From Clostridia bacterium (GTDB taxonomy: Bacteria; Bacillota; Clostridia; TANB77; CAG-465): a stretch of DNA of 64,000 nucleotides. The notes under the pieces are model-generated. The model made no database searches. It was given only the letters and a program-made list of their open reading frames with translations, and had not been told where the DNA came from. Location: positions 8,214 through 72,213 of the forward strand of contig JAZRSA010000020.1 of assembly GCA_045651205.1 (NCBI GenBank). The letters run 5' to 3'. A program made the position numbers and the translations under genes. Below, piece by piece: positions 1 to 64,000 of the stretch (the stretch's first letter is position 1; each line of letters begins with the position of its first letter).

Positions 1-403
1 TATAAAAGTAAAAGCAAATAATCCGATAGCGTTCTATATGTTAGATAATGAAGCAAAATTAACATTAGATAATACACCACAAAAGCTCGATGTGGAATAT
101 GAAATAGAAGAAAATGGCCAAATCAAATTAGAGATGGTAGCTTTAAATGAAAATGTGTTAAGAAACTGGAAAGTGCCAGAAGGTACTAATGAAATAATCT
201 GCGATGGCAGAATATTTAATATGGCGGGACTTGGGTTAAAAGATATAGTGTTTGATCTTAAGTTTAAATTAAATATAGTAGAAGAGATGGGTAAGATAAA
301 TACAGTAGATGTAAGTCTTACATTGCCAAAAGAAGAACTATTAACAAATGGTGCAGATGTTCGTAGATTAGATAGAACAGAGTTTAAATTTAAAGTAAAT
401 TAA
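1..403 (+). CDS. Unidentified protein, probably the C-terminal part of a longer ORF
   Basis: The ORF track gives 38..403. The same frame has no stop from nt 2 to 37, and there is no Shine-Dalgarno before the ATG at 38. The gene therefore probably starts upstream of the window. No family recognised. Confidence 0.4.
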   Translation, partial: IKVKANNPIAFYMLDNEAKLTLDNTPQKLDVEYEIEENGQIKLEMVALNENVLRNWKVPEGTNEIICDGRIFNMAGLGLKDIVFDLKFKLNIVEEMGKINTVDVSLTLPKEELLTNGADVRRLDRTEFKFKVN

Positions 404-447
404 AAGTTTAGCTTGAAAACTAAAAGCGATTAGTGTATAATAACAAA

Positions 448-540
448 AGTCGCTTAGGCAATAAGAAGTTTGTGAACCTTGTCAGGTCCGGAAGGAAGCA
501 GCAATAAATAAATTTTCTTATGTGCCATAGGCGATTTTTT
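448..540 (+). ncRNA. ffs: Signal recognition particle RNA (small 4.5S-like SRP RNA / scRNA)
   Basis: Contains the conserved SRP domain IV core GTCAGGTCCGGAAGGAAGCAGC (481..502). It is flanked by pairing arms TCGCTTAGGCA / TGCCATAGGCGA and followed by a T-run. A promoter TTGAAA-17-TATAAT with TG extension lies upstream (-10 at 436..441). The position directly upstream of dnaX is the classic Firmicute arrangement. The ends are approximate. Confidence 0.75.
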
Positions 541-577
541 GTATATGTAGATATATATAATATAAGGGGTTGAAAAA

Positions 578-2185
578 ATGGCATACGTTGCATTATACAG
601 AAGATATAGACCATTAACTTTTGCGGATATGGTAGGACAAGAACATGTGACAAAGATACTTAAAAATCAGTTGCAAACAGGCAAAGTGTCTCATGCATAT
701 ATATTTAGTGGAACAAGAGGAACAGGAAAGACAACAGCGGCTAAAGTTTTTGCAAGAGCAATTAACTGTTTAAATCCTAAAGATGGAGAACCTTGTAATG
801 AATGTGAAGCTTGTAGAAGCATATTAGAAGGTAACTCTACAGATGTAATAGAAATGGATGCTGCATCTAACAATGGTGTAGATAATATTCGTACAATAAG
901 ACAAGAGGTTGCATATTCTACAACGGGTCTAAAATATAAAGTGTATATAATAGACGAGGTGCATATGTTATCTGCGGGTGCTTTTAATGCTTTACTTAAA
1001 ACATTAGAAGAACCACCAGCAAATGTTGTGTTTATATTAGCAACAACAGAAGAACATAAGATTCTACCAACTATACTTTCTAGATGTATACGTTTTGAGT
1101 TTAAAAAGATTGGTAAACCAGAAATAGTTGAAAGATTAAAATATGTACTAGGAACATTAAATGTTGGTTACGAAGAAGAAGCATTAGAAAGAATAGCATT
1201 CCTTGCAGATGGTGGAATGAGAGATGCTTTAAGTATTCTTGAAAGATGTGTAAATGCATCAAGTGGTGATGTTACAGCTGCTAAAGTTGAAGAGATAGTT
1301 GGAACAGTTCCATCAGAATTAATAGAATCTTTAGTAATAGATCTTTTAGATTATGATGTGAATTCTGCAAATAAAAATGTAAATAAAATATTAGAAAAAG
1401 GTAAAGATTTAAGAAATATAAATGATGCAATCATTGAAGAGTTTTTAGATATATTAATAGGTATTTCTAGTGAATGGCCAGAAACTGTTTCAGATAGAAT
1501 AAAAGAAGCAGCGAATGATGTAAGCACCGCTAGAATAAACTTAATAATAAAACATCTATCTAAGTTAGATGAAGATTTACGACAAAGTACAAATGGTAGT
1601 GTGCTATTTAAAGCGAAAATGCTAGAACTAGCAACTAAGGTACCGGTTTTAGATCAAGATATGCTTCTAGCTAGAATTACAGAATTAGAAATGAAACTAG
1701 AAGAAGTGTTAAGAAATCCACCAACATCTACAAGAACTTCTAAAAAGCAAGAAGAAAAAGTAGAAAGCAAAAAGGAAGCTGAAGGTAAACAAGAAACACC
1801 TGTGGACAATGTGGAAAAAGAAACACAAAAAGAAGAGAAAAGTGTAAAACTTGCAGAAGTTAAATTAGGCAAGAAACCACTTAAAGAATTATCTAAAATA
1901 ATGCAAAGAGCATCAGACGAAGACAACTTAAAAGTATTCTCAGCGTTAGCTGGAACAGATGCCTTTGTAGAAGATAATACAGTTACATTCTCAACTAAAA
2001 ATGGATTTGCTTATGGTGTATTAAATAAAGATGCGTCAAAAGATTATTTAAAACAATTAGTTGAAGATGAAATAGAAAGAGAAGTAAATATTCGCATAGA
2101 ATATATTACAGATACAGCCAAAGACGAAAAGTCTTTTGAGCAAATGATGCAAGGTACAGATGTACCATTTCAAGTTATAGATTAG
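578..2185 (+). CDS. dnaX: DNA polymerase III subunit gamma/tau
   Basis: N-terminus YRRYRP..F.D.VGQEHV and Walker [10 protein letters not shown]. Clamp-loader AAA+ layout with a Lys/Glu-rich C-terminal region. Confidence 0.95.
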
Positions 2186-2198
2186 GAGGAAATATATT

Positions 2199-2531
2199 AT
2201 GGCAAGATTTGGAGGATTCCCAGGCGGAGGAATGGGAAACATGCAACAATTAATGAAACAAGCACAAAAAATGCAAGCAGATTTACAAAAGAAACAAGAG
2301 GAAGCAGCAAACACTGAGTTTGAAGTATCTGCTGGTGGTGGAGCAGTTGTAGTTAAAGCAACTGGTGGAAAAGAAATAAAAGAAATACTAATTAAAAAAG
2401 AAGTAGTAGATCCAGATGATGTTGAAATGCTACAAGATTTAGTATTAACAGCAATAAATGAGGCTTTAAGAAAAGCAGACGATATGATGCAAGAAGGACT
2501 AGAGGGATTTAATATACCTGGTTTAATGTAG
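2199..2531 (+). CDS. ybaB: Nucleoid-associated protein YbaB/EbfC
   Basis: 110 aa. Has the typical N-terminus [17 protein letters not shown] and the conserved dnaX-ybaB-recR synteny. Confidence 0.9.
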
Positions 2532-2539
2532 GAGTAAAA

Positions 2540-3136
2540 ATGTATTCAGAATCAGTAAAAAAATTAATAGGAGAATTTGAAAAGCTACCGGGAATAGGTC
2601 ATAAATCTGCAGTGCGTTTAGCATTCTATATATTAGAATCAGATGAGTCTGCAGCAAAGAATATGGCGGACGCTCTTTTAGAAGCAAAACAAAAAGTAAA
2701 ATTTTGTACTAAATGTTTTAATTTAGCAGAGTCAGAACTTTGTGAAATATGTGCCAATGCTAAAAGAGATGAAAGCACAATCTGCGTAGTAGAAAACGTA
2801 AAAGACGTTGCTGCTATGGAAAAGACACATGAGTTTAAGGGATTATACCATGTGTTACACGGAGCAATATCTCCTATGAACAATATATCTGCAAACGATA
2901 TAAAAATAAAAGAATTAGTATCTAGACTATCAGATGATAGAATAAAAGAAGTAATACTTGCTACTAATCCAACAATAGAAGGAGAAGCAACGGCAATGTA
3001 TATTTCTAGAATCATAAAAACAATACCTGGAGTTAAAGTTTCAAGAATAGCCCACGGTATACCAGTTGGAGGAGATCTAGAATATACAGATGAGATTACT
3101 TTAATAAAGGCAATGGAAAATAGAAGGGAAATGTAA
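2540..3136 (+). CDS. recR: Recombination protein RecR
   Basis: 198 aa. HhH N-terminus (KLPGIGHKSA), a C4 zinc finger (CTKC...CEIC), and a Toprim domain. Confidence 0.95.
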   Translation: MYSESVKKLIGEFEKLPGIGHKSAVRLAFYILESDESAAKNMADALLEAKQKVKFCTKCFNLAESELCEICANAKRDESTICVVENVKDVAAMEKTHEFKGLYHVLHGAISPMNNISANDIKIKELVSRLSDDRIKEVILATNPTIEGEATAMYISRIIKTIPGVKVSRIAHGIPVGGDLEYTDEITLIKAMENRREM

Positions 3137-3137
3137 T

Positions 3138-4499
3138 ATGGATAAATTTAATGAGCTTAGAAATAAGTATCCAACATTTGAATATTTGTCTTATGACATA
3201 GAAGAATTAGAAGACACAATTAAAGTTACATATAATTTTAATGTGCCTGGTTTAACTATGTTTAATCCTACATGGAAATTTCCAAAAGCAAACTTTGTTA
3301 ATCTATCTAATAGTGATAGAAAAATACTAGAAGCAGCAATATTTAACTTAGGTATGGTAGAAGTTGTGTCATACTTAAAAGCAACTTGTTCACCAACTCT
3401 AATTGTTAAAGCTGGTGTTTTAAATGACGAGCAAATAGCGTGGTATAAAAAGTTATACATAAATGGTTTAGGAGAGTTTTTCTATAGAAATGGTTTAGTA
3501 GAAGCTATGAACATAGATACATTCTTAGACATTAAAGTAGAGAACGACAGCACAGAAACTGTTTTAATGGACAGTAAACTAAATGGCAACTTAGTGCCAG
3601 TGGGTGGTGGAAAAGACTCTAATTTAACGTTAGAAGTGCTTAAAGGAGAAAATAATACTTGCTATATAGTTAATCCTAGAGGAGCGTCTTATGAATCAGC
3701 AAAAATTGCTGGGTATACAGATGAAAATATCTATACTCCAAAGAGAACTTTGGATGCAAGATTGTTAGAGTTAAATAAACAAGGTTTCTTGAATGGTCAT
3801 ACACCATTCTCTGCAATACTTGCTTTCTCATCATATATTTCAGCCATACTTTTAGGTAAGAAATATATTGTATTATCTAATGAAGCAAGTGCTAATGAAG
3901 CTAATGTTGAAGGAACAAATATTAACCACCAATATTCTAAGAGCATAGAATTTGAAAACGATTTTAGAGAATATATATCTAGATTTGTATGTTCAAATGG
4001 ACCAGAATACTTTAGTTTATTAAGACCACTTAGTGAATGGCAAATAGTTAAGGGCTTTATAAAAGAACCAAAATACTTCAAAGTATTTAAGAGCTGTAAC
4101 GTTGGTTCTAAACAAGATATTTGGTGTGAGAACTGTCCTAAGTGTTTATATGTATATATAATGCTAGCAGCATTTTTAGATAAAAAAGATATGGATAAAA
4201 TCTTTAATTCTAATATGTTAAACAATAAAGAATTAAAAGACATATTTAATGGTCTAGTTTATCCAGACTATGATAAACCATTTGAATGCGTAGGAACTAA
4301 GGAAGAAATAAACCTAAGTCTTTCAATGATACTAGCAAGATATAATGAACAAGGAAAAGCGGTTCCGTATCTTCTAAAGAACCATGATGCATCAAATGAG
4401 AACTTAGCAGAAAATATTAAGAATGCAATATATAGCTGGAATGAGGAAAACAATCTTCCAGAAGAATTTGTAAAGAAATTAAAAGAATATGTGATGTAA
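3138..4499 (+). CDS. PP-loop (GGGKDS) ATP-pyrophosphatase-like protein; candidate UDP-MurNAc-L-Ala-L-Glu epimerase (MurL-like)
   Basis: 453 aa with a PP-loop-like motif VGGGKDSN and a C-terminal CxxCxKC. It is tightly coupled to the MurD-type ligase: 2-nt gap from recR upstream and 6-nt gap to the ligase downstream. Size and linkage match my recollection of the MurL/MurD2 pair. No search was run. Confidence 0.45.
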   Translation: MDKFNELRNKYPTFEYLSYDIEELEDTIKVTYNFNVPGLTMFNPTWKFPKANFVNLSNSDRKILEAAIFNLGMVEVVSYLKATCSPTLIVKAGVLNDEQIAWYKKLYINGLGEFFYRNGLVEAMNIDTFLDIKVENDSTETVLMDSKLNGNLVPVGGGKDSNLTLEVLKGENNTCYIVNPRGASYESAKIAGYTDENIYTPKRTLDARLLELNKQGFLNGHTPFSAILAFSSYISAILLGKKYIVLSNEASANEANVEGTNINHQYSKSIEFENDFREYISRFVCSNGPEYFSLLRPLSEWQIVKGFIKEPKYFKVFKSCNVGSKQDIWCENCPKCLYVYIMLAAFLDKKDMDKIFNSNMLNNKELKDIFNGLVYPDYDKPFECVGTKEEINLSLSMILARYNEQGKAVPYLLKNHDASNENLAENIKNAIYSWNEENNLPEEFVKKLKEYVM

Positions 4500-4505
4500 A
4501 GGAGA

Positions 4506-5876
4506 ATGGTCTTGAAAAACGGAATAATAAATGAACTATCAGGTAAAAAGGTATTAATACTTGGATTTGGTAGAGAAGGAAAAAGCACATATAATTTCCT
4601 TAGAATGAACAATGTAGACTGTGTAGTAGGAATAGCAGATAAGAACGATATAACAGATGAGAACATATTAAAATCTGGTGTATTGTTCCATACTGGAGAA
4701 GCATACTTAAATGCAATGAAAGACTATGATGTAATTATAAAGACACCAGGTATTTCATTTAAGGATGTGGATTTAACAGGAATTAAAGATAAAATAACAT
4801 CTCAAACAGAGTTGTTCTTAAAATATGCAGGTCATAAAACAATCGGTATAACAGGAACAAAAGGAAAGAGTACAACATCTTCTTTAATATACAATATGCT
4901 TGTACAAAGCCATAAAGTACTACTAGTAGGTAATATTGGTTTACCAGCATTTGAGATGATAGATTCATATGATGATACAGAATGGTATATTTATGAACTT
5001 TCTTCTCATCAATTAGAATTTGTTAAATCTAGTCCTAGAATTTGTACACTACTTAATATGTTTGAAGAACATTTAGATCACTATGTATCTTATGAAGCAT
5101 ATAAAGAAGCAAAGAGAAATATATATAAATTCCAAAAAGAAGAAGACTACTATGTATATAACAAAGCTATGGCAGAATTAATTAATGGAGATAGAGAATT
5201 AAAACAAAATCTTGTAGCTGTTAACTCAGAAGACTTTACAAATAATAGCACATATTACTCAGCAAATGAAATAAAAATTAATGTAGATGGAAATACAAGC
5301 ATCCTAGAAGTGCCTAAGAATATGGAACTAAAAGGAATACACAATGTATATAACGCGTCAGTTGCAGCTACTATAGCAAAAATAGCTGGAGCATCAGATG
5401 AAGACATATTAACAGGGATAGCTACATTCAAAACACTACCACATAGACTACAAGAAATTGGAGTATATGGTGGAGTAACATACATAGATGACTCAATATC
5501 TACAATACCGGCAGCAACAATATCTGCAGTAGCAAGTGTGGATAATGTGGATACAATAATTGTTGGTGGAATGGACAGAGGGATAAACTATGAAGAATTA
5601 ATAGAGTTTATTCACGATGGAAAAGTTCCAAATGTAATTCTTATGTATGATAGTGGAAAACAAATCTTTGAAAAAGTAAAAACAGATACGACTGCAAATG
5701 TAATATATGCAGATGATCTAGAAAAGGCAGTTATACTTGCAGCCCAAGTAACAGCTAAAGGTAAAACATGTATAATGTCTCCTGCAGCAGCAAGTTACGG
5801 AGTATTCAAAAACTTCGAAGAAAGAGGAGATAAATTCAAAGAGTATGTAATTAAATATACAAGTGCAAATAATTAA
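4506..5876 (+). CDS. murD: UDP-N-acetylmuramoyl-L-alanine--glutamate ligase (MurD family, possibly the L-Glu-adding MurD2 type)
   Basis: N-terminal Rossmann-like LILGFGREGKS and the Mur ligase P-loop GITGTKGKSTT. 456 aa. An alternative in-frame TTG start at 4512 has better SD spacing. Confidence 0.85.
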   Translation: MVLKNGIINELSGKKVLILGFGREGKSTYNFLRMNNVDCVVGIADKNDITDENILKSGVLFHTGEAYLNAMKDYDVIIKTPGISFKDVDLTGIKDKITSQTELFLKYAGHKTIGITGTKGKSTTSSLIYNMLVQSHKVLLVGNIGLPAFEMIDSYDDTEWYIYELSSHQLEFVKSSPRICTLLNMFEEHLDHYVSYEAYKEAKRNIYKFQKEEDYYVYNKAMAELINGDRELKQNLVAVNSEDFTNNSTYYSANEIKINVDGNTSILEVPKNMELKGIHNVYNASVAATIAKIAGASDEDILTGIATFKTLPHRLQEIGVYGGVTYIDDSISTIPAATISAVASVDNVDTIIVGGMDRGINYEELIEFIHDGKVPNVILMYDSGKQIFEKVKTDTTANVIYADDLEKAVILAAQVTAKGKTCIMSPAAASYGVFKNFEERGDKFKEYVIKYTSANN

Positions 5877-5884
5877 AACAACAA

Positions 5885-5910
5885 AACAGCGACTATTTTT
5901 AGTCGCTGTT
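5885..5910. terminator. Hairpin terminator shared by convergent genes
   Basis: AACAGCGACT-ATTTTT-AGTCGCTGTT. There is a T-rich tract on the minus-strand side. It overlaps the stop of the minus-strand gene. Confidence 0.6.
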
Positions 5911-6330
5911 TAATAATGTGTGCAGGAAATTGCTAAACTCATTAGCTATTTCCTGATGCTTGCTTCCGCTTAAACAGAAACAAATGGGACAAGTATTAGT
6001 AGATTTTGAAAGATGGTCATCTTCGCCTTGGAAAAATCTAATTTTGAAGTAGTTTTCTCCTTTTGTAATTTTGAGTTTGTTTCCGGATCTATCAACACCG
6101 GCTTCGCTGCTCCAAATGAGAGTGCAGTTTTTGAAGTGGTAATCTTTGAAGAGTTTGGTGAAGAATTCATAAAAGTATGGTGTTTTTTCTGTGATTAGAA
6201 AATATGCAGGGGTGTAGTCTTGCATAATCCAGTATAAATCACCTGCAAACCATCCCATAATGAACTTCTTACCTCTAGACTCTACAACTATTTGCTTCCG
6301 GTTATCTACGCTTTCTTTATGGATAGTCAT
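5899..6330 (-). CDS. Hypothetical cytoplasmic protein (GC-richer orphan)
   Basis: I place the start at the internal ATG at 6330 (MTIHKESVD...), which is preceded by AAGGAG at 8-nt spacing. The track ORF extends to 6381. No family recognised. Confidence 0.55.
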   Translation of the reverse strand: MTIHKESVDNRKQIVVESRGKKFIMGWFAGDLYWIMQDYTPAYFLITEKTPYFYEFFTKLFKDYHFKNCTLIWSSEAGVDRSGNKLKITKGENYFKIRFFQGEDDHLSKSTNTCPICFCLSGSKHQEIANEFSNFLHTLLNSD

Positions 6331-6545
6331 ATTAATCTCCTTTACATGGCAAATTTGCGTGTATTTACTTGTATTTTGCATACATTATACACCCGCAAAA
6401 GCTAGTAGTAAAGCGATTTATGTTAAATAGCTGTTTTTAAATAACACAATTGTAATATAAATGATAAAAAAATGTCAAAATATTAGTAAAAATGCTTGTA
6501 AAATTATAACTTTATGATAAAATTATTGCATAAAGAGGTGTCGAT

Positions 6546-7235
6546 ATGGAAAAGAAGATATTGATAGTAGACGACGAACCACCTATAGTAGAGGTTCTTA
6601 AATTTAATCTTGAAAAAGATGGCTACAAAACCATAGAAGCATACGATGGTGAGCAAGCTGTTGAGATGGCTCTTACCGCAAAACCGGATTTAATACTTTT
6701 AGATGTTATGCTGCCTAAAATGGATGGCCTTACAGTATGTACAAAGATTAGACAAAAATTAGATTGTCCAATAATTATGCTTACTGCAAAGGACGACGTG
6801 GTAGATAAAATACTTGGGCTAGAACTTGGTGCAGACGATTATATGACTAAACCATTCAGCGTAAGAGAACTTGCTGCCCGTATTAAAGCTAATCTAAGAA
6901 AACGTACAGTTCCTGAAGAAGCGAAAGAAGATAAAGGAACTAACGAACTTAAGCTACAAGATTTAGTGTTAGATGACGAAAAATATGTAGTTAACAAAAA
7001 AGACAAAATAATAGACTTAACAATGAAAGAATATGAAGTGTTAAAACTATTAGTTACTAATGCAGGTCAAGTCCTAACAAGAGAACAAATAATTAAAAAT
7101 GTATGGGGCTATGATTATTTTGGAGATGTAAGAAGTGTTGATGTTACAATCAGAAGAATAAGAGAAAAGATTGAAGACAATACAGCAGATCCTAAATACT
7201 TAAAAACAAAAAGAGGAAAAGGATATTACGTATAA
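6546..7235 (+). CDS. OmpR/PhoB-family response regulator
   Basis: Receiver domain (ILIVDDE, LDVMLP, phospho-acceptor Asp context) plus a winged-helix C-terminus (LTxKEYEVLKLL ... RGKGY). Confidence 0.9.
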   Translation: MEKKILIVDDEPPIVEVLKFNLEKDGYKTIEAYDGEQAVEMALTAKPDLILLDVMLPKMDGLTVCTKIRQKLDCPIIMLTAKDDVVDKILGLELGADDYMTKPFSVRELAARIKANLRKRTVPEEAKEDKGTNELKLQDLVLDDEKYVVNKKDKIIDLTMKEYEVLKLLVTNAGQVLTREQIIKNVWGYDYFGDVRSVDVTIRRIREKIEDNTADPKYLKTKRGKGYYV

Positions 7236-7320
7236 TATAAATATCTTTAATATAAATGAAACGAAGCACCGATTGTTGTACAATTGGTGCTGTGTTATAT
7301 AAAAGGAAAGAGGATAAACT

Positions 7321-8706
7321 ATGTTTAAAAGCATAAGAACTAGTGCTAAAGTAATGGTGTTAGTTTTAGTTATAACAACATTTGTAGTAGTAAATATACT
7401 TGTAAATTATTCGCTTACAGGTAAGTTTGGCTTTTCTATAAATCTTCCAATAGTTGTAACATTTTTCATGGTATTGCTTTTAACTATGCTGCTTATGACA
7501 GCATTCTATAAAAGCTTAATTACACCAATGAAAAAGTTAGAACGTTCTATGAAGAATTTAAGAGATGGAAAGAATGTGGATAGCAGACACCTTGCAAATG
7601 TTACTAAATTAGAAGAAATGCAACAACTAATTAATTCGTATAGCGAAATACTAAATAGTTTGCTTAAGAATAGATTTGAATTAGATAGTCAAGAAAGTAA
7701 GACATCAGTTATATTAAATAGAATGGATGATGGCGTTATTGCTTTCTCTATGCAAAAACAAATAATACATATAAATGGAGCTGCTAAAGCTTTTGCAGAT
7801 ATATCTGATGCAGATGATACTTATGAAAAGGTAATGAAAAAGCTAAAACTAAAAGTGGATTTTGATAAAGTACTATACTTATCTAACTATAAAAACCTTG
7901 AGGAAAAAGTTGAAGTAAACGACAATGTATTAAGCGTAGTATTAGTACCATACCATAATGAAAAGCTACTTCCAATGGGAGTTATTGCAATCCTTAAGAA
8001 TATTACTGAGAATGAAAAGTTAAACAATATGAGAAAAGAGTTTGTTGCAAACGTTTCTCACGAGTTAAAAACACCACTTTGTTCTATTAAAGGATATTCT
8101 GAAACAATGATGGATAGAGAGCTAGATCCAGAAGAAATAAAGAGATTTGCTAAAGTTATAAATGATGAAGCAAATAGAATGGATAGAATAGTTGCAGATC
8201 TATTACAACTTTCTAGATTTGACTATAAAAAGAATGTTTGGGATAGAAACAAACTAAATATAGATGACCTTGCAAAACAAGTTGTAGAAAACCTACAATA
8301 TGTTGCAAAAGAAAAGAAACACAACTTAAAATGTGTTGTTAATATGATACCAGGACCGGTTCTAGCAAGTAAAGATGCTATACAACAAGTTATGACTAAC
8401 ATCATATCTAACAGTATAAAATATACACCAGATGGTGGAGAGATTACTGTATATGTTGGTGCTGCCGGTGGTAAAGCATATCTTAAGTTTGTAGATAACG
8501 GAATTGGTATTCCGGAAAAAGACTTAAAGAGAATATTTGAACGTTTCTATAGAGTAGATAAAGCTCGTTCTAGACAAATGGGAGGAACAGGACTTGGACT
8601 TTCTATTGTTAAAGAAATTGTAGAAGCTCATGAAGGAACTATAGAGATGAAGAGTGAAGAAGGAGTAGGAACAGAGGTAATAGTAACTCTGCCAATAATG
8701 AGATAA
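7321..8706 (+). CDS. Sensor histidine kinase (2 TM, PAS-like, HisKA, HATPase_c)
   Basis: H-box FVANVSHELKTPL, N-box and G-boxes (DNGIGIP, GGTGLGLSIV), and two N-terminal hydrophobic helices. Confidence 0.9.
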   Translation: MFKSIRTSAKVMVLVLVITTFVVVNILVNYSLTGKFGFSINLPIVVTFFMVLLLTMLLMTAFYKSLITPMKKLERSMKNLRDGKNVDSRHLANVTKLEEMQQLINSYSEILNSLLKNRFELDSQESKTSVILNRMDDGVIAFSMQKQIIHINGAAKAFADISDADDTYEKVMKKLKLKVDFDKVLYLSNYKNLEEKVEVNDNVLSVVLVPYHNEKLLPMGVIAILKNITENEKLNNMRKEFVANVSHELKTPLCSIKGYSETMMDRELDPEEIKRFAKVINDEANRMDRIVADLLQLSRFDYKKNVWDRNKLNIDDLAKQVVENLQYVAKEKKHNLKCVVNMIPGPVLASKDAIQQVMTNIISNSIKYTPDGGEITVYVGAAGGKAYLKFVDNGIGIPEKDLKRIFERFYRVDKARSRQMGGTGLGLSIVKEIVEAHEGTIEMKSEEGVGTEVIVTLPIMR

Positions 8707-9479
8707 TGAGAATAATAGACGTACATGCACATTATGAAGATGAAGCATATAATGAAGATAAAGAGCAAGTATTTACAAAGCTTAAAGAAGCGGGCGTAGA
8801 ATTTGTAATTAATGCAGGTGCTGGAATTGAATCATCAATGGGAGCTATAGAAAATGCTAAAAAATATACCAATGTTTATGCTACCATAGGAATTCACCCC
8901 GAGTATGTGAATAATGGGGATAACATAGAGGACTTAAGAAAACTTTATGAGGATAACAAAGATAGTGGAAAGATTGTAGCAATTGGAGAAATAGGATTAG
9001 ATTATCACTATACGAAAGACTTCAAAGAAGCGCAAAAGAAATTATTCAAAGAGCAATTAGAATTTGCATACGAAGTAGGGCTTCCTGTGCAAATACATTC
9101 TAGAGATGCTAGTATAGACACAGTGGAAATCTTAGAAGCTACAGAGAAGAAACCATCTAAAATAATGTTTCACTGTTTTGATCTTAATGAACAAACAGCA
9201 AGATTTATTATTAAAAATGGATACAAGATATCTGTTGGTGGAAATATAACATATAAACGCACAGAAACGGCAATAAACGTATTAAAACAAATGCCTCTAG
9301 AAAGTATAATGACAGAAACAGATGCGCCTTATTTAGCTCCACAAAGCAAAAGAGGCACAAGAAATGATTCCTCAAACATATCTGAGGTAATAGAAAAACT
9401 GGCAGAAATAAAAGGAATGGATAAAGAAGAATTAGCAGAAGTAGTATATAATAATGCTAAAGAATTTTATGGAATATAG
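8706..9479 (+). CDS. tatD: TatD-family metal-dependent hydrolase/DNase
   Basis: N-terminus IDVHAHY, and GEIGLDYHY. 257 aa. The start overlaps the kinase stop (TAATG). Confidence 0.85.
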   Translation: MRIIDVHAHYEDEAYNEDKEQVFTKLKEAGVEFVINAGAGIESSMGAIENAKKYTNVYATIGIHPEYVNNGDNIEDLRKLYEDNKDSGKIVAIGEIGLDYHYTKDFKEAQKKLFKEQLEFAYEVGLPVQIHSRDASIDTVEILEATEKKPSKIMFHCFDLNEQTARFIIKNGYKISVGGNITYKRTETAINVLKQMPLESIMTETDAPYLAPQSKRGTRNDSSNISEVIEKLAEIKGMDKEELAEVVYNNAKEFYGI

Positions 9480-9480
9480 A

Positions 9481-9512
9481 TACCAAGCGCTGTATAGCGC
9501 TTGGTATTCTTT
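9481..9512 (+). terminator. Rho-independent terminator after tatD
   Basis: TACCAAGCGC-TGTATA-GCGCTTGGTA followed by TTCTTTG. Confidence 0.7.
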
Positions 9513-9528
9513 GTAAGTAGACATAAAT

Positions 9529-9557
9529 TTGACTAAAGTTTTCGAAAATGGTATAAT
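9529..9557 (+). promoter_or_regulatory. Sigma-A-type promoter of the kinase gene
   Basis: TTGACT (9529..9534), 17-nt spacer, then TGgTATAAT (-10 at 9552..9557). Confidence 0.6.
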
Positions 9558-9581
9558 ACTAACAGTGACTAAAAATAAATA

Positions 9582-9597
9582 ACCGTTAATTAACGGT
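9582..9597. promoter_or_regulatory. Perfect 16-bp palindrome (candidate operator or 5'UTR hairpin)
   Basis: ACCGTTAATTAACGGT lies between the predicted transcription start and the RBS GAAGGAGGG. Confidence 0.4.
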
Positions 9598-9617
9598 AAT
9601 GAAGGAGGGTTAAACAA

Positions 9618-10745
9618 ATGGATAACAAGATTAGAGAAGTAGTGAGCAACTTCAGAATTGATGGTGAACTTGTGACGGCTGAAGAGAATGCACAGGGTAA
9701 CATTAACTCTACATACTTGCTTACCTACGCTACAGTAGAAGGAAGTGCAAAGTACTTGCTTCAAAAAATTAACAGTAACGTTTTTAAGGAGCCGTATCTT
9801 GTAATGCGGAATATAGGTTTGGTTAGCAAACATATAAAAAAGAAACTTGAAACTATGCCAGAGTGTGGTTACAAGACTTTGAGCTATGTGCCAACTGTAA
9901 ACGATGAACCTATGTATACGCATATTAATGAAGCGGGCGAGAAGGAGTACTATCGTGTATACGAGTATATCGATGATTGTATTTCTTACAACAACTTTAA
10001 GGATGTAGAAAATCCTGAAGAAGTTGCATATAATGCGGGTAAATGTTTTGGAGCATTCCATATGCTTCTTAGCGATTTCCCTGTAAGTATGCTTGCAGAC
10101 ACTATTCCAGATTTTCATAATACACCTAAGCGTTTTGATGCTTTGCTTGTTGCAATTGAAAATGGAATTACAAACAGAGCTTTTGAATGCCCTGAAGAAA
10201 TTGTTTATCTTATTTCTAAGATAAAAGAATATTCTGCCATTTATAACAAACTTGGTAGAACCATCCCTGTTAGAGTAACCCACAACGATACTAAGTTGAA
10301 TAACATCTTGATGAGCACCACTACAAATAGAGGTGTGGCTGTTATTGACCTTGATACCGTTATGCCGGGTTCTGTACTCTATGATATTGGAGATGGAATT
10401 CGTTCTGCGTGTGCCAACGCTTTTGAGGATGAAACGAATCCTGCAAAGATTTTCATTAATTTAGACCTTGCAAAAGCATATATTAAGGGATATCTTGAAG
10501 AGATGGCATGTTCGCTTACTTATGATGAGGTGCGTTGTATAGGGCTTTCTATCCGCGTAATTACCTATGAACTTGCGCTTAGATTCCTTACAGACTATAT
10601 CAACGGTGATACGTACTTTAAAATTAAGTATAAGACTCACAACAAAGCAAGATTTTTGAATCAGTTTATGCTTCTTAAGGATATTGAGAAGAAAGCAAAT
10701 GAAATTGATGCTTATGTTGAACAACTTTACAGAGATGTAAAGTAA
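9618..10745 (+). CDS. nahK: N-acetylhexosamine 1-kinase-like phosphotransferase (APH/choline-kinase fold)
   Basis: The catalytic-loop region RVTHNDTKLNNILM and VIDLDTVMPGSVLYDIGD closely match what I remember of Bifidobacterium NahK (THNDTKLNNILMD ... VIDLDTIMPGS). 375 aa. Visibly GC-richer than its neighbours. Confidence 0.65.
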   Translation: MDNKIREVVSNFRIDGELVTAEENAQGNINSTYLLTYATVEGSAKYLLQKINSNVFKEPYLVMRNIGLVSKHIKKKLETMPECGYKTLSYVPTVNDEPMYTHINEAGEKEYYRVYEYIDDCISYNNFKDVENPEEVAYNAGKCFGAFHMLLSDFPVSMLADTIPDFHNTPKRFDALLVAIENGITNRAFECPEEIVYLISKIKEYSAIYNKLGRTIPVRVTHNDTKLNNILMSTTTNRGVAVIDLDTVMPGSVLYDIGDGIRSACANAFEDETNPAKIFINLDLAKAYIKGYLEEMACSLTYDEVRCIGLSIRVITYELALRFLTDYINGDTYFKIKYKTHNKARFLNQFMLLKDIEKKANEIDAYVEQLYRDVK

Positions 10746-10766
10746 TGGTGACGAGAGTAAACAAAT

Positions 10767-10799
10767 AAAAATGAGAGAACAAATTGTTCTCTCATTTTT
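10767..10799. terminator. Bidirectional terminator between convergent genes
   Basis: AAAAATGAGAGAAC-AAATT-GTTCTCTCATTTTT. Confidence 0.8.
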
Positions 10800-10824
10800 G
10801 CATTCAATGGAATTTGTATTTATA

Positions 10825-13320
10825 TTAGTTTATATCCATAGATATTTGATTGTCGTTAGTATCTGTGTTTTCTTCAACTTCTTCAGATACAAGTTTTGCT
10901 AAGTTTACAACTCTACCGCCTTCTGAAGTTCTCATTAGTGTTATACCTTGAGTATTTCTTCCAAGTACAGATATGTCGTTTACTTTAATTCTTATTATTA
11001 CGCCAGAAGCAGTTATTAACATTACATCGTCATTGTCTGTTACAACTTTAACACCTATAATGTGTCCTGTTTTTTCTGTTGTTTTATATGTAAGAATTCC
11101 TTTACCAGCTCTAGATTGTGGTCTGTATTCTTCAACTTCTGTTCTCTTACCAAATCCGTTTTCTGTGATTGCTAAGATATAATTGTCTTTTTCAGATGTT
11201 ATTGGTTCCATACCTATAACATAATCATCTTTGCCAAGAGTTATACCTTTAACACCCATTGAAGTTCTTCCTACTGGACGAGCTTCTTCTTCGTTGAATC
11301 TAATAGATAAACCAGTTCTTGTTACAAGGATTACATCGCTTGTTCCGTCTGTTATTCTTACGTCTATGATTTCATCTTCATCTTTTAATGTGATACCGAT
11401 GATACCAGTCTTACGTATGTTAGAATATTCAGATAATGGAGTTTTCTTAACAAGACCATTCTTAGTAGCCATTAATACGTTTAATTTCTCATCGAAGTTC
11501 TTAACTGGGATAACTGCAGCAATCTTTTCACCTTGATCAAGTTGTAATAGGTTAACTATTGCAGTTCCTTTAGCTACTCTAGAAGCTTCTGGTAAATCGT
11601 AAGCTTTAAGTTTGAATACTTTACCTAGTGTAGTGAAGAATAAGATGTAGTCATGAGTAGAAGATACGAATAGATGCTCAACAAAGTCATCTTCTCTTGT
11701 GCCCATAGCAGTAACACCTTTACCACCACGACGTTGACTCTTGTATGCGTCAACTGAAATTCTCTTTACATATCCAAAGTGAGTTATTGTAACAACATTG
11801 TCTTCTTGTTTGATTAGGCTTTCTATTTCTATTTCGCCTTCGCCATGAACAATCATTGTTTTTCTTTCATCACCATATGTATTTTTCATTTCTATAAGGT
11901 CTTCTTTTATTATTTGAAGTACTAATGCTTCACTTGCAAGAATATCTTTTAAGTGTTTAATAGTTTCAAGTAATGCTTGGTATTCTGCTTCGATTTTATC
12001 TCTAGATAATCCAGTTAAAGCTTTTAATCTCATATCTAGTATAGCTTGAGCTTGGATTTCAGATAAACCGAATCTTTCCATTAATGTAGTTCTAGCTTCG
12101 TTATCATCTTTAGCAGCTTTGATTATTTGGATTATCTCGTCGATGTGATCCATAGCAATTCTTAAGCCTTCTAAGATGTGAAGTCTAGCTTCAGCTTTAG
12201 CTAAATCGAATTTAGTTCTTCTGATTATTATTTCTTTTCTGTGTTCGATGTAATGATAAAGAATTTCTTTTAATGTTAATACTTTAGGTTCGTTATTAAC
12301 AAGAGCAAGCATTATCATACTTTGAGTTGTTTGAAGTTCTGTGTGTTTGAATAACATATTAAGAACAACATTTGGATTTGCATCCTTTTTAAGGTCTATA
12401 ACAACTTTAACACCTTCACGGTCTGAGAAGTCGTGTATATCTGAAATACCTTCTAATACTTTATCATTAACAAGTTTAGCTATGTTAGAACATAGAGCTG
12501 CTTTGTTAACTTTATAAGGTACTTCTGTAATAACGATGTGGAATCTACCTTTAGCATCTTCTTCAATTTCTGCTTTTGCTCTTAAGCAAACTTTTCCACG
12601 ACCTGTTTTGTATGCATTTTTCATACCATCATGACCAACTATAATACCACCTGTTGGGAAGTCTGGTCCTTTGATGTGCTCCATAAGTTCTTCGTCAGTT
12701 ATGTCTGGATTGTCTATCATAGCACAAGTTCCGTTTACAACTTCTGTTAAGTTGTGTGGTGGAATGTTAGATGCCATACCAACTGCGATACCATATGAAC
12801 CATTAACAAGTAAATTTGGTATTTTTGCTGGTAAAACTGTTGGTTCCATAAGTCTGTCATCGTAGTTTGGTGCGTAGTCTACAGTTTCCTTATCAATATC
12901 ATTTAGCATTTCTACAGCAATCTTGTGTAGTTTTGCTTCTGTATATCTCATTGCGGCTGGTGGATCGTTATCTATAGATCCAAAGTTACCATGTCCATTA
13001 ACTAGTGGATAACGCAAAGAGAAATCTTGTGCAAGTCTAACAAGCGCGTCATAAACGGCAGCATCACCATGTGGGTGGTAGTTACCTAAAACGTCACCAA
13101 CTATACCAGCACATTTTCTATATGGTTTTTCTGGCCATAAAGCAAGTTCACTCATTACATATAAGATTCTTCTATGAACTGGTTTTAAACCATCACGAAC
13201 ATCTGGAAGTGCACGAGCAACGATAACGCTCATTGCGTAATCTATGTAAGAACGTTTCATTTCGTCTTCTATTTTTACAGGAACAATATGTCCTCCGTTT
13301 AGCAAATTATTTTCTTCCAT
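10825..13320 (-). CDS. gyrA: DNA gyrase subunit A
   Basis: [15 protein letters not shown], active-site region AAMRYTE, and the GyrA-box QRRGGKG in the C-terminal beta-pinwheel. 831 aa. Own promoter TTGCAA-17-TATAAT upstream. No gyrB adjacent. Confidence 0.93.
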
Positions 13321-13455
13321 AATACCCTCCTATTGCTACTCGTTATTATATATGAAAAATGTCTAAATTGCAACTAAAAAGGGTTGAAAAAAGGACAAAT
13401 TATGATATAATAAGCTTGCAATAAACGTAGCAATAAATATAGAAAAGAGGTAGCT

Positions 13456-14391
13456 ATGAAACCAAAGGATTATTATGCTTTGCTTGGCGTGCATAAACGT
13501 TCTAGCAAAGAAGAAATCAAGCAAAATTACAGAAAATTAGCTAAGAAATATCATCCTGATGCAAATGTAGGAAAACCTGAAATGGAAGAAATATTTAAGG
13601 ACCTAACAGTTGGTTATGATATTCTTATGGATAAAGATAAAAAGAAAAAATACGACAGACAAGTCGTTAGATATAATTATGGTGCGCCACCTAAAGTAGA
13701 AAAAGATAAAACGAAGAAGTATGGCGTGAAAAACGAAAATGCAGCAAATGAGTTTGTTTCTACAATACTAGGATTCGGTAAGGATGCAACACAAACAATA
13801 AAAACCAAAGCAAGCGAATTTAAAGTAAATATTGCTTCTAAGAAGATTGCTAAGAAAGGTGATAACATAGAAGCTATATTAGAAATCGCTCTAGAAGATG
13901 GTCTGTTTGGTGCAGAAAAGAAAGTATCATTAAAAGCTGCTGGTGGCAAGGTGAACACATATACAGTACAAGTTCCTAAAGGAATAAAAGATGGTGAGAA
14001 AATAAGACTTGCAGCCTTAGGAAAACCAGGAAAAAATGGCGGTAAGAATGGTGACTTGATTATAACTGTAAAACTAAAAGAACAACTAGATATTAAGTTA
14101 GATAAATTAGATATTATATCTAAAGTAAATCTTTCATATGCACAAGCAATAGTTGGAGATAAGATAAGAATTAAAATGTTTGGTGAAAGTATTGAGGTGA
14201 CAATACCTGCTAATACAAAAGAAAGAGATAAGATTATAGTTGAAGGTAAGGGCTATACAACAAGCGATGGAACAAGAGGAAAACTTATTCTTGAAGCAAG
14301 TGTTACAGCACCAACAACGATAACAGATAAAGAAAGAAAAATATATGAGCAACTTTTAAAGGTTGAAAAACAGCAAACAAGAACAAAGTAA
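13456..14391 (+). CDS. J-domain co-chaperone without zinc finger (CbpA/DnaJ class B-like)
   Basis: J domain DYYALLGV...KKYHPD and a DnaJ C-terminal beta-domain (GDLIITVKLKE). No CxxCxGxG repeats. Confidence 0.8.
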   Translation: MKPKDYYALLGVHKRSSKEEIKQNYRKLAKKYHPDANVGKPEMEEIFKDLTVGYDILMDKDKKKKYDRQVVRYNYGAPPKVEKDKTKKYGVKNENAANEFVSTILGFGKDATQTIKTKASEFKVNIASKKIAKKGDNIEAILEIALEDGLFGAEKKVSLKAAGGKVNTYTVQVPKGIKDGEKIRLAALGKPGKNGGKNGDLIITVKLKEQLDIKLDKLDIISKVNLSYAQAIVGDKIRIKMFGESIEVTIPANTKERDKIIVEGKGYTTSDGTRGKLILEASVTAPTTITDKERKIYEQLLKVEKQQTRTK

Positions 14392-14397
14392 TTTTGT

Positions 14398-14436
14398 GAA
14401 ACTAACAAGCATTAAACGCTTGTTAGTTTCTTTTTT
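14398..14436 (+). terminator. Terminator after the J-domain gene
   Basis: GAAACTAACAAGC-loop-GCTTGTTAGTTTC followed by TTTTTT. It overlaps the stop codon of the convergent gene. Confidence 0.75.
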
Positions 14437-14957
14437 ATAAGAATCAAATAGTCTTTTATTCCTTGTAATATGTTTTTAAATTTTGTAGTTTGTTTTGTTT
14501 CTAAAGCAGGCAGATTTGAACTGTTAATAACGTTTTCTTCAATATTGTATTTATTCATAAAAGAAGTTAATAAATCTTCTTGAATATTTAAATTAAAGCT
14601 CATCAAATTTTCTTTTTCTAGATTTTCTTTTAAACAAAAAGAAAATGTTATTTTTGAATGATGAGCCAAATTTAAAAGTGTACAATAATTTTCGCCTATA
14701 CATTTCGTACATTTGGCAAGATTTGTTTTAATTATATTGTTTTGGTCATCGTCGAAAAAATATTTGATGTATAAGTTGTTTTCGTATTGTTCATAACATA
14801 TATTGTCTATAAGTTCACCATGATAACGTAAAATTATATTATTGTTTTGGGATATGTTCCCGAATATTGTAAAAATATTATTTTCAATAGTTTTTTTGAA
14901 AATACCGTTGCTATATCCAGTGTCGCAAATACAAGAATTATTCGCATTTTCGTCCAT
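14412..14957 (-). CDS. Hypothetical Cys-containing protein
   Basis: I prefer the start at 14957 (MDENANN...), which has AGAGGTG 6 nt upstream. The track ORF begins at 14990. No family recognised. Confidence 0.5.
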   Translation of the reverse strand: MDENANNSCICDTGYSNGIFKKTIENNIFTIFGNISQNNNIILRYHGELIDNICYEQYENNLYIKYFFDDDQNNIIKTNLAKCTKCIGENYCTLLNLAHHSKITFSFCLKENLEKENLMSFNLNIQEDLLTSFMNKYNIEENVINSSNLPALETKQTTKFKNILQGIKDYLILIKKKLTSV

Positions 14958-15192
14958 AAAAACACCTCTACTTACATTGTTTGACATCATTTTACAGTAG
15001 CATTAGAGGTGATGCAACAAAATGTATAAAACTAGACAAAACGGGATAAAAGTAGTGATGATTTGACACAATACAACAAAAAAGACAAAAATATATAATA
15101 TACGAGTTCTAAATAATATAAAAATATTGCACAAAAAAATACTTTGTGATAATATAAATGAGTAAATATGTCAAAATTAGGAGGAAAAGATT

Positions 15193-16977
15193 TTGGGGAA
15201 GAAGAATAAGGGTATAGATTCGCCAGAACAAGTTAACGACGAAGTAAAAAACGAAGTAGTAGAAGAAGCAAAAATAAGCGAAGAAATAAAGGAAGAAAAC
15301 AATATAGTAATAAATGCTGAAACAAAGAAAGACAAGAAGGTTAGAAGCGCAAAGATTGTTGATGAAAACAAATCTAAATTTGCGGGACTTAATAAAGGCC
15401 TTGCCATAGCTGGTATAATAGCAGCTGTTATAGCAATTTGTTTGGTGGCGTTTGCATTAACTAACAAGTTAAATGATAAAGTATATTCAAATATTTATTT
15501 AAACGGTGTAGATATGTCAGGAAAGACAAGAGAAGAAGTTTCTAAATATATAGATGAATATATGAATAAAGTTGCAACAAAACAAGTTGCGATTAAGAAT
15601 GGCGAAACGGATTTAATAATAGTAACAGCGGATTCTATAGATTTAATGATAGATAAGAATACAATGCTTGTTAAAGTAATGGCATATGGTAGAGATAAAA
15701 ACAAAAATATCGTAGCTAACAATTTAGATATTGTTAAAGCATTATTTGAAAAGCAAAATGTAGAATTAGAATATTATTATACTGAGAGTAAACTTACAAA
15801 TGTAGCAACAGAAGCAATTTTAGAAGTTGATGAAAGAGTAAAAGACGATACATATACTGTAGATAAGGAAAGCAATACTCTAATTATAACAAAAGGTGCT
15901 AAAGGAAAAACAATATTAGCAACAGAATTTAAATCTGATCTTTTAGAAACTATGTTAGATGAAACAGACACTATTTATGAGTTAAAATTAGAAGATGCTG
16001 AGCGTAAAGAAATAGATGTAGATGTGCTTTATGCGGAAGTGCATAAAGATGCTAAGGACGCATATGCAGATGAAACAGTGAAACCAGCAATATATTACAA
16101 ACATGAATTTGGAACAACTTTTGATAAAGAAGATTTAAGAAATGTTTTAGCTAAAGAAGAAAATAAAGCTGAGGGGAAAGTTATAAAATATAAATTAACT
16201 ACAACTCAACCAAAAGTAACGATTCAAGAATTAACTAAAACATTATATAAAGATACACTTGGAACTTTTACATCAGACTTCTCAAGTTCAGATGCAAATA
16301 GAGCAAGTAATGTTAGACTTGGTGCTAAAATGCTAAATGGTACAATAGTTATGCCAGGAGAAACATTCTCATTTAATAAAACAATGGGAGATTGCGGATT
16401 AGCGTCAAGAGGATTTAAATCAGCAGCTGTATTCAAGAATGGTAAAGTTGTTAAAGAAATTGGTGGTGGTATTTGCCAAATATCTTCATCACTTTATGTA
16501 GCAGCGTTATATGCTAATTTAGATATAGTAGCTAGAAGCCAACACGCATTGCCAGTAGGATATGTTCCTGTAAGTTTAGATGCTACAGTATATTATCCAG
16601 GATTGGATTTCAAATTTAAAAATACTAGAAATTATCCAATTAAAATTTCAGCAACAACTACAACAAATAAGAGATTGGTTATAAAAATACTTGGAACTAA
16701 AGAAGAGGTAGAATATGATGTGAAATTGACATCATGGGTAACAGAATATATATCTCCTAAAGTTCAAAAACAAAACGACAGCAGTTTATTAGTAGGAAAG
16801 ACTAAGACAATACAAAAAGGCGCAAATGGATATAAATCAGTAGCATATAAAACAGTAAGTTTAAATGGAAAGGTTATATCTAAAACACAATTATCTTCAG
16901 ATAGTTATGGAGCAACACCAACAATAATAGCAGTAGGAACAAAAAAACAAGTAGATATATATAATGAGAAAGAGTAA
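15193..16977 (+). CDS. VanW-family protein with N-terminal membrane anchor
   Basis: TTG start with AGGAGG upstream. One TM helix (GLAIAGIIAAVIAICLVAFAL). VanW core with GGGICQISSSLY. Confidence 0.8.
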   Translation: MGKKNKGIDSPEQVNDEVKNEVVEEAKISEEIKEENNIVINAETKKDKKVRSAKIVDENKSKFAGLNKGLAIAGIIAAVIAICLVAFALTNKLNDKVYSNIYLNGVDMSGKTREEVSKYIDEYMNKVATKQVAIKNGETDLIIVTADSIDLMIDKNTMLVKVMAYGRDKNKNIVANNLDIVKALFEKQNVELEYYYTESKLTNVATEAILEVDERVKDDTYTVDKESNTLIITKGAKGKTILATEFKSDLLETMLDETDTIYELKLEDAERKEIDVDVLYAEVHKDAKDAYADETVKPAIYYKHEFGTTFDKEDLRNVLAKEENKAEGKVIKYKLTTTQPKVTIQELTKTLYKDTLGTFTSDFSSSDANRASNVRLGAKMLNGTIVMPGETFSFNKTMGDCGLASRGFKSAAVFKNGKVVKEIGGGICQISSSLYVAALYANLDIVARSQHALPVGYVPVSLDATVYYPGLDFKFKNTRNYPIKISATTTTNKRLVIKILGTKEEVEYDVKLTSWVTEYISPKVQKQNDSSLLVGKTKTIQKGANGYKSVAYKTVSLNGKVISKTQLSSDSYGATPTIIAVGTKKQVDIYNEKE

Positions 16978-16988
16978 AAGAGGTACTT

Positions 16989-18131
16989 ATGAAAAAATCT
17001 TTTGTGAATATATGGTTTTTAATAATAGTAGTGGTTGCATGTGGATTCCTTGTGAAGAACATAATAGATAGATTTCATGTGGATGAAGATTTATTGAAAT
17101 CCGAAGAATATACTTCGTTATATTATTACAACCAGTTAACAGATGAGCAAAAATTTCAATACGTAAAAATAGATCAAGAAATACAAAAACTAACTAGAGA
17201 CATACATTTTGGGTTTGTTAAAAATTCTGCAATTAAGTCTGATGTTACAGTTGTATTAGCGGCGATATATAATGATAGACCTGAATATTATTATCTACCA
17301 CAAGATTATAATGTAAAAAGTATAAAATTAGGGCCTATTGAATATACAATTTTAAAATTGAATTATACAGTAGATACTAAAAAAGAAAGAGAAAAGATGA
17401 ATCTTGAACTTAATCAAATGGTAGAGCAAATAACATATGAAGTTCTTCATGATAAAATGACAGATTATGAAAAAGAGCTTGCTTTACACGATGCTTTAGT
17501 TAAGAGAGTAAATTATTATACATTTAAGGATATTAAAGAAATACCTATATCAAAACATACTGCTTATGAAGCGTTAATAAAAGGTTCGGCGGTTTGCGAT
17601 GGTATAGCAAAAGCTTATCAATTACTATTAGAAAAAGCAGGAATTGAATCTATAATGGTTACAGGTAAAATAGGCGAAGTTGCACATGCTTGGAATATAG
17701 TTAAAATTGATGACGAATATTATCATGTAGATCCAACATCGGATACTATAGAGATAGAGAATAAAAAACAAGTAATGCATAGATATTTTAACTTGTCAGA
17801 TAAAGAATTAAAAAAGACACATGCGTTAGATAAAGAATTTAAAATTGTAGCGTGTGAAGGAACAAAGTATAATTATTATACATATAACAATTATGAAGTA
17901 AAATATACTGAGAGCTTAAGAAGTAAATTAGTAAAGATAATAAATAAACAACTGGGCGCTGGTATTGTTGAATTTAGATTAGATAAATTATATTCAACAC
18001 AAACGTTATTAGAAGAATTATACTATATTAATTTCAATAAGTGGGAAGATACTAATCAAACAAGTGTAGGATATCATAAAATAGATGATATATACGTGTT
18101 TGAAAATAAGAATACTAAAAGAGTTAGTTAA
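16989..18131 (+). CDS. Transglutaminase-like (papain-fold) domain protein, membrane-anchored
   Basis: N-terminal TM helix, and a Cys-His-Asp arrangement (AVCDGIAKAY ... AHAWN ... HVDPT). Confidence 0.7.
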   Translation: MKKSFVNIWFLIIVVVACGFLVKNIIDRFHVDEDLLKSEEYTSLYYYNQLTDEQKFQYVKIDQEIQKLTRDIHFGFVKNSAIKSDVTVVLAAIYNDRPEYYYLPQDYNVKSIKLGPIEYTILKLNYTVDTKKEREKMNLELNQMVEQITYEVLHDKMTDYEKELALHDALVKRVNYYTFKDIKEIPISKHTAYEALIKGSAVCDGIAKAYQLLLEKAGIESIMVTGKIGEVAHAWNIVKIDDEYYHVDPTSDTIEIENKKQVMHRYFNLSDKELKKTHALDKEFKIVACEGTKYNYYTYNNYEVKYTESLRSKLVKIINKQLGAGIVEFRLDKLYSTQTLLEELYYINFNKWEDTNQTSVGYHKIDDIYVFENKNTKRVS

Positions 18132-18167
18132 AATGAATAATTAAATATATAATGCATAAAATTTAAT

Positions 18168-18815
18168 ATGAAACAGAACTTAAAAGGGTGGTCTGATGAC
18201 CGCCCTTATTATATGATTTATCAAGATAAATATGCTTTAAAAAATATATATGCACAACTTAATATAGATCCCCCGGATGTTGGACTAGTATCGTATATTG
18301 GTACGAATACTAAAAGACAGACGAGGGATTATTCTGTTCATACAGAGCTGGGGAAAAGTAATGAACTAGGAAAAGGAAAAGAAAATAAGGATGGATATAA
18401 GGAAAAAAGAAAGGATAGAAGAGGCAAGATTGGAACTAGTTACATAGATGTTGGAGAATCTAGTATAATTAGAGAATATGCAAATATTCAAGATATAAAA
18501 GAAATGAATAATATGTTGTTTTATAGAAAAATATTGCGTGGAATAATAAAGTATTGTAATGAACAAGATAAACACCCCATTTGTTATATACATTCTACTA
18601 TTGAACTTTATGAAGATTTTGTAGTGGATAATAAGAGTGAAGATGTGTTTGTAAAAATGAAAGGCGATTGTGTTTGGTTAAAAAGAAGTAATATGGAAAC
18701 CAGTGAATTAAATATGGCTAAAATTATGGGTGAGGTTTGTTTAGTTGGATATGTTATCGAAGAAGCAAATGAAAATAGACCAAGGATAATAAAAGCTTTA
18801 GTCATATATACATAA
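18168..18815 (+). CDS. Hypothetical protein with a Lys/Arg/Glu-rich central segment
   Basis: 215-aa ORF in native AT-rich composition. No recognisable Shine-Dalgarno. TATAAT lies 14 nt before the ATG. No family recognised. Confidence 0.4.
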   Translation: MKQNLKGWSDDRPYYMIYQDKYALKNIYAQLNIDPPDVGLVSYIGTNTKRQTRDYSVHTELGKSNELGKGKENKDGYKEKRKDRRGKIGTSYIDVGESSIIREYANIQDIKEMNNMLFYRKILRGIIKYCNEQDKHPICYIHSTIELYEDFVVDNKSEDVFVKMKGDCVWLKRSNMETSELNMAKIMGEVCLVGYVIEEANENRPRIIKALVIYT

Positions 18816-18866
18816 ATATTTACATTAATAAGCTAGAATGGTATAATACGACTAACGGAGGTTACT

Positions 18867-20339
18867 ATGACAGTAAAGGAGTTAATAAAATTATTAGAAA
18901 ATAACGGTGGCGTTACAAAAACAGTGGTATATGAAAATACAAATAATGTAGAAGTTAAGGATATAACATACAATTCTAAAGCTGCTACTAAAGATTCTGT
19001 GTTTTTTGTAAAAGGAGCCAACTTTAAAGTGGAATATATAGAAGATGCTATAAACAGGGGCGCGATTTTAGTTATAGCAGAGAAAGAATATGACATACAA
19101 AACGCAGGACTTGTTGTTGTACCTGATATTAGACATGCAATGGTGGTTTGTGCTGAAGAATTCTTTAATAAAGCATATAACAAAATAAATATGGTTGGAT
19201 TAACTGGAACAAAGGGTAAAACAACTACTGCAACATACATACATAATATATTAAATTTAGAAAAAGGAGAAAGAACAGCACTTTTATCTACTATAGAAAC
19301 ATATACAGGTAAAAGATGTGAAGAATCTCACTTGTCTACACCAGAGGCTATAGAACTACAAAGGTATATAGCAGAAGCTGTAGAATCAGATTTAAGATAT
19401 CTTGTAATGGAAGTATCATCTCAAGCAACTAAAACAGAAAGAATATTAAATACTAGTTATGATATAGGAATGTTTTTAAATATATCTGAAGATCATATAA
19501 GTCCAGCAGAGCATCCTAATTTTAATGATTATTTAAATTCTAAATTAGAGTTTTTGAAAAAGTGTAAAACAGTAATAGTTAACTACGAAACAGATTATCT
19601 AGAAGCTGTTTTGGATGCTGCTAAGGATGTTGAAAAATTAGTGACTTTTGGACCTGAAGAATTAAAAGATAAAGTGGATGTATATTATACAAATATACAT
19701 AGAGAAAACGAACAGCTTGTATTTGAACTTGTGGATAATGGGGATAAAACAACATTCAAAACTAGAATGATGGGAGATTTCAATGTTCAAAATGCAACTG
19801 CTGCAATTCTTACAGCAAGAGAATTAGAAGTTAAAGAAGAAAATATACTAAAAGGAATTGAAATGACCACTGTATCTGGAAGAATGAATGTGTTTAAAGG
19901 AAATAATAAAACAGTTATAGTAGACTATGCGCATAACAAATTGAGCTTTGAGAAATTTTTCGAAGCAGTAAAAAAAGATTATCCAAATTCAGAAATAGTT
20001 GCCTTGTTTGGTGCACCTGGGGGTAAAGCTTATGGTAGAAGACAAGCTATGTCTGAGGTTGCAAGTAAATATGCAAACAAGATATATTTAACAGCAGATG
20101 ATCCGCAATTTGAAGTAGTTAAAGATATATGTAATGAACTTGCTACATATATAACTGTACCATACGAGATAATAGAAGATAGAAAACAAGCAATAGAGTA
20201 TGCGTTTAATAATATGAAAGAAAACGGGGTATTATGCTTGCTTGCTAAAGGTGAAGATAGATACCAACAAGTAAGAGGAAAACTAGAAGACTATGAATCG
20301 GATGTGGATATTGCAAAAAATATAACAAAAGAAGGATAG
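18867..20339 (+). CDS. murE: MurE-family UDP-MurNAc-tripeptide synthetase (third-residue ligase; motif suggests non-DAP specificity)
   Basis: Mur ligase P-loop GLTGTKGKTTT. 490 aa. C-terminal DDPQ occupies the position of the DNPR meso-DAP recognition motif. Confidence 0.8.
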   Translation: MTVKELIKLLENNGGVTKTVVYENTNNVEVKDITYNSKAATKDSVFFVKGANFKVEYIEDAINRGAILVIAEKEYDIQNAGLVVVPDIRHAMVVCAEEFFNKAYNKINMVGLTGTKGKTTTATYIHNILNLEKGERTALLSTIETYTGKRCEESHLSTPEAIELQRYIAEAVESDLRYLVMEVSSQATKTERILNTSYDIGMFLNISEDHISPAEHPNFNDYLNSKLEFLKKCKTVIVNYETDYLEAVLDAAKDVEKLVTFGPEELKDKVDVYYTNIHRENEQLVFELVDNGDKTTFKTRMMGDFNVQNATAAILTARELEVKEENILKGIEMTTVSGRMNVFKGNNKTVIVDYAHNKLSFEKFFEAVKKDYPNSEIVALFGAPGGKAYGRRQAMSEVASKYANKIYLTADDPQFEVVKDICNELATYITVPYEIIEDRKQAIEYAFNNMKENGVLCLLAKGEDRYQQVRGKLEDYESDVDIAKNITKEG

Positions 20340-20346
20340 TGATAAA

Positions 20347-21351
20347 ATGAATAAAGATATTAAAACAAAAATTGGGTTATCACTTATAATGCTAGCTCAA
20401 ATGGCATTTCTTATAACGATATTATGTACTATTAAATCAGCTTTGGGCGATGTTAGAACGGATAATTTGGGATTTTCAATATTTATCATGGTTATAATGT
20501 TTGCCGCATTGTTAGGGGATAAAATTAAATATACCAAGAAATATTTACTTGTAGGAAATGTGTTTTTGTTTTTGCTGATTCCAACCATGTTTTTTAGAAT
20601 AACAACAATACTAAATATATTGTTGCTAATATTTATAAAACAAGAGAAGAGAGAGAAAATCAATTTTAAAGAAGCGGCTAAACAACTATCAATAGAGAAC
20701 TATAATGTAAGAAAAAAAGACTGGGTATTAATTATAATACTTTTGGTAACGTATTTTGGACAAAATTTTATAAAAGAAGAGTGGCTAGAAATTTTATCTC
20801 CAATAATGTTAATAGTATTTACAATAGGATTGCATTTGCTGCTTATCATATTAGCAATAGCAGCGTTTTATAAAGAAATTAAAGAAGGAATAAAAATAAT
20901 AGTAAAGAATTTCAGATTAACAGTTAGATATATGTTAAAACTATTTATAATAATGCTTATAGCAATGTCTGTAGCAACGTTGATATCTACGTCGATAACA
21001 AATAAAATGACATCTGTAAATCAACAAGCTATTGAAAGTCTACCGCTATATATAGCGGCTCCGCTTGCGGTGTTGTGGGCACCTTTTGTAGAAGAAGCAA
21101 CATTTAGGGGTGCGTTTAAAAAAATAATAAAACATAAGTCGTTGTTTATAATAATATCAGGCTGTATATTTGGATATATGCATGCTATAAATGAGGCATC
21201 GTTATTAATAGCGTTGGCTACATCGTTGCCTTATGCGATTATAGGTATGGTGTTTGCTTATTCATATGCAAAGACGAACAATTTGGCGATAAATATATTA
21301 TTCCATTTGTTATATAACTCGCTTGCAGTACTAGTATCAACATTGAAATAA
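20347..21351 (+). CDS. CPBP-family intramembrane glutamic endopeptidase (CAAX protease-like)
   Basis: Multi-TM protein with motifs EEATFRG, FGYMH and HLLYN. Confidence 0.8.
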   Translation: MNKDIKTKIGLSLIMLAQMAFLITILCTIKSALGDVRTDNLGFSIFIMVIMFAALLGDKIKYTKKYLLVGNVFLFLLIPTMFFRITTILNILLLIFIKQEKREKINFKEAAKQLSIENYNVRKKDWVLIIILLVTYFGQNFIKEEWLEILSPIMLIVFTIGLHLLLIILAIAAFYKEIKEGIKIIVKNFRLTVRYMLKLFIIMLIAMSVATLISTSITNKMTSVNQQAIESLPLYIAAPLAVLWAPFVEEATFRGAFKKIIKHKSLFIIISGCIFGYMHAINEASLLIALATSLPYAIIGMVFAYSYAKTNNLAINILFHLLYNSLAVLVSTLK

Positions 21352-21497
21352 TTTAAAAATAAAATAAAAAGAATAAAAGTAGAGTAAAATCTAGTTTTAT
21401 TCTTTTGTATATATAGCAAAATAACTAACGCTACTTGACATAATCTTAAACTTGCGTTAAAATATTTAATTAGAGTTTTAATGAAAGAAGGAAATTT

Positions 21498-23309
21498 ATG
21501 AAAAATATAAGAAACGTTGCTATTATAGCTCACGTTGATCATGGTAAAACAACGTTAGTAGATAGCTTATTACATCAAAGTGGAATATTTAGAGATAACG
21601 AAGTAGTATCTGAAAGAGTAATGGACTCTGGAGATATAGAAAAAGAAAGAGGAATAACAATCTTATCTAAAAACACATCAGTTATGCATGATGGAGTAAA
21701 AATTAACATAGTAGATACTCCAGGACACGCAGATTTCGGTGGAGAAGTTGAACGTGTACTTAAAATGGTTGATGGTGTACTTTTAGTTGTTGATGCATTC
21801 GATGGACCAATGCCACAAACAAGATTTGTTTTAAGTAAAGCATTATCTTTAAACATTATGCCTATCGTTGTAATAAACAAAATAGATAGACCTGGTGCAA
21901 GACCAACAGAAGTTTTAGATGAAGTATTAGAACTATTTATGGATCTTAATGCAAACGACGATCAATTAAACTTCCCAGTAGTTTATGCTTCTGGTAAGAG
22001 TGGATTTGCAAGATATAATGTTGAAGACACAAACGACAATATGGTACCAATATTTGAAACAATAATAAAATATGTTCCAGAACCAACTGGAAGCAAAGAT
22101 GAACCATTACAATTATTAGTATCTAATATAGACTATGATGACTATACAGGAAGAATTGGTGTAGGCAGAATTGAACGTGGTGTAATTCATGCTGGTGAAC
22201 AAGTTGCGTTATGTAAAAAAGATGGAAGCATCCAAAATGTTAAAATAGGTAAAGTATATACATATATGGGACTTAAGAGAACAGAAGTTGAATCTGCAGA
22301 ATGTGGAGAAATAGTTTCAGTAACAGGTGTTACAGGAATAAACATTGGTGAAACAATAGCTGATGTAAATAACCCAGAAGCAGTTCCTTTTGTAGATATA
22401 GATGAACCTACAGTTTGTATGACATTTAGCGTAAACAATGGACCTTTTGCAGGTAAAGAAGGTAAATATATTACTTCTAGACACATTAGAGATAGATTAT
22501 TCAAAGAAGTTGAAACAAATGTATCTTTAAGAGTAGAAGAAACAGATACTCCGGATTCATTCAAAGTATATGGTCGTGGAGAATTACACCTTTCAATACT
22601 TATTGAAAATATGAGAAGAGAAGGATTTGAATTATTAGTTTCTAAACCAACAGCTATTAGCAAAATAATAGATGGTGTAAAATGTGAACCTATGGAACAA
22701 GCAACAATAGACGTACCAGATGAATACGTTGGTGTTGTAATGGAAAAAATGGGTAACAGAAAAGGTGAAATGACTAATATGGGACCTTGCCCAACTCAAG
22801 TTGGATATACAAGATTAGAGTTCAAGATACCATCAAGAGGACTTATTGGTTACAGAAGTGAAATACTAACAGATACAAAAGGTCTTGGAGTATTAAATAG
22901 TATATTTGCTGGATTTGAACCAGATCGTGGAGAAGTTATAACAAGAACTCACGGAACAATTATAGCTTATGAACAAGGTAAATCTACAACTTATGGATTA
23001 TACAATGCACAAGAAAGAGCAACTTTATTTATTGGAGCTGGTACTGAAGTGTATATTGGTATGATAGTTGGAGAAAACTCAAGAAGTGAAGATATGATTG
23101 TTAACGTATGTAAAGAAAAACACTTAACAAATACAAGAGCTTCTGGTAGTGATGATGCATTAAAATTAACACCACACAAAGTACTTTCTCTAGAACAATC
23201 ATTAGAATTTATTGAAGATGATGAGCTTGTAGAAATTACACCAGAAAATATTCGTCTAAGAAAGAAAATACTTGATCCAACAAAGAGATTAAGAGGAATC
23301 ACAACTTAG
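21498..23309 (+). CDS. typA: Translational GTPase TypA/BipA
   Basis: [34 protein letters not shown]. 603 aa. Promoter TTGACA-17-TAAAAT upstream. Confidence 0.95.
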   Translation: MKNIRNVAIIAHVDHGKTTLVDSLLHQSGIFRDNEVVSERVMDSGDIEKERGITILSKNTSVMHDGVKINIVDTPGHADFGGEVERVLKMVDGVLLVVDAFDGPMPQTRFVLSKALSLNIMPIVVINKIDRPGARPTEVLDEVLELFMDLNANDDQLNFPVVYASGKSGFARYNVEDTNDNMVPIFETIIKYVPEPTGSKDEPLQLLVSNIDYDDYTGRIGVGRIERGVIHAGEQVALCKKDGSIQNVKIGKVYTYMGLKRTEVESAECGEIVSVTGVTGINIGETIADVNNPEAVPFVDIDEPTVCMTFSVNNGPFAGKEGKYITSRHIRDRLFKEVETNVSLRVEETDTPDSFKVYGRGELHLSILIENMRREGFELLVSKPTAISKIIDGVKCEPMEQATIDVPDEYVGVVMEKMGNRKGEMTNMGPCPTQVGYTRLEFKIPSRGLIGYRSEILTDTKGLGVLNSIFAGFEPDRGEVITRTHGTIIAYEQGKSTTYGLYNAQERATLFIGAGTEVYIGMIVGENSRSEDMIVNVCKEKHLTNTRASGSDDALKLTPHKVLSLEQSLEFIEDDELVEITPENIRLRKKILDPTKRLRGITT

Positions 23310-23318
23310 TAAAATGAG

Positions 23319-23347
23319 AAACAGCGGCTAAATTAGCCGCTGTTTTT
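23319..23347. terminator. Bidirectional terminator
   Basis: AAACAGCGGCTA-AAT-TAGCCGCTGTTT with flanking A and T runs. Confidence 0.8.
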
Positions 23348-23368
23348 GTGTAACTTAGAAGTTTGCTT

Positions 23369-23713
23369 TTATACAAAAATCCAAGTGCGAAGTTTCGACG
23401 TATCGTTTGCAGGTGCAATGGATATGCGAAGTGGTTCGGGGGTGCTGCATGAAACTCGAATCATCTCGGCAACTAAAGAACCTTTTAAAATTCCGCGGAA
23501 CGGATGGGGTTTGGTTGTGTACTCGATGATGAGTTTGTATTTTGCGTTGGAATTTACTATTCCGCCGCCGATAGAATCTCGGATCATTTCGACCCAAGCA
23601 CCTTTTTGGTATTCGGGGTTACCCGAACACTTGGTTGGATCAAATACGGTTACCCGTACATTGAAGTCTCCTTCGCGAAGAAGTTTGGTGATTGCACAAT
23701 TTCTAGTTAGCAT
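23369..23713 (-). CDS. Hypothetical 114-aa protein (GC-richer orphan)
   Basis: AGGAGGT lies 7 nt before the ATG. Promoter TTGACT-17-TATAAT upstream and a terminator downstream. Three other ORFs overlap it, which I read as compositional shadows. Confidence 0.6.
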   Translation of the reverse strand: MLTRNCAITKLLREGDFNVRVTVFDPTKCSGNPEYQKGAWVEMIRDSIGGGIVNSNAKYKLIIEYTTKPHPFRGILKGSLVAEMIRVSCSTPEPLRISIAPANDTSKLRTWIFV

Positions 23714-23885
23714 GTGCGTTACCTCCTATAAATTATTAATAGATTAGGCTCGATGTGAACCTAATGTTAATTATAACACGTTTGGCATAAAAAGTCAATC
23801 TAAGGGCAAAATAGTAAACATAACTATTGAAAAATATAAATCTTGTGATATAATCTATTTATCCAAAAATAAAGGAGATGTATGT

Positions 23886-24353
23886 ATGATTATACGGACA
23901 AGGCGGCTTGTATTAAGGCCGTTTGAAACAGCAGATGTAACATGGTACTACGATGTAATTAAGAATACGGATATGATAACAAGACTTAAAAGTCTTGAGG
24001 CGAAGGATGAAAGTGAAGCAAAAGAGCATATTGCTATTTTTGCTAATGGGGACTTCAAGAATGATTTTTACTGTGTCATAACAGATAAGAAGAAAAACGT
24101 TATGGGTCTCATTATTGCAGTAAGACTTACGCGGATGACGATGGATGTTTCTTATTTCTTGAAGGAGGAATATCGTCATAACGGATATATGCAAGAGGCG
24201 CTCGCTGCAGTAGTCGAAGCAATCCGTGATGAGAATCCTTTGGCGAGAATAAGACTTGAAATTGAAAAAGATAATATTCCGTCTCTTAATATCGCTAAAA
24301 GAATGTCTGCAATAATGCAGGATAATGGCGATAAATTCATGTGTTACATCTAA
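23886..24353 (+). CDS. GNAT-family N-acetyltransferase (RimJ/RimL-like)
   Basis: 155 aa. N-terminus RRLVLRPFE and the acetyl-CoA-binding region RHNGYMQEAL. Promoter TTGAAA-16-TGaTATAAT upstream. Confidence 0.7.
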   Translation: MIIRTRRLVLRPFETADVTWYYDVIKNTDMITRLKSLEAKDESEAKEHIAIFANGDFKNDFYCVITDKKKNVMGLIIAVRLTRMTMDVSYFLKEEYRHNGYMQEALAAVVEAIRDENPLARIRLEIEKDNIPSLNIAKRMSAIMQDNGDKFMCYI

Positions 24354-24547
24354 AAAAATAGGGCTTCTGATATAAATATCAGGAGTCCTTTTGTTTATGT
24401 AAACATCAATGCTTAAAAAGTATTATAGTTTTGTAACAAAAATGTAATAAAAATGTTGACTAAAAAGCCACTAAATGATATAATGATTAAGCGTATTTGT
24501 GGATTTTGTAATTCACGTATGAGATATTAACAAGGAGGTGAAGTCAA

Positions 24548-24961
24548 GTGCCAACATTTGCGCAATTAGTAAGAAAAGGAAGACATGATAAAACTACTAA
24601 ATCTAAATCACCAGCTCTTCAAAGAGGATTAAACTCTAGAAAGAAGAAAGTAACTCAAGTTTCTTCTCCACAAAAGAGAGGTGTTTGTACAGTAGTTAAA
24701 ACACAAACTCCTAAAAAGCCTAACTCAGCGTTAAGAAAAGTAGCCAGAGTTAAACTTACAAATGGTATGGAAGTTTCTGCATACATTCCAGGAATCGGAC
24801 ATAACCTACAAGAACACAGCGTTGTTCTAATTAGAGGAGGAAGAGTAAAAGATCTTCCAGGTGTTAGATATCACATAGTTAGAGGTGTACTAGATACAGC
24901 TGGTGTAGCTGGTAGAGTACAAGCTAAATCTAAATATGGAGCAAAGAGAGCAAAAAAATAA
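24548..24961 (+). CDS. rpsL: 30S ribosomal protein S12
   Basis: GTG start. [11 protein letters not shown] ... KKPNSALRK. Promoter TTGACT-17-TATAAT at about 24456..24484. Confidence 0.97.
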
Positions 24962-24971
24962 TCTAACATAA

Positions 24972-25520
<549 letters not shown>

Positions 25521-25541
25521 ACCAAGGATAGGAGGAAGTTT

Positions 25542-27626
25542 ATGGCAGGTAGAGAATATCCTCTTGAGAGGACAAGAAATATCGGTATCATGGCTCACAT
25601 CGATGCTGGTAAAACAACTACTACTGAAAGAATACTATTCTATACAGGAAAAACTCACAAATTAGGAGAAACTCACGATGGTGGAGCTACAATGGACTGG
25701 ATGGCTCAAGAACAAGAAAGAGGTATCACAATTACTTCTGCAGCAACAACTTGTTTCTGGAACGATAACAGAATAAACATTATCGATACTCCAGGACACG
25801 TTGACTTTACAATCGAAGTTGAAAGATCTCTAAGAGTACTTGACGGTTCAGTTACAGTACTATGTGCTAAAGGTGGAGTACAACCACAATCTGAAACTGT
25901 ATGGAGACAAGCAAACAAATATAAAGTACCAAGAATGATATACGTTAACAAAATGGATATCATGGGTGCAGATTTCTATAGATGTGTAGAACAACTTAGA
26001 AACAGATTAAAAGCTAACGCAGTACCAATCCAATTACCAATAGGTAAAGAAGATTCATTTAGAGGTATTGTAGACTTAGTAGAAATGAAAGCTTATGTAT
26101 ATTATGATGAATTAGGTAAAGATATCAGATGTGAAGAAATTCCAGCAGATATGTTAGCTGATGCAGAAAAATATAGAAGCGAATTATTAGATCATATAGC
26201 TGAGTTCGATGAAGAAATCATGATGAAATATCTTGAAGGTGAAGAACTTACTATAGATGAAATCAAAAAATGTATAAGACAATCAACAATAGAAAACAAG
26301 ATGGTTGCAGTAACTTGTGGTACATCTTACAAAAACAAAGGTGTTCAAAAGCTACTTGATGCTATAGTTGACTATATGCCATCACCACTTGATGTTGAAC
26401 AAATTAAAGGTGTTAACGAAAACGGTGAAGAAGAAGAAAGACCATCTTCTGATACAGAACCATTCGCAGCACTTGCATTCAAGATTGCAACAGATCCATT
26501 CGTTGGAAAACTTACATTCTTTAGAGTATACTCTGGAACACTAGAAGCTGGTTCATATGTATACAATGCAAACAAAGGCAAGAAAGAAAGAATCGGAAGA
26601 ATTCTTCAAATGCACTCAAATGAAAGAAAAGATATAGATAAAGTTTACGCTGGAGATATCGCTGCAGCAGTTGGACTTAAAGATGTATTTACTGGAGATT
26701 CATTATGTGATGAAAAACACCCAGTTGTACTTGAATCTATTGAATTCCCAGACCCAGTTATTTCTATAGCTATTGAACCTAAATCAAAAGCTGACCAAGA
26801 AAAAATGGGTATAGCATTATCTAAACTTGCTGAAGAAGATCCATCATTCAAAACATATACTGATGGTGAAACTGGTCAAACAATAATTGCTGGTATGGGT
26901 GAACTTCACCTAGACATAATAGTAGATAGATTAAAACGTGAATTCCACGTTGAAGCTAACGTAGGTAAACCACAAGTTGCTTACAAAGAAACTATTAAGA
27001 GAGCAGTTAAAGTTGAAGGTAAATTTATTAGACAATCTGGTGGTAAAGGACAATACGGTCACGTATGGTTAGAAGTTGAACCACAAGAAGCTGGTAAAGG
27101 TTACTCATTCGAATCTAAAATCGTTGGTGGTGTTGTTCCTAAGGAATACGTTAAACCAACTGATGAAGGTATTAGAGATGCAATGAAGAGCGGTATACTT
27201 GCTGGTTACCCAGTTGTTGACGTTAAAGTTGCACTTGTTGATGGTTCATACCACGATGTTGACTCATCAGAAGCAGCCTTCAAAGTAGCAGGTTCTATGG
27301 CGTTCAAAGAAGCTTGCCGTCAAGGTGGAGCAGTATTACTTGAACCAATCATGAAAGTTGATGTAATAGTTCCTGAAGAATATATGGGTGATGTTATAGG
27401 TGACATCAACTCAAGACGTGGAAGACTAGAAGGTATGGAAGCAGATTCTGGAACACAAACAATCCATTCATTTGTACCATTATCTGAAATGTTCGGATAC
27501 GCTACAGACTTAAGAAGTAAAACTCAAGGTAGAGGTGTTTACTCAATGGAACCAAGTCACTATGAAGAAGTTCCAAAATCAGTACATGAAGCTATTGTTG
27601 GCGCTAGAGCTAAGAAAGAAGACTAA
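25542..27626 (+). CDS. fusA: Elongation factor G
   Basis: [28 protein letters not shown], 694 aa. Confidence 0.97.
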
Positions 27627-27754
27627 TTGTACTTAAAAAATTAGAAAAAACGGTTAATGACTTGCAAAAAATATTTTTGTGTAGTACAATGACCTTAAAT
27701 AATGTGCAAACATTAACCGTTAATTATATTTATAAAAATAAGGAGGAAAATAAA

Positions 27755-28957
27755 ATGGCAAAAGCTAAGTTCGAAAGAACAAAACCACATTGTAATGTTG
27801 GAACAATCGGTCACGTTGACCACGGTAAAACAACATTAACAGCAGCTATAACTAAAGTAGCAGCTTTAAACAATGGAGCAGAATTCAAAGCATATGATCA
27901 AATAGATAACGCTCCAGAAGAAAGAGCAAGAGGAATCACAATTTCTACTTCTCACGTTGAATATGAAACAGACAGAAGACACTACGCACACGTTGACTGC
28001 CCAGGACACGCTGACTATGTTAAAAACATGATCACTGGTGCTGCGCAAATGGATGGTGCAATACTAGTTGTTTCTGCAGCTGATGGTCCAATGCCACAAA
28101 CTAAAGAACACATACTACTTGCTAGACAAGTTGGTGTTCCTTACATCGTAGTATTTATGAACAAATGTGACCAAGTTGACGATCCAGAATTATTAGAATT
28201 AGTTGAAATGGATATCAGAGAATTATTAACTAAGTATGATTTCCCAGGAGATGATACTCCAATAGTTAAAGGTTCAGCTCTTAAAGTTCTTGAATCTTCA
28301 TCAACAGATCCAAATGCACCTGAATATGCTCCAATCAAGGAATTATTAGATGCAGTTGATAGCTTTATTCCAGATCCAGAAAGAGATACAGATAAACCTT
28401 TCTTAATGCCTATCGAAGACGTATTCACAATCACTGGTCGTGGTACAGTTGTTACAGGTAGAGTTGAAAGAGGAACATTAAAAGTTGGTGACGAAGTTGA
28501 AATCGTTGGTCTTGCTGACGAATCTAAGAAAACAGTTGTTACTGGTATCGAAATGTTCAGAAAATCTCTAGATAGCGCTGAATGCGGAGACAACGCTGGT
28601 GTTCTATTAAGAGGAATTCAAAGAAACGAAGTTGAAAGAGGTCAAGTTCTTGCTAAACCAGGTTCTATAACACCTCATACTGAATTTGAAGCTGAAGTTT
28701 ATATCCTAACTAAAGAAGAAGGTGGAAGACATACTCCATTCTTTAACGGATACAGACCACAATTCTATTTCAGAACAACTGACGTTACAGGTATAATCGA
28801 CCTTCCAAAGGATAAAGAAATGGTTATGCCAGGTGAAAACGTAACTATGAAAATTAAGTTAATAACTCCAATAGCTATTGAAAAAGGACTTAAATTCGCT
28901 ATCCGTGAAGGTGGTAGAACAGTTGGTTCTGGTTCAGTATCTAACATCATTGCTTAA
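27755..28957 (+). CDS. tuf: Elongation factor Tu
   Basis: ATG at 27755 after AGGAGG, giving [28 protein letters not shown]. Internal promoter TTGCAA-17-TACAAT upstream. The track ORF 27662.. is an extension. Confidence 0.97.
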
Positions 28958-28983
28958 TTTGTATAGATATATGAATTTTACAG

Positions 28984-29010
28984 AAAAACACATCGAAAGA
29001 TGTGTTTTTT
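28984..29010 (+). terminator. Terminator of the str operon
   Basis: AAAAACACATC-GAAA-GATGTGTTTTT followed by further T residues. Confidence 0.85.
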
Positions 29011-29080
29011 TGTTGTAATATGGTGTATAATAACAAAGTATTAAACACAGACTCTAAAAATAATTTATAGGAGGATATAC

Positions 29081-29353
29081 ATGAGCAAGTTTTTTACGGA
29101 AAAAGAAATGGATACCTTGCAACTATTTAGAAAGCAAGGCGGAATATTTCTTAGAATTTATGTAAATGAAAACCGGGTGGAAATCCTTGTAAGTGATGGT
29201 AATTTGGGATACAAACATTATCAGGAACTGGATAGTTATATGGCTAGAAAGGTAAAAGAAGCATATGCGGCTCAAAATGAGTATCATGCGCCACTTATTA
29301 GAGGAACATATGATGTTTCGCTGGCTTGGTTTATAGTTCACTTTGGTGGTTAA
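29081..29353 (+). CDS. Hypothetical 90-aa protein (GC-richer orphan)
   Basis: AGGAGG lies upstream of the ATG, with terminators on both sides. No family recognised. Confidence 0.5.
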   Translation: MSKFFTEKEMDTLQLFRKQGGIFLRIYVNENRVEILVSDGNLGYKHYQELDSYMARKVKEAYAAQNEYHAPLIRGTYDVSLAWFIVHFGG

Positions 29354-29379
29354 CAAGCACATAGGATATTACGCTGAGA

Positions 29380-29411
29380 AAATAACACGGAAAATTTCCG
29401 TGTTATTTTTT
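29380..29411. terminator. Bidirectional terminator
   Basis: AAATAACACGG-AAAATTT-CCGTGTTATTT followed by TTT. Confidence 0.8.
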
Positions 29412-29957
29412 GCTTATTCCATAAATGATGAATGGTTGTGCGAGAGGCATAAATATACTTAATACAAGAAGCGAAATGGCGTATTTAGGTGTTTTCATCT
29501 CGTATATTCTATAAAGTAATCCTAGCTTGCAAACTATGAATAAAATGGTTGCAAATGGTCCAACATAAGGTAAGAATGAAGAAAGTAACAGTGCTGGTAA
29601 TAAATATTCTGGGTGGTCAACATCTACACCGAATATTCTAGTTCTTTTAAGGATGATACCGTATATAAAGAAGCAGCCAAAAGGAATGAATGCTAGCCAT
29701 GCAAAACTTCTATTGTTATTTCTAGCTAAGTTATATAATCCTATAGAGCGGATAAAATATAACACAAGAATAGCTAGTGTAGTAAATATAAGTATTAAAG
29801 AAATAGTACTAATAATTGAAGTTAAACTAGACCAGTTAATATTCATAACCTGTTCATTCGTAGGAACATTTAACACATCATTTAACCAGTTCATAAATCT
29901 ATTAAACATTTGATTTAATTTAATTGGAATAATAGCAGTCTCATTAAAAATATTCAT
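29403..29957 (-). CDS. Hypothetical integral membrane protein
   Basis: I place the start at the internal ATG at 29957 (MNIFNETAI...). About 4 hydrophobic helices. The upstream 52 codons of the track ORF run through the (AC)n tract and look non-coding. Confidence 0.55.
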   Translation of the reverse strand: MNIFNETAIIPIKLNQMFNRFMNWLNDVLNVPTNEQVMNINWSSLTSIISTISLILIFTTLAILVLYFIRSIGLYNLARNNNRSFAWLAFIPFGCFFIYGIILKRTRIFGVDVDHPEYLLPALLLSSFLPYVGPFATILFIVCKLGLLYRIYEMKTPKYAISLLVLSIFMPLAQPFIIYGISKK

Positions 29958-30014
29958 AAAATCTAATCCTTTCGTAAATATTATGTGGACAATGTGGAAA
30001 AATATAATAAAAGA

Positions 30015-30043
30015 TTTACAAAAATATGAATTTGATATACAAT
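30015..30043 (+). promoter_or_regulatory. Candidate sigma-A promoter for the small leader ORF
   Basis: TTTACA (30015..30020), 17-nt spacer, TACAAT (30038..30043). Confidence 0.45.
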
Positions 30044-30067
30044 AAAAACATATAAAGGGGTAAACAA

Positions 30068-30130
30068 ATGATAAAAAACGCTGAAAGCCTTGCGGCTGTA
30101 CACACACACACACACACGTACATTTACTAA
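30068..30130 (+). CDS. Candidate 20-codon small ORF / leader peptide MIKNAESLAAVHTHTHTYIY
   Basis: AAAGGGG lies 7 nt before the ATG. The (AC)9 tract encodes the HTHTHT run. The stop codon sits inside the 5' arm of a terminator hairpin. Confidence 0.3.
   Translation: MIKNAESLAAVHTHTHTYIY
30100..30117. repeat. (AC)9 dinucleotide microsatellite
   Basis: ACACACACACACACACAC read directly from the sequence. It is the only dinucleotide run of this length that I noticed in the window. Confidence 0.95.
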
Positions 30131-30155
30131 TGAAAAAACATTAGTAGCGTTTTTG
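30125..30155 (+). terminator. Terminator/attenuator hairpin 1
   Basis: TACTAATG-AAAAAA-CATTAGTA followed by GCGTTTTTG. Confidence 0.5.
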
Positions 30156-30177
30156 CACCCAAAATATAAGAAAGATT

Positions 30178-30224
30178 AGCAAAGTAACACATACTTATAG
30201 GTATGTGCTGCTTTGCTTTTTTGC
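30178..30224 (+). terminator. Terminator/attenuator hairpin 2, immediately upstream of the RBS of the next gene
   Basis: AGCAAAG..CACATAC-TTATAG-GTATGTG..CTTTGCT followed by TTTTTG. Confidence 0.55.
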
Positions 30225-30247
30225 ATACAAAAAGGAGGTATGAGAAA

Positions 30248-31756
30248 ATGCAAAAGAAAAAGGGTATATCTTTAATAGTATTAGTAATAACAATAATAGT
30301 AATGATAATTTTGGCAGCAGCTGTAGTAATTTCATTAACTAATACAGAGATAATAAATAGAGCAAGTGATGCTGTGTCGTTAATCGAACAAAAAGAGTTT
30401 GAAAATTCGTGTACGTTAGAATTACAAATATTAGGTTGGAAACCAGGAGAGGGTATCGATAAGTATAAAGAACAGTTAGAAAAAGAATTAGGCGTAACAG
30501 TTACAAGCTCAGGAGATAAACATGTAATAAAAAAAGAACATTTAACTATGACAATTTTTAATTCTGGACAAGTATCTGAAGGAGAAGTGAAATCGTGGGA
30601 TGGAATTACTTGTGATACATCTTGGTACGATGATTCTAAAAGCGAATTTGTATTGACTTCGCCAGAACAGTTGGCAGGATTATCACAGTTAATTGTAGAT
30701 GGTTGGTCATTCTATGGAAAAACTGTTAAATTAGGAGCGGATATTGATTTAAATAATCAACAATGGAGACCGATAGGAAGCCAAGTCTATTATTATGGGG
30801 ATTTTGATGGCCAAAATCATACTATATATAATTTGAAAAGTGATAATCAAAGTTATGTTGGATTGTTTGGATTGTTAGCAAGTTCAAAAATAACGAACGT
30901 AAACATACATAATGTTAGCATAACTAATTCTTATTATGCGGGTGCTATAGCAGGATATGCTACAGGAACAGTAATAGTAGAAAATGTAAAGCTTACAGGA
31001 AAAGTAGATATAAATGGCTACTATTATATAGGAGGTATAATAGGCTATATTCAAGAAACACCAACAATAAAAAACATTCTATTAGACGGGAATATTAATA
31101 TAAGTACAACTTATGCAGGTGGAGGCATATTAGGATATGCTCAAGGAAAAACATTGATAGATGGGATAGAAGTTAAAGGAATATTAAAAGCAGTAGGACC
31201 ACAATATATGGGCGGTGTATCTGGATACATTGTTGGTCAACCAACGATAAAAAATGTTAAAATTTTAGTTGAAGAAGAAAGCTTTATTAATGGGACTACA
31301 ATAGATGGGATAAACAATTCTGGTGGTATTGTAGGAAATTGCACAGGAACCTTTATAGAACCAAATATTAATTTTGCAATTATAGAAAACTGCGATGTAA
31401 ACATAAATGTAATTATAGCAAGAGCGGGAGCAGGTGGAATTGCTGGATTTGTGGATGCGGCAAAGATTATTAATTGTGAGTATACCGGAACAGTAATATT
31501 AGATTCTATATACGATTTTCAAGAATATTTGTCTATTGGAGGTATAGCCGGTTATGCATGTAACTCAAATGATGTAAATAATGTAACTATAGAAAAATGT
31601 AAATTCAATGGCGAATTAAAATATATTTTTGAAGGCCAAGAAAAAGAAGATGTAGATTATCTAAATAGTGGAATCGCTGGAGGAGATAGAAGTTATAGTT
31701 CTCAAAATTTAACAATAATAGATTCGTATGTTAATGATGTTAAAGTAACAAAATAA
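30248..31756 (+). CDS. Secreted/surface protein with pilin-like N-terminal hydrophobic segment and GLUG-motif repeats
   Basis: ATG at 30248 after AAAGGAGGT. N-terminus MQKKKGISLIVLVITIIVMIILAAAVV. There are at least 6 repeats carrying GG(I/V)xG(Y/F/N), for example GGIIGYI, GGILGYA, GGVSGYI, GGIVGNC, GGIAGFV and GGIAGYA. Confidence 0.65.
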   Translation: MQKKKGISLIVLVITIIVMIILAAAVVISLTNTEIINRASDAVSLIEQKEFENSCTLELQILGWKPGEGIDKYKEQLEKELGVTVTSSGDKHVIKKEHLTMTIFNSGQVSEGEVKSWDGITCDTSWYDDSKSEFVLTSPEQLAGLSQLIVDGWSFYGKTVKLGADIDLNNQQWRPIGSQVYYYGDFDGQNHTIYNLKSDNQSYVGLFGLLASSKITNVNIHNVSITNSYYAGAIAGYATGTVIVENVKLTGKVDINGYYYIGGIIGYIQETPTIKNILLDGNINISTTYAGGGILGYAQGKTLIDGIEVKGILKAVGPQYMGGVSGYIVGQPTIKNVKILVEEESFINGTTIDGINNSGGIVGNCTGTFIEPNINFAIIENCDVNINVIIARAGAGGIAGFVDAAKIINCEYTGTVILDSIYDFQEYLSIGGIAGYACNSNDVNNVTIEKCKFNGELKYIFEGQEKEDVDYLNSGIAGGDRSYSSQNLTIIDSYVNDVKVTK

Positions 31757-31769
31757 TAAATAAACACGC

Positions 31770-31797
31770 AAAAAGCACCAAATTAATGGTGCTTTTT
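31770..31797. terminator. Bidirectional terminator
   Basis: AAAAAGCACCA-AATTA-ATGGTGCTTTTT. Confidence 0.85.
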
Positions 31798-31820
31798 GTT
31801 GTTAGTTTGAGAATTTTGTA

Positions 31821-32186
31821 TTACTTCGCGTGAAGGTCTGTAAGTGTAAGGGCGGTGCAGACATCGGTGTTCTTTTCTCTAGGAATAACAATAGAGAAAT
31901 CTTTGCAACCGGTAATGTCTACGGAAAACTCCTTTTCCTTGAGATAACGGTAACCTACAAACTTCTTCTTTCCATCTGCTTTAGTAAATTCAAAGTAGCA
32001 GTCAATTTCAAGATTCGAGATGAATCTGAAGGTGAGAGTTTCATAGTCGTTATCGTTTACGAAGGTGAAAATGTATTCCTTGTTCCGGATACATCTTGAG
32101 AAGTTAATAAGCAGCGTGTCACTTACGCCAAAATCCAGTTCTACGGGTTTATCTCCGTTAAACATAAGTTGTAGTTTTTGATCCAT
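31821..32186 (-). CDS. Hypothetical 121-aa protein (GC-richer orphan)
   Basis: GGAGGT lies upstream of the ATG and a terminator lies downstream. No family recognised. Confidence 0.5.
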   Translation of the reverse strand: MDQKLQLMFNGDKPVELDFGVSDTLLINFSRCIRNKEYIFTFVNDNDYETLTFRFISNLEIDCYFEFTKADGKKKFVGYRYLKEKEFSVDITGCKDFSIVIPREKNTDVCTALTLTDLHAK

Positions 32187-32329
32187 TCTTTATTACCTCC
32201 AATTGTTTGTAATCTTAGTTTTTTACTACAATACTTAGTATATCATAGATGTGTATTTATGTCAACTTAAATAAAGTGCTTGCAAAATGAATAAGATAGT
32301 AGTAAAATAATTGTTATGAGGTGATAATT

Positions 32330-32893
32330 TTGTCTAGAACTGCTACAGCAAGAAATATTCGTGGTGAAAAGATAATGGAATATTTAGAAAAGAATCCATT
32401 AGCTACTGATGAAATACTTGCTAAGACATTTAAAGTTAGCATAAATACAATAAGATTAGATAGAGCAAGACTTGGTATAAAAGAGTTTAAAGAAAGACTT
32501 AAAAACAAAGCAGAAGAAACTATGAAGCATGTAACTTCAATTTCTCCGGCAGAGTTTATTGGAGATATGATTAACTTCACGCCAAGTGTAGGAGCTGTTT
32601 CAAGATTAGAAACTACAAAGGATATGACATTTGAAGGTATGAATGTTGTAAAAGGACAATATATATATTCTTTTGCAGAGTCTATGGCTATTTCTCTAAT
32701 ACCAACCAAAGCAGCGTTAGTTGGAGTAGCAAATATTAAATATGTAGAAAAGATTGAGGCAGATACAGTAATATATGCTCATGCTGAAATGAGAAAGAAA
32801 ACAGCGAGTGGATATATAGTTTGGGTTAGAATCCTAGATGAAAACGATTCACTTAAATTTAAAGGAAAATTCATATTGAAAGGAATAGTATAA
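32330..32893 (+). CDS. fapR: Fatty acid/phospholipid biosynthesis transcriptional repressor FapR
   Basis: N-terminal HTH ...DEILAKTFKVSINTIRLDRARLGI closely resembles B. subtilis FapR (DEELAGKFGVSIQTIRLDR). Hot-dog C-terminus. Sits directly upstream of plsX. TTG start at 32330 after GAGGTGA; the track start is GTG at 32321. Confidence 0.85.
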   Translation: MSRTATARNIRGEKIMEYLEKNPLATDEILAKTFKVSINTIRLDRARLGIKEFKERLKNKAEETMKHVTSISPAEFIGDMINFTPSVGAVSRLETTKDMTFEGMNVVKGQYIYSFAESMAISLIPTKAALVGVANIKYVEKIEADTVIYAHAEMRKKTASGYIVWVRILDENDSLKFKGKFILKGIV

Positions 32894-33897
32894 TGGAAAT
32901 ATTAGTAGATATAAACGGAAGCGATAATGGAATAGATGAAGCAATAAGAGGCGTTGTAAACTCTGTTGGTAAAACAAAAGCAAAACTAACTATGGTTGGT
33001 GATGAAGCTAAAATTAAAGATTTTATTAAAGGTGAATATTTATCTAAGGCAGATAATATATTAAAGAATATATCAATACTTGATGCTAAAGATGCTATAA
33101 CTAACTTTGATGATCCTGCATTTGCAATTAAGCATAAAAAGGAATCTAGTATAGTTAAAGCATATGACTATATGAAAGAAAAAGAAAATACATTATTCTT
33201 ATCTGCGGGTAGTACAGGAGCAGTTATGGCCGGTGGACTTCTTAAATTAAAAAGAATAGAAGGAATACACAGACCAGCGCTTGCAACAGTTCTTCCAACG
33301 GTAGATGGAACAGGTGTTGTGCTTTTAGACTGTGGTGCAAACGTAACAGCAGCAGGAGTATCTTTAGTGCAATTTGCTAAAATGGGTATGGTATACTGCA
33401 AAGAAGTATTAAAGAAAGATAAAATAAGAGTTGCGATGTTAAACATTGGAACTGAAGATAAAAAGGGTTCTCCAGACTTAAAAGAAGCTTACCAATCTTT
33501 AATGGATGAATGCCCAGAATTTGTTGGTAATATTGAAGCTAGAGAAATACTATCTGGCGATGCAGATGTAGTTGTAGCAAATGGTCTTATGGGAAATGTT
33601 GCCCTAAAATCTATTGAAGGAACAGCTAAGATTATGAAAAACGCACTTATGTCTGAGTTTAAAAAGAATGTATTTAATAAACTTAAAGCAGCAAGCTCAG
33701 TTGGATTAATTAAAAAAGCGTTATATAAATATGACTATACTAAGTATGGCGGAGCAGTACTTTTAGGAATTAGAAAGCCAGTAATTAAAATACATGGTAA
33801 TGCAAAAGCACAAAATTATGAAGCAGCTATACTTCAAGCAGATACTGTTTTAGAGCAAAAATTAGTTAGAAAATTGTCAGAAAAAATTACTAAGTAA
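32893..33897 (+). CDS. plsX: Phosphate acyltransferase PlsX
   Basis: 334 aa with fapR-plsX-acpP synteny and typical PlsX length and motifs (GSTGA, HGxAK-like IHGNAKA). Confidence 0.92.
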
Positions 33898-33970
33898 TAA
33901 TAAAACTATTGACAACAGTATAAAAATAATAGATAATACACATATAAGCTTTAACATGGAGGTGAATAAA

Positions 33971-34207
33971 GTGGATAATGTTTTTGAAAAAGTAAGAGAA
34001 GTAATAATGGAACAATTAGGAATAGAAGATGAAAGTAGTATAACAACAGCTACCACATTTATTGATGATTTAGGAGCAGATTCTTTAGATGTTGTTGAAT
34101 TAATAATGGCATTAGAAGAAGAATTCGGTATTGAAGTACCAGAAGTTGAAGCTGAGAAAATCGTATCAGTTGGTGACGTGGTTGAATATATTAAATCAGT
34201 AGTCTAA
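33971..34207 (+). CDS. acpP: Acyl carrier protein
   Basis: [21 protein letters not shown], containing the phosphopantetheine-attachment Ser. GTG at 33971 has GGAGGTG 7 nt upstream; the track start is ATG at 33956. Promoter TTGACA-17-GATAAT upstream. Confidence 0.93.
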
Positions 34208-34224
34208 TATAAATAGAAAATGTA

Positions 34225-34255
34225 AATAACAGTACATAGTACTGTTATTTTTTTC
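34225..34255 (+). terminator. Terminator after acpP
   Basis: AAATAACAGTAC-ATAG-TACTGTTATTT followed by TTTTT. Confidence 0.85.
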
Positions 34256-34289
34256 TTTTTTATGGTAAAATATTAATTGGAGTGATTAT

Positions 34290-34982
34290 ATGCTAAGTTT
34301 AATAGATATAGAAAAGAAAATAGGATATGTATTTAAGAATAAAGAGCTTCTTAAGACTGCTCTTACACATAAGTCTTATGCTTATGAAAGAACGGGAGAA
34401 GATATAACTAAATACAATGAAAGATTAGAATTTTTAGGAGATGCAATACTAGAACATATTGTGTCAATCTATTTATATAATGTTGAGCCTAAATTAAAAG
34501 AAGGTGTAATGAGCAAGAAACGTGCAGAAATTGTATGTGAAGCATCACTTAGCAGAATAATACGTGAAAGAAATTTAGCAAGGGATATTCGTCTAGGTAA
34601 GTGTGAAATAAACACAGGTGGAAACAAGAAAGATGCAATACTTGCAGATATGTTTGAAGCGATACTTGGAGCTGTATATTTAGATGCAGGTTATGATGAA
34701 GCAAACAGAGTATGCCTGGATATGATAAAAAGTACAATAGACTATGTTGTATCTAAAGAAGACACTTTAGACTACAAGACAAGGCTTCAAGAAATACTTC
34801 AAAGAAACGGTAATGTAAAAATAGAATATGTACTGGAAAAAGAACAAGGAAAAGACCATGCAAAAATGTTCTTTAGTGCAGTATATTTTAATGATAAGAA
34901 AATAGGAGAAGGTAGTGGAAAAACAAAGAAACTGTCAGAACAAAATGCAGCAAAACAAGCCATTGAAAAAATTAAAGATTAA
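34290..34982 (+). CDS. rnc: Ribonuclease III
   Basis: Signature ERLEFLGDAILE and a C-terminal dsRBD (SGKTKKLSEQNAAKQAI). Confidence 0.95.
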   Translation: MLSLIDIEKKIGYVFKNKELLKTALTHKSYAYERTGEDITKYNERLEFLGDAILEHIVSIYLYNVEPKLKEGVMSKKRAEIVCEASLSRIIRERNLARDIRLGKCEINTGGNKKDAILADMFEAILGAVYLDAGYDEANRVCLDMIKSTIDYVVSKEDTLDYKTRLQEILQRNGNVKIEYVLEKEQGKDHAKMFFSAVYFNDKKIGEGSGKTKKLSEQNAAKQAIEKIKD

Positions 34983-35028
34983 GCTTAATCTAAAAAAAGA
35001 ATTAGGACTGCATATTAAAAAAGATAAT

Positions 35029-35994
35029 ATGTACATAATCCCAATCTTTATACCACATAGAGGTTGCAAAAATGAATGCGTTTTCTGTAATCAAAGAAAG
35101 ATTAGCGGAGAAACAAGAGATGTTACAGAGCAAGATGTAAGAAATGAAATAGAAAAATATCTTGAAATGTATAAAGATAAATCTAAAACTAAACAAATAG
35201 CATTCTTTGGAGGAAGCTTTACAGGTCTTGAAATGGAAGATCAAGTAAGATTCTTAAAAGTTGCAAATGAATATATAGAAAAAGGATTGGTTAAAGATAT
35301 TAGAATTTCAACAAGACCAGATTATATTAGCGAGTTAATTCTAAAAATACTTAAAGGATACAATGTATCTGTAATTGAACTTGGGGTTCAATCTATGGAT
35401 GATGAAGTGTTGCTTAAGGCTAAACGTGGACATACAGCAGAAGACGTCGTTAAAGCGTCAAATTTAATTAACAAATATGGTTTTGAGTTAGGACATCAAG
35501 TAATGGTTGGACTTCCAGAAAGTACATTAGAAAAAGAACTTGAAACGGTAAGAAAAAGTATAGAGTTAAAACCTAAAATGGTTAGAATATATCCTGTGTA
35601 TGTACTTAAAGAAAGTAAACTTTGGGATATGTATAAAGCTGGAGAATATAAACCATTAGAAGTAGAAGATGCGGTTAAAAGAGCAAGTGCTATGTATGAA
35701 GAATATATTAAGCATAATATTAAAGTTATTAGAATAGGCCTTCAAACAACTGAAGAAATTAACTCTAAAAACGAGGATATAAAAGGACCAGTAACAGACA
35801 ATTATAAAGAACAAGTATTGTCTAATATAGCTAAAAACTATACATTAGAAAAAATAAATAAGGCAAAAGATAATAGAGAAATAATAATAAAAGTGCCTGA
35901 GTCACAAATAAATTATGTCGTTGGTGCTAAGAAATCTAATATATCACAGTACGAAAGTGGATATAGTGGAAAAGTTAGAGTAAAAATTAAATAA
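35029..35994 (+). CDS. Radical SAM protein (ELP3-like family commonly found downstream of rnc in Clostridia)
   Basis: The start MYIIPIFIPHRGCKNECVFCNQ contains a CxxxCxxC cluster. The track ORF 34915.. overlaps rnc and is an extension. Confidence 0.8.
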   Translation: MYIIPIFIPHRGCKNECVFCNQRKISGETRDVTEQDVRNEIEKYLEMYKDKSKTKQIAFFGGSFTGLEMEDQVRFLKVANEYIEKGLVKDIRISTRPDYISELILKILKGYNVSVIELGVQSMDDEVLLKAKRGHTAEDVVKASNLINKYGFELGHQVMVGLPESTLEKELETVRKSIELKPKMVRIYPVYVLKESKLWDMYKAGEYKPLEVEDAVKRASAMYEEYIKHNIKVIRIGLQTTEEINSKNEDIKGPVTDNYKEQVLSNIAKNYTLEKINKAKDNREIIIKVPESQINYVVGAKKSNISQYESGYSGKVRVKIK

Positions 35995-36148
35995 ATTAAG
36001 AAAAGTATTATAGAATATAGCACTTTTCTTTTTAGTTTTAATGCTCTAAGTTATACTCTTTTAGGTGCTGTATAAATTGTGCATTTTCCATTGATTTTTG
36101 AAAAAAGTTAATATATAATGGGGGTATATATAGTAAAAGGGGAAACTT

Positions 36149-37390
36149 ATGGACAAACCACTTGCGTTTAGAATGAAACCAACAACGCTAGAAGAGTTCT
36201 ATGGACAAGAACATATCGTGGGTAAAGATAAGTTGTTATATAGATTAATTAAAGCAGATAGGTTAACATCTGTAATATTTTGGGGACCACCTGGATGTGG
36301 TAAAACATCGCTTGCTAGGGTAATAGCGAATACTACAAAATATAACTTTGTTGAACTAAATGCAACTTCTGCGGGAGTATCAGATATTAAGAAAATAGCA
36401 GAAGACAATAGCAACATGTTCTTTAATCCAAGCGGGAAAACAATAGTGTTTATTGATGAAATACACAGATTTAATAAGTTGCAACAAGACGCTCTTCTAC
36501 CAATGGTAGAAAAAGGAACAATTATATTAATTGGCGCAACAACTGAAAATCCATATTTTGAAGTAAATAAAGCTTTGGTTTCAAGATCAACAATATTTAA
36601 ATTAGAACCGTTAACTACTGAGGCAGTAGAAGATATAATCAGGTCTACTTTAAGTAATAAAGAGAATGGACTTGGAAGTTATAAAATAAATATAGACGAT
36701 GATGCTATAGGATTTTTAGCAAGAACTACAGAAGGTGATGTGAGAACTGCCTTGAACGCATTAGAACTTGCGGTTATAAGTTCAGAACTAGAAGCCGATG
36801 GTAGCGTTAAAGTAACAGCAGAAATACTAGAAGAATGTCTTCAAAGTAGAAAACTGTACTATGATAAAAATTCAGAAGTACATTATGATACAATTTCAGC
36901 GTTTATTAAATCAATGCGCGGAAGTGATGCGAATGCTGCAATACACTATTTAGCAAGAATGCTTGAAGCAGGAGAAGATCCTATGTTTATTGCTAGAAGA
37001 ATAGTAATATGTGCGGCTGAAGATGTAGGCTTAGCAAATCCAAATGCGTTAGTGGTAGCAAATGCTGCAATGCAAGCAGTACATCAAGTAGGAATGCCAG
37101 AAGCAAGAATTATTCTTGCAGAAGCAGTATGCGTAGTTGCTAATTCAAGAAAATCTAATAGTGCATATTTAGCTATAAATAATGCAATAGAAGATGTGCA
37201 TAATATGGATGTTGGTGAAGTGCCAATGCATATTAGAAATGCACCAGTAAAAGAAATGGAAAAGGATGGATATCACGTTGGATATAAGTATCCACATGAT
37301 TATCCAGGAGGAATAGTAGAGCAACAATATTTACCTGATGAAATTAAGGACAAAAAATACTATATTCCTAAAGAATGGGAGGTTAGATAG
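36149..37390 (+). CDS. rarA: Replication-associated recombination protein A (RarA/MgsA AAA+ ATPase)
   Basis: LAFRMKPTTLEEFYGQEHI, Walker A GPPGCGKTS, FIDEIHRFNK, and the C-terminal MgsA domain (HYDTISAFIKSMRGSD). Confidence 0.93.
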   Translation: MDKPLAFRMKPTTLEEFYGQEHIVGKDKLLYRLIKADRLTSVIFWGPPGCGKTSLARVIANTTKYNFVELNATSAGVSDIKKIAEDNSNMFFNPSGKTIVFIDEIHRFNKLQQDALLPMVEKGTIILIGATTENPYFEVNKALVSRSTIFKLEPLTTEAVEDIIRSTLSNKENGLGSYKINIDDDAIGFLARTTEGDVRTALNALELAVISSELEADGSVKVTAEILEECLQSRKLYYDKNSEVHYDTISAFIKSMRGSDANAAIHYLARMLEAGEDPMFIARRIVICAAEDVGLANPNALVVANAAMQAVHQVGMPEARIILAEAVCVVANSRKSNSAYLAINNAIEDVHNMDVGEVPMHIRNAPVKEMEKDGYHVGYKYPHDYPGGIVEQQYLPDEIKDKKYYIPKEWEVR

Positions 37391-38574
37391 TGTCAAGAAA
37401 AGATAAAAGAGAAGAAAATAAGAAGCACGAATCTATGCCTAAAAAGAAAATAACAATAAAACTACCAGAATTTAAAGGATTTTCTAAAAAGCAAATTATA
37501 TGTGCAATAGTAGTTGCAACAGTACTTCTTTTAATACTTTGCATTATGAATTATTCTGATATAGGATTAGTTTTTAATAAAAATATAACAGATGAAGATG
37601 TTACAGTAGTGGATTTGATTGGTTCAAACAATAAAATCTATTCGTATTATAATGAAGTTTTAATCGCAGATTCAACTGGAATGGCTACATATAATAAATA
37701 CGGCAGAAAAACATGGGAACTAGATATGCAAGGGGCGATAGATACAAAAATTGCAACTGCCGGAAAATATCTTCAAGTTATTAATTCTGATAAATCTACT
37801 GTATATATATTTAATGATAAGTACGAAACTGCTCAGATAAGAGTTGAAGGTAAGATATTATATGGGACAATCAACACTAAGGGCGACAGTGTGATTGAAT
37901 ATGAAGCTTCGGGAAATAAAACAGTTCTTTCTATTTATGATAAAAATGGGAAGATTAAATATAATGTGAAGTTAAGTAATAATACTATAGCCCAATATGT
38001 TTTATCAAATGATTCAACAAAATTAGCATACGTAGATGTAAATATAAATGGAATAAGTGCAACATCTTCTGTGCAACTAGTGAATTTAAAAGAAAAGACT
38101 GAGGAGTTAAAAGTTGAACAAATTGCTTTAGAAGAAAATACATTAATATATGAATTAGATTTTTCAGGTAACAATTTAGTTTATAGGACAGATAAAAATG
38201 TTGTCTCAATAAATATGAAATCGAAAAAACAAAAAATAAGTAGTATAGAGCAAGAAGGAATTGTTTCACAAGATTTAAATAAAAACAAATATTCATATGT
38301 CGAATTTGAAAACGGTAAGTATTTTCTTGGAATAAAAACAATAGGTGGTAAAGACAAAAAAGAAGTAGAAATAGAAGAATTACCTAAACATTTTATTTAT
38401 ATAGAAGATAAAGTGTATGTATGCTTCCAAAAAGAAATGTATATATACAATAATTTTAAAAGACAAATAAAAAAATATGAAAGTGATATGGTTATAACAA
38501 AACCAGTTATTTTAGGTGAAGGAAATAACATAGCGTTTCTTGTTTCAAATAAATTAATAATTTATACAATATAA
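37390..38574 (+). CDS. Hypothetical membrane-anchored protein with beta-rich ectodomain
   Basis: GTG start overlapping the rarA stop. Basic N-terminus, one TM helix (IICAIVVATVLLLILCIM), then a repetitive beta-strand-like sequence. Confidence 0.55.
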   Translation: MSRKDKREENKKHESMPKKKITIKLPEFKGFSKKQIICAIVVATVLLLILCIMNYSDIGLVFNKNITDEDVTVVDLIGSNNKIYSYYNEVLIADSTGMATYNKYGRKTWELDMQGAIDTKIATAGKYLQVINSDKSTVYIFNDKYETAQIRVEGKILYGTINTKGDSVIEYEASGNKTVLSIYDKNGKIKYNVKLSNNTIAQYVLSNDSTKLAYVDVNINGISATSSVQLVNLKEKTEELKVEQIALEENTLIYELDFSGNNLVYRTDKNVVSINMKSKKQKISSIEQEGIVSQDLNKNKYSYVEFENGKYFLGIKTIGGKDKKEVEIEELPKHFIYIEDKVYVCFQKEMYIYNNFKRQIKKYESDMVITKPVILGEGNNIAFLVSNKLIIYTI

Positions 38575-38589
38575 GGGGGAATATATAAA

Positions 38590-39264
38590 ATGATAATTGA
38601 TATAGTTATAGTAGCATTATTTTTAGGCGCAGCTGCTATAGGATACAATAAAGGTGGACTTAAACTTATAGCAAGTTTTGGAACATTTATAATAGCGTTT
38701 GTTGCAGCTTACTTATTAGCTGATACAACAGGTGCGGCATTAAAGAAAACAGAAATAGGTGCGATGGCGGCTAAGACTGTAAGAACTTCGCTAGTTGAAG
38801 TATTTGATTTAACAAAAGGTGAAGGTCCGGTTGCAGATGCTTTAGGAGACATAGCATCTAATATGCCAATAGGTGGAGATATAGTAGGAAAGCTAGTAAA
38901 AAAAATAAATAAAGAATTACAAGCTAGCAGTGCTGCTTTAGCAAACAAGGTTGTAAAATATTTATTTGTTGGTATAGGCTTTATGGTTGTGTTTATAACA
39001 GCTAAATTAGTACTAAGTGTAGCATTCTTTATATTAGAATTAATATTTGAATTGCCGTTGTTGAAAGAAATGAATAAACTGGCTGGACTTGCAATTGAAA
39101 GTGGGTTTATGCTTATAAAAATATGGATGGTATTTGGTCTATTAAGTTTCATGTCACCAATAGATTTTATGGCAAAAACAATTAGATTATTAAATGATAC
39201 AGTGCTAGCCAAAATGATATATGATAACAACTGGTTATTATCATTTATAATAAGCATATTATAG
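38590..39264 (+). CDS. cvpA: CvpA-family membrane protein
   Basis: N-terminus IIDIVIVALFLGAAAIGYNKGGLK, four hydrophobic helices, 224 aa. Confidence 0.7.
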   Translation: MIIDIVIVALFLGAAAIGYNKGGLKLIASFGTFIIAFVAAYLLADTTGAALKKTEIGAMAAKTVRTSLVEVFDLTKGEGPVADALGDIASNMPIGGDIVGKLVKKINKELQASSAALANKVVKYLFVGIGFMVVFITAKLVLSVAFFILELIFELPLLKEMNKLAGLAIESGFMLIKIWMVFGLLSFMSPIDFMAKTIRLLNDTVLAKMIYDNNWLLSFIISIL

Positions 39265-39273
39265 TAATAAGGA

Positions 39274-40242
39274 ATGATGAATTTGAAAAAGAAGAAACGT
39301 ACATTATGTGCAAAAATAACAAGATTTTGTACATGTATAACAATAATATCAGTAATTGCATGGGTAGCGCTTTTCAACATAAATAATATGTTGGGCGCTA
39401 CAAGCGCATCAGCTGGAAAGCCAGAAGATGAACTGTTTAAGTATTCTAATGAACCTAAAAAAGATAATGTATCATTACTTTTTGCTGGTGTAGATAAAGA
39501 TGGGCTTAGAACAGATAGTATAATCTATGCAAAATATGATACAGTCAATAATAAGTTATATATGATGTCTATTCCAAGAGATACATATACAGATCATAAG
39601 TATGCTACCAACAAGATAAATACTATTTATCGTGGAGGAAAGTATACAGATGAGTTTGTGGGCGAAATAGAAGAACTTTTAGATGTAAATATAGATTATT
39701 ACGCTGTAATAAACTTAAAGGTTGTATCAGACGTTGTGGATGCTATAGGCGGTATAAATATTACACTAGAAGAAGATGTCTGGAAATTAGATAAAAAAAC
39801 AGGGAAGTGGAATTTGGAATTTCCAAAAGGCGAACAAACATTAAATGCAAAACAAGTTGAAACTTTGATTAGAAATAGAGATTACAAAGACGGAGATTTA
39901 TCTAGAGGTAAAATGCAAAGAAATGTTATAACAGCATTAATTAAGAATTTAGTTTCTACAAAGACTCTTATGAAAATGATGGATATTAAAGATATTGTAT
40001 TAAACAATACAAATACAAATCTGACTGTAAGAGAAGGTATGAAATATTTAAGTGAAATTAAAGAGGTAGATCTTAAGAATGTTGTTTCTACAAATATGCC
40101 GCTTTTAGATATAAACTATGTTGTTGACGGAACAGCTTGCGTACTTGTGAATAAAGAAAAAGCAAGAAAAATAATTAAAGAAGAATGGGTGTATACACCT
40201 GAAGAAACAAATAGTGAAACTTCAAATAATGAGCAAAATTAA
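39274..40242 (+). CDS. LytR-CpsA-Psr (LCP) family cell-wall glycopolymer transferase
   Basis: N-terminal TM helix, then GVDKDGLRTDSIIYA...SIPRDTY...INTIY, typical of the LCP domain. Confidence 0.85.
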   Translation: MMNLKKKKRTLCAKITRFCTCITIISVIAWVALFNINNMLGATSASAGKPEDELFKYSNEPKKDNVSLLFAGVDKDGLRTDSIIYAKYDTVNNKLYMMSIPRDTYTDHKYATNKINTIYRGGKYTDEFVGEIEELLDVNIDYYAVINLKVVSDVVDAIGGINITLEEDVWKLDKKTGKWNLEFPKGEQTLNAKQVETLIRNRDYKDGDLSRGKMQRNVITALIKNLVSTKTLMKMMDIKDIVLNNTNTNLTVREGMKYLSEIKEVDLKNVVSTNMPLLDINYVVDGTACVLVNKEKARKIIKEEWVYTPEETNSETSNNEQN

Positions 40243-40348
40243 ATTGCTCATTATTTTTATATTAATATATAGAGAATTGTATTAAAAACTGTTGAAAAAA
40301 ACAAAAAGTTATGTTATACTAATTGGGTCACGTATGTGATAATACACA

Positions 40349-40406
40349 CACAAACAAAGTCTATAGCCCTTCCTCGAAAGAGGTCATATAGATGCCAAAG
40401 TTTGTG
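40349..40406 (+). promoter_or_regulatory. Structured 5'UTR of rpsB (long imperfect hairpin with GAAA tetraloop)
   Basis: Pairings are CACAAAC/GTTTGTG, TCTATA/TATAGA, and CCTC-GAAA-GAGG. It lies downstream of promoter TTGAAA-17-TATACT. Confidence 0.45.
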
Positions 40407-40435
40407 GAGGAAATTTAAAAAGGAGGAAAAGTAAA

Positions 40436-41284
40436 ATGGCAATTATACCTATGAGATCATTACTAGAAGCTGGTGTGCACTTTGGACACCAAACAAAAAG
40501 ATGGGACCCAAGAATGGCTCCTTACATCTTTACAGCAAGAAATGGAATATACATTCTTGACTTACAAAAAACTTTAAAGAAAGCAGTAGAAGCTTACGAA
40601 CTAGTTAATAAAGTAGCTAGTGAAGGTGGTTCAATACTATTTGTTGGAACTAAAAAACAAATAGCAGAATGCATCAAAGAAGAAGCTGAAAGATGTGGAA
40701 TGTACTACATCAACAGCAGATGGTTAGGTGGAACATTAACTAACTTCAAAACAATAAGAACTAGAATAGCTAGACTTGTTGAATTAGAAACTATGGAAGC
40801 TGATGGAACATTCGATTTACTTCCAAAGAAAGAAGTTAGCAAATTAAAACTTGAAATGGAAAAATTAAACCTTAACCTTGGTGGTATTAAAGATATGGAA
40901 AAACTTCCATCATTAATATTCTTAGTAGACTCTAAGAAGGAATTAATCTGTACTAAGGAAGCTAGAAAACTTGGTATACCAACAATCGGTTTAATAGATT
41001 CTAACTGTAACCCTAACGATGTTGACTACGTAATCCCAGGTAACGACGATGCAGTAAGAGCAGTTAAATTAATAACAGCTAAAATGGCAGACGCAGCTAT
41101 CGCTGGAAAAAACGGTGAACCAGTTGAAGATTTAGGTCTTGATGATGTAGAAACTATGGAAGATCTAGTTAAAGAAATGGGCGAAGATAAAATAGAAAGA
41201 AAACAAAACAGACCAGCTAGAAGACCAAGACAAGAAAAAGCTACAGAAGAAGTAGTAGAAGAAACTACAACTAAGGAGGAATAA
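40436..41284 (+). CDS. rpsB: 30S ribosomal protein S2
   Basis: [24 protein letters not shown]. 282 aa with an acidic C-terminal tail. Confidence 0.97.
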
Positions 41285-41288
41285 TAAT

Positions 41289-41933
41289 ATGGTAACAGCA
41301 GAACAAGTTAAAGAATTAAGAGAAATGACAGGTGCAGGCGTTATGGACTGCAAAAAAGTTTTAGTTGAAACTGATGGAAACATGGACAAAGCAGTTGAAC
41401 TATTACGTGAAAGAGGAATAGCTAAAGCAGCTAAAAAAGCTAGCAGAATAGCAGCTGAAGGATTAGTAGAAGCATACATCCACAGCGGAAGATATGGTGC
41501 ATTAGTTGAAGTAAACTCTGAAACTGACTTCGTTTCTAAGAATGAAGAATTTAGAACATTTGTTAGAGATGTTGCAATGCATATAGTTGCTTCAAATCCT
41601 AAATATGTTTCAAGAGATGAAGTTCCTGCTGATGTTGTAGAAGCTGAAAAAGAAATATTAAAAGCACAAGCTTTAAATGAAGGAAAACCTGCAGCAATCG
41701 TAGATAAAATGGTAGAAGGAAGAATAAACAAATTTTTCGAGGAAGTATGTTTATTAGATCAACCATTCGTTAAAGATCAAGACAAAACAGTTCAAGAAGT
41801 TCTTAACGAAAAAATCGCTGTAATTGGTGAAAACATAGTAATCAGAAGATTTGTTAGATTCGAAAGAGGCGAAGGAATCGAAAAGAAAAAAGAAAACTTT
41901 GCTGAAGAAGTAATGAAACAAGTTAATGGTTAA
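41289..41933 (+). CDS. tsf: Elongation factor Ts (short form)
   Basis: [19 protein letters not shown] with rpsB-tsf synteny. 214 aa. Confidence 0.95.
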
Positions 41934-41953
41934 TAAAAACAAATAAAGTAAAT

Positions 41954-41985
41954 AAAAATGAGTACCTAAGGTACTCATTTTTTTA
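41954..41985. terminator. Bidirectional terminator
   Basis: AAAAATGAGTACC-TAA-GGTACTCATTTTT. Confidence 0.85.
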
Positions 41986-42000
41986 TAAATATTATTTTTA

Positions 42001-43365
42001 TTAATTTTTTCTTTCTTTATTTAACGTCCTTGTTCTATTTGCTTTTCTTTTAAGAGTAGTTTTTACTTCTTTTTCTACCTTGTTATTGCTTATTGAACGT
42101 TTTACTTTTTTTATTTTGTTTTTCTTAAATTTAGCTATAATAGATATTATAAGTATAGCTAAAACTAAACAAATAATTAATGCTGTTGTAAATTCGGGTT
42201 CTTTAACAATGTTTAATGTTTTTAGCTCAGTGATTGTTAAGTCATAAGTTGCATCGTATGAACCTTTATCTGTGCTTATTGTAAATGTTATATCTCCATA
42301 ATCTTCATTGCTTTTGAATGATTCTTTTGTAACCGTTGATAAGTTTGTTTCATCTAATTTTAATTCATAGGTTATTGACGTTATGTTTTCATCGTTTTGC
42401 ATAAGCAAATCTAAATTATCTTTAATATTTAATTTATATTTTAGGTTTGTTTCGTAGTTTATATAATCAAATGAATAATTTTCTTTGTTATCAAAAGTAC
42501 GTCTATTAAAGTTATCAAACGAATAATTAAATAGATTTATGGCGTCTGTATATCTTGCGTCTTGACCATTAACTTGACCGGCTTTAAAAACAGCTATAAT
42601 AATTGTTTTATCGTCTTTCTTACCTAGTGTAACTAGTGTTCTTCCGGCTTCATCTGTATAACCAGTTTTACCACCTATAGCATATTCATAATATCTTCCG
42701 TGTTTGTTTTCAGATTTAGTAAGTAATAATCTATTGGTATTATATAAATATCTTTTAGATTTTGTTTTATTCGTTTCTGGAACTATGTACAGTTTTGTTG
42801 AAATTATTTTAACGAAATGTTCGTTTTGTATGCAGTAATTAAAAATTTTAGCTACATCTAATGCTGTTGTATAATGATTATCATCAGAATAACCATGCGC
42901 ATTAACAAAATTTGTTCCAGTGCATCCAAGATCTTTTGCTTTGCTATTCATAAGCTTTACAAAATCCGGTATATTTCCTGAAACAGCTTCTGCTAAAACG
43001 TTTGCTGCATCATTACCAGAATATATTAAAAGACAGTGAAGAAGTTCATCAACTGTAAGGATTTCACCTTCTTTAATATATGCGCTTGAGCTATCCCAAG
43101 GGATTTTTAATGCTGTTTTTGATGCTACAATATTTTGGTCTAACTTTAGATTTTCTAAAGCTATAATTGCAGTTAGAATTTTCGTTATACTAGCTGGATA
43201 TACTTTGGTATTAATGTTTTTATCATAAAGTATTGTGCCTGAACATGCTTCCATAGCAATTGCAGCCTTAGAACTGGTAGCAGGTGGTTCGGTGGCAAAT
43301 ACAGTAAAACAGTTGAAAAATACAAAAACGAATATCCATATTTTATATGAAAGTTTTAATTTCAT
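42001..43365 (-). CDS. D-alanyl-D-alanine carboxypeptidase (S11 low-molecular-weight PBP) with C-terminal anchor
   Basis: Signal peptide, SxxK (ASITKILT), SxN (YSGNDAA), KTG (GGKTGYT), a C-terminal TM helix and a Lys-rich tail. Confidence 0.88.
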   Translation of the reverse strand: MKLKLSYKIWIFVFVFFNCFTVFATEPPATSSKAAIAMEACSGTILYDKNINTKVYPASITKILTAIIALENLKLDQNIVASKTALKIPWDSSSAYIKEGEILTVDELLHCLLIYSGNDAANVLAEAVSGNIPDFVKLMNSKAKDLGCTGTNFVNAHGYSDDNHYTTALDVAKIFNYCIQNEHFVKIISTKLYIVPETNKTKSKRYLYNTNRLLLTKSENKHGRYYEYAIGGKTGYTDEAGRTLVTLGKKDDKTIIIAVFKAGQVNGQDARYTDAINLFNYSFDNFNRRTFDNKENYSFDYINYETNLKYKLNIKDNLDLLMQNDENITSITYELKLDETNLSTVTKESFKSNEDYGDITFTISTDKGSYDATYDLTITELKTLNIVKEPEFTTALIICLVLAILIISIIAKFKKNKIKKVKRSISNNKVEKEVKTTLKRKANRTRTLNKERKN

Positions 43366-43488
43366 GTTTCACCTCGTAAGTAGCATTATTATACTATACC
43401 AATTCTAAATAGTGAAGAGATTTTATTAAAATATTGATTTAATATAGTATATGATATAAAATATGAGTGAAATGAAGGGAGTATGAAA

Positions 43489-43980
43489 ATGCAAGCAAAA
43501 CGTGGCGTTACAGTAGTAGCTTTAAGTATAGCAGTTGCAGTTATGGCCATATTAACTGCGGCGGCAATAGTTAATATAGATAATATTATACCTACTGCAA
43601 GAAAATCTAAAATAGCGGAAGAATTTTCGGTAATAGAAGAAAAAGTTAAAGAATATTATTTAACACATGGGAATTATCCTGTTTTAAATGATACAACATA
43701 TACCAGAGCGGAAGTTGTGGCTTTAAATACTGTAGGAAAATCAGATGGATTATCTGCTGAAATAACAAAAAACGGGGATGATAGTAGTATATTTTTCTTG
43801 GTTGATTTAGAGAAGCTAAGAATAACTACATTTAAATATGGTAATAATGTTACGATAGATGATGTGTATATAGTAGCAGATTTGTCTGGAACTGTATATT
43901 ATCCTAAGGGAGTAACGGTTAACAATCAATCAAAATTCTCTTCGAAATCGTTTGAAGATACAGCTAAGATTGAAGAATAA
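43489..43980 (+). CDS. Small pilin-like protein (class III signal-peptide-like N-terminus)
   Basis: ATG at 43489 has better SD spacing (GGGAG plus 8 nt) than the track start 43483. N-terminus MQAKRGVTVVALSIAVAVMAILTAAAIV parallels that of the 30248 protein. Confidence 0.55.
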   Translation: MQAKRGVTVVALSIAVAVMAILTAAAIVNIDNIIPTARKSKIAEEFSVIEEKVKEYYLTHGNYPVLNDTTYTRAEVVALNTVGKSDGLSAEITKNGDDSSIFFLVDLEKLRITTFKYGNNVTIDDVYIVADLSGTVYYPKGVTVNNQSKFSSKSFEDTAKIEE

Positions 43981-44077
43981 AATAAGTTTATAGAATGTGT
44001 GAGATAGTGGAAAACTATTGATTTTTTGAACAAATATAGTATAATAAACACATAGATTTTTGGAGGTAAGAAAGATT

Positions 44078-44626
44078 ATGGATTTAAGTATCTATGAAAA
44101 TAAAATGAAAGAAAGAATCGACTATTTAAAAGAAGAATTAGGAAATATAAGAGCAGGTAGAGCAAACCCACAAATATTAAACAAAATATGTGTGGAATAC
44201 TATGGGTCTTTAACACCACTTAACCAAGTGGCATCAATATCTGTTCCAGAACCAAGACAAATATTAATAGCACCATGGGATAAGAGCCTATTAAATGAAA
44301 TAGCTAAAGCTATAACTAAAGCAGATATAGGAATCAATCCTCAAAACGATGGAACTGGTGTAAGATTAATATTCCCAGAATTAAATGAAGCAAGAAGAAA
44401 AGAAATAGCTAAAGATATAAGTAAAATGGGAGAAGAAACAAAAGTTGCAATCAGAAATATAAGAAGAGATGCAATTGATGATATTAAGAAAACAGGAAAA
44501 GAAGAAAGCATCAGTGAAGATGAAATTCGTTCTTTAGAAGAATCTGTACAAAAAATAACAGATAAACAAATAGAAATAGTATCTGGTGTTGTAGCGGAAA
44601 AAGAAAAAGAAATAATGGAAGTATAG
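44078..44626 (+). CDS. frr: Ribosome recycling factor
   Basis: ATG at 44078 after GGAGGT. ...LGNIRAGRANPQILNKI... 182 aa. Confidence 0.95.
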   Translation: MDLSIYENKMKERIDYLKEELGNIRAGRANPQILNKICVEYYGSLTPLNQVASISVPEPRQILIAPWDKSLLNEIAKAITKADIGINPQNDGTGVRLIFPELNEARRKEIAKDISKMGEETKVAIRNIRRDAIDDIKKTGKEESISEDEIRSLEESVQKITDKQIEIVSGVVAEKEKEIMEV

Positions 44627-44637
44627 TAGGGGTTTTT

Positions 44638-45450
44638 ATGAAAAAAAGAATAGTTTCGGGCATAGTGTTTGTAGCATTATGGGTAGCGATTTTGTTAATA
44701 AACAACCCTATATTTGATACAACAATAGTTGCGTTGCTTGCGTTAATCGCAACACGTGAATACTATAAAGCGTTTAGAAACATTGGATATAAACCTATAT
44801 CTTGGATTGGATATGTTGGGTGTTTTGCAATATTTTTAATGGGCGGAATAATTCCCGAAGAATATAAAATGCTATTAATAAAAATAATAGTACCGGTTGG
44901 CCTAATAAGCGCGTTTGCTTATATGGTTGTAGGAAATGTAAAAAGAACAATATTAGATGTAGCTATAACAATATTTGGCCTTCTATATATTCCATGTTTA
45001 TTTGCATTCCTAAAATTGATATTGGGGCTTAGAGAATACAGCAGATTTTATTTATTATATGTTCTATTTGGAGCATTTGTAAGTGATACATTTGCATTCT
45101 TAGTAGGTTCTAAATTTGGAAAAACAAAATTAGCTCCAGACATTAGTCCAAATAAAACTGTAGAAGGATCTATGGGAGGAATAATAGGTGTTGTAATTTC
45201 ATTTATAATTATGACAGTAGTAGGTAATTTAAATGGAATACCAGGGGATATATTCTACTGGACAATGGTAGGTGTTGCGGCTGCAATAGCTGGTCAATTT
45301 GGAGATTTAACAGCATCTGCAATAAAAAGATTTTGTAAAATTAAAGATTTTGGAAATATAATGCCAGGACATGGCGGAATATTAGACAGATTTGATAGTT
45401 TAATGTTTGTTGCGCCAATCGTATATATTTTTATAACTTTATACGTATAA
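44638..45450 (+). CDS. cdsA: Phosphatidate cytidylyltransferase
   Basis: Signature SAIKRFCKIKDFGNIMPGHGGILDRFDS in a multi-TM protein. Confidence 0.93.
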   Translation: MKKRIVSGIVFVALWVAILLINNPIFDTTIVALLALIATREYYKAFRNIGYKPISWIGYVGCFAIFLMGGIIPEEYKMLLIKIIVPVGLISAFAYMVVGNVKRTILDVAITIFGLLYIPCLFAFLKLILGLREYSRFYLLYVLFGAFVSDTFAFLVGSKFGKTKLAPDISPNKTVEGSMGGIIGVVISFIIMTVVGNLNGIPGDIFYWTMVGVAAAIAGQFGDLTASAIKRFCKIKDFGNIMPGHGGILDRFDSLMFVAPIVYIFITLYV

Positions 45451-45471
45451 TAGAAAAGAGGTATATGAATA

Positions 45472-46725
45472 ATGGCTTTAGTTTTAACTATAATTAAACT
45501 AATAATAGTTTTAAGCGTAGTTGCTACTATCCATGAATTTGGGCACTTCCTTTTTGCTAAACTGTTCAAAATGACAGTAAATGAATTTAGCATAGGGTTT
45601 GGCCCAAAAATATTCTCTAAAGAATATAAAGGAACAAAATATTCTTTAAGATGGATATTGTTTGGTGGATATGTTGCAATAGAAGGCGAAGAAGGCGAAT
45701 CTGAAGATAAAAACGCTTTTGCGAATAAACCATGTTGGCAAAGAATTATAGTTCTTGTTGCAGGAGTGTTATTTAATGTAATACTTGCGACAGTACTATT
45801 CTTAGGAACAAATATGGTATCACCAACATTTGGAACTAAAATATCTGGCATCTATGAAAATGGTGCCGCATATGTTGCAGGACTACGTGAAGGCGATGTA
45901 ATAACAAAGATAGAAGATAAGGTAACACATATTTATCAAGATATAGCTTTATATAACAAAACAGATAAAACAGATGTAACAGTTGAATATTTAAGAGAAG
46001 GTAAATCATATACAGCTCTTGTAAAAAATGCAGTTAAAAAAATTGGTTATATGGGCGTATACTTTGAATCTGCTAAATTAGATGAACAAGGAAATGTACT
46101 TACATATGTGCAAGTAGTAGAACCAGGTATGCCTGCAGCGGGCAAGTTAAAAGCTGGCGATAAAATATTAAAAGTAAATGATAAAGAAACAATAATATCA
46201 ACAGATGTAATATCTGAGATATCTGCCAATGCTGGTAAAGAAGTTAAGATAGTTGTGTTAAGAGATGGTAAAGAAGTAGAAGAAAAAGTAACTCCTGCTA
46301 CAAAACTTTCTTTTGATTTAGGCTTATCAAATTTTGCAGAAGAAAAAACAACAATAAAAACAGCTTTCTATAAATCTTTATCAACAATAACTCAAATAGT
46401 AGGTTCATATGTTGATTTGTTTATGGGAAAAGTTAAAGTAAATCAATTATCTGGAATAGTAGGAATAGGAGAAATGGTTTCTAGAACTGAAGGAATTGTA
46501 GAGTTCTTAAGTATGATGGCTATGATTTCATTAGCAGTAGGAATCGCTAATATATTACCATTCCCACCACTTGATGGCGGAAAAATAGTTTTAGTGTTAA
46601 TAGAGTGGATAACTAAGAAGAAAGTTCCAGAAAAAGTGGAATTAATACTAAGTTATATTGGCCTTGGATTATTACTAGCACTTACGGTGTTTGTAACGAT
46701 TAACGATATAATAAGAGTAATATAA
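45472..46725 (+). CDS. rseP: RIP metalloprotease RseP/RasP (M50 site-2 protease)
   Basis: HEFGHF zinc motif, PDZ domains, and NILPFPPLDGG. Confidence 0.93.
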   Translation: MALVLTIIKLIIVLSVVATIHEFGHFLFAKLFKMTVNEFSIGFGPKIFSKEYKGTKYSLRWILFGGYVAIEGEEGESEDKNAFANKPCWQRIIVLVAGVLFNVILATVLFLGTNMVSPTFGTKISGIYENGAAYVAGLREGDVITKIEDKVTHIYQDIALYNKTDKTDVTVEYLREGKSYTALVKNAVKKIGYMGVYFESAKLDEQGNVLTYVQVVEPGMPAAGKLKAGDKILKVNDKETIISTDVISEISANAGKEVKIVVLRDGKEVEEKVTPATKLSFDLGLSNFAEEKTTIKTAFYKSLSTITQIVGSYVDLFMGKVKVNQLSGIVGIGEMVSRTEGIVEFLSMMAMISLAVGIANILPFPPLDGGKIVLVLIEWITKKKVPEKVELILSYIGLGLLLALTVFVTINDIIRVI

Positions 46726-46760
46726 AATTATACTAAAGAAGAATTTAATAATTATAAAAA

Positions 46761-46795
46761 CTCAAAATGTTAATATGATCACATTTTGGGTTTTT
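46761..46795 (+). terminator. Terminator after rseP
   Basis: CTCAAAATGT-loop-ACATTTTGGG followed by TTTTT. Confidence 0.65.
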
Positions 46796-46817
46796 ATATA
46801 TGTATATGGGGGAATAT

Positions 46818-49800
46818 ATGAAAAAGGTAAGCGAATTGTTTGCTCCTGCTATTATAGAAGGCAGTAGTATCAATGATTTGATGGTACAAGAAGTTAAATT
46901 TTCTAAAAAAGCAAATGCTGCTATAATACATTTAGAAATAGATAGAAAGATAGAATTAAAAGACGTGCTTCTATTTGAAAACAGCGCAACTAAAGCGTTT
47001 TCTTTAAAAAGTTTTAAGGTTATTCCAATGCTTAAAGAAAAATTAGAAGTAGAAGATGAAGATATATCTAAAGTTCTAGAGTATCTAAAGGTGGCAAGAC
47101 CTTATGTTACAAATGTATTAGAAATAGCGAATTTGGAATATGTAAAAGAAACAAATAAAGTAACAATAGAATTAAAGGTTCCAAACTCTAATTTCTTGAA
47201 GTTACAAAAAACGGAAGAATTTTTAAATGAGATTGTAGCTCAGTATTATGGTAAAAATATTGAGTTCGAATTTTGCGACTCAAATACAGCAAAAGCGGAT
47301 TTTGCAGCAACACATAAAGAAGAAAGAATGATTGCACCACCGCCTATAGAAAAGCCTAAAGAATCTAAACCGCCAGCACAATCTGGACAACCATTTAAAG
47401 CTGCAAGTGCGCCACAACAATCACAAGGAAATGGTGCGCCACCTTCATTCTTTAAGCCTAAGGAAGAGAAGCAAGAAGGACCAAAGCCTGAAAACGTAAT
47501 AATGGGTAAAGATATCTCAAATGCTAAGGTAGATAAGATTGAAGATATAAATCAAGACATGGAAAATGCTTGTATAGAAGGAAAAATTGAGGCGTTTGAA
47601 GCTAAGACAACTAAGACAGGTAAAGAAATGTTTTCACTAGAAGTAAGTGATGAAACTAGTACAATAGCTGTAAAAATATTTGCTGATCCTAAAAGAATAG
47701 ATGTTGGTGAATTAACAGGTAGACTTAAGGTTGGTAAATATATAAAAGCTGATGGAAAACCACAATATGATATGTTTGCTAAAGATATATCAATAATTCT
47801 TAGAAATATAGTAGATGGTAAGAAGCCACCTGAAAGAAAAGATGAAGCAGAGGTTAAGAGAGTAGAATTACATCTACATACTCAAATGAGTTCTATGGAT
47901 GGTGTAAGTTCAGCAACGGACCTTGTAAAACAAGCAATTAAATGGGGGCATAAAGCAATAGCAATAACAGACCATGGTGTTGCACAAAGTTTCCCAGAAG
48001 CAAATCTTGCAGCATTTAACTATGCCGAAAAGAAGTTTGATATAAAAGTACTATATGGTACAGAAGGATATCTAGTACCAGATGTGGCGCCAGTGTTTGA
48101 AGCGCCAACTACATATACTGTTTTTGATATAGAAACAACAGGTTTTACACCTGGAAGTGATGCGATAACAGAAATAGCAGCAGTTAAAGTAAAAGATGGC
48201 CAAGCTATAGATGAGTTCTCTACATTTGTAAATCCAGAAAGAAGTATACCTAAAGAAGTACAAGAATTAACTCATATAACACCAGATATGGTAAAAGATG
48301 CACCAAAGATAGAAGAAGCACTAAAAGGATTCTTAGATTTTGCGGAAGGTACAGTAATAGTAGCACATAACGCAAAATTTGACACATCGTTTATAAACTA
48401 CTATGCAGATAAATGCGGATATAAAAAGCCGGAATTTGCAATAGATACTTTAGCAATAGCTAGAGAAATGTTTGAAGGATATGAAAATCATAAACTTGGA
48501 ACAATAGCAGCAAACTTAAATATTGAATTAGAAAATGCACATAGAGCAATAAACGATGCTAGAGCAACAGCAAAAGTGTTTATAAAAATGTGTGAAGTTC
48601 TAGAAGAACGTGGTATGAAATTAAACGAATATGTTCAAACTGAATATATAGAAGATAAGAGAAACTTTACGCCATATCATATAATAATATTTGCTAAAAA
48701 CTATGTGGGCCTTAAGAATCTATACAAATTAATTTCATTTGCACATATTAGATATTTCCACAAGAAACCAAGATTATCTAGATCATTAATTAACAGATAT
48801 AGAGAAGGATTAATAATCGGTTCTGCTTGTGAAAGAGGAGAGTTATATCAAGCTGTTCTAGAAAATAGAATGGAAGAAGCGCGTGAAATTGCTAAGTATT
48901 ATGATTATCTAGAAGTACAACCGATAGGTAACAATGAATTCTATATACGTAACGGTACAGTTAAAGATGAAAAAGAATTACAAGAAATAAATAAAAAGAT
49001 AATAGCATTAGGCCATGAGTTAAACATACCTGTTGTTGCAACAGGAGATGTTCACTTTATGAATCAACAAGACGAGCTATATAGAAGAATAATAATGGCT
49101 GGCCAAGGCTATGATGACGCTGATGAACAAGCACCACTTTATTTAAGAACAACAAATGAAATGCTTAAAGAATTTGATTATTTAGATGAAGCGACTGCAA
49201 GAGAAATAGTAATAGAAAATACTAATAAAATTGCAGACATGTTTGAAGAAATAAAGCCAGTTGTTGATGGAACATACAACCCAGTAATTGATGGTTCGGA
49301 CGAAGAAATAGAAAGACTTACTTATGAAAAAGCAAGGTCGATTTATGGTGATCCATTACCAGAAATAGTTGAAGCTAGAATTAAAAAAGAGCTTAACTCA
49401 ATAATAACTAATGGATTCTCCGTAATGTATATAATTGCACAAAAGCTAGTTAAAAAATCCAATGATGATGGATATCTAGTTGGTTCCAGAGGTTCAGTTG
49501 GATCGTCTTTTGTAGCAACAATGTCTGGTATAACAGAGGTAAATCCATTACCACCACACTATGTGTGTCCACATTGTAAATATAGTGAATTCCCACCAGT
49601 TACAGTTACAACTGGAGTAGATATGGAAGATAAAGATTGCCCTAAATGTGGTAATAGAATGAAGAAAGATGGAATGGATATTCCATTCGAAACATTCCTT
49701 GGTTTTAAAGGGGACAAGGTTCCGGATATTGACCTTAACTTCTCTGGAGATTACCAAGCTAAAGCACACGCGTATACTGAAGTGTTATTTGGTAAGTATA

Positions 49801-51158
49801 AAACATTTAGAGCAGGAACAATATCTACCCTTGCAGAAAAGACAGCATATGGATTTGTTAAGAAATATTATGAAGGTAAAAATCAATATGTAAGAGTACC
49901 TGAAATAAATAGAGTGTCTAGAATGTGTACAGGTATTAAAAGAACTACAGGTCAACACCCTGGAGGTATTATAGTTGTACCAAGAGATAAAGAAATTTAT
50001 GATTTCTGTCCTGTACAAAGACCAGCGGATGATCCGACATCAAGTACAATAACAACACATTTCGACTTCCACTCAATCCATGATAACCTTCTAAAGTTAG
50101 ATATACTAGGACACGATGATCCTACGGTTATTAGAATGTTAGAGGATTTGACGGGAATTGATGCAAAAACAATACCGTTAGATGAGCCAAAAGTAATGTC
50201 GCTATTTAGCTCAACTGAAGCACTTGGAATAACAGAGGAACAAGAGCGTTCTAAAGTTGCAACTTATGCAATACCTGAGTTTGGTACTAAGTTTGTTAGA
50301 CAAATGCTACTGGATACAAAACCAACAACGTTTGGAGAACTAGTTAGAATTTCAGGACTTTCACACGGTACGGACGTTTGGCTAAACAATGCACAAAGCT
50401 TAATAGAGCAAGGAATAACGACACTTAAAGAGGCAATATGTACTCGTGATGACATCATGATTTATTTAATACAAAAAGGTCTTGATCCATCTCTTGCGTT
50501 CAAGATAATGGAGATAACAAGAAAAGGTAAAGCTAAAAAAGATCTTACAGAAGAAATGAAAGAGAAGATGAGAGAGTGCGATGTGCCAGAATGGTATATT
50601 GATTCGTGTTTAAAGATTAAGTACATGTTCCCTAAAGCCCATGCTTGTGCCTATGTTATGATGGCATATAGAATAGCATACTTTAAGGTATATTATCCAA
50701 AAGCGTTCTATGCAACTTATTTAACAGTTAGAGCGGATGCTTTTAACGCAGACGTAATGTGTACAAATAAACAAAAAGTTAAAGAGGCGATGAAAACAAT
50801 TGAGTCTAATCCAGAAGCAAGTAATGTTGAAAAGGATATGGTTACAGTACTTGAAGTTGTAAACGAAATGATGGAAAGAGGAATAGACTTCTTACCAATA
50901 GATTTATATAAATCTGATGCAACTAAATTCTTGGTAGAAGAAGATGGAATTAGACCGCCGCTTTCAGCAATACCTACTTTTGGCACAGTCAACGCTAAGA
51001 ATATTGCTGAAGCAAGAAATGACGGTAAATTCTCATCTAAGGAAAATCTTGTGTCACGTGCGAAAATTGGTAAGTCTGCGCTAGAACTTTTAGATAAATA
51101 TGGCTGTACAAAAGGAATGCCTAATTCATCTCAAGTTTCATTATTTGATGAATTTTAA
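46818..51158 (+). CDS. polC: DNA polymerase III PolC-type alpha subunit
   Basis: ATG at 46818 after GGGGGA. OB domain, PHP domain (HLHTQMSSMDG), inserted 3'-5' exonuclease (FDIETTG ... HRAINDA), and the polymerase core. The track start is 46800. Confidence 0.96.
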   Translation: MKKVSELFAPAIIEGSSINDLMVQEVKFSKKANAAIIHLEIDRKIELKDVLLFENSATKAFSLKSFKVIPMLKEKLEVEDEDISKVLEYLKVARPYVTNVLEIANLEYVKETNKVTIELKVPNSNFLKLQKTEEFLNEIVAQYYGKNIEFEFCDSNTAKADFAATHKEERMIAPPPIEKPKESKPPAQSGQPFKAASAPQQSQGNGAPPSFFKPKEEKQEGPKPENVIMGKDISNAKVDKIEDINQDMENACIEGKIEAFEAKTTKTGKEMFSLEVSDETSTIAVKIFADPKRIDVGELTGRLKVGKYIKADGKPQYDMFAKDISIILRNIVDGKKPPERKDEAEVKRVELHLHTQMSSMDGVSSATDLVKQAIKWGHKAIAITDHGVAQSFPEANLAAFNYAEKKFDIKVLYGTEGYLVPDVAPVFEAPTTYTVFDIETTGFTPGSDAITEIAAVKVKDGQAIDEFSTFVNPERSIPKEVQELTHITPDMVKDAPKIEEALKGFLDFAEGTVIVAHNAKFDTSFINYYADKCGYKKPEFAIDTLAIAREMFEGYENHKLGTIAANLNIELENAHRAINDARATAKVFIKMCEVLEERGMKLNEYVQTEYIEDKRNFTPYHIIIFAKNYVGLKNLYKLISFAHIRYFHKKPRLSRSLINRYREGLIIGSACERGELYQAVLENRMEEAREIAKYYDYLEVQPIGNNEFYIRNGTVKDEKELQEINKKIIALGHELNIPVVATGDVHFMNQQDELYRRIIMAGQGYDDADEQAPLYLRTTNEMLKEFDYLDEATAREIVIENTNKIADMFEEIKPVVDGTYNPVIDGSDEEIERLTYEKARSIYGDPLPEIVEARIKKELNSIITNGFSVMYIIAQKLVKKSNDDGYLVGSRGSVGSSFVATMSGITEVNPLPPHYVCPHCKYSEFPPVTVTTGVDMEDKDCPKCGNRMKKDGMDIPFETFLGFKGDKVPDIDLNFSGDYQAKAHAYTEVLFGKYKTFRAGTISTLAEKTAYGFVKKYYEGKNQYVRVPEINRVSRMCTGIKRTTGQHPGGIIVVPRDKEIYDFCPVQRPADDPTSSTITTHFDFHSIHDNLLKLDILGHDDPTVIRMLEDLTGIDAKTIPLDEPKVMSLFSSTEALGITEEQERSKVATYAIPEFGTKFVRQMLLDTKPTTFGELVRISGLSHGTDVWLNNAQSLIEQGITTLKEAICTRDDIMIYLIQKGLDPSLAFKIMEITRKGKAKKDLTEEMKEKMRECDVPEWYIDSCLKIKYMFPKAHACAYVMMAYRIAYFKVYYPKAFYATYLTVRADAFNADVMCTNKQKVKEAMKTIESNPEASNVEKDMVTVLEVVNEMMERGIDFLPIDLYKSDATKFLVEEDGIRPPLSAIPTFGTVNAKNIAEARNDGKFSSKENLVSRAKIGKSALELLDKYGCTKGMPNSSQVSLFDEF

Positions 51159-51216
51159 AAATATATTGAAAAGAGAAAATGGATAGTATATAATAATTAC
51201 GAGGAGTTGATTATAT

Positions 51217-51558
51217 ATGAAATTAGATTTAAATGGAATGGGCATTGAAGTAACAGATGGTATCAGAGAATATGCTGAAAAAAGAGTAAGTAAATTAGAC
51301 AAATTCTTTGATAACGACACAATTGCACACGTTACATTCGCAGCAAAAAAGGAGAAACAATACGTGAGTCTTCGTGTAGAAGCTAAAGGCAAAACTTATA
51401 TGGCAGAAGAACCAACTCATGACGTTTATGCTGGTATTGACCTTGTAATGGATAAAATTTTAGGTCAAATAAGAAAACAAAAAACTAAAATATTAAATAA
51501 AAGAACTGAAAAGAATGTAAATATGGGTGTTACTGAAGAAGACCTAGATGCAGAATAA
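51217..51558 (+). CDS. hpf: Ribosome hibernation factor, short form (RaiA/YfiA-like; lacks the long-HPF C-terminal domain)
   Basis: The N-terminal S30AE domain (GIEVTDGIREYAEKRVSKLDKFF) is the only domain. 113 aa. Confidence 0.8.
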   Translation: MKLDLNGMGIEVTDGIREYAEKRVSKLDKFFDNDTIAHVTFAAKKEKQYVSLRVEAKGKTYMAEEPTHDVYAGIDLVMDKILGQIRKQKTKILNKRTEKNVNMGVTEEDLDAE

Positions 51559-51569
51559 AATTAAATATG

Positions 51570-51597
51570 AAAAAGAGAGGATTATTCCTCTCTTTTT
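51570..51597. terminator. Bidirectional terminator
   Basis: AAAAAGAGAGGA-TTATT-CCTCTCTTTTT. Confidence 0.85.
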
Positions 51598-51619
51598 GTT
51601 TATATATTTATTTGATGTT

Positions 51620-52681
51620 TTAACGTCTATATAGTACATATACAATGTAACATGTATATATAGCTAAAAGTGTAAATCCTTCCATTGCAGAAACTTCTGG
51701 TTTCTTTTTCGTAAATAGCCTCATTACAAGGCAGACTATAAAGAAAATTCCAGCATCAATTGCAAGAGATGGTGTAGATACTCTAATAGGATTAATTAAT
51801 GCAGAAGTACCTATTACAAATAATGTATTGAACATATTGCTACCAACTAAATTACCGATTGCTATATTTAATCTGTTTTTCTTAATAGCTGCAAATGATG
51901 TGCTTATTTCCGGTAACGAAGTACCGACTGCAATTATTGAAATTGAAATTAGGGTTTCGCTTACATTAAAATGTCTTGCTATAACAACTGCGTTATTTAC
52001 TACAAGTTCGGCTCCAATATATACAATGATTATACAAATCAGTATTAATACTAGTTCTTTCATTAGTTTTTTTATGTCTTTCATAGAGAAAACCTTATCG
52101 TTTTCAGCATTATGATTTTGAGTTGGAGTGTAAGCAGATTTTTGTAGAACTACTTTTTTTGCTTTAGCATCCCTATATTTTTTTTCGCGTTGATCTCTTA
52201 AATATTCGCCAAATTCATATAAAGTGTAATACATAAATATAGTAAAGAATAATAAAAGTATAATACCATCTGTTCTAGTAATTGCATTGTGAGTTGCTTC
52301 TGGATCGGCTATGTCGATTAGTAATACGAAAAGGACGGCACTAGAGATTAAGCTCATATTCATATCTTTTCTTATAGTTTGTCTTAAAAGTTTTAATGGA
52401 TTGGTTACAAAAATTAGTCCGAGTATACAGCACATATTAAATAGATTGGTTCCTATGATATTACCTAATAGAAAATCCGAACTGTTTTTTGCTGAAGCTG
52501 TAATAGATAGTAGTAATTCTGGCAAACTTGTACCGATACATACAATGGTAAGACCGATTACAACTTCACTCATTTTAAACATTTTACCTATTTTTGTTCC
52601 TACGTCCACAAAAGCATCAGAACCTTTAATTAGTAGGAATAAGCCAACAATCATTAAAACAATGGCTAGAAATATATCCAT
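51620..52681 (-). CDS. Ca2+/Na+ antiporter (CaCA family, YrbG-like)
   Basis: Two alpha-repeat motifs, GTSLPELLLS and GTSLPEISTS. About 10 TM helices and a central hydrophilic loop. Confidence 0.88.
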   Translation of the reverse strand: MDIFLAIVLMIVGLFLLIKGSDAFVDVGTKIGKMFKMSEVVIGLTIVCIGTSLPELLLSITASAKNSSDFLLGNIIGTNLFNMCCILGLIFVTNPLKLLRQTIRKDMNMSLISSAVLFVLLIDIADPEATHNAITRTDGIILLLFFTIFMYYTLYEFGEYLRDQREKKYRDAKAKKVVLQKSAYTPTQNHNAENDKVFSMKDIKKLMKELVLILICIIIVYIGAELVVNNAVVIARHFNVSETLISISIIAVGTSLPEISTSFAAIKKNRLNIAIGNLVGSNMFNTLFVIGTSALINPIRVSTPSLAIDAGIFFIVCLVMRLFTKKKPEVSAMEGFTLLAIYTCYIVYVLYRR

Positions 52682-52763
52682 TTGTTTTTCTCCTTTGTTT
52701 AATATAGTGAGTATATCATAAAAAACAAGAAAATAACAAGACTAAAATTTAGTTAAATAATGC

Positions 52764-52793
52764 AAAAAGTGCAGAAAAAATCTGCACTTTTTT
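52764..52793. terminator. Bidirectional terminator
   Basis: AAAAAGTGCAGA-AAAAA-TCTGCACTTTTTT. Confidence 0.85.
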
Positions 52794-52817
52794 GAAAATA
52801 ATAAGAATTTAATAAAA

Positions 52818-53006
52818 TTACATATTAGATTCAGCCTTTTCTATAAGTTTTTTAACCATTCTTCCACCTATAGAACCAGCTTGTTTAGAAGTTAAATCAC
52901 CGTTATAACCTTGTTTTAAGTTAACACCGATTTCACTAGCAACTTCGTATTTCATTTTTTCTAAACCTGCTTTTGCGTTTGGGTTTACATATGAATTACT
53001 TGCCAT
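52818..53006 (-). CDS. Alpha/beta-type small acid-soluble spore protein
   Basis: 62 aa. LEKMKYEVASEIGV ... GDLTSKQAGSIGGRMVKKLIE matches the two conserved SASP blocks. Confidence 0.92.
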   Translation of the reverse strand: MASNSYVNPNAKAGLEKMKYEVASEIGVNLKQGYNGDLTSKQAGSIGGRMVKKLIEKAESNM

Positions 53007-53227
53007 AAAGTTTCACCTCCTATTTTCTTTTTGCAAAACTATAATTTGTTTTACACTAATAATTTGTGAAATAAACAGCAAAAAATACAGGAAATTTGTG
53101 GTAAAACAGCAATAAAAAATCATAAAAAAATTAATTAAAAAAGTGCTTGAATACTGCTAGTTTGATTGACTTTTTATGTAAAGTGTGTTAAAATACTTGA
53201 TATATAATGCAATATTGGAGGTAAAGG

Positions 53228-56200
53228 ATGAATATAATATTAAAAAAAGCTGTAGCAATAGTATTATTAGTGGCCATGTTAATAACACATACGCCTATTT
53301 ATGTTATTGCGGCAGCAGATACAACTCCACCTTCTGTTGTGCTTTCAGGACTAACATCTAGTACTGTTGCATACAAAGGTGAATCTATGAGCTTTAAAGT
53401 GTATTTCTCAGATGAAACAGCAATGGGAACAATAAACTTTAATGCTAACTACGTAATGTTAGTTGGATTTAAAGGAGATATTTCCGTGTCTGGAACAGGT
53501 AATACTAGAACAGTAACAATATCTAACTTAGATGATAATTCAACAACAGCAAATAAAGTAATGATTAGAGCGTCAGCTGCTAAGGATGCGGCTGGTAATA
53601 CTTCAAAAGTATTTACATCTTCTGCATTTACTATAACTGAAAGACCAGATACAACAAAACCATCAGTGGTAGTATCTAAACCTTCAGTTTCAACAATAAC
53701 AGAAGGAGGCTCTTTAACATATACAGTATCATTCTCAGACAATAAAGGAATAACAACTAATAACTTTAGTGCAAGTTATGTTTCTTTAACTGGATTTGAT
53801 GCGACAGTATCAGTAAGTGGAAGTGGAAATACAAGAACAGTAACACTTTCAAATATAACAGGAGCAGCAGATTCAGATAATAAAATATCTATAAGAGCAA
53901 ATGCTGTAAAAGACGCGGCTGGAAATGGAAACTCAGCAGTTTCTTCAACAACATTTACAATAGCTGCTGCAGATACAACAAGACCATCAGTGGTAATATC
54001 TAAATCATCAGTTTCAACAGTAACAGAAGGTGGATCTTTAACATATACAGTATCATTCTCAGACAATAAAGGAATAACAACTAATAACTTTAGTGCAAGT
54101 TATGTTTCTTTAACTGGATTTACTGCGACAGTATCAGTAAGTGGAAGTGGAAATACAAGAACAGTAACACTTTCAAATATAACAGGAGCAGCAGATTCAG
54201 ATAATAAAATATCTATAAGAGCAAATGCTGTAAAAGATGCGGCTGGAAATGGAAACTCAGCAGTTTCTTCGACAACATTTACAATAAAAGAATTAGTAAA
54301 AGATACAACAGTACCATCAGTGGTAATATCTAAACCTTCTCCTACAACAGTAGAACAAGGTGGAACAGTTAAGTATACAATTGTTTTCTCAGATGAAACA
54401 GCTCTAGGAACAATAAACTTTAACGAAAATTATGTTGCATTAGTTGGATTTACAGGAAATGTATCAGTAAGTGGAACAGGAAGCACAAGATATGTAACAA
54501 TATCTAACGTAACTGGAACAGCAGATTCAGATAATAAAATATCTATAAGAGCAAATGCTGTAAAAGATGCAGCTGGAAATGGAAATTCAGCAACAACATC
54601 AACTGCATTTACAATAACAGAGCCTGTAAAAGATACAACAAGACCATCAGTAGTAATATCTAAACCTTCTCCAATATCTGTAACAGAGGGCGGAACGGTT
54701 AAATATACAGTATCTTTTGCTGATGAGACAGCAATAGGCACAATAAACTTTAATGAAAATTATGTGGCTTTAATAGGATTTGAAGCAACAATATCAGTAA
54801 GCGGAAGCGGAAACACAAGAACAGTAACACTTTCAAATGTAAAAGGTGCTGCAGATTCGGATAATAAAATAACAATAAGAGCAAATGCTGTAAAAGATGC
54901 GGCTGGAAATGGAAACTCAGCAGTAACATCAACTGCTTTTACAATTGTTGAATCTGTAAAAGATACAACAAGACCATCAGTAGTAATATCTAAACCTTCT
55001 CCAGCATCAGTAGAAGTTGGTGGAACAGTTAAGTATACAGTTGTATTTTCTGATGAAACTAAAATGGGAACAATAAACTTTAATGAAAACTATGTAGCTT
55101 TAATAGGCTTTAATGCAACAGTTAAAGTAACAGGTGAAGGAAATACAAGAACAGTAACACTTTCAAATATAACAGGAGCAGTAGATTCAGATAATAAAAT
55201 ATCTGTAAGAGCAGGAGCAGCAAAAGATGCCGCTGGAAATTCAACAGTAGCAGTAACATCAACTGCCTTTGCTATAATCGAAACTGTAAAAGATACAACA
55301 GTACCATCAGTAGTAATTTCTAAACCTTCTCCAACATCAGTAGAAGTTGGTGGAACAGTTAGTTATACTGTAATGTTCTCAGATGAAACTAAGATGGGAA
55401 AAATAAACTTCAATGAAAACTATGTTTCTTTAATAGGATTTGATGCGAAAGTATCTGTAACTGGAACAGGAAACACAAGAGTTGTAACACTTTCAAATAT
55501 AAAAGGTGATGCGGACTCAAATAATAGAATAGCAGTAAGAGCGGGAGCAGCAGAAGATGCAGCAGGAAATAAGACTAAAGTTGTTGAATCAACAAACTTT
55601 ACAGTAACAATCCCTACAGTAAAAGACACAACAGCTCCATCTGTTTTAATTTCAAATCCAAATCCGGACACAATTGAAGTGGGTGGAACAGTTAAGTATA
55701 CAGTTGTATTTTCTGATGAAACTAAAATGGGAGCAATTCACTTTAATGAAAATTATGTTTCTTTAATAGGCTTCACAGCAACAGTTAAAGTAACAGGTGA
55801 AGGAAATACAAGAACAGTAACATTAACAAATGTTAGCAGTGCTTTAGACTCAGATAATAAAATAGCAGTAAGAGCAGGAGCAGCAGAAGATGCAGCTGGA
55901 AATAAAACAAAAGTTGTTGAATCAACTAAGTTTAAAGTTGTAGCAGCTCCAGTAAAAGATACAACAGCTCCATCTGTTACAATTTCGGCTCCAAAACCTG
56001 GAACAATAGAACTTGGTGAAACAGTTAAATATACAGTTGTATTCTCTGATGAGACTGCAATGGGAAAAATAAACTTCAACAAGAGCTATGTTAAATTAAT
56101 AGGTTTTACAGCGAATGTAATAGTAACAGGTGAAGGAAATACAAGAACAGTAACATTAACAAACGTTCAAGGAAATATAGATTCAGATAATAGAATTCAA

Positions 56201-57859
56201 GTATTAGCGGGAGCAGCAGAAGACGCAGCTGGAAACAAGACTAAAGCGGTGGAATCTAAAAACTTTACAATAGTTAAGACAGAAGAAAAAGATTCTATAC
56301 CACCAGTAGTTAAAGTAACTTCTGTAAGTCCTAAAACAATATATTCAAATGGAACAGTTAAATATACTGTAACATTTGCAGATAATATAAAAGTTACACA
56401 AGTTAACTTATACGCAAGTAAAATAAAAACAATGGGATTTGAAGCAGATATATCTGTTAAAGTAAATGGAGTAAGTTCAGCTGTAATAACACTTAAAAAT
56501 GTTAAAGGAACAGTTGGAAATAATAAATATATCGTGATTGCATCAGGAGTAGCATTAGATGCTGAAGGAAATAGATCTAAAGAAGTTGCTTCTCCAACAT
56601 TTAGCATAAACGAAAAAACAGAACCAACTCCAAATAATCCTACAAAACCAGGAACAACACCTACAAAACCAGTTGTTATCGAAAAAGTAAATTGTATTGA
56701 CGATTTAGGTTTAATAGGTGATGTAAATAAGGAAATAGATTATTTTGCATCTTGGTTAAAAGCAGAAAAAATAACTGAAGAAGATGAAAAACTTCTATTT
56801 GTACAAGAAAATAATACAGTTGTTAAGAATGATAAAATGACATATATAGTAGAATACTTTAATGGAAGTACAGCAACAGCAGAAGATGTTGTGTTTGAAT
56901 TAACATTACCATATGCAGTTGAAGTATTAGAAATAAACGGTGGCGGTAAAGTGACTAAAGCAACAGACAAAGCTACAGTAGTAACTTGGTACATGGGAGA
57001 CATAAGAGCTTATGCAGCAACATCAGGAACAGGTTATTGCAGATTGTATGTAAAAGTTAAATTCTTAGAAAATGTTGAATTAGAAGCAAGTAAAAATATT
57101 TCTGAAATATTCTATGCAACATTAAAAACAACAGCTGATGAAAATGTATCATATTCATATATGAGACAAGCGTTTGTAGATTTAACAGAAGGTAAAGTTG
57201 GTGCTTACGATAAATCATTACTTTCAATAGATGCATTAAACGAAGTAAGACCAAACGAAGAAATAACAAGAGCGGAATTTGCTAAATTATTAGTAGATGC
57301 AGGAGTTATAGCTGTAGACTACAAGAGCAAAGCATACAAAAACTTTAAAGACTATGAAATAATACCATCATATGCAAGAGCAGCTGTATCAGCACTTGCT
57401 AAAGCAGATGTAATAAAACCATATGCAGATGGAACATTTAAACCAAATAATCCAATCTTAGTGGAAGACGCAATGCAAATATTAGCAGAAGCTGCAGCAC
57501 ACATGACAAATCAAAAATTAGCAGTTTCTAAACCAGTATTCTTATATACTGAAGCTCTAACTGGAAAAGATGGAGAAGTATCACCTAAGAAAGATTATAT
57601 AATGGAATTAATGAGACAAAATGTAGTACCTAGCGATGAATCAAATCCAGATTCATACATTCTAAGAAAAGAAGCAGTAGAAATGGTTAATAGCTTAATG
57701 CTAAGAGGACCAGTAGTAAAAACTCTTAAAGAAAACGAATTAAAATTTGCTAAGGTAAGAGAAAATAATGTTGTATTCTATAATGTAGTAGAAGCTATGG
57801 AAAAAACAAACTTTGTATATGATTATAAATTATGGCAACAAATGGTGGATGTAAAATAA
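53228..57859 (+). CDS. Giant cell-surface protein: signal peptide, ten tandem Ig-like modules, beta-rich domain, C-terminal SLH-like repeats
   Basis: Signal peptide ...LITHTPIYVIAAA. Ten modules of 108-112 aa, each opening with DTT.PSV (Big_5/SbsA-Ig-like opening). Pro/Thr linker. C-terminal SLH-type motifs (EITRAEFAKLLV; FKDYEIIPSYARAAVSALAKADVIKPYADGTFKPNNPI). Promoter TTGACT-17-TAAAAT upstream. Confidence 0.85.
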   Translation: MNIILKKAVAIVLLVAMLITHTPIYVIAAADTTPPSVVLSGLTSSTVAYKGESMSFKVYFSDETAMGTINFNANYVMLVGFKGDISVSGTGNTRTVTISNLDDNSTTANKVMIRASAAKDAAGNTSKVFTSSAFTITERPDTTKPSVVVSKPSVSTITEGGSLTYTVSFSDNKGITTNNFSASYVSLTGFDATVSVSGSGNTRTVTLSNITGAADSDNKISIRANAVKDAAGNGNSAVSSTTFTIAAADTTRPSVVISKSSVSTVTEGGSLTYTVSFSDNKGITTNNFSASYVSLTGFTATVSVSGSGNTRTVTLSNITGAADSDNKISIRANAVKDAAGNGNSAVSSTTFTIKELVKDTTVPSVVISKPSPTTVEQGGTVKYTIVFSDETALGTINFNENYVALVGFTGNVSVSGTGSTRYVTISNVTGTADSDNKISIRANAVKDAAGNGNSATTSTAFTITEPVKDTTRPSVVISKPSPISVTEGGTVKYTVSFADETAIGTINFNENYVALIGFEATISVSGSGNTRTVTLSNVKGAADSDNKITIRANAVKDAAGNGNSAVTSTAFTIVESVKDTTRPSVVISKPSPASVEVGGTVKYTVVFSDETKMGTINFNENYVALIGFNATVKVTGEGNTRTVTLSNITGAVDSDNKISVRAGAAKDAAGNSTVAVTSTAFAIIETVKDTTVPSVVISKPSPTSVEVGGTVSYTVMFSDETKMGKINFNENYVSLIGFDAKVSVTGTGNTRVVTLSNIKGDADSNNRIAVRAGAAEDAAGNKTKVVESTNFTVTIPTVKDTTAPSVLISNPNPDTIEVGGTVKYTVVFSDETKMGAIHFNENYVSLIGFTATVKVTGEGNTRTVTLTNVSSALDSDNKIAVRAGAAEDAAGNKTKVVESTKFKVVAAPVKDTTAPSVTISAPKPGTIELGETVKYTVVFSDETAMGKINFNKSYVKLIGFTANVIVTGEGNTRTVTLTNVQGNIDSDNRIQVLAGAAEDAAGNKTKAVESKNFTIVKTEEKDSIPPVVKVTSVSPKTIYSNGTVKYTVTFADNIKVTQVNLYASKIKTMGFEADISVKVNGVSSAVITLKNVKGTVGNNKYIVIASGVALDAEGNRSKEVASPTFSINEKTEPTPNNPTKPGTTPTKPVVIEKVNCIDDLGLIGDVNKEIDYFASWLKAEKITEEDEKLLFVQENNTVVKNDKMTYIVEYFNGSTATAEDVVFELTLPYAVEVLEINGGGKVTKATDKATVVTWYMGDIRAYAATSGTGYCRLYVKVKFLENVELEASKNISEIFYATLKTTADENVSYSYMRQAFVDLTEGKVGAYDKSLLSIDALNEVRPNEEITRAEFAKLLVDAGVIAVDYKSKAYKNFKDYEIIPSYARAAVSALAKADVIKPYADGTFKPNNPILVEDAMQILAEAAAHMTNQKLAVSKPVFLYTEALTGKDGEVSPKKDYIMELMRQNVVPSDESNPDSYILRKEAVEMVNSLMLRGPVVKTLKENELKFAKVRENNVVFYNVVEAMEKTNFVYDYKLWQQMVDVK
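53318..56620 (+). repeat. Tandem array of ten ~324-336-nt coding repeats; copies 2 and 3 nearly identical at DNA level
   Basis: Repeat starts read at 53648, 53972 and 54302, among others. About 250 nt of copy 2 (about 53710..53950) recurs in copy 3 (about 54035..54275) with only a few substitutions. Confidence 0.9.
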
Positions 57860-57871
57860 GATAGTAGACAT

Positions 57872-57900
57872 AAAAAGTCAACAGAAATGTTGACTTTTTA
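57872..57900 (+). terminator. Terminator of the giant surface-protein gene
   Basis: AAAAAGTCAACA-GAAA-TGTTGACTTTTTT. Confidence 0.9.
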
Positions 57901-57918
57901 TTGCTTTTATGGTAAAAT
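57890..57918 (+). promoter_or_regulatory. Promoter of paralog A
   Basis: TTGACT (57890..57895, inside the 3' arm of the preceding terminator), 17-nt spacer, TGgTAAAAT (-10 at 57913..57918). Confidence 0.6.
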
Positions 57919-57942
57919 ATTAATGTATTGAGTCGGTAGTAC

Positions 57943-57984
57943 CAAGAGATAATTCGCTTGGTTGGGCAGGCGAATCATCCCTTG
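57943..57984 (+). promoter_or_regulatory. 5'UTR hairpin of paralog A
   Basis: CAAGAGATAATTCGC-12 nt loop-GCGAATCATCCCTTG (15 bp, 2 mismatches), followed by TTAATATATATATA and the RBS AAAGGAGGAT. Confidence 0.5.
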
Positions 57985-58023
57985 TTAATATATATATAAA
58001 ATATTTTAAAAGGAGGATCTCTA

Positions 58024-58917
58024 ATGAGGATTCGAAAAGACTTGGCCCTTGCATTGGCAACTGTTGAAGGACTTATGCTCGCTCTTCTGGTTGCAATGCC
58101 CGTATGGTTACTGGCAGTAATCATCACCCTTACCGTTGTCGCGGCAGCGCTTACGGTTACCACTATTTTGAACGCATGGAAGGCTTCTTATGATGCAGAA
58201 GCAAGCACTCACACTTACAGGTTCCCTATCGTGAGCTTTGTAGTTGGTGTGGTTTTCCTTGCGGCAATCACTGTAGCAATTCTTCTTGTTACTAAGAAAT
58301 TGTTCGGTTTTGCCTTGATTCCGCTTGCGGCAATTTTGGCAGCGTTGCTTGTAATAGCAATTATTAAAAAGCTTAAGATTATGCAATATATCACTGCGGT
58401 GTTGCTTGCAATTCTTGTGCTCTTCCTTGTAAGCTATGGTACGGCTTATATGGTTAAAGCTGGAGTAAATCTTAACCCCGGCTTGCAGACTTCTGCACCT
58501 GCTGGCGATGAGACTCAGAAACCCAACGATGAGACTCAGAACCCTGATGACCAAAAGCCCGGCGACGACAATCAGGTACCTGGTGACGGAAACCAGGATG
58601 GTGATGACAATCAGAATAATACTGGTGATAATACCACAAACGGCACTCCTGTTACGGTAAAAATCGATGCCCCTGATACTTTATCTTATGGCAAACCGAT
58701 TACTGTAAAACTGGAAGGCTGCACGGTGGATGACCTTGTATTCGGTAATGAGGATTTCGTTGCGATTTCCAAGGTATCCGATACGGAGGTAAGTATTATT
58801 TTGGTTGGTATTGTAAACGAAACAACCGGACAGGTAGAAATTGTTCCGGCTTCGGGATATATTACCATAACTGATAGCGTATCTGGAACGAATGTGACAA
58901 TTAATATTGTTGAATAA
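58024..58917 (+). CDS. Paralog A: polytopic membrane domain, Asp/Asn/Gln/Pro-rich linker, one ~85-aa C-terminal module (unrecognised family)
   Basis: 297 aa. N-terminus MRIRKDLALALATV, 4-5 hydrophobic helices, NLNPG, a linker, then the module VKIDAPDTLSYGKPITVKLEGC...SGYITITDSVSGTNVTINIV. Strong RBS. GC-richer codon usage. Confidence 0.8.
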   Translation: MRIRKDLALALATVEGLMLALLVAMPVWLLAVIITLTVVAAALTVTTILNAWKASYDAEASTHTYRFPIVSFVVGVVFLAAITVAILLVTKKLFGFALIPLAAILAALLVIAIIKKLKIMQYITAVLLAILVLFLVSYGTAYMVKAGVNLNPGLQTSAPAGDETQKPNDETQNPDDQKPGDDNQVPGDGNQDGDDNQNNTGDNTTNGTPVTVKIDAPDTLSYGKPITVKLEGCTVDDLVFGNEDFVAISKVSDTEVSIILVGIVNETTGQVEIVPASGYITITDSVSGTNVTINIVE

Positions 58918-58928
58918 CATTCGAGAGG

Positions 58929-58960
58929 ATCCCACGAACTTTAGGTTCGTGGGATTTTTC
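58929..58960 (+). terminator. Terminator of paralog A
   Basis: ATCCCACGAAC-TTTAG-GTTCGTGGGAT followed by TTTTT. Confidence 0.9.
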
Positions 58961-58974
58961 TGTAAACCGCTAAT

Positions 58975-59003
58975 TTGATTTTTAGCGGAATTTGTGGTAT
59001 AAT
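58975..59003 (+). promoter_or_regulatory. Promoter of paralog B
   Basis: TTGATT, 17-nt spacer, TGgTATAAT (-10 at 58998..59003). A 5'UTR hairpin CGAGC-TAATTAT-GCTCG lies at 59026..59042, followed by TTTATATATATA. Confidence 0.65.
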
Positions 59004-59087
59004 TATAATATCTTAATTTTGTTATCGAGCTAATTATGCTCGTTTATATATATATTAAATAATTATTTTTTAAAAGGAGGATTTTAA

Positions 59088-60899
59088 ATGAAAATCCAAA
59101 AGGACGTAGCCCTCGCATTAGCAACCGTTGCAGCAATCTTTGTAGCATTGTTTGCAGCATTCGTAACCATCCCTGTATGGTTCGAAGCAGTAATTATTAC
59201 TCTGGCCGTGATTGGCGCATGTTTGACCGTTAGCGAAATCGTAAAAGCTTACAAAGCATCCTACGATGAGACAGAAGGTACTTACACTTATAAATTCCCT
59301 GTACGGGCGTTTGTTATTGGTGTAGTAATACTTCTTATGATCGCAGCAATTATCCTTCTTTGCCTTAAGGCTTTGTTTGGATTTGCTTTGATCCCTGTAG
59401 CACTTCTTCTGATCACACTTTTTGTGATTGCGTATCTTAAGAATAACAAGGTTATGCAGTGGATTCTTGGCTTGCTTGTAGCAATTCTTGTAGTTGTTTT
59501 AGTAAGCTATGCAGCAGGTACTATCGTTAATAACGATGTGGACTTGAACCCTGGTATTTCTACCGAAACCACAGCTCCTGAAACTACTCCTCAGAATCCT
59601 GAGATTCAGAATCCTGAAATTAATGAGGAGGAAGACGGTAAGCCTGTTATTCCTGAGACAAAGCCTGAAGAAGAAACTCAGCCCACTGTCCCTGAGACAA
59701 AGCCTGAGGAAGATCCTAAGCCCACCGTCCCTGAGACGAAGCCTGAGGAAGATCCTAAGCCCACTGTCCCTGAAACAAAGCCTGAGGAAGATCCTAAGCC
59801 CACTGTTCCTGAAACAAAGCCTGAAGAGGATACCAAACCTGTAGAAGTAAAGATTAATGTTCCTAATGTTATGTACTATGCAGAGCCTATTACTGTAACC
59901 CTTGAAGGTTGCAAGGCAAATGATCTTTGCTTTACGGATGAGGAATATTACTCAATCGTTATTGTTTCTGAAACTGAGGTTACAATTACTCTTGTAGGTG
60001 CTGTTCTTGAAGATGGTACTGTAGAGCGTATTCCTTTCTCTAAGTCCCTTACTATTTCTGATAATGTAAGCGGTGTAAATGTTACAATCGACATTGTTGA
60101 TGAAAACGATACTACCGAACCTGAAATTCAGGAACCTGAGATTAAGGATGAGGAAGAGGAAAAGCCCGAAGACATCGTAGAAGACATTGAGAAACCTGAA
60201 GAGGAAACCGAACCTACTGTTCCCGAGACGAAGCCTGAGGAAGAAGTAATTCCCGCACCTATTGCTCCTAAGATTAATGCACCTGAAACTATTGTTTATG
60301 CAGAGCCTATTATTATTACTCTTGAAGGTATTAAAGCTGAAAACCTCAAGTTCAGTAATGAAGACTTTTTATCTATCGTTATCATTTCTGATAGCGAAGT
60401 AGAAGTAACACTTATTGGTATCGTTAATGATGCTGGTGAAGTTGAATTTATTCCGGGATCGGGTTACATTACTGTAACTGATTCTGTTAGCGGTGTCAAT
60501 GCTTATATTGAAATCGCTGAAGCAGATGAAATTATTTTCAACGAACCTGAAATCAAAGATGAAGAAGATGAGCCTGTTATTGATACTCCTGTAGTAGAAG
60601 TTGAAAAGCCTGAAATCGAGGAAGAAGTTACGCCTGTAGAAGTAAGAATTTACGCACCTGAAACAATGGTTTATGCAGAACCGGTTATCATCAATCTTGA
60701 TGGAATTAAGGCAGAGGATCTCAAGTTTAGCGATGAAGAATTTTTCTCCATTGTTATTATCTCCGATACTGAAGTTGAAATTACTTTGGTAGGCATCGTA
60801 AATGATGCTGGTGAAGTTGAATTTGCTCCTGAAGCCGGGTATGTTACTATTACAGATTCTGTAAGTGGTATTCATACAACTATTTGGATTGTTGGTTAA
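59088..60899 (+). CDS. Paralog B: same membrane domain, PETKPEEDPKPTV-repeat linker, three C-terminal modules separated by acidic spacers
   Basis: 603 aa. The N-terminal ~150 aa aligns with A and C (KDVALALATV, IPVWFEAVIITL, KASYDE, TYKFP, LFGFALIP, LNPG). Modules lie at about 59839..60100, 60258..60520 and 60632..60899. Confidence 0.85.
   Translation: MKIQKDVALALATVAAIFVALFAAFVTIPVWFEAVIITLAVIGACLTVSEIVKAYKASYDETEGTYTYKFPVRAFVIGVVILLMIAAIILLCLKALFGFALIPVALLLITLFVIAYLKNNKVMQWILGLLVAILVVVLVSYAAGTIVNNDVDLNPGISTETTAPETTPQNPEIQNPEINEEEDGKPVIPETKPEEETQPTVPETKPEEDPKPTVPETKPEEDPKPTVPETKPEEDPKPTVPETKPEEDTKPVEVKINVPNVMYYAEPITVTLEGCKANDLCFTDEEYYSIVIVSETEVTITLVGAVLEDGTVERIPFSKSLTISDNVSGVNVTIDIVDENDTTEPEIQEPEIKDEEEEKPEDIVEDIEKPEEETEPTVPETKPEEEVIPAPIAPKINAPETIVYAEPIIITLEGIKAENLKFSNEDFLSIVIISDSEVEVTLIGIVNDAGEVEFIPGSGYITVTDSVSGVNAYIEIAEADEIIFNEPEIKDEEDEPVIDTPVVEVEKPEIEEEVTPVEVRIYAPETMVYAEPVIINLDGIKAEDLKFSDEEFFSIVIISDTEVEITLVGIVNDAGEVEFAPEAGYVTITDSVSGIHTTIWIVG
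59652..59846 (+). repeat. Five tandem 39-nt (13-codon) repeats encoding PETKPEE(D/E)PKPTV
   Basis: Units start at about 59652, 59691, 59730, 59769 and 59808. The central three differ by only a few synonymous changes. Confidence 0.9.
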
Positions 60900-60910
60900 C
60901 AATTACGTCA

Positions 60911-60941
60911 AACCCCTCTAGTATCTACTAGAGGGGTTTTC
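60911..60941 (+). terminator. Terminator of paralog B
   Basis: AACCCCTCTAGTA-TC-TACTAGAGGGGTT followed by TTC. Confidence 0.9.
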
Positions 60942-60957
60942 TTGTACAGCCGTCAAT

Positions 60958-60986
60958 TTGACTTTTATGTATACTTATGGTATAAT
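60958..60986 (+). promoter_or_regulatory. Promoter of paralog C
   Basis: TTGACT, 17-nt spacer, TGgTATAAT (-10 at 60981..60986). A 5'UTR hairpin CAAGCTA-GAA-TTAGCTTG lies at 61012..61029, followed by TTTATATATA. Confidence 0.65.
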
Positions 60987-61073
60987 AATTAGTATATTAA
61001 TCCCTTTTTCTCAAGCTAGAATTAGCTTGTTTATATATACAAAAAATAATTTTTTTTAAAGGAGGATTTCACA

Positions 61074-62129
61074 ATGATGAAATTCAAAAAGGACGTAGCC
61101 CTCGCATTAGCAACTGTAGCAGGAGCACTTGTTGCTCTCTTTGCTCTCTTCGTATCCATCCCTGTATGGTTCGAAGCCGTAATCATCACCCTCACTGTAG
61201 TTGGTGGTATCATGACTGTATCTGAAATCGTAAAAGCTCGTAGAGCTTCTTATGATGAGGAAACTGAGACGTATACCTACAAATTCCCTGTTCGGGTCTT
61301 TGTTTTTGGTGTAATCATCCTCATTGCAGTCGCAGCAATTATCCTTCTTTGCCTTAAGGCTTTGTTTGGATTTGCTTTGATTCCTCTCGCAGCACTTCTT
61401 GCAACCCTTTTTGTTGTTGCATATCTCAAGAAATTGAGAGTTATGAAGTGGATCGTTGGTGTACTTTTTGCACTTCTTGTAGTTGCTTTGATTAGCTACT
61501 TCGCTGCAGTACTTGTTAACTCTAATGTTAACCTCAACCCTGGTATGTCTACAACGACTACTGAAACTACTACTCCCGAAACTGAAACCGAAGGTTCTGA
61601 GACCGTGGTTCCTGAAAAAGAGACTGATGTTCCTGAGACTGATGACTCTGAAACCGAAACTCCCGAGACTGAAGGTTCTGAAACTGATGGTTCCAAAACC
61701 GAAACTCCTGAGACTGAAGGTTCTGAACCCACTGTTCCCGATACCGAAGTTAAGAATCCTGTAGTAGAAGATGAGAAAGAAGATAACACAACCAAAAACC
61801 CTGTTGAGGAAGTTGAAAAGCCTGAGGAAACTCAGCCCACCACTCCCGAAACCGAGTTTACTCCTGTAGTAATTAAGATTGACGCACCTAAGACAATGTC
61901 TTATGCAGAGCCCATTACCATCAAGCTTGAAGGTATTAAAGCTCAGGATCTTAAGTTTGGAAATGAAGATTTCCTTTCTATCGTTATCATTTCTGATAGC
62001 GAGGTTGAAGTTACCTTGGTAGGCATCGTAAATGATGCTGGTGAGGTAGAGTTTACTCCTGGTTCTGGTTACATCACTGTAACTGATTCCGTAAGCGGAG
62101 TTCACACCACAATCGAGATTGTAGGCTAA
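61074..62129 (+). CDS. Paralog C: same membrane domain, Thr/Glu/Ser-rich repeat linker, one C-terminal module
   Basis: 351 aa. The N-terminal domain is almost co-linear with B. The linker contains TETPETEGSE twice at 15-codon spacing (about 61653..61727). The C-terminal module is closest to module 2 of B. The start could instead be the second ATG at 61077. Confidence 0.85.
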   Translation: MMKFKKDVALALATVAGALVALFALFVSIPVWFEAVIITLTVVGGIMTVSEIVKARRASYDEETETYTYKFPVRVFVFGVIILIAVAAIILLCLKALFGFALIPLAALLATLFVVAYLKKLRVMKWIVGVLFALLVVALISYFAAVLVNSNVNLNPGMSTTTTETTTPETETEGSETVVPEKETDVPETDDSETETPETEGSETDGSKTETPETEGSEPTVPDTEVKNPVVEDEKEDNTTKNPVEEVEKPEETQPTTPETEFTPVVIKIDAPKTMSYAEPITIKLEGIKAQDLKFGNEDFLSIVIISDSEVEVTLVGIVNDAGEVEFTPGSGYITVTDSVSGVHTTIEIVG

Positions 62130-62138
62130 TTATCCTAG

Positions 62139-62169
62139 ACACCTCCAACATTTGTTGGAGGTGTTTTTC
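62139..62169 (+). terminator. Terminator of paralog C
   Basis: ACACCTCCAACA-TTT-GTTGGAGGTGT followed by TTTTC. Confidence 0.9.
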
Positions 62170-62209
62170 TATGCTTTTTCAACAATATTTTCATAAACTA
62201 ATTATTCTT

Positions 62210-62226
62210 TTCGACAAACATCGACA
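62210..62226. promoter_or_regulatory. Two tandem Spo0A-box-like sites upstream of spoIIAA
   Basis: TTCGACA (62210..62216) and ATCGACA (62220..62226), 10 bp apart. TTCGACA is the reverse complement of the 0A-box core TGTCGAA. Confidence 0.45.
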
Positions 62227-62261
62227 GGTAAAATTGTTATACTTATTGCGAGGTGTGAATA

Positions 62262-62561
62262 ATGAAATATACATATGATGAAATTAGAAACAAATTGAAG
62301 ATAATATTAGATGAAGAAATAGATGTTAACTCGTGTAAAACATTAAGAACAATAATTGATGGATATATAATGAGATATAGTCCAAAGGTATGTGAATTGG
62401 ATTTAGAGAAAGTGTCTTTCATGGATAGCTCAGGTATTGGTTTTATAACGGGAAGACAAAATCTTGCAAAGTTGTTAGATTGTAAATTTGTATTAAGCAA
62501 TGCGAATTCAAATATAAAAAGAATGATGCAAATATACGAAAAGGCGAAAGGAAGTGTATGA
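62262..62561 (+). CDS. spoIIAA: Anti-sigma-F factor antagonist (STAS domain) SpoIIAA
   Basis: 99 aa with the phosphorylatable-serine context FMDSSGIG. Confidence 0.8.
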   Translation: MKYTYDEIRNKLKIILDEEIDVNSCKTLRTIIDGYIMRYSPKVCELDLEKVSFMDSSGIGFITGRQNLAKLLDCKFVLSNANSNIKRMMQIYEKAKGSV

Positions 62562-63006
62562 TGTGCTGAATGAGTTGTATATTAAGATAAAAGCTAAAAT
62601 GGAAAATATATCTTTGATTAGAGTTGCAGCAGCATCATTTTTAAGTAATACAAATATAACATTAGATGAATTACAAGATATAAAAACTGCGGTGTCTGAA
62701 GCTGTTACAAATTCTGTAGAACATGGTTATGAAAATGATGAAACGAAAGACATTGAGGTTGCGATGAAACTCGCTGAAATTGATCAGATGATATATTATT
62801 GGGTTAATGTTATAGATAAAGGTGTAGGTATAGAAGATATAGAACTTGCAACTACTCCAACGTATACTAATAAACCAGAATTAGAACATGCAGGTATGGG
62901 ATTTACCATAATGGAAACTTTTATGGACGAGGTGCAAATAGATTCTGATGTAGGCGAAGGAACGAGTATAACAATGACTAAGAAACTAAAAACAATAAAA
63001 TCGTAG
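62554..63006 (+). CDS. spoIIAB: Anti-sigma F factor / serine kinase SpoIIAB
   Basis: GTG start overlapping spoIIAA. [21 protein letters not shown] ... [27 protein letters not shown] closely parallels B. subtilis SpoIIAB (EIKTVVSEAVTNAIIHGY ... [21 protein letters not shown]). Confidence 0.85.
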   Translation: [150 protein letters not shown]

Positions 63007-63016
63007 GAGGAGTAAA

Positions 63017-63262
63017 ATGGAATGTGTGTATGAAAGATATATAAAAGACTTTAGATGCAAATACTATATATTAAAAGCAACTAAGGGTTATGTTGGAATT
63101 AAGATAGAGAAGGTAAATATGAACGGTATTGTGTTAGACGAATGTACTGTGGAAAATGTGGACAAAGATGAAGGAAAAGTAAGAGATTTATTAAATAGAA
63201 TAAGTAAAGGCAAAGTAACTCCTATTACTCTAAAAGATGTAATAGCAGACTGTCGTGTATAA
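63017..63262 (+). CDS. Hypothetical 81-aa protein occupying the position where sigF is expected
   Basis: GGAGGAG RBS. No sigma-70 region motifs. Followed by a large-loop hairpin with a T-run (63271..63318). Confidence 0.55.
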   Translation: MECVYERYIKDFRCKYYILKATKGYVGIKIEKVNMNGIVLDECTVENVDKDEGKVRDLLNRISKGKVTPITLKDVIADCRV

Positions 63263-63329
63263 TATTGCAAAAGAACTCGTAAAATGGTAAAATATATACT
63301 ATGTACGAGTTCTTTTTTAGGAGGTAACT

Positions 63330-64000
63330 TTGCAATACGAAATATTAGAAGATGAATTTGTTGGAATTAGGATAGACAAATATTTAAACGAGATAAATGA
63401 AGATTATACAAGATCTTTTGTTCAGAAAATGATAGAAGAAGGTAATATAACTGTTAATGGTAAAGAGGTTAAAGCATCATATAAATTAAAAAAGAATGAT
63501 GTTATAGATGTAGAAGAAATAGAAAATACAGAATTAGCAGTAGAGGCAGAAGATATTCCTTTAGATATTGTTTATGAAGATGAGGATTTAATAATAGTAA
63601 ATAAAGCTAAGGGGATGGTAGTGCATCCTGGTAATGGAAATTACACAGGAACTTTAGTAAATGCACTATTATTTACACATAAAGATAGACTGTCTGCTAT
63701 AAATGGTGTTGTAAGGCCCGGAATTGTCCATAGAATCGATAAAGATACTAGCGGTATAATTGTAGTAGCTAAAAACGACAAAGCCCACAAAACGCTTTCT
63801 AGCGCGTTTAAAGTGCATAATATAACAAGGAAATATATAGCCGTTGTAAAAGGTATAGTAGAGAAAGATAATATTAAGATAGATCTCCCTATTGGTAGAA
63901 GTACTTCAGATAGAATAAAGATGGCAGTAACTGAGAAAAATTCAAGGGAAGCCATTACACATATTAAAGTATTAAAAAGATTTTATGAATCAGGATATAC
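63330..64000 (+). CDS. rluD: RluA-family 23S rRNA pseudouridine synthase (RluD-like), 3'-truncated by the window edge
   Basis: Not in the ORF track because it has no stop in the window. TTG at 63330 after AGGAGGT. N-terminal S4 domain (IRIDKYL...) and catalytic motif GIVHRIDKDTSGIIVVAK. Confidence 0.85.
   Translation, partial: MQYEILEDEFVGIRIDKYLNEINEDYTRSFVQKMIEEGNITVNGKEVKASYKLKKNDVIDVEEIENTELAVEAEDIPLDIVYEDEDLIIVNKAKGMVVHPGNGNYTGTLVNALLFTHKDRLSAINGVVRPGIVHRIDKDTSGIIVVAKNDKAHKTLSSAFKVHNITRKYIAVVKGIVEKDNIKIDLPIGRSTSDRIKMAVTEKNSREAITHIKVLKRFYESGY

Follow-up and report, generated by a model that had tools for sequence, protein, structure and literature searches.

Wall-anchored adhesins of Gram-positive bacteria (LPXTG/sortase substrates, MSCRAMM-type) carry repeated Ig-like domains on a Pro-rich wall-spanning region. 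Codon-based control of translation is known from the serine codons of sinR in Bacillus biofilm entry, and Elf et al. reportedly described in 2003 the selective charging of isoacceptors under amino-acid limitation. Non-optimal codons favor translation in starvation (PMC5066624). In a stretch of 64,000 nt (the window) from a gut Clostridia bacterium, of an uncultured group of ruminant-gut spore-formers, we found three genes, here called A, B and C, that touch on both kinds of system. The reading we hold to be reasonably probable is that they are paralogues restricted to one clade and passed on vertically, and that their products are envelope proteins built to a common plan.

The three open reading frames lie on the + strand at 58024..58917 (A, 297 aa), 59088..60899 (B, 603 aa) and 61074..62129 (C, 351 aa), where a preliminary description of this DNA had placed them. 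They share an N-terminal domain of ~155 aa with five helices, the anchor (aa 1-153 in A, 1-156 in B and 1-157 in C), which contains every conserved block previously quoted for it: KD(V/L)ALALATV, PVW, KASYD, TY(K/R)FP, LFGFALIP and LNPG. The stalks that follow are unlike each other, as had been reported, being D/N/Q/P-rich in A, made of PETKPEEDPKPTV repeats in B (a 39-nt unit repeated 4.6 times in tandem at 59652-59831, +) and T/E/S-rich in C, with 45-nt repeats at 61620-61748 (+). Modules of ~89 aa come next in the predicted numbers of one, three and one, located at 58645-58911 in A, at 59835-60101, 60255-60521 and 60630-60896 in B, where acidic spacers separate them, and at 61860-62126 in C. 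Each protein ends directly after its last module, the final residues among A, B and C being ..TINIVE, ..TIWIVG and ..TIEIVG.

An AlphaFold model places the helices of the anchor at residues 5-22, 27-54, 69-90, 94-114 and 118-145 with moderate confidence (pLDDT 73-82), and the linker has a pLDDT below 40 in every block (25-39). Hydropathy and the distribution of K and R are compatible with an N-in/C-out topology of the five-helix domain. Since this predicted topology would put the stalk and modules outside the cell, it supports the membrane-anchored surface display proposed earlier, which is the natural reading. Conservation within the anchor peaks in a Ser/Thr/Tyr-rich loop, KASYD..HTY(K/R)FP, predicted to be cytoplasmic, and its strong conservation suggests that the anchor may do more than anchor. 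The module models as an Ig-like beta-sandwich with seven strands (pLDDT 90 for the module-only model, one of five module models being confident). Foldseek searches with this model returned only Ig-like folds as top matches, all of them weak (TM-score 0.36-0.54, E 3e-3 or worse), among them 4xvo, the Ig-like (BIg) domain of an L,D-transpeptidase, 2l04, the C-terminal Ig domain of lambda gpV, basigin and titin. With the full-length model, Foldseek gave weak Ig-like matches alone in the PDB and viral libraries, and no match to the helical domain.

Neither the membrane domain nor the module had been recognized in the preliminary description, and no Pfam, NCBIfam, PHROG, PADLOC or PDB sequence family accounts for them. 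A, B and C have no Pfam or NCBIfam match above cut-off, and the sub-threshold matches in Pfam, NCBIfam, PHROGs and PADLOC fall on the last helix and the low-complexity linker. The anchor profile had no match among PDB sequences, the module profile had nothing there below E = 0.27 (a chance match to SecA), and the module showed no significant match to the Ig-like families of Pfam and NCBIfam (Big_1 to Big_13, PKD, FN3 and others). No SLH domain match and no LPXTG motif was found in A, B or C. Among 1.84 billion proteins (representatives), a profile search gave 9 hits only, with no homologue outside the family, and 37 family members only were found among 5.8 billion clusters, to which the module profile added two fragments of the same family and nothing more. 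The name EcfT, given once by an automatic source to a relative (P0031), was rejected, as A, B and C have no CbiQ/EcfT match in Pfam or NCBIfam; the C-terminal domain of another protein (P0043) was set aside as a module homologue, there being no detectable homology. This surface protein, with its five-helix anchor, acidic stalk and Ig-like end modules, is previously undescribed, while its type is fairly ordinary. The catalogue of Gram-positive-type surface architectures thereby gains a membrane anchor and an Ig-like module, neither of them described before.

The upstream neighbor (53228..57859, +) encodes a protein of 1543 aa in which Big_12/Big_5-type repeats are combined with SLH domains (SLH match E = 4e-13), and is written in host-like codons (GC3 0.12). 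Downstream, behind two boxes TTCGACA/ATCGACA at 62210-62226, lie genes for STAS (spoIIAA-like), HATPase_c_2 (spoIIAB-like) and DUF6514 proteins (62262..63262, +). This group had been called a spoIIA operon, a name that suits the STAS and HATPase_c_2 genes and fails beyond them, as sigF is missing, the third gene encodes DUF6514 (81 aa) and a pseudouridine synthase gene follows. Both sets of neighbors occur in every related locus. Three relatives (L001-L003) have the gene order SASP - SLH protein - A - B - C - STAS - HATPase - DUF6514 - rluD ... recA, the family occupies the same slot in L004-L008, and two deeper relatives (L011 and L012) have one copy in that slot. The family sits at the identical locus in all seven readable genomes and in both deeper relatives. 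The tree of A copies matches the similarity order of the flanking genes. No family member was found among 80 more distant spoIIAB loci; a metagenome survey by way of the spoIIAB-like protein retrieved only distant Clostridia (at most 56% identity), none with the family; and the nearest outgroup has the STAS/HATPase pair without it.

The preliminary description had regarded the genes as a horizontally acquired island. A recent island, its odd composition a donor signature yet to be erased, would explain why GC3 and codon usage are strongly unlike those of the host (correlation of relative codon usage between family and host genes, 0.22), and it could draw on an unrelated accessory gene of the APH family in the window (9618-10745), which has nearly the same codon usage as the family (r = 0.75) and stands in different, partly mobile contexts in other genomes. 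We nevertheless judge recent acquisition quite improbable, given the identical locus in every relative found, the deeper single-copy ones included, the agreement of the A tree with the flanks, and the absence of homologues elsewhere among the 1.84 billion representatives. The borders are ordinary terminators and promoters, with no tRNA gene there or anywhere in the window and no integrase or transposase ORF in the window. The anomaly is also undiminished after ~0.6-0.8 substitutions per four-fold site between genomes; since it is equally strong in every lineage despite near-saturated synonymous sites, the odd composition does not appear to be the fading mark of a recent transfer. As part of our overall reading, the family is probably vertically inherited and clade-restricted. 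That a foreign gene entered long ago, at the root of the clade, is conceivable but less likely. A strong compositional anomaly beside strict vertical inheritance is a caution for island prediction.

Comparison of related genomes at the locus bore out the expected expansion and atypical composition, and revealed no patchy presence. The family has expanded from one copy, as in L011 and L012, to three in the window's clade, and the number of modules per protein varies from 1 to at least 5. In the tree, the A copies form one set across genomes, whereas B and C cluster by genome. B and C of L002 are 100% identical over ~480 nt, from -80 in the leader to +400 in the anchor, a tract that could in principle be an assembly collapse, the genomes all being metagenome assemblies. 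The best B-C patch of the window, also in the membrane domain, includes an exact run of 52 nt and a stretch with 57/60 matches. Long near-identical DNA had been reported between the second module of B and the module of C, which in fact agree at 74% overall, with longest exact runs of 18 and 26 nt and a best 60-nt window of 85%. Gene conversion, suggested on that basis, does occur, but it affects mainly the leaders and anchors of these two genes and not the modules. Judged from the tree and these tracts, the A copies are orthologous and B and C homogenize by gene conversion. The module of gene A has 91-93% protein identity across four genomes, while of the residues conserved between two genomes 30-63% are encoded by another codon (46-63% if one of the six pairs is set aside). 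With the protein so nearly constant while many of its conserved residues switch codon, the family genes are evidently under strong purifying selection, and the feature exceeds chance.

The family would have started from one gene, flanked by the gene for the SLH protein and the spoIIAA/AB-like pair, and would later have been triplicated in the window's clade. Since the triplication, gene A would have remained a stable orthologue with an almost frozen module, while B and C would repeatedly have overwritten each other's leader and anchor by gene conversion as their module numbers varied; stalk length would change by gain and loss of tandem repeats. Nature offers here a clear case of a locus that grew from one copy to three, after which one copy froze and gene conversion held the other two alike.

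The preliminary description counted G+C by hand at two places, and its counts (27/60 and 15/60) are exact. Its claim that composition departs from the host agrees with GC3, which is 0.30-0.40 in the three family genes and 0.12-0.24 in neighboring genes. The departure is genuine, and the label "GC-richer" describes it too broadly. The A-ending codons favored by the host are nearly missing in the family (CCA 4/321, ATA 8/452), with GCA and GTA kept, and third-position A stands at 0.18-0.28 in the family versus 0.29-0.57 in flanking genes in all four genomes. Avoidance covers TTA, CTA and TCA, and equally ATA, CCA, CAA, ACA and AGA, and is found in the reading frame only; EF-G, rpsB, tsf, SASP, rpsU and recA have host-like codons. 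With TTA, CTA and TCA almost absent in sense, the codon-aligned antisense frame is nearly stop-free and includes a 332-aa ORF opposite C. It could be supposed that the antisense ORFs at 61107-62105, 60369-60902 and 58108-58554 are real genes and that A-ending sense codons are missing to keep them open. This idea is exceedingly improbable, as avoidance is equal for ATA, CCA, CAA, ACA and AGA, none of which is an antisense stop, the ORFs opposite A and B are interrupted, the translations look like low-complexity junk, and the APH gene shows the same by-product.

Between genomes, 36-69% of four-fold sites in the family differ, which is near saturation. A neutral relaxation model that takes host-like third-position composition as the equilibrium for family sites expects ~25% CCA and ~26% ATA, against the counts observed (P below 1e-30). 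Intergenic DNA has an A fraction of 0.37, which would give a weaker estimate, with an expected CCA perhaps near 13%. Because the anomaly persists though four-fold sites are near saturation, selection on synonymous sites best explains, of the accounts available, the non-host codons kept in related species, and it, rather than recency of transfer, probably holds the codon usage in place. Sharing of this usage by the APH gene fits a common foreign source. An ancient foreign origin, from a donor of ~45% G+C with slow, incomplete amelioration and without codon selection, would account for that likeness to another probably foreign gene, and also for the weaker anomaly of the most divergent relative, L011 (ATA 12/26, third-position A 0.33), as erosion would give. 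We consider this account unlikely, given that the four-fold sites have turned over extensively but have hardly ever gained an A in the Pro, Ile, Leu and Ser boxes, that L012, on a deep branch too, has the full anomaly (third-position A 0.16, CCA 1/19), and that the anomaly is strongest (GC3 0.40-0.48) in gene A, of all the copies the most stable as an orthologue.

Several familiar forms of codon bias were tried and rejected. Ordinary translational selection does not fit, since EF-G, rpsB and tsf favor CCA and keep a high share of A at third positions, and neither does a dialect of sporulation genes, as SASP, ytfJ and spoIIAA/AB have host-like codons. GC-biased gene conversion is at odds with the rise of T-ending codons and with the highest GC3 lying in the non-converting gene A, and avoidance of a DNA or RNA motif with the frequency of the same triplets out of frame, the following base having no strong effect. 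No tRNA genes were found in the window or in L001-L010. One tentative and rather doubtful form of the selection account is a private codon dialect, in which selection would strip host-preferred A-ending codons (including the optimal CCA) in favor of T-, C- and G-ending synonyms, sparing the Val, Ala and largely the Glu boxes. Translation of the three genes would then use a tRNA subset other than that of bulk protein synthesis, or slower wobble decoding. If true, production could be uncoupled from the general state of tRNA charging, for example kept up in starvation or sporulation, or elongation could be throttled for membrane insertion. If the codon usage is truly selected, gene-specific codon dialects in bacteria could be studied at this one small locus.

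Each gene is its own transcription unit, as had been described, with a -35 box TTGAC(T)/TTGATT, a 17-nt spacer, a -10 box TGnTA(T/A)AAT and a G+C-rich terminator (all elements on the + strand). Promoter A (57890..57918; TTGACT, 17 nt, TGgTAAAAT) is conserved in 8 related loci, and its -35 box sits inside the 3' arm of the SLH-gene terminator (57870-57901). Leader A (57941..57975) has two overlapping hairpins (57941-57962 and 57952-57975), followed by the motif TAATATATA at 57986-57994 and the Shine-Dalgarno sequence AAAGGAGGA at 58009-58017; pairing in the second hairpin is kept despite changes in relatives (ATTCGC/GCGAAT, ATTTGC/GCAAGT, TCACTTG/CAAGTGA). Terminator A is at 58927..58959. Gene B has its promoter at 58975..59003 (TTGATT, 17 nt, TGgTATAAT), a leader (59026..59052) with a hairpin CGAGC..GCTCG at 59026-59042 and then TTTATATATA, a Shine-Dalgarno sequence at 59073-59081 and a terminator at 60910..60940. 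Promoter C (60958..60986; TTGACT, 17 nt, TGgTATAAT) matches 11/12 consensus positions with an extended -10, and its leader (61012..61039) has the hairpin CAAGCTA..TAGCTTG at 61012-61029, a compensated variant of the CGAGC/GCTCG stem, and then TTTATATATA; the Shine-Dalgarno sequence is at 61058-61066 and the terminator at 62139..62168. These expression signals are kept in all loci compared. Rfam searches of the window and leaders found no known leader element; the sole Rfam match in the window is an SRP RNA at 445-542.

Each gene would thus have a near-consensus sigma-A-type extended -10 promoter, a leader of ~80-100 nt with a small conserved hairpin, a perfect Shine-Dalgarno sequence and its own terminator, a set of signals that points to strong, independent and probably vegetative expression. 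It also bears on whether the proteins might be linked to sporulation, working with the spoIIAA/AB-like partner-switching pair, for example as a membrane platform or as a signal input through the cytoplasmic loop. The STAS/HATPase pair, which has no sigF and has DUF6514 behind it, adjoins all members down to the most distant, and the conserved Ser/Thr/Tyr-rich loop of the anchor would suit such a role. Set against this, every family gene has its own promoter and terminator, a terminator stands between C and the STAS gene, adjacency is little informative where the whole 20-kb neighborhood is syntenic in the clade, and the nearest outgroup has the pair without the family; we regard the link as improbable.

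The products are most likely envelope proteins that hold Ig-like modules beyond the wall. An N-terminal five-helix bundle would anchor them, with the N-terminus and conserved loop in the cytoplasm and the C-terminus outside, and a disordered, acidic, Pro/Thr/Glu-rich stalk would carry one to several copies of the new Ig-like beta-sandwich module through the wall or S-layer zone, where they would bind a putative partner. For A this partner probably belongs to the cell's own envelope and is a structure conserved there, and for B and C it is probably more variable.

As in LPXTG/MSCRAMM adhesins, a flexible Pro/Thr/Glu-rich segment would lift tandem Ig-like modules off the cell, and repeat number differs between strains. 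Unlike those adhesins, A, B and C are anchored by an N-terminal five-helix domain, have no C-terminal LPXTG or cleavable signal peptide, and carry modules that match no Big, PKD, FN3 or Cna family of Pfam. With SLH S-layer or S-layer-associated proteins, such as the 1543-aa neighbor, they share tandem repeats, predicted to be Ig-like in the family, in envelope proteins, and the genes lie side by side and are conserved together; in contrast to that neighbor, A, B and C lack an SLH domain and would be held by the membrane, their repeats are unrelated in sequence to the Big_12/Big_5 repeats, and their codon usage is opposite. The module resembles the Ig-like (BIg) domain of L,D-transpeptidases (4xvo, 4hu2) and that of lambda gpV (2l04) in being modeled as a ~90-residue beta-sandwich, these being the best matches of its model, at TM-scores of only ~0.5, identities of 13-17%, E values of 3e-3 or worse and no sequence-profile match. 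Finally, as in codon-usage control under amino-acid limitation, a small gene set uses codons which most of the genome shuns, and these would be conserved by selection, whereas the codon usage of this family is common to a probably foreign accessory gene (APH); the likeness lies in codon usage.

Three neighbouring plus-strand genes, A, B and C, encode stalked envelope proteins that are anchored in the membrane and bear Ig-like modules; the family is real and clade-specific and had not been described before. Gene A (58024-58917, 297 aa) has a D/N/Q/P-rich acidic stalk and one module, gene B (59088-60899, 603 aa) has a stalk built from a 39-nt tandem repeat encoding PETKPEEDPKPTV and three modules, and gene C (61074-62129, 351 aa) has a T/E/S-rich stalk with 45-nt repeats and one module. 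The N-terminal ~155 residues of the three proteins, the anchor, are readily alignable and are followed by the low-complexity acidic segment and then by the modules, each 89 aa in length and present in 1, 3 and 1 copies. The three-gene layout given in the preliminary description was recovered, every conserved block quoted there was located in the shared N-terminal part, and the linkers differ among the genes as it had reported. Its statement that the second module of B and the module of C share near-identical DNA was overstated, as identity is 74% overall and 85% in the best 60-nt window. Across the family, stalk length differs through the repeats and module number ranges from 1 to at least 5.

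The protein sequence of the gene A module is 91-93% identical among four genomes while 30-63% of its conserved residues have changed codon (46-63% for all but one of the six genome pairs), which indicates that A, B and C are real genes. The flanking proteins are less conserved than this module, at 83-90% for the SpoIIAB-like protein and 82-84% for the SLH protein. The modules of B and C are 60-81% identical and the anchors 61-74%.

As the preliminary description had proposed, both domains are unrecognised. Nothing exceeded threshold in Pfam, NCBIfam, PHROGs or PADLOC, and PDB sequence searches with the anchor profile and the module profile returned nothing. Searching 5.8 billion clusters by word index yielded 37 proteins, all sharing the same design, and an exhaustive anchor-profile search of 1.84 billion representatives found 9 proteins in total. 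Two of these nine are informative. P0041 is 318 aa long with one module. The most distant family member, P0043 (415 aa, L011 770-2017), has a different, Cys-rich ectodomain in which no relatedness to the module was detectable, and the anchor can thus carry different cargo. This ectodomain consists of an N/Q/V/E-rich repeat stalk, a Cys-rich CxC/CxxC segment and an unrelated C-terminal beta-rich domain.

The topology and fold class of the family proteins are predicted. An AlphaFold2 model built from a 20-sequence alignment placed anchor helices at residues 5-22, 27-54, 69-90, 94-114 and 118-145 (pLDDT 73-82), with linker pLDDT below 40 in all blocks (25-39). Hydropathy and the distribution of Lys and Arg are consistent with an N-in/C-out topology, under which the inside would contain the N-terminus together with the loops that follow helix 2 and join helices 4 and 5; this topology is provisional because two paired Lys residues between helices 3 and 4 break the positive-inside pattern. 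The most conserved element of the family, retained by its most distant members, is the loop KASYDxxxxxHTY(K/R)FP, modelled as a small beta-hairpin and predicted to be on the cytoplasmic side. A model of the module alone, from 21 diverse copies, reached pLDDT 90 but was confident in only one of five models. Its best PDB matches were all Ig-like, namely an L,D-transpeptidase Ig-like domain (BIg), the C-terminal Ig domain of lambda gpV, basigin and titin, with weak structural similarity (E of 3e-3 or worse, TM-scores 0.36-0.54).

The family was found solely in metagenome-assembled Clostridia genomes, two of which are labelled sheep rectum. Three fully read relatives share 20 kb of gene order with the window, from SASP through the SLH protein, A, B, C, STAS, HATPase, DUF6514 and rluD onward to recA, and family genes occupy the equivalent slot at four further loci. 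Two deeper relatives have a single family gene in this slot, with the SLH gene on one side and the STAS gene on the other. The 80 more distant spoIIAB loci contained zero family members, and in the nearest of these unrelated genes occupy the position of the family. In a neighbour-joining tree of anchors the A copies form one group, the single gene of L012, a deeper relative, falls outside A+B+C, and B and C cluster by genome. Anchor nucleotide identity between B and C within a genome (0.72-0.96) equals or exceeds that between genomes for B (0.62-0.73) and C (0.71-0.74). At the related locus L002, B matches C at 100% identity over a stretch of about 480 nt that runs from -80 in the leader to +400 in the anchor, beyond which identity collapses; this tract reflects either very recent gene conversion or assembly collapse. 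The identical tracts lie at 7940-8420 and 9920-10400 and take in the leader and most of the anchor.

The single deep copies, the anchor tree and the identity between B and C point to one ancestral gene that was triplicated in the clade of the window. After triplication A would have persisted as a stable orthologue, and B and C would have undergone repeated gene conversion with each other in their 5' parts. The idea of an expanding family is borne out by the single copy in deeper relatives and the three copies in this clade. The idea of a horizontally acquired island is not, since the family holds the same slot in related loci and the A tree agrees with how the flanking proteins rank by similarity. 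On comparison of these loci, the family is vertically inherited and is not a recently acquired island.

The downstream genes had been described as the spoIIA operon. The plus-strand genes at 62262-63262 encode STAS (spoIIAA-like), HATPase_c_2 (spoIIAB-like) and DUF6514 (81 aa) proteins, so that the spoIIAB-like gene is followed by DUF6514 and then a pseudouridine synthase, and not by sigF. The STAS/HATPase_c_2 arrangement also occurs at L001-L003 and L011-L013, and L013, the nearest outgroup locus, likewise lacks sigF after spoIIAB. Two TTCGACA/ATCGACA boxes at 62210-62226 resemble Spo0A boxes in reverse orientation. Elsewhere in the window, a bacterial small SRP RNA (445-542, plus strand; Rfam RF00169, 70 bits) lies just 5' of ORF 578-2185, which we take from its sequence to be dnaX-like.

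The family was also described as GC-richer than its host, and the hand counts of G+C offered for this were exact. The compositional anomaly is real, but more specific than GC-richness, as it consists of avoidance of A-ending codons. ATA accounts for 0.00-0.04 of Ile codons in the family versus 0.66-0.76 in flanking genes, CCA for 0.00-0.04 versus 0.65-0.69 of Pro, TTA for 0.03-0.08 versus 0.56-0.66 and CTA for 0.00 versus about 0.1 of Leu, TCA for 0.00-0.02 versus 0.35-0.42 of Ser, ACA for 0.13-0.20 versus 0.67-0.76 of Thr, CAA for 0.18-0.50 versus 0.93-1.00 of Gln, and AAA for 0.28-0.39 versus 0.75-0.84 of Lys. AGA and GGA are likewise lowered and GAA mildly so; GCA (0.50-0.59) and GTA (0.45-0.48) are unavoided. 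Overall, third-position A is 0.18-0.28 in the family versus 0.29-0.57 in flanking genes across all four genomes. The substitutes are T- and C-ending codons, CAG and AAG. Because the avoided triplets are common out of frame, avoidance operates at the codon level; the base after avoided codons had no strong effect. Long minus-strand ORFs in the codon-aligned frame opposite C (61107-62105), B (60369-60902) and A (58108-58554) result from the sense genes having almost no TTA, CTA or TCA codons.

High expression was rejected as a cause, as EF-G, rpsB and tsf in the window prefer CCA and are rich in third-position A. Host-like codons are also used by SASP, rpsU, recA, ytfJ and the spoIIAA/AB-like genes. 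Recent transfer would explain the anomaly as host usage not yet acquired, and was rejected because four-fold turnover is large and A-ending codons are still nearly absent. Between the four genomes 36-69% of four-fold sites differ in the family and 25-70% in the flanks, and composition-corrected divergence is about 0.6-0.8 substitutions per site. A neutral relaxation model, in which each lineage starts at zero and drifts towards host usage, predicts about 25% CCA and 26% ATA; 4/321 and 8/452 were observed (P below 1e-30). With a weaker equilibrium (intergenic A fraction 0.37), we roughly estimate an expectation of about 13% CCA. The stable orthologue A shows the strongest anomaly (GC3 0.40-0.48). 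The deep branch L012 also shows it, as does L011 to a lesser degree, where P0043 has ATA at 12/26 and CCA at 0/12. From the four-fold divergence and the scarcity of CCA and ATA we conclude that A-ending codons appear to be selected against in A, B and C.

This reading is complicated by an unrelated APH-family phosphotransferase gene (9618-10745, plus strand; long antisense ORF 9432-10283) that uses nearly the same codon dialect and whose relative codon usage correlates with that of the family at r = 0.75, versus 0.22 for family and host. Its ATA, TTA and CTT fractions are 0.13, 0.03 and 0.69. Homologues sharing 60-70% identity occur widely among other Firmicutes and have unrelated contexts; one, at L093 in another Clostridia genome (32% GC), adjoins a PemK toxin and TnpV, and another, at L094 in a genome of 23% GC, has host-like codons. 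The dialect may therefore ultimately be a foreign accent common to imports that selection has fixed in the A/B/C family. On the amelioration of transferred genes and their compensatory evolution see PMC8461475, and on codon-dependent translation in starvation see PMC5066624. Near the L093 homologue, an unrelated 321-aa gene (9412-10377, minus strand) is dialect-like (third-position A 0.26, ATA 0, CTT 0.54), suggesting that genes of this kind may recur as a minority class in these genomes. A GNAT acetyltransferase gene in the window (23886-24353, plus strand) is poorer in third-position A (0.27) and richer in third-position G (0.25) than its neighbours.

The predicted expression signals of A, B and C are independent and strong, in accord with the separate transcription units originally proposed. 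Each gene has a -35 box TTGAC(T)/TTGATT, a 17-nt spacer, a -10 box TGnTA(T/A)AAT, a leader roughly 80-100 nt long, a Shine-Dalgarno sequence reading AAAGGAGGA and a terminator rich in G+C. About 20-50 nt 3' of the -10 box, all copies, including the single L011 and L012 genes, have a small hairpin followed by (T/A)TTATATA, an A/T-rich run and the Shine-Dalgarno sequence. Its stem core is GAGC/GCTC, with a compensated variant AAGC/GCTT in C of the window and another sequence, GGTCGA/TTGACC, at the equivalent place in L011. Thermodynamic support is marginal (z-scores -0.05 to -2.1) and the leaders had no match in Rfam; the hairpin may plausibly act in mRNA stability or in the control of translation. 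The gene A leader (57941-57975) has two overlapping, apparently mutually exclusive hairpins, the second retaining its pairing despite base changes in relatives. The -35 box of A (57890-57895) is contained in the 3' arm of the SLH-gene terminator hairpin (57870-57901), an overlap kept in all relatives.

In function, the anchor would keep the protein membrane-bound, the acidic Pro/Thr/Glu stalk would span the wall or S-layer zone, and the Ig-like modules would bind an outside partner. The near-frozen module of A suggests a conserved, probably self-envelope, ligand, and the more variable and variably repeated modules of B and C suggest more changeable partners. The conserved hairpin, as modelled, hints at an interaction inside the cell. 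As surface proteins the family is of a familiar general type; what makes it unusual is that its codon usage is conserved and runs counter to that of its own genome.
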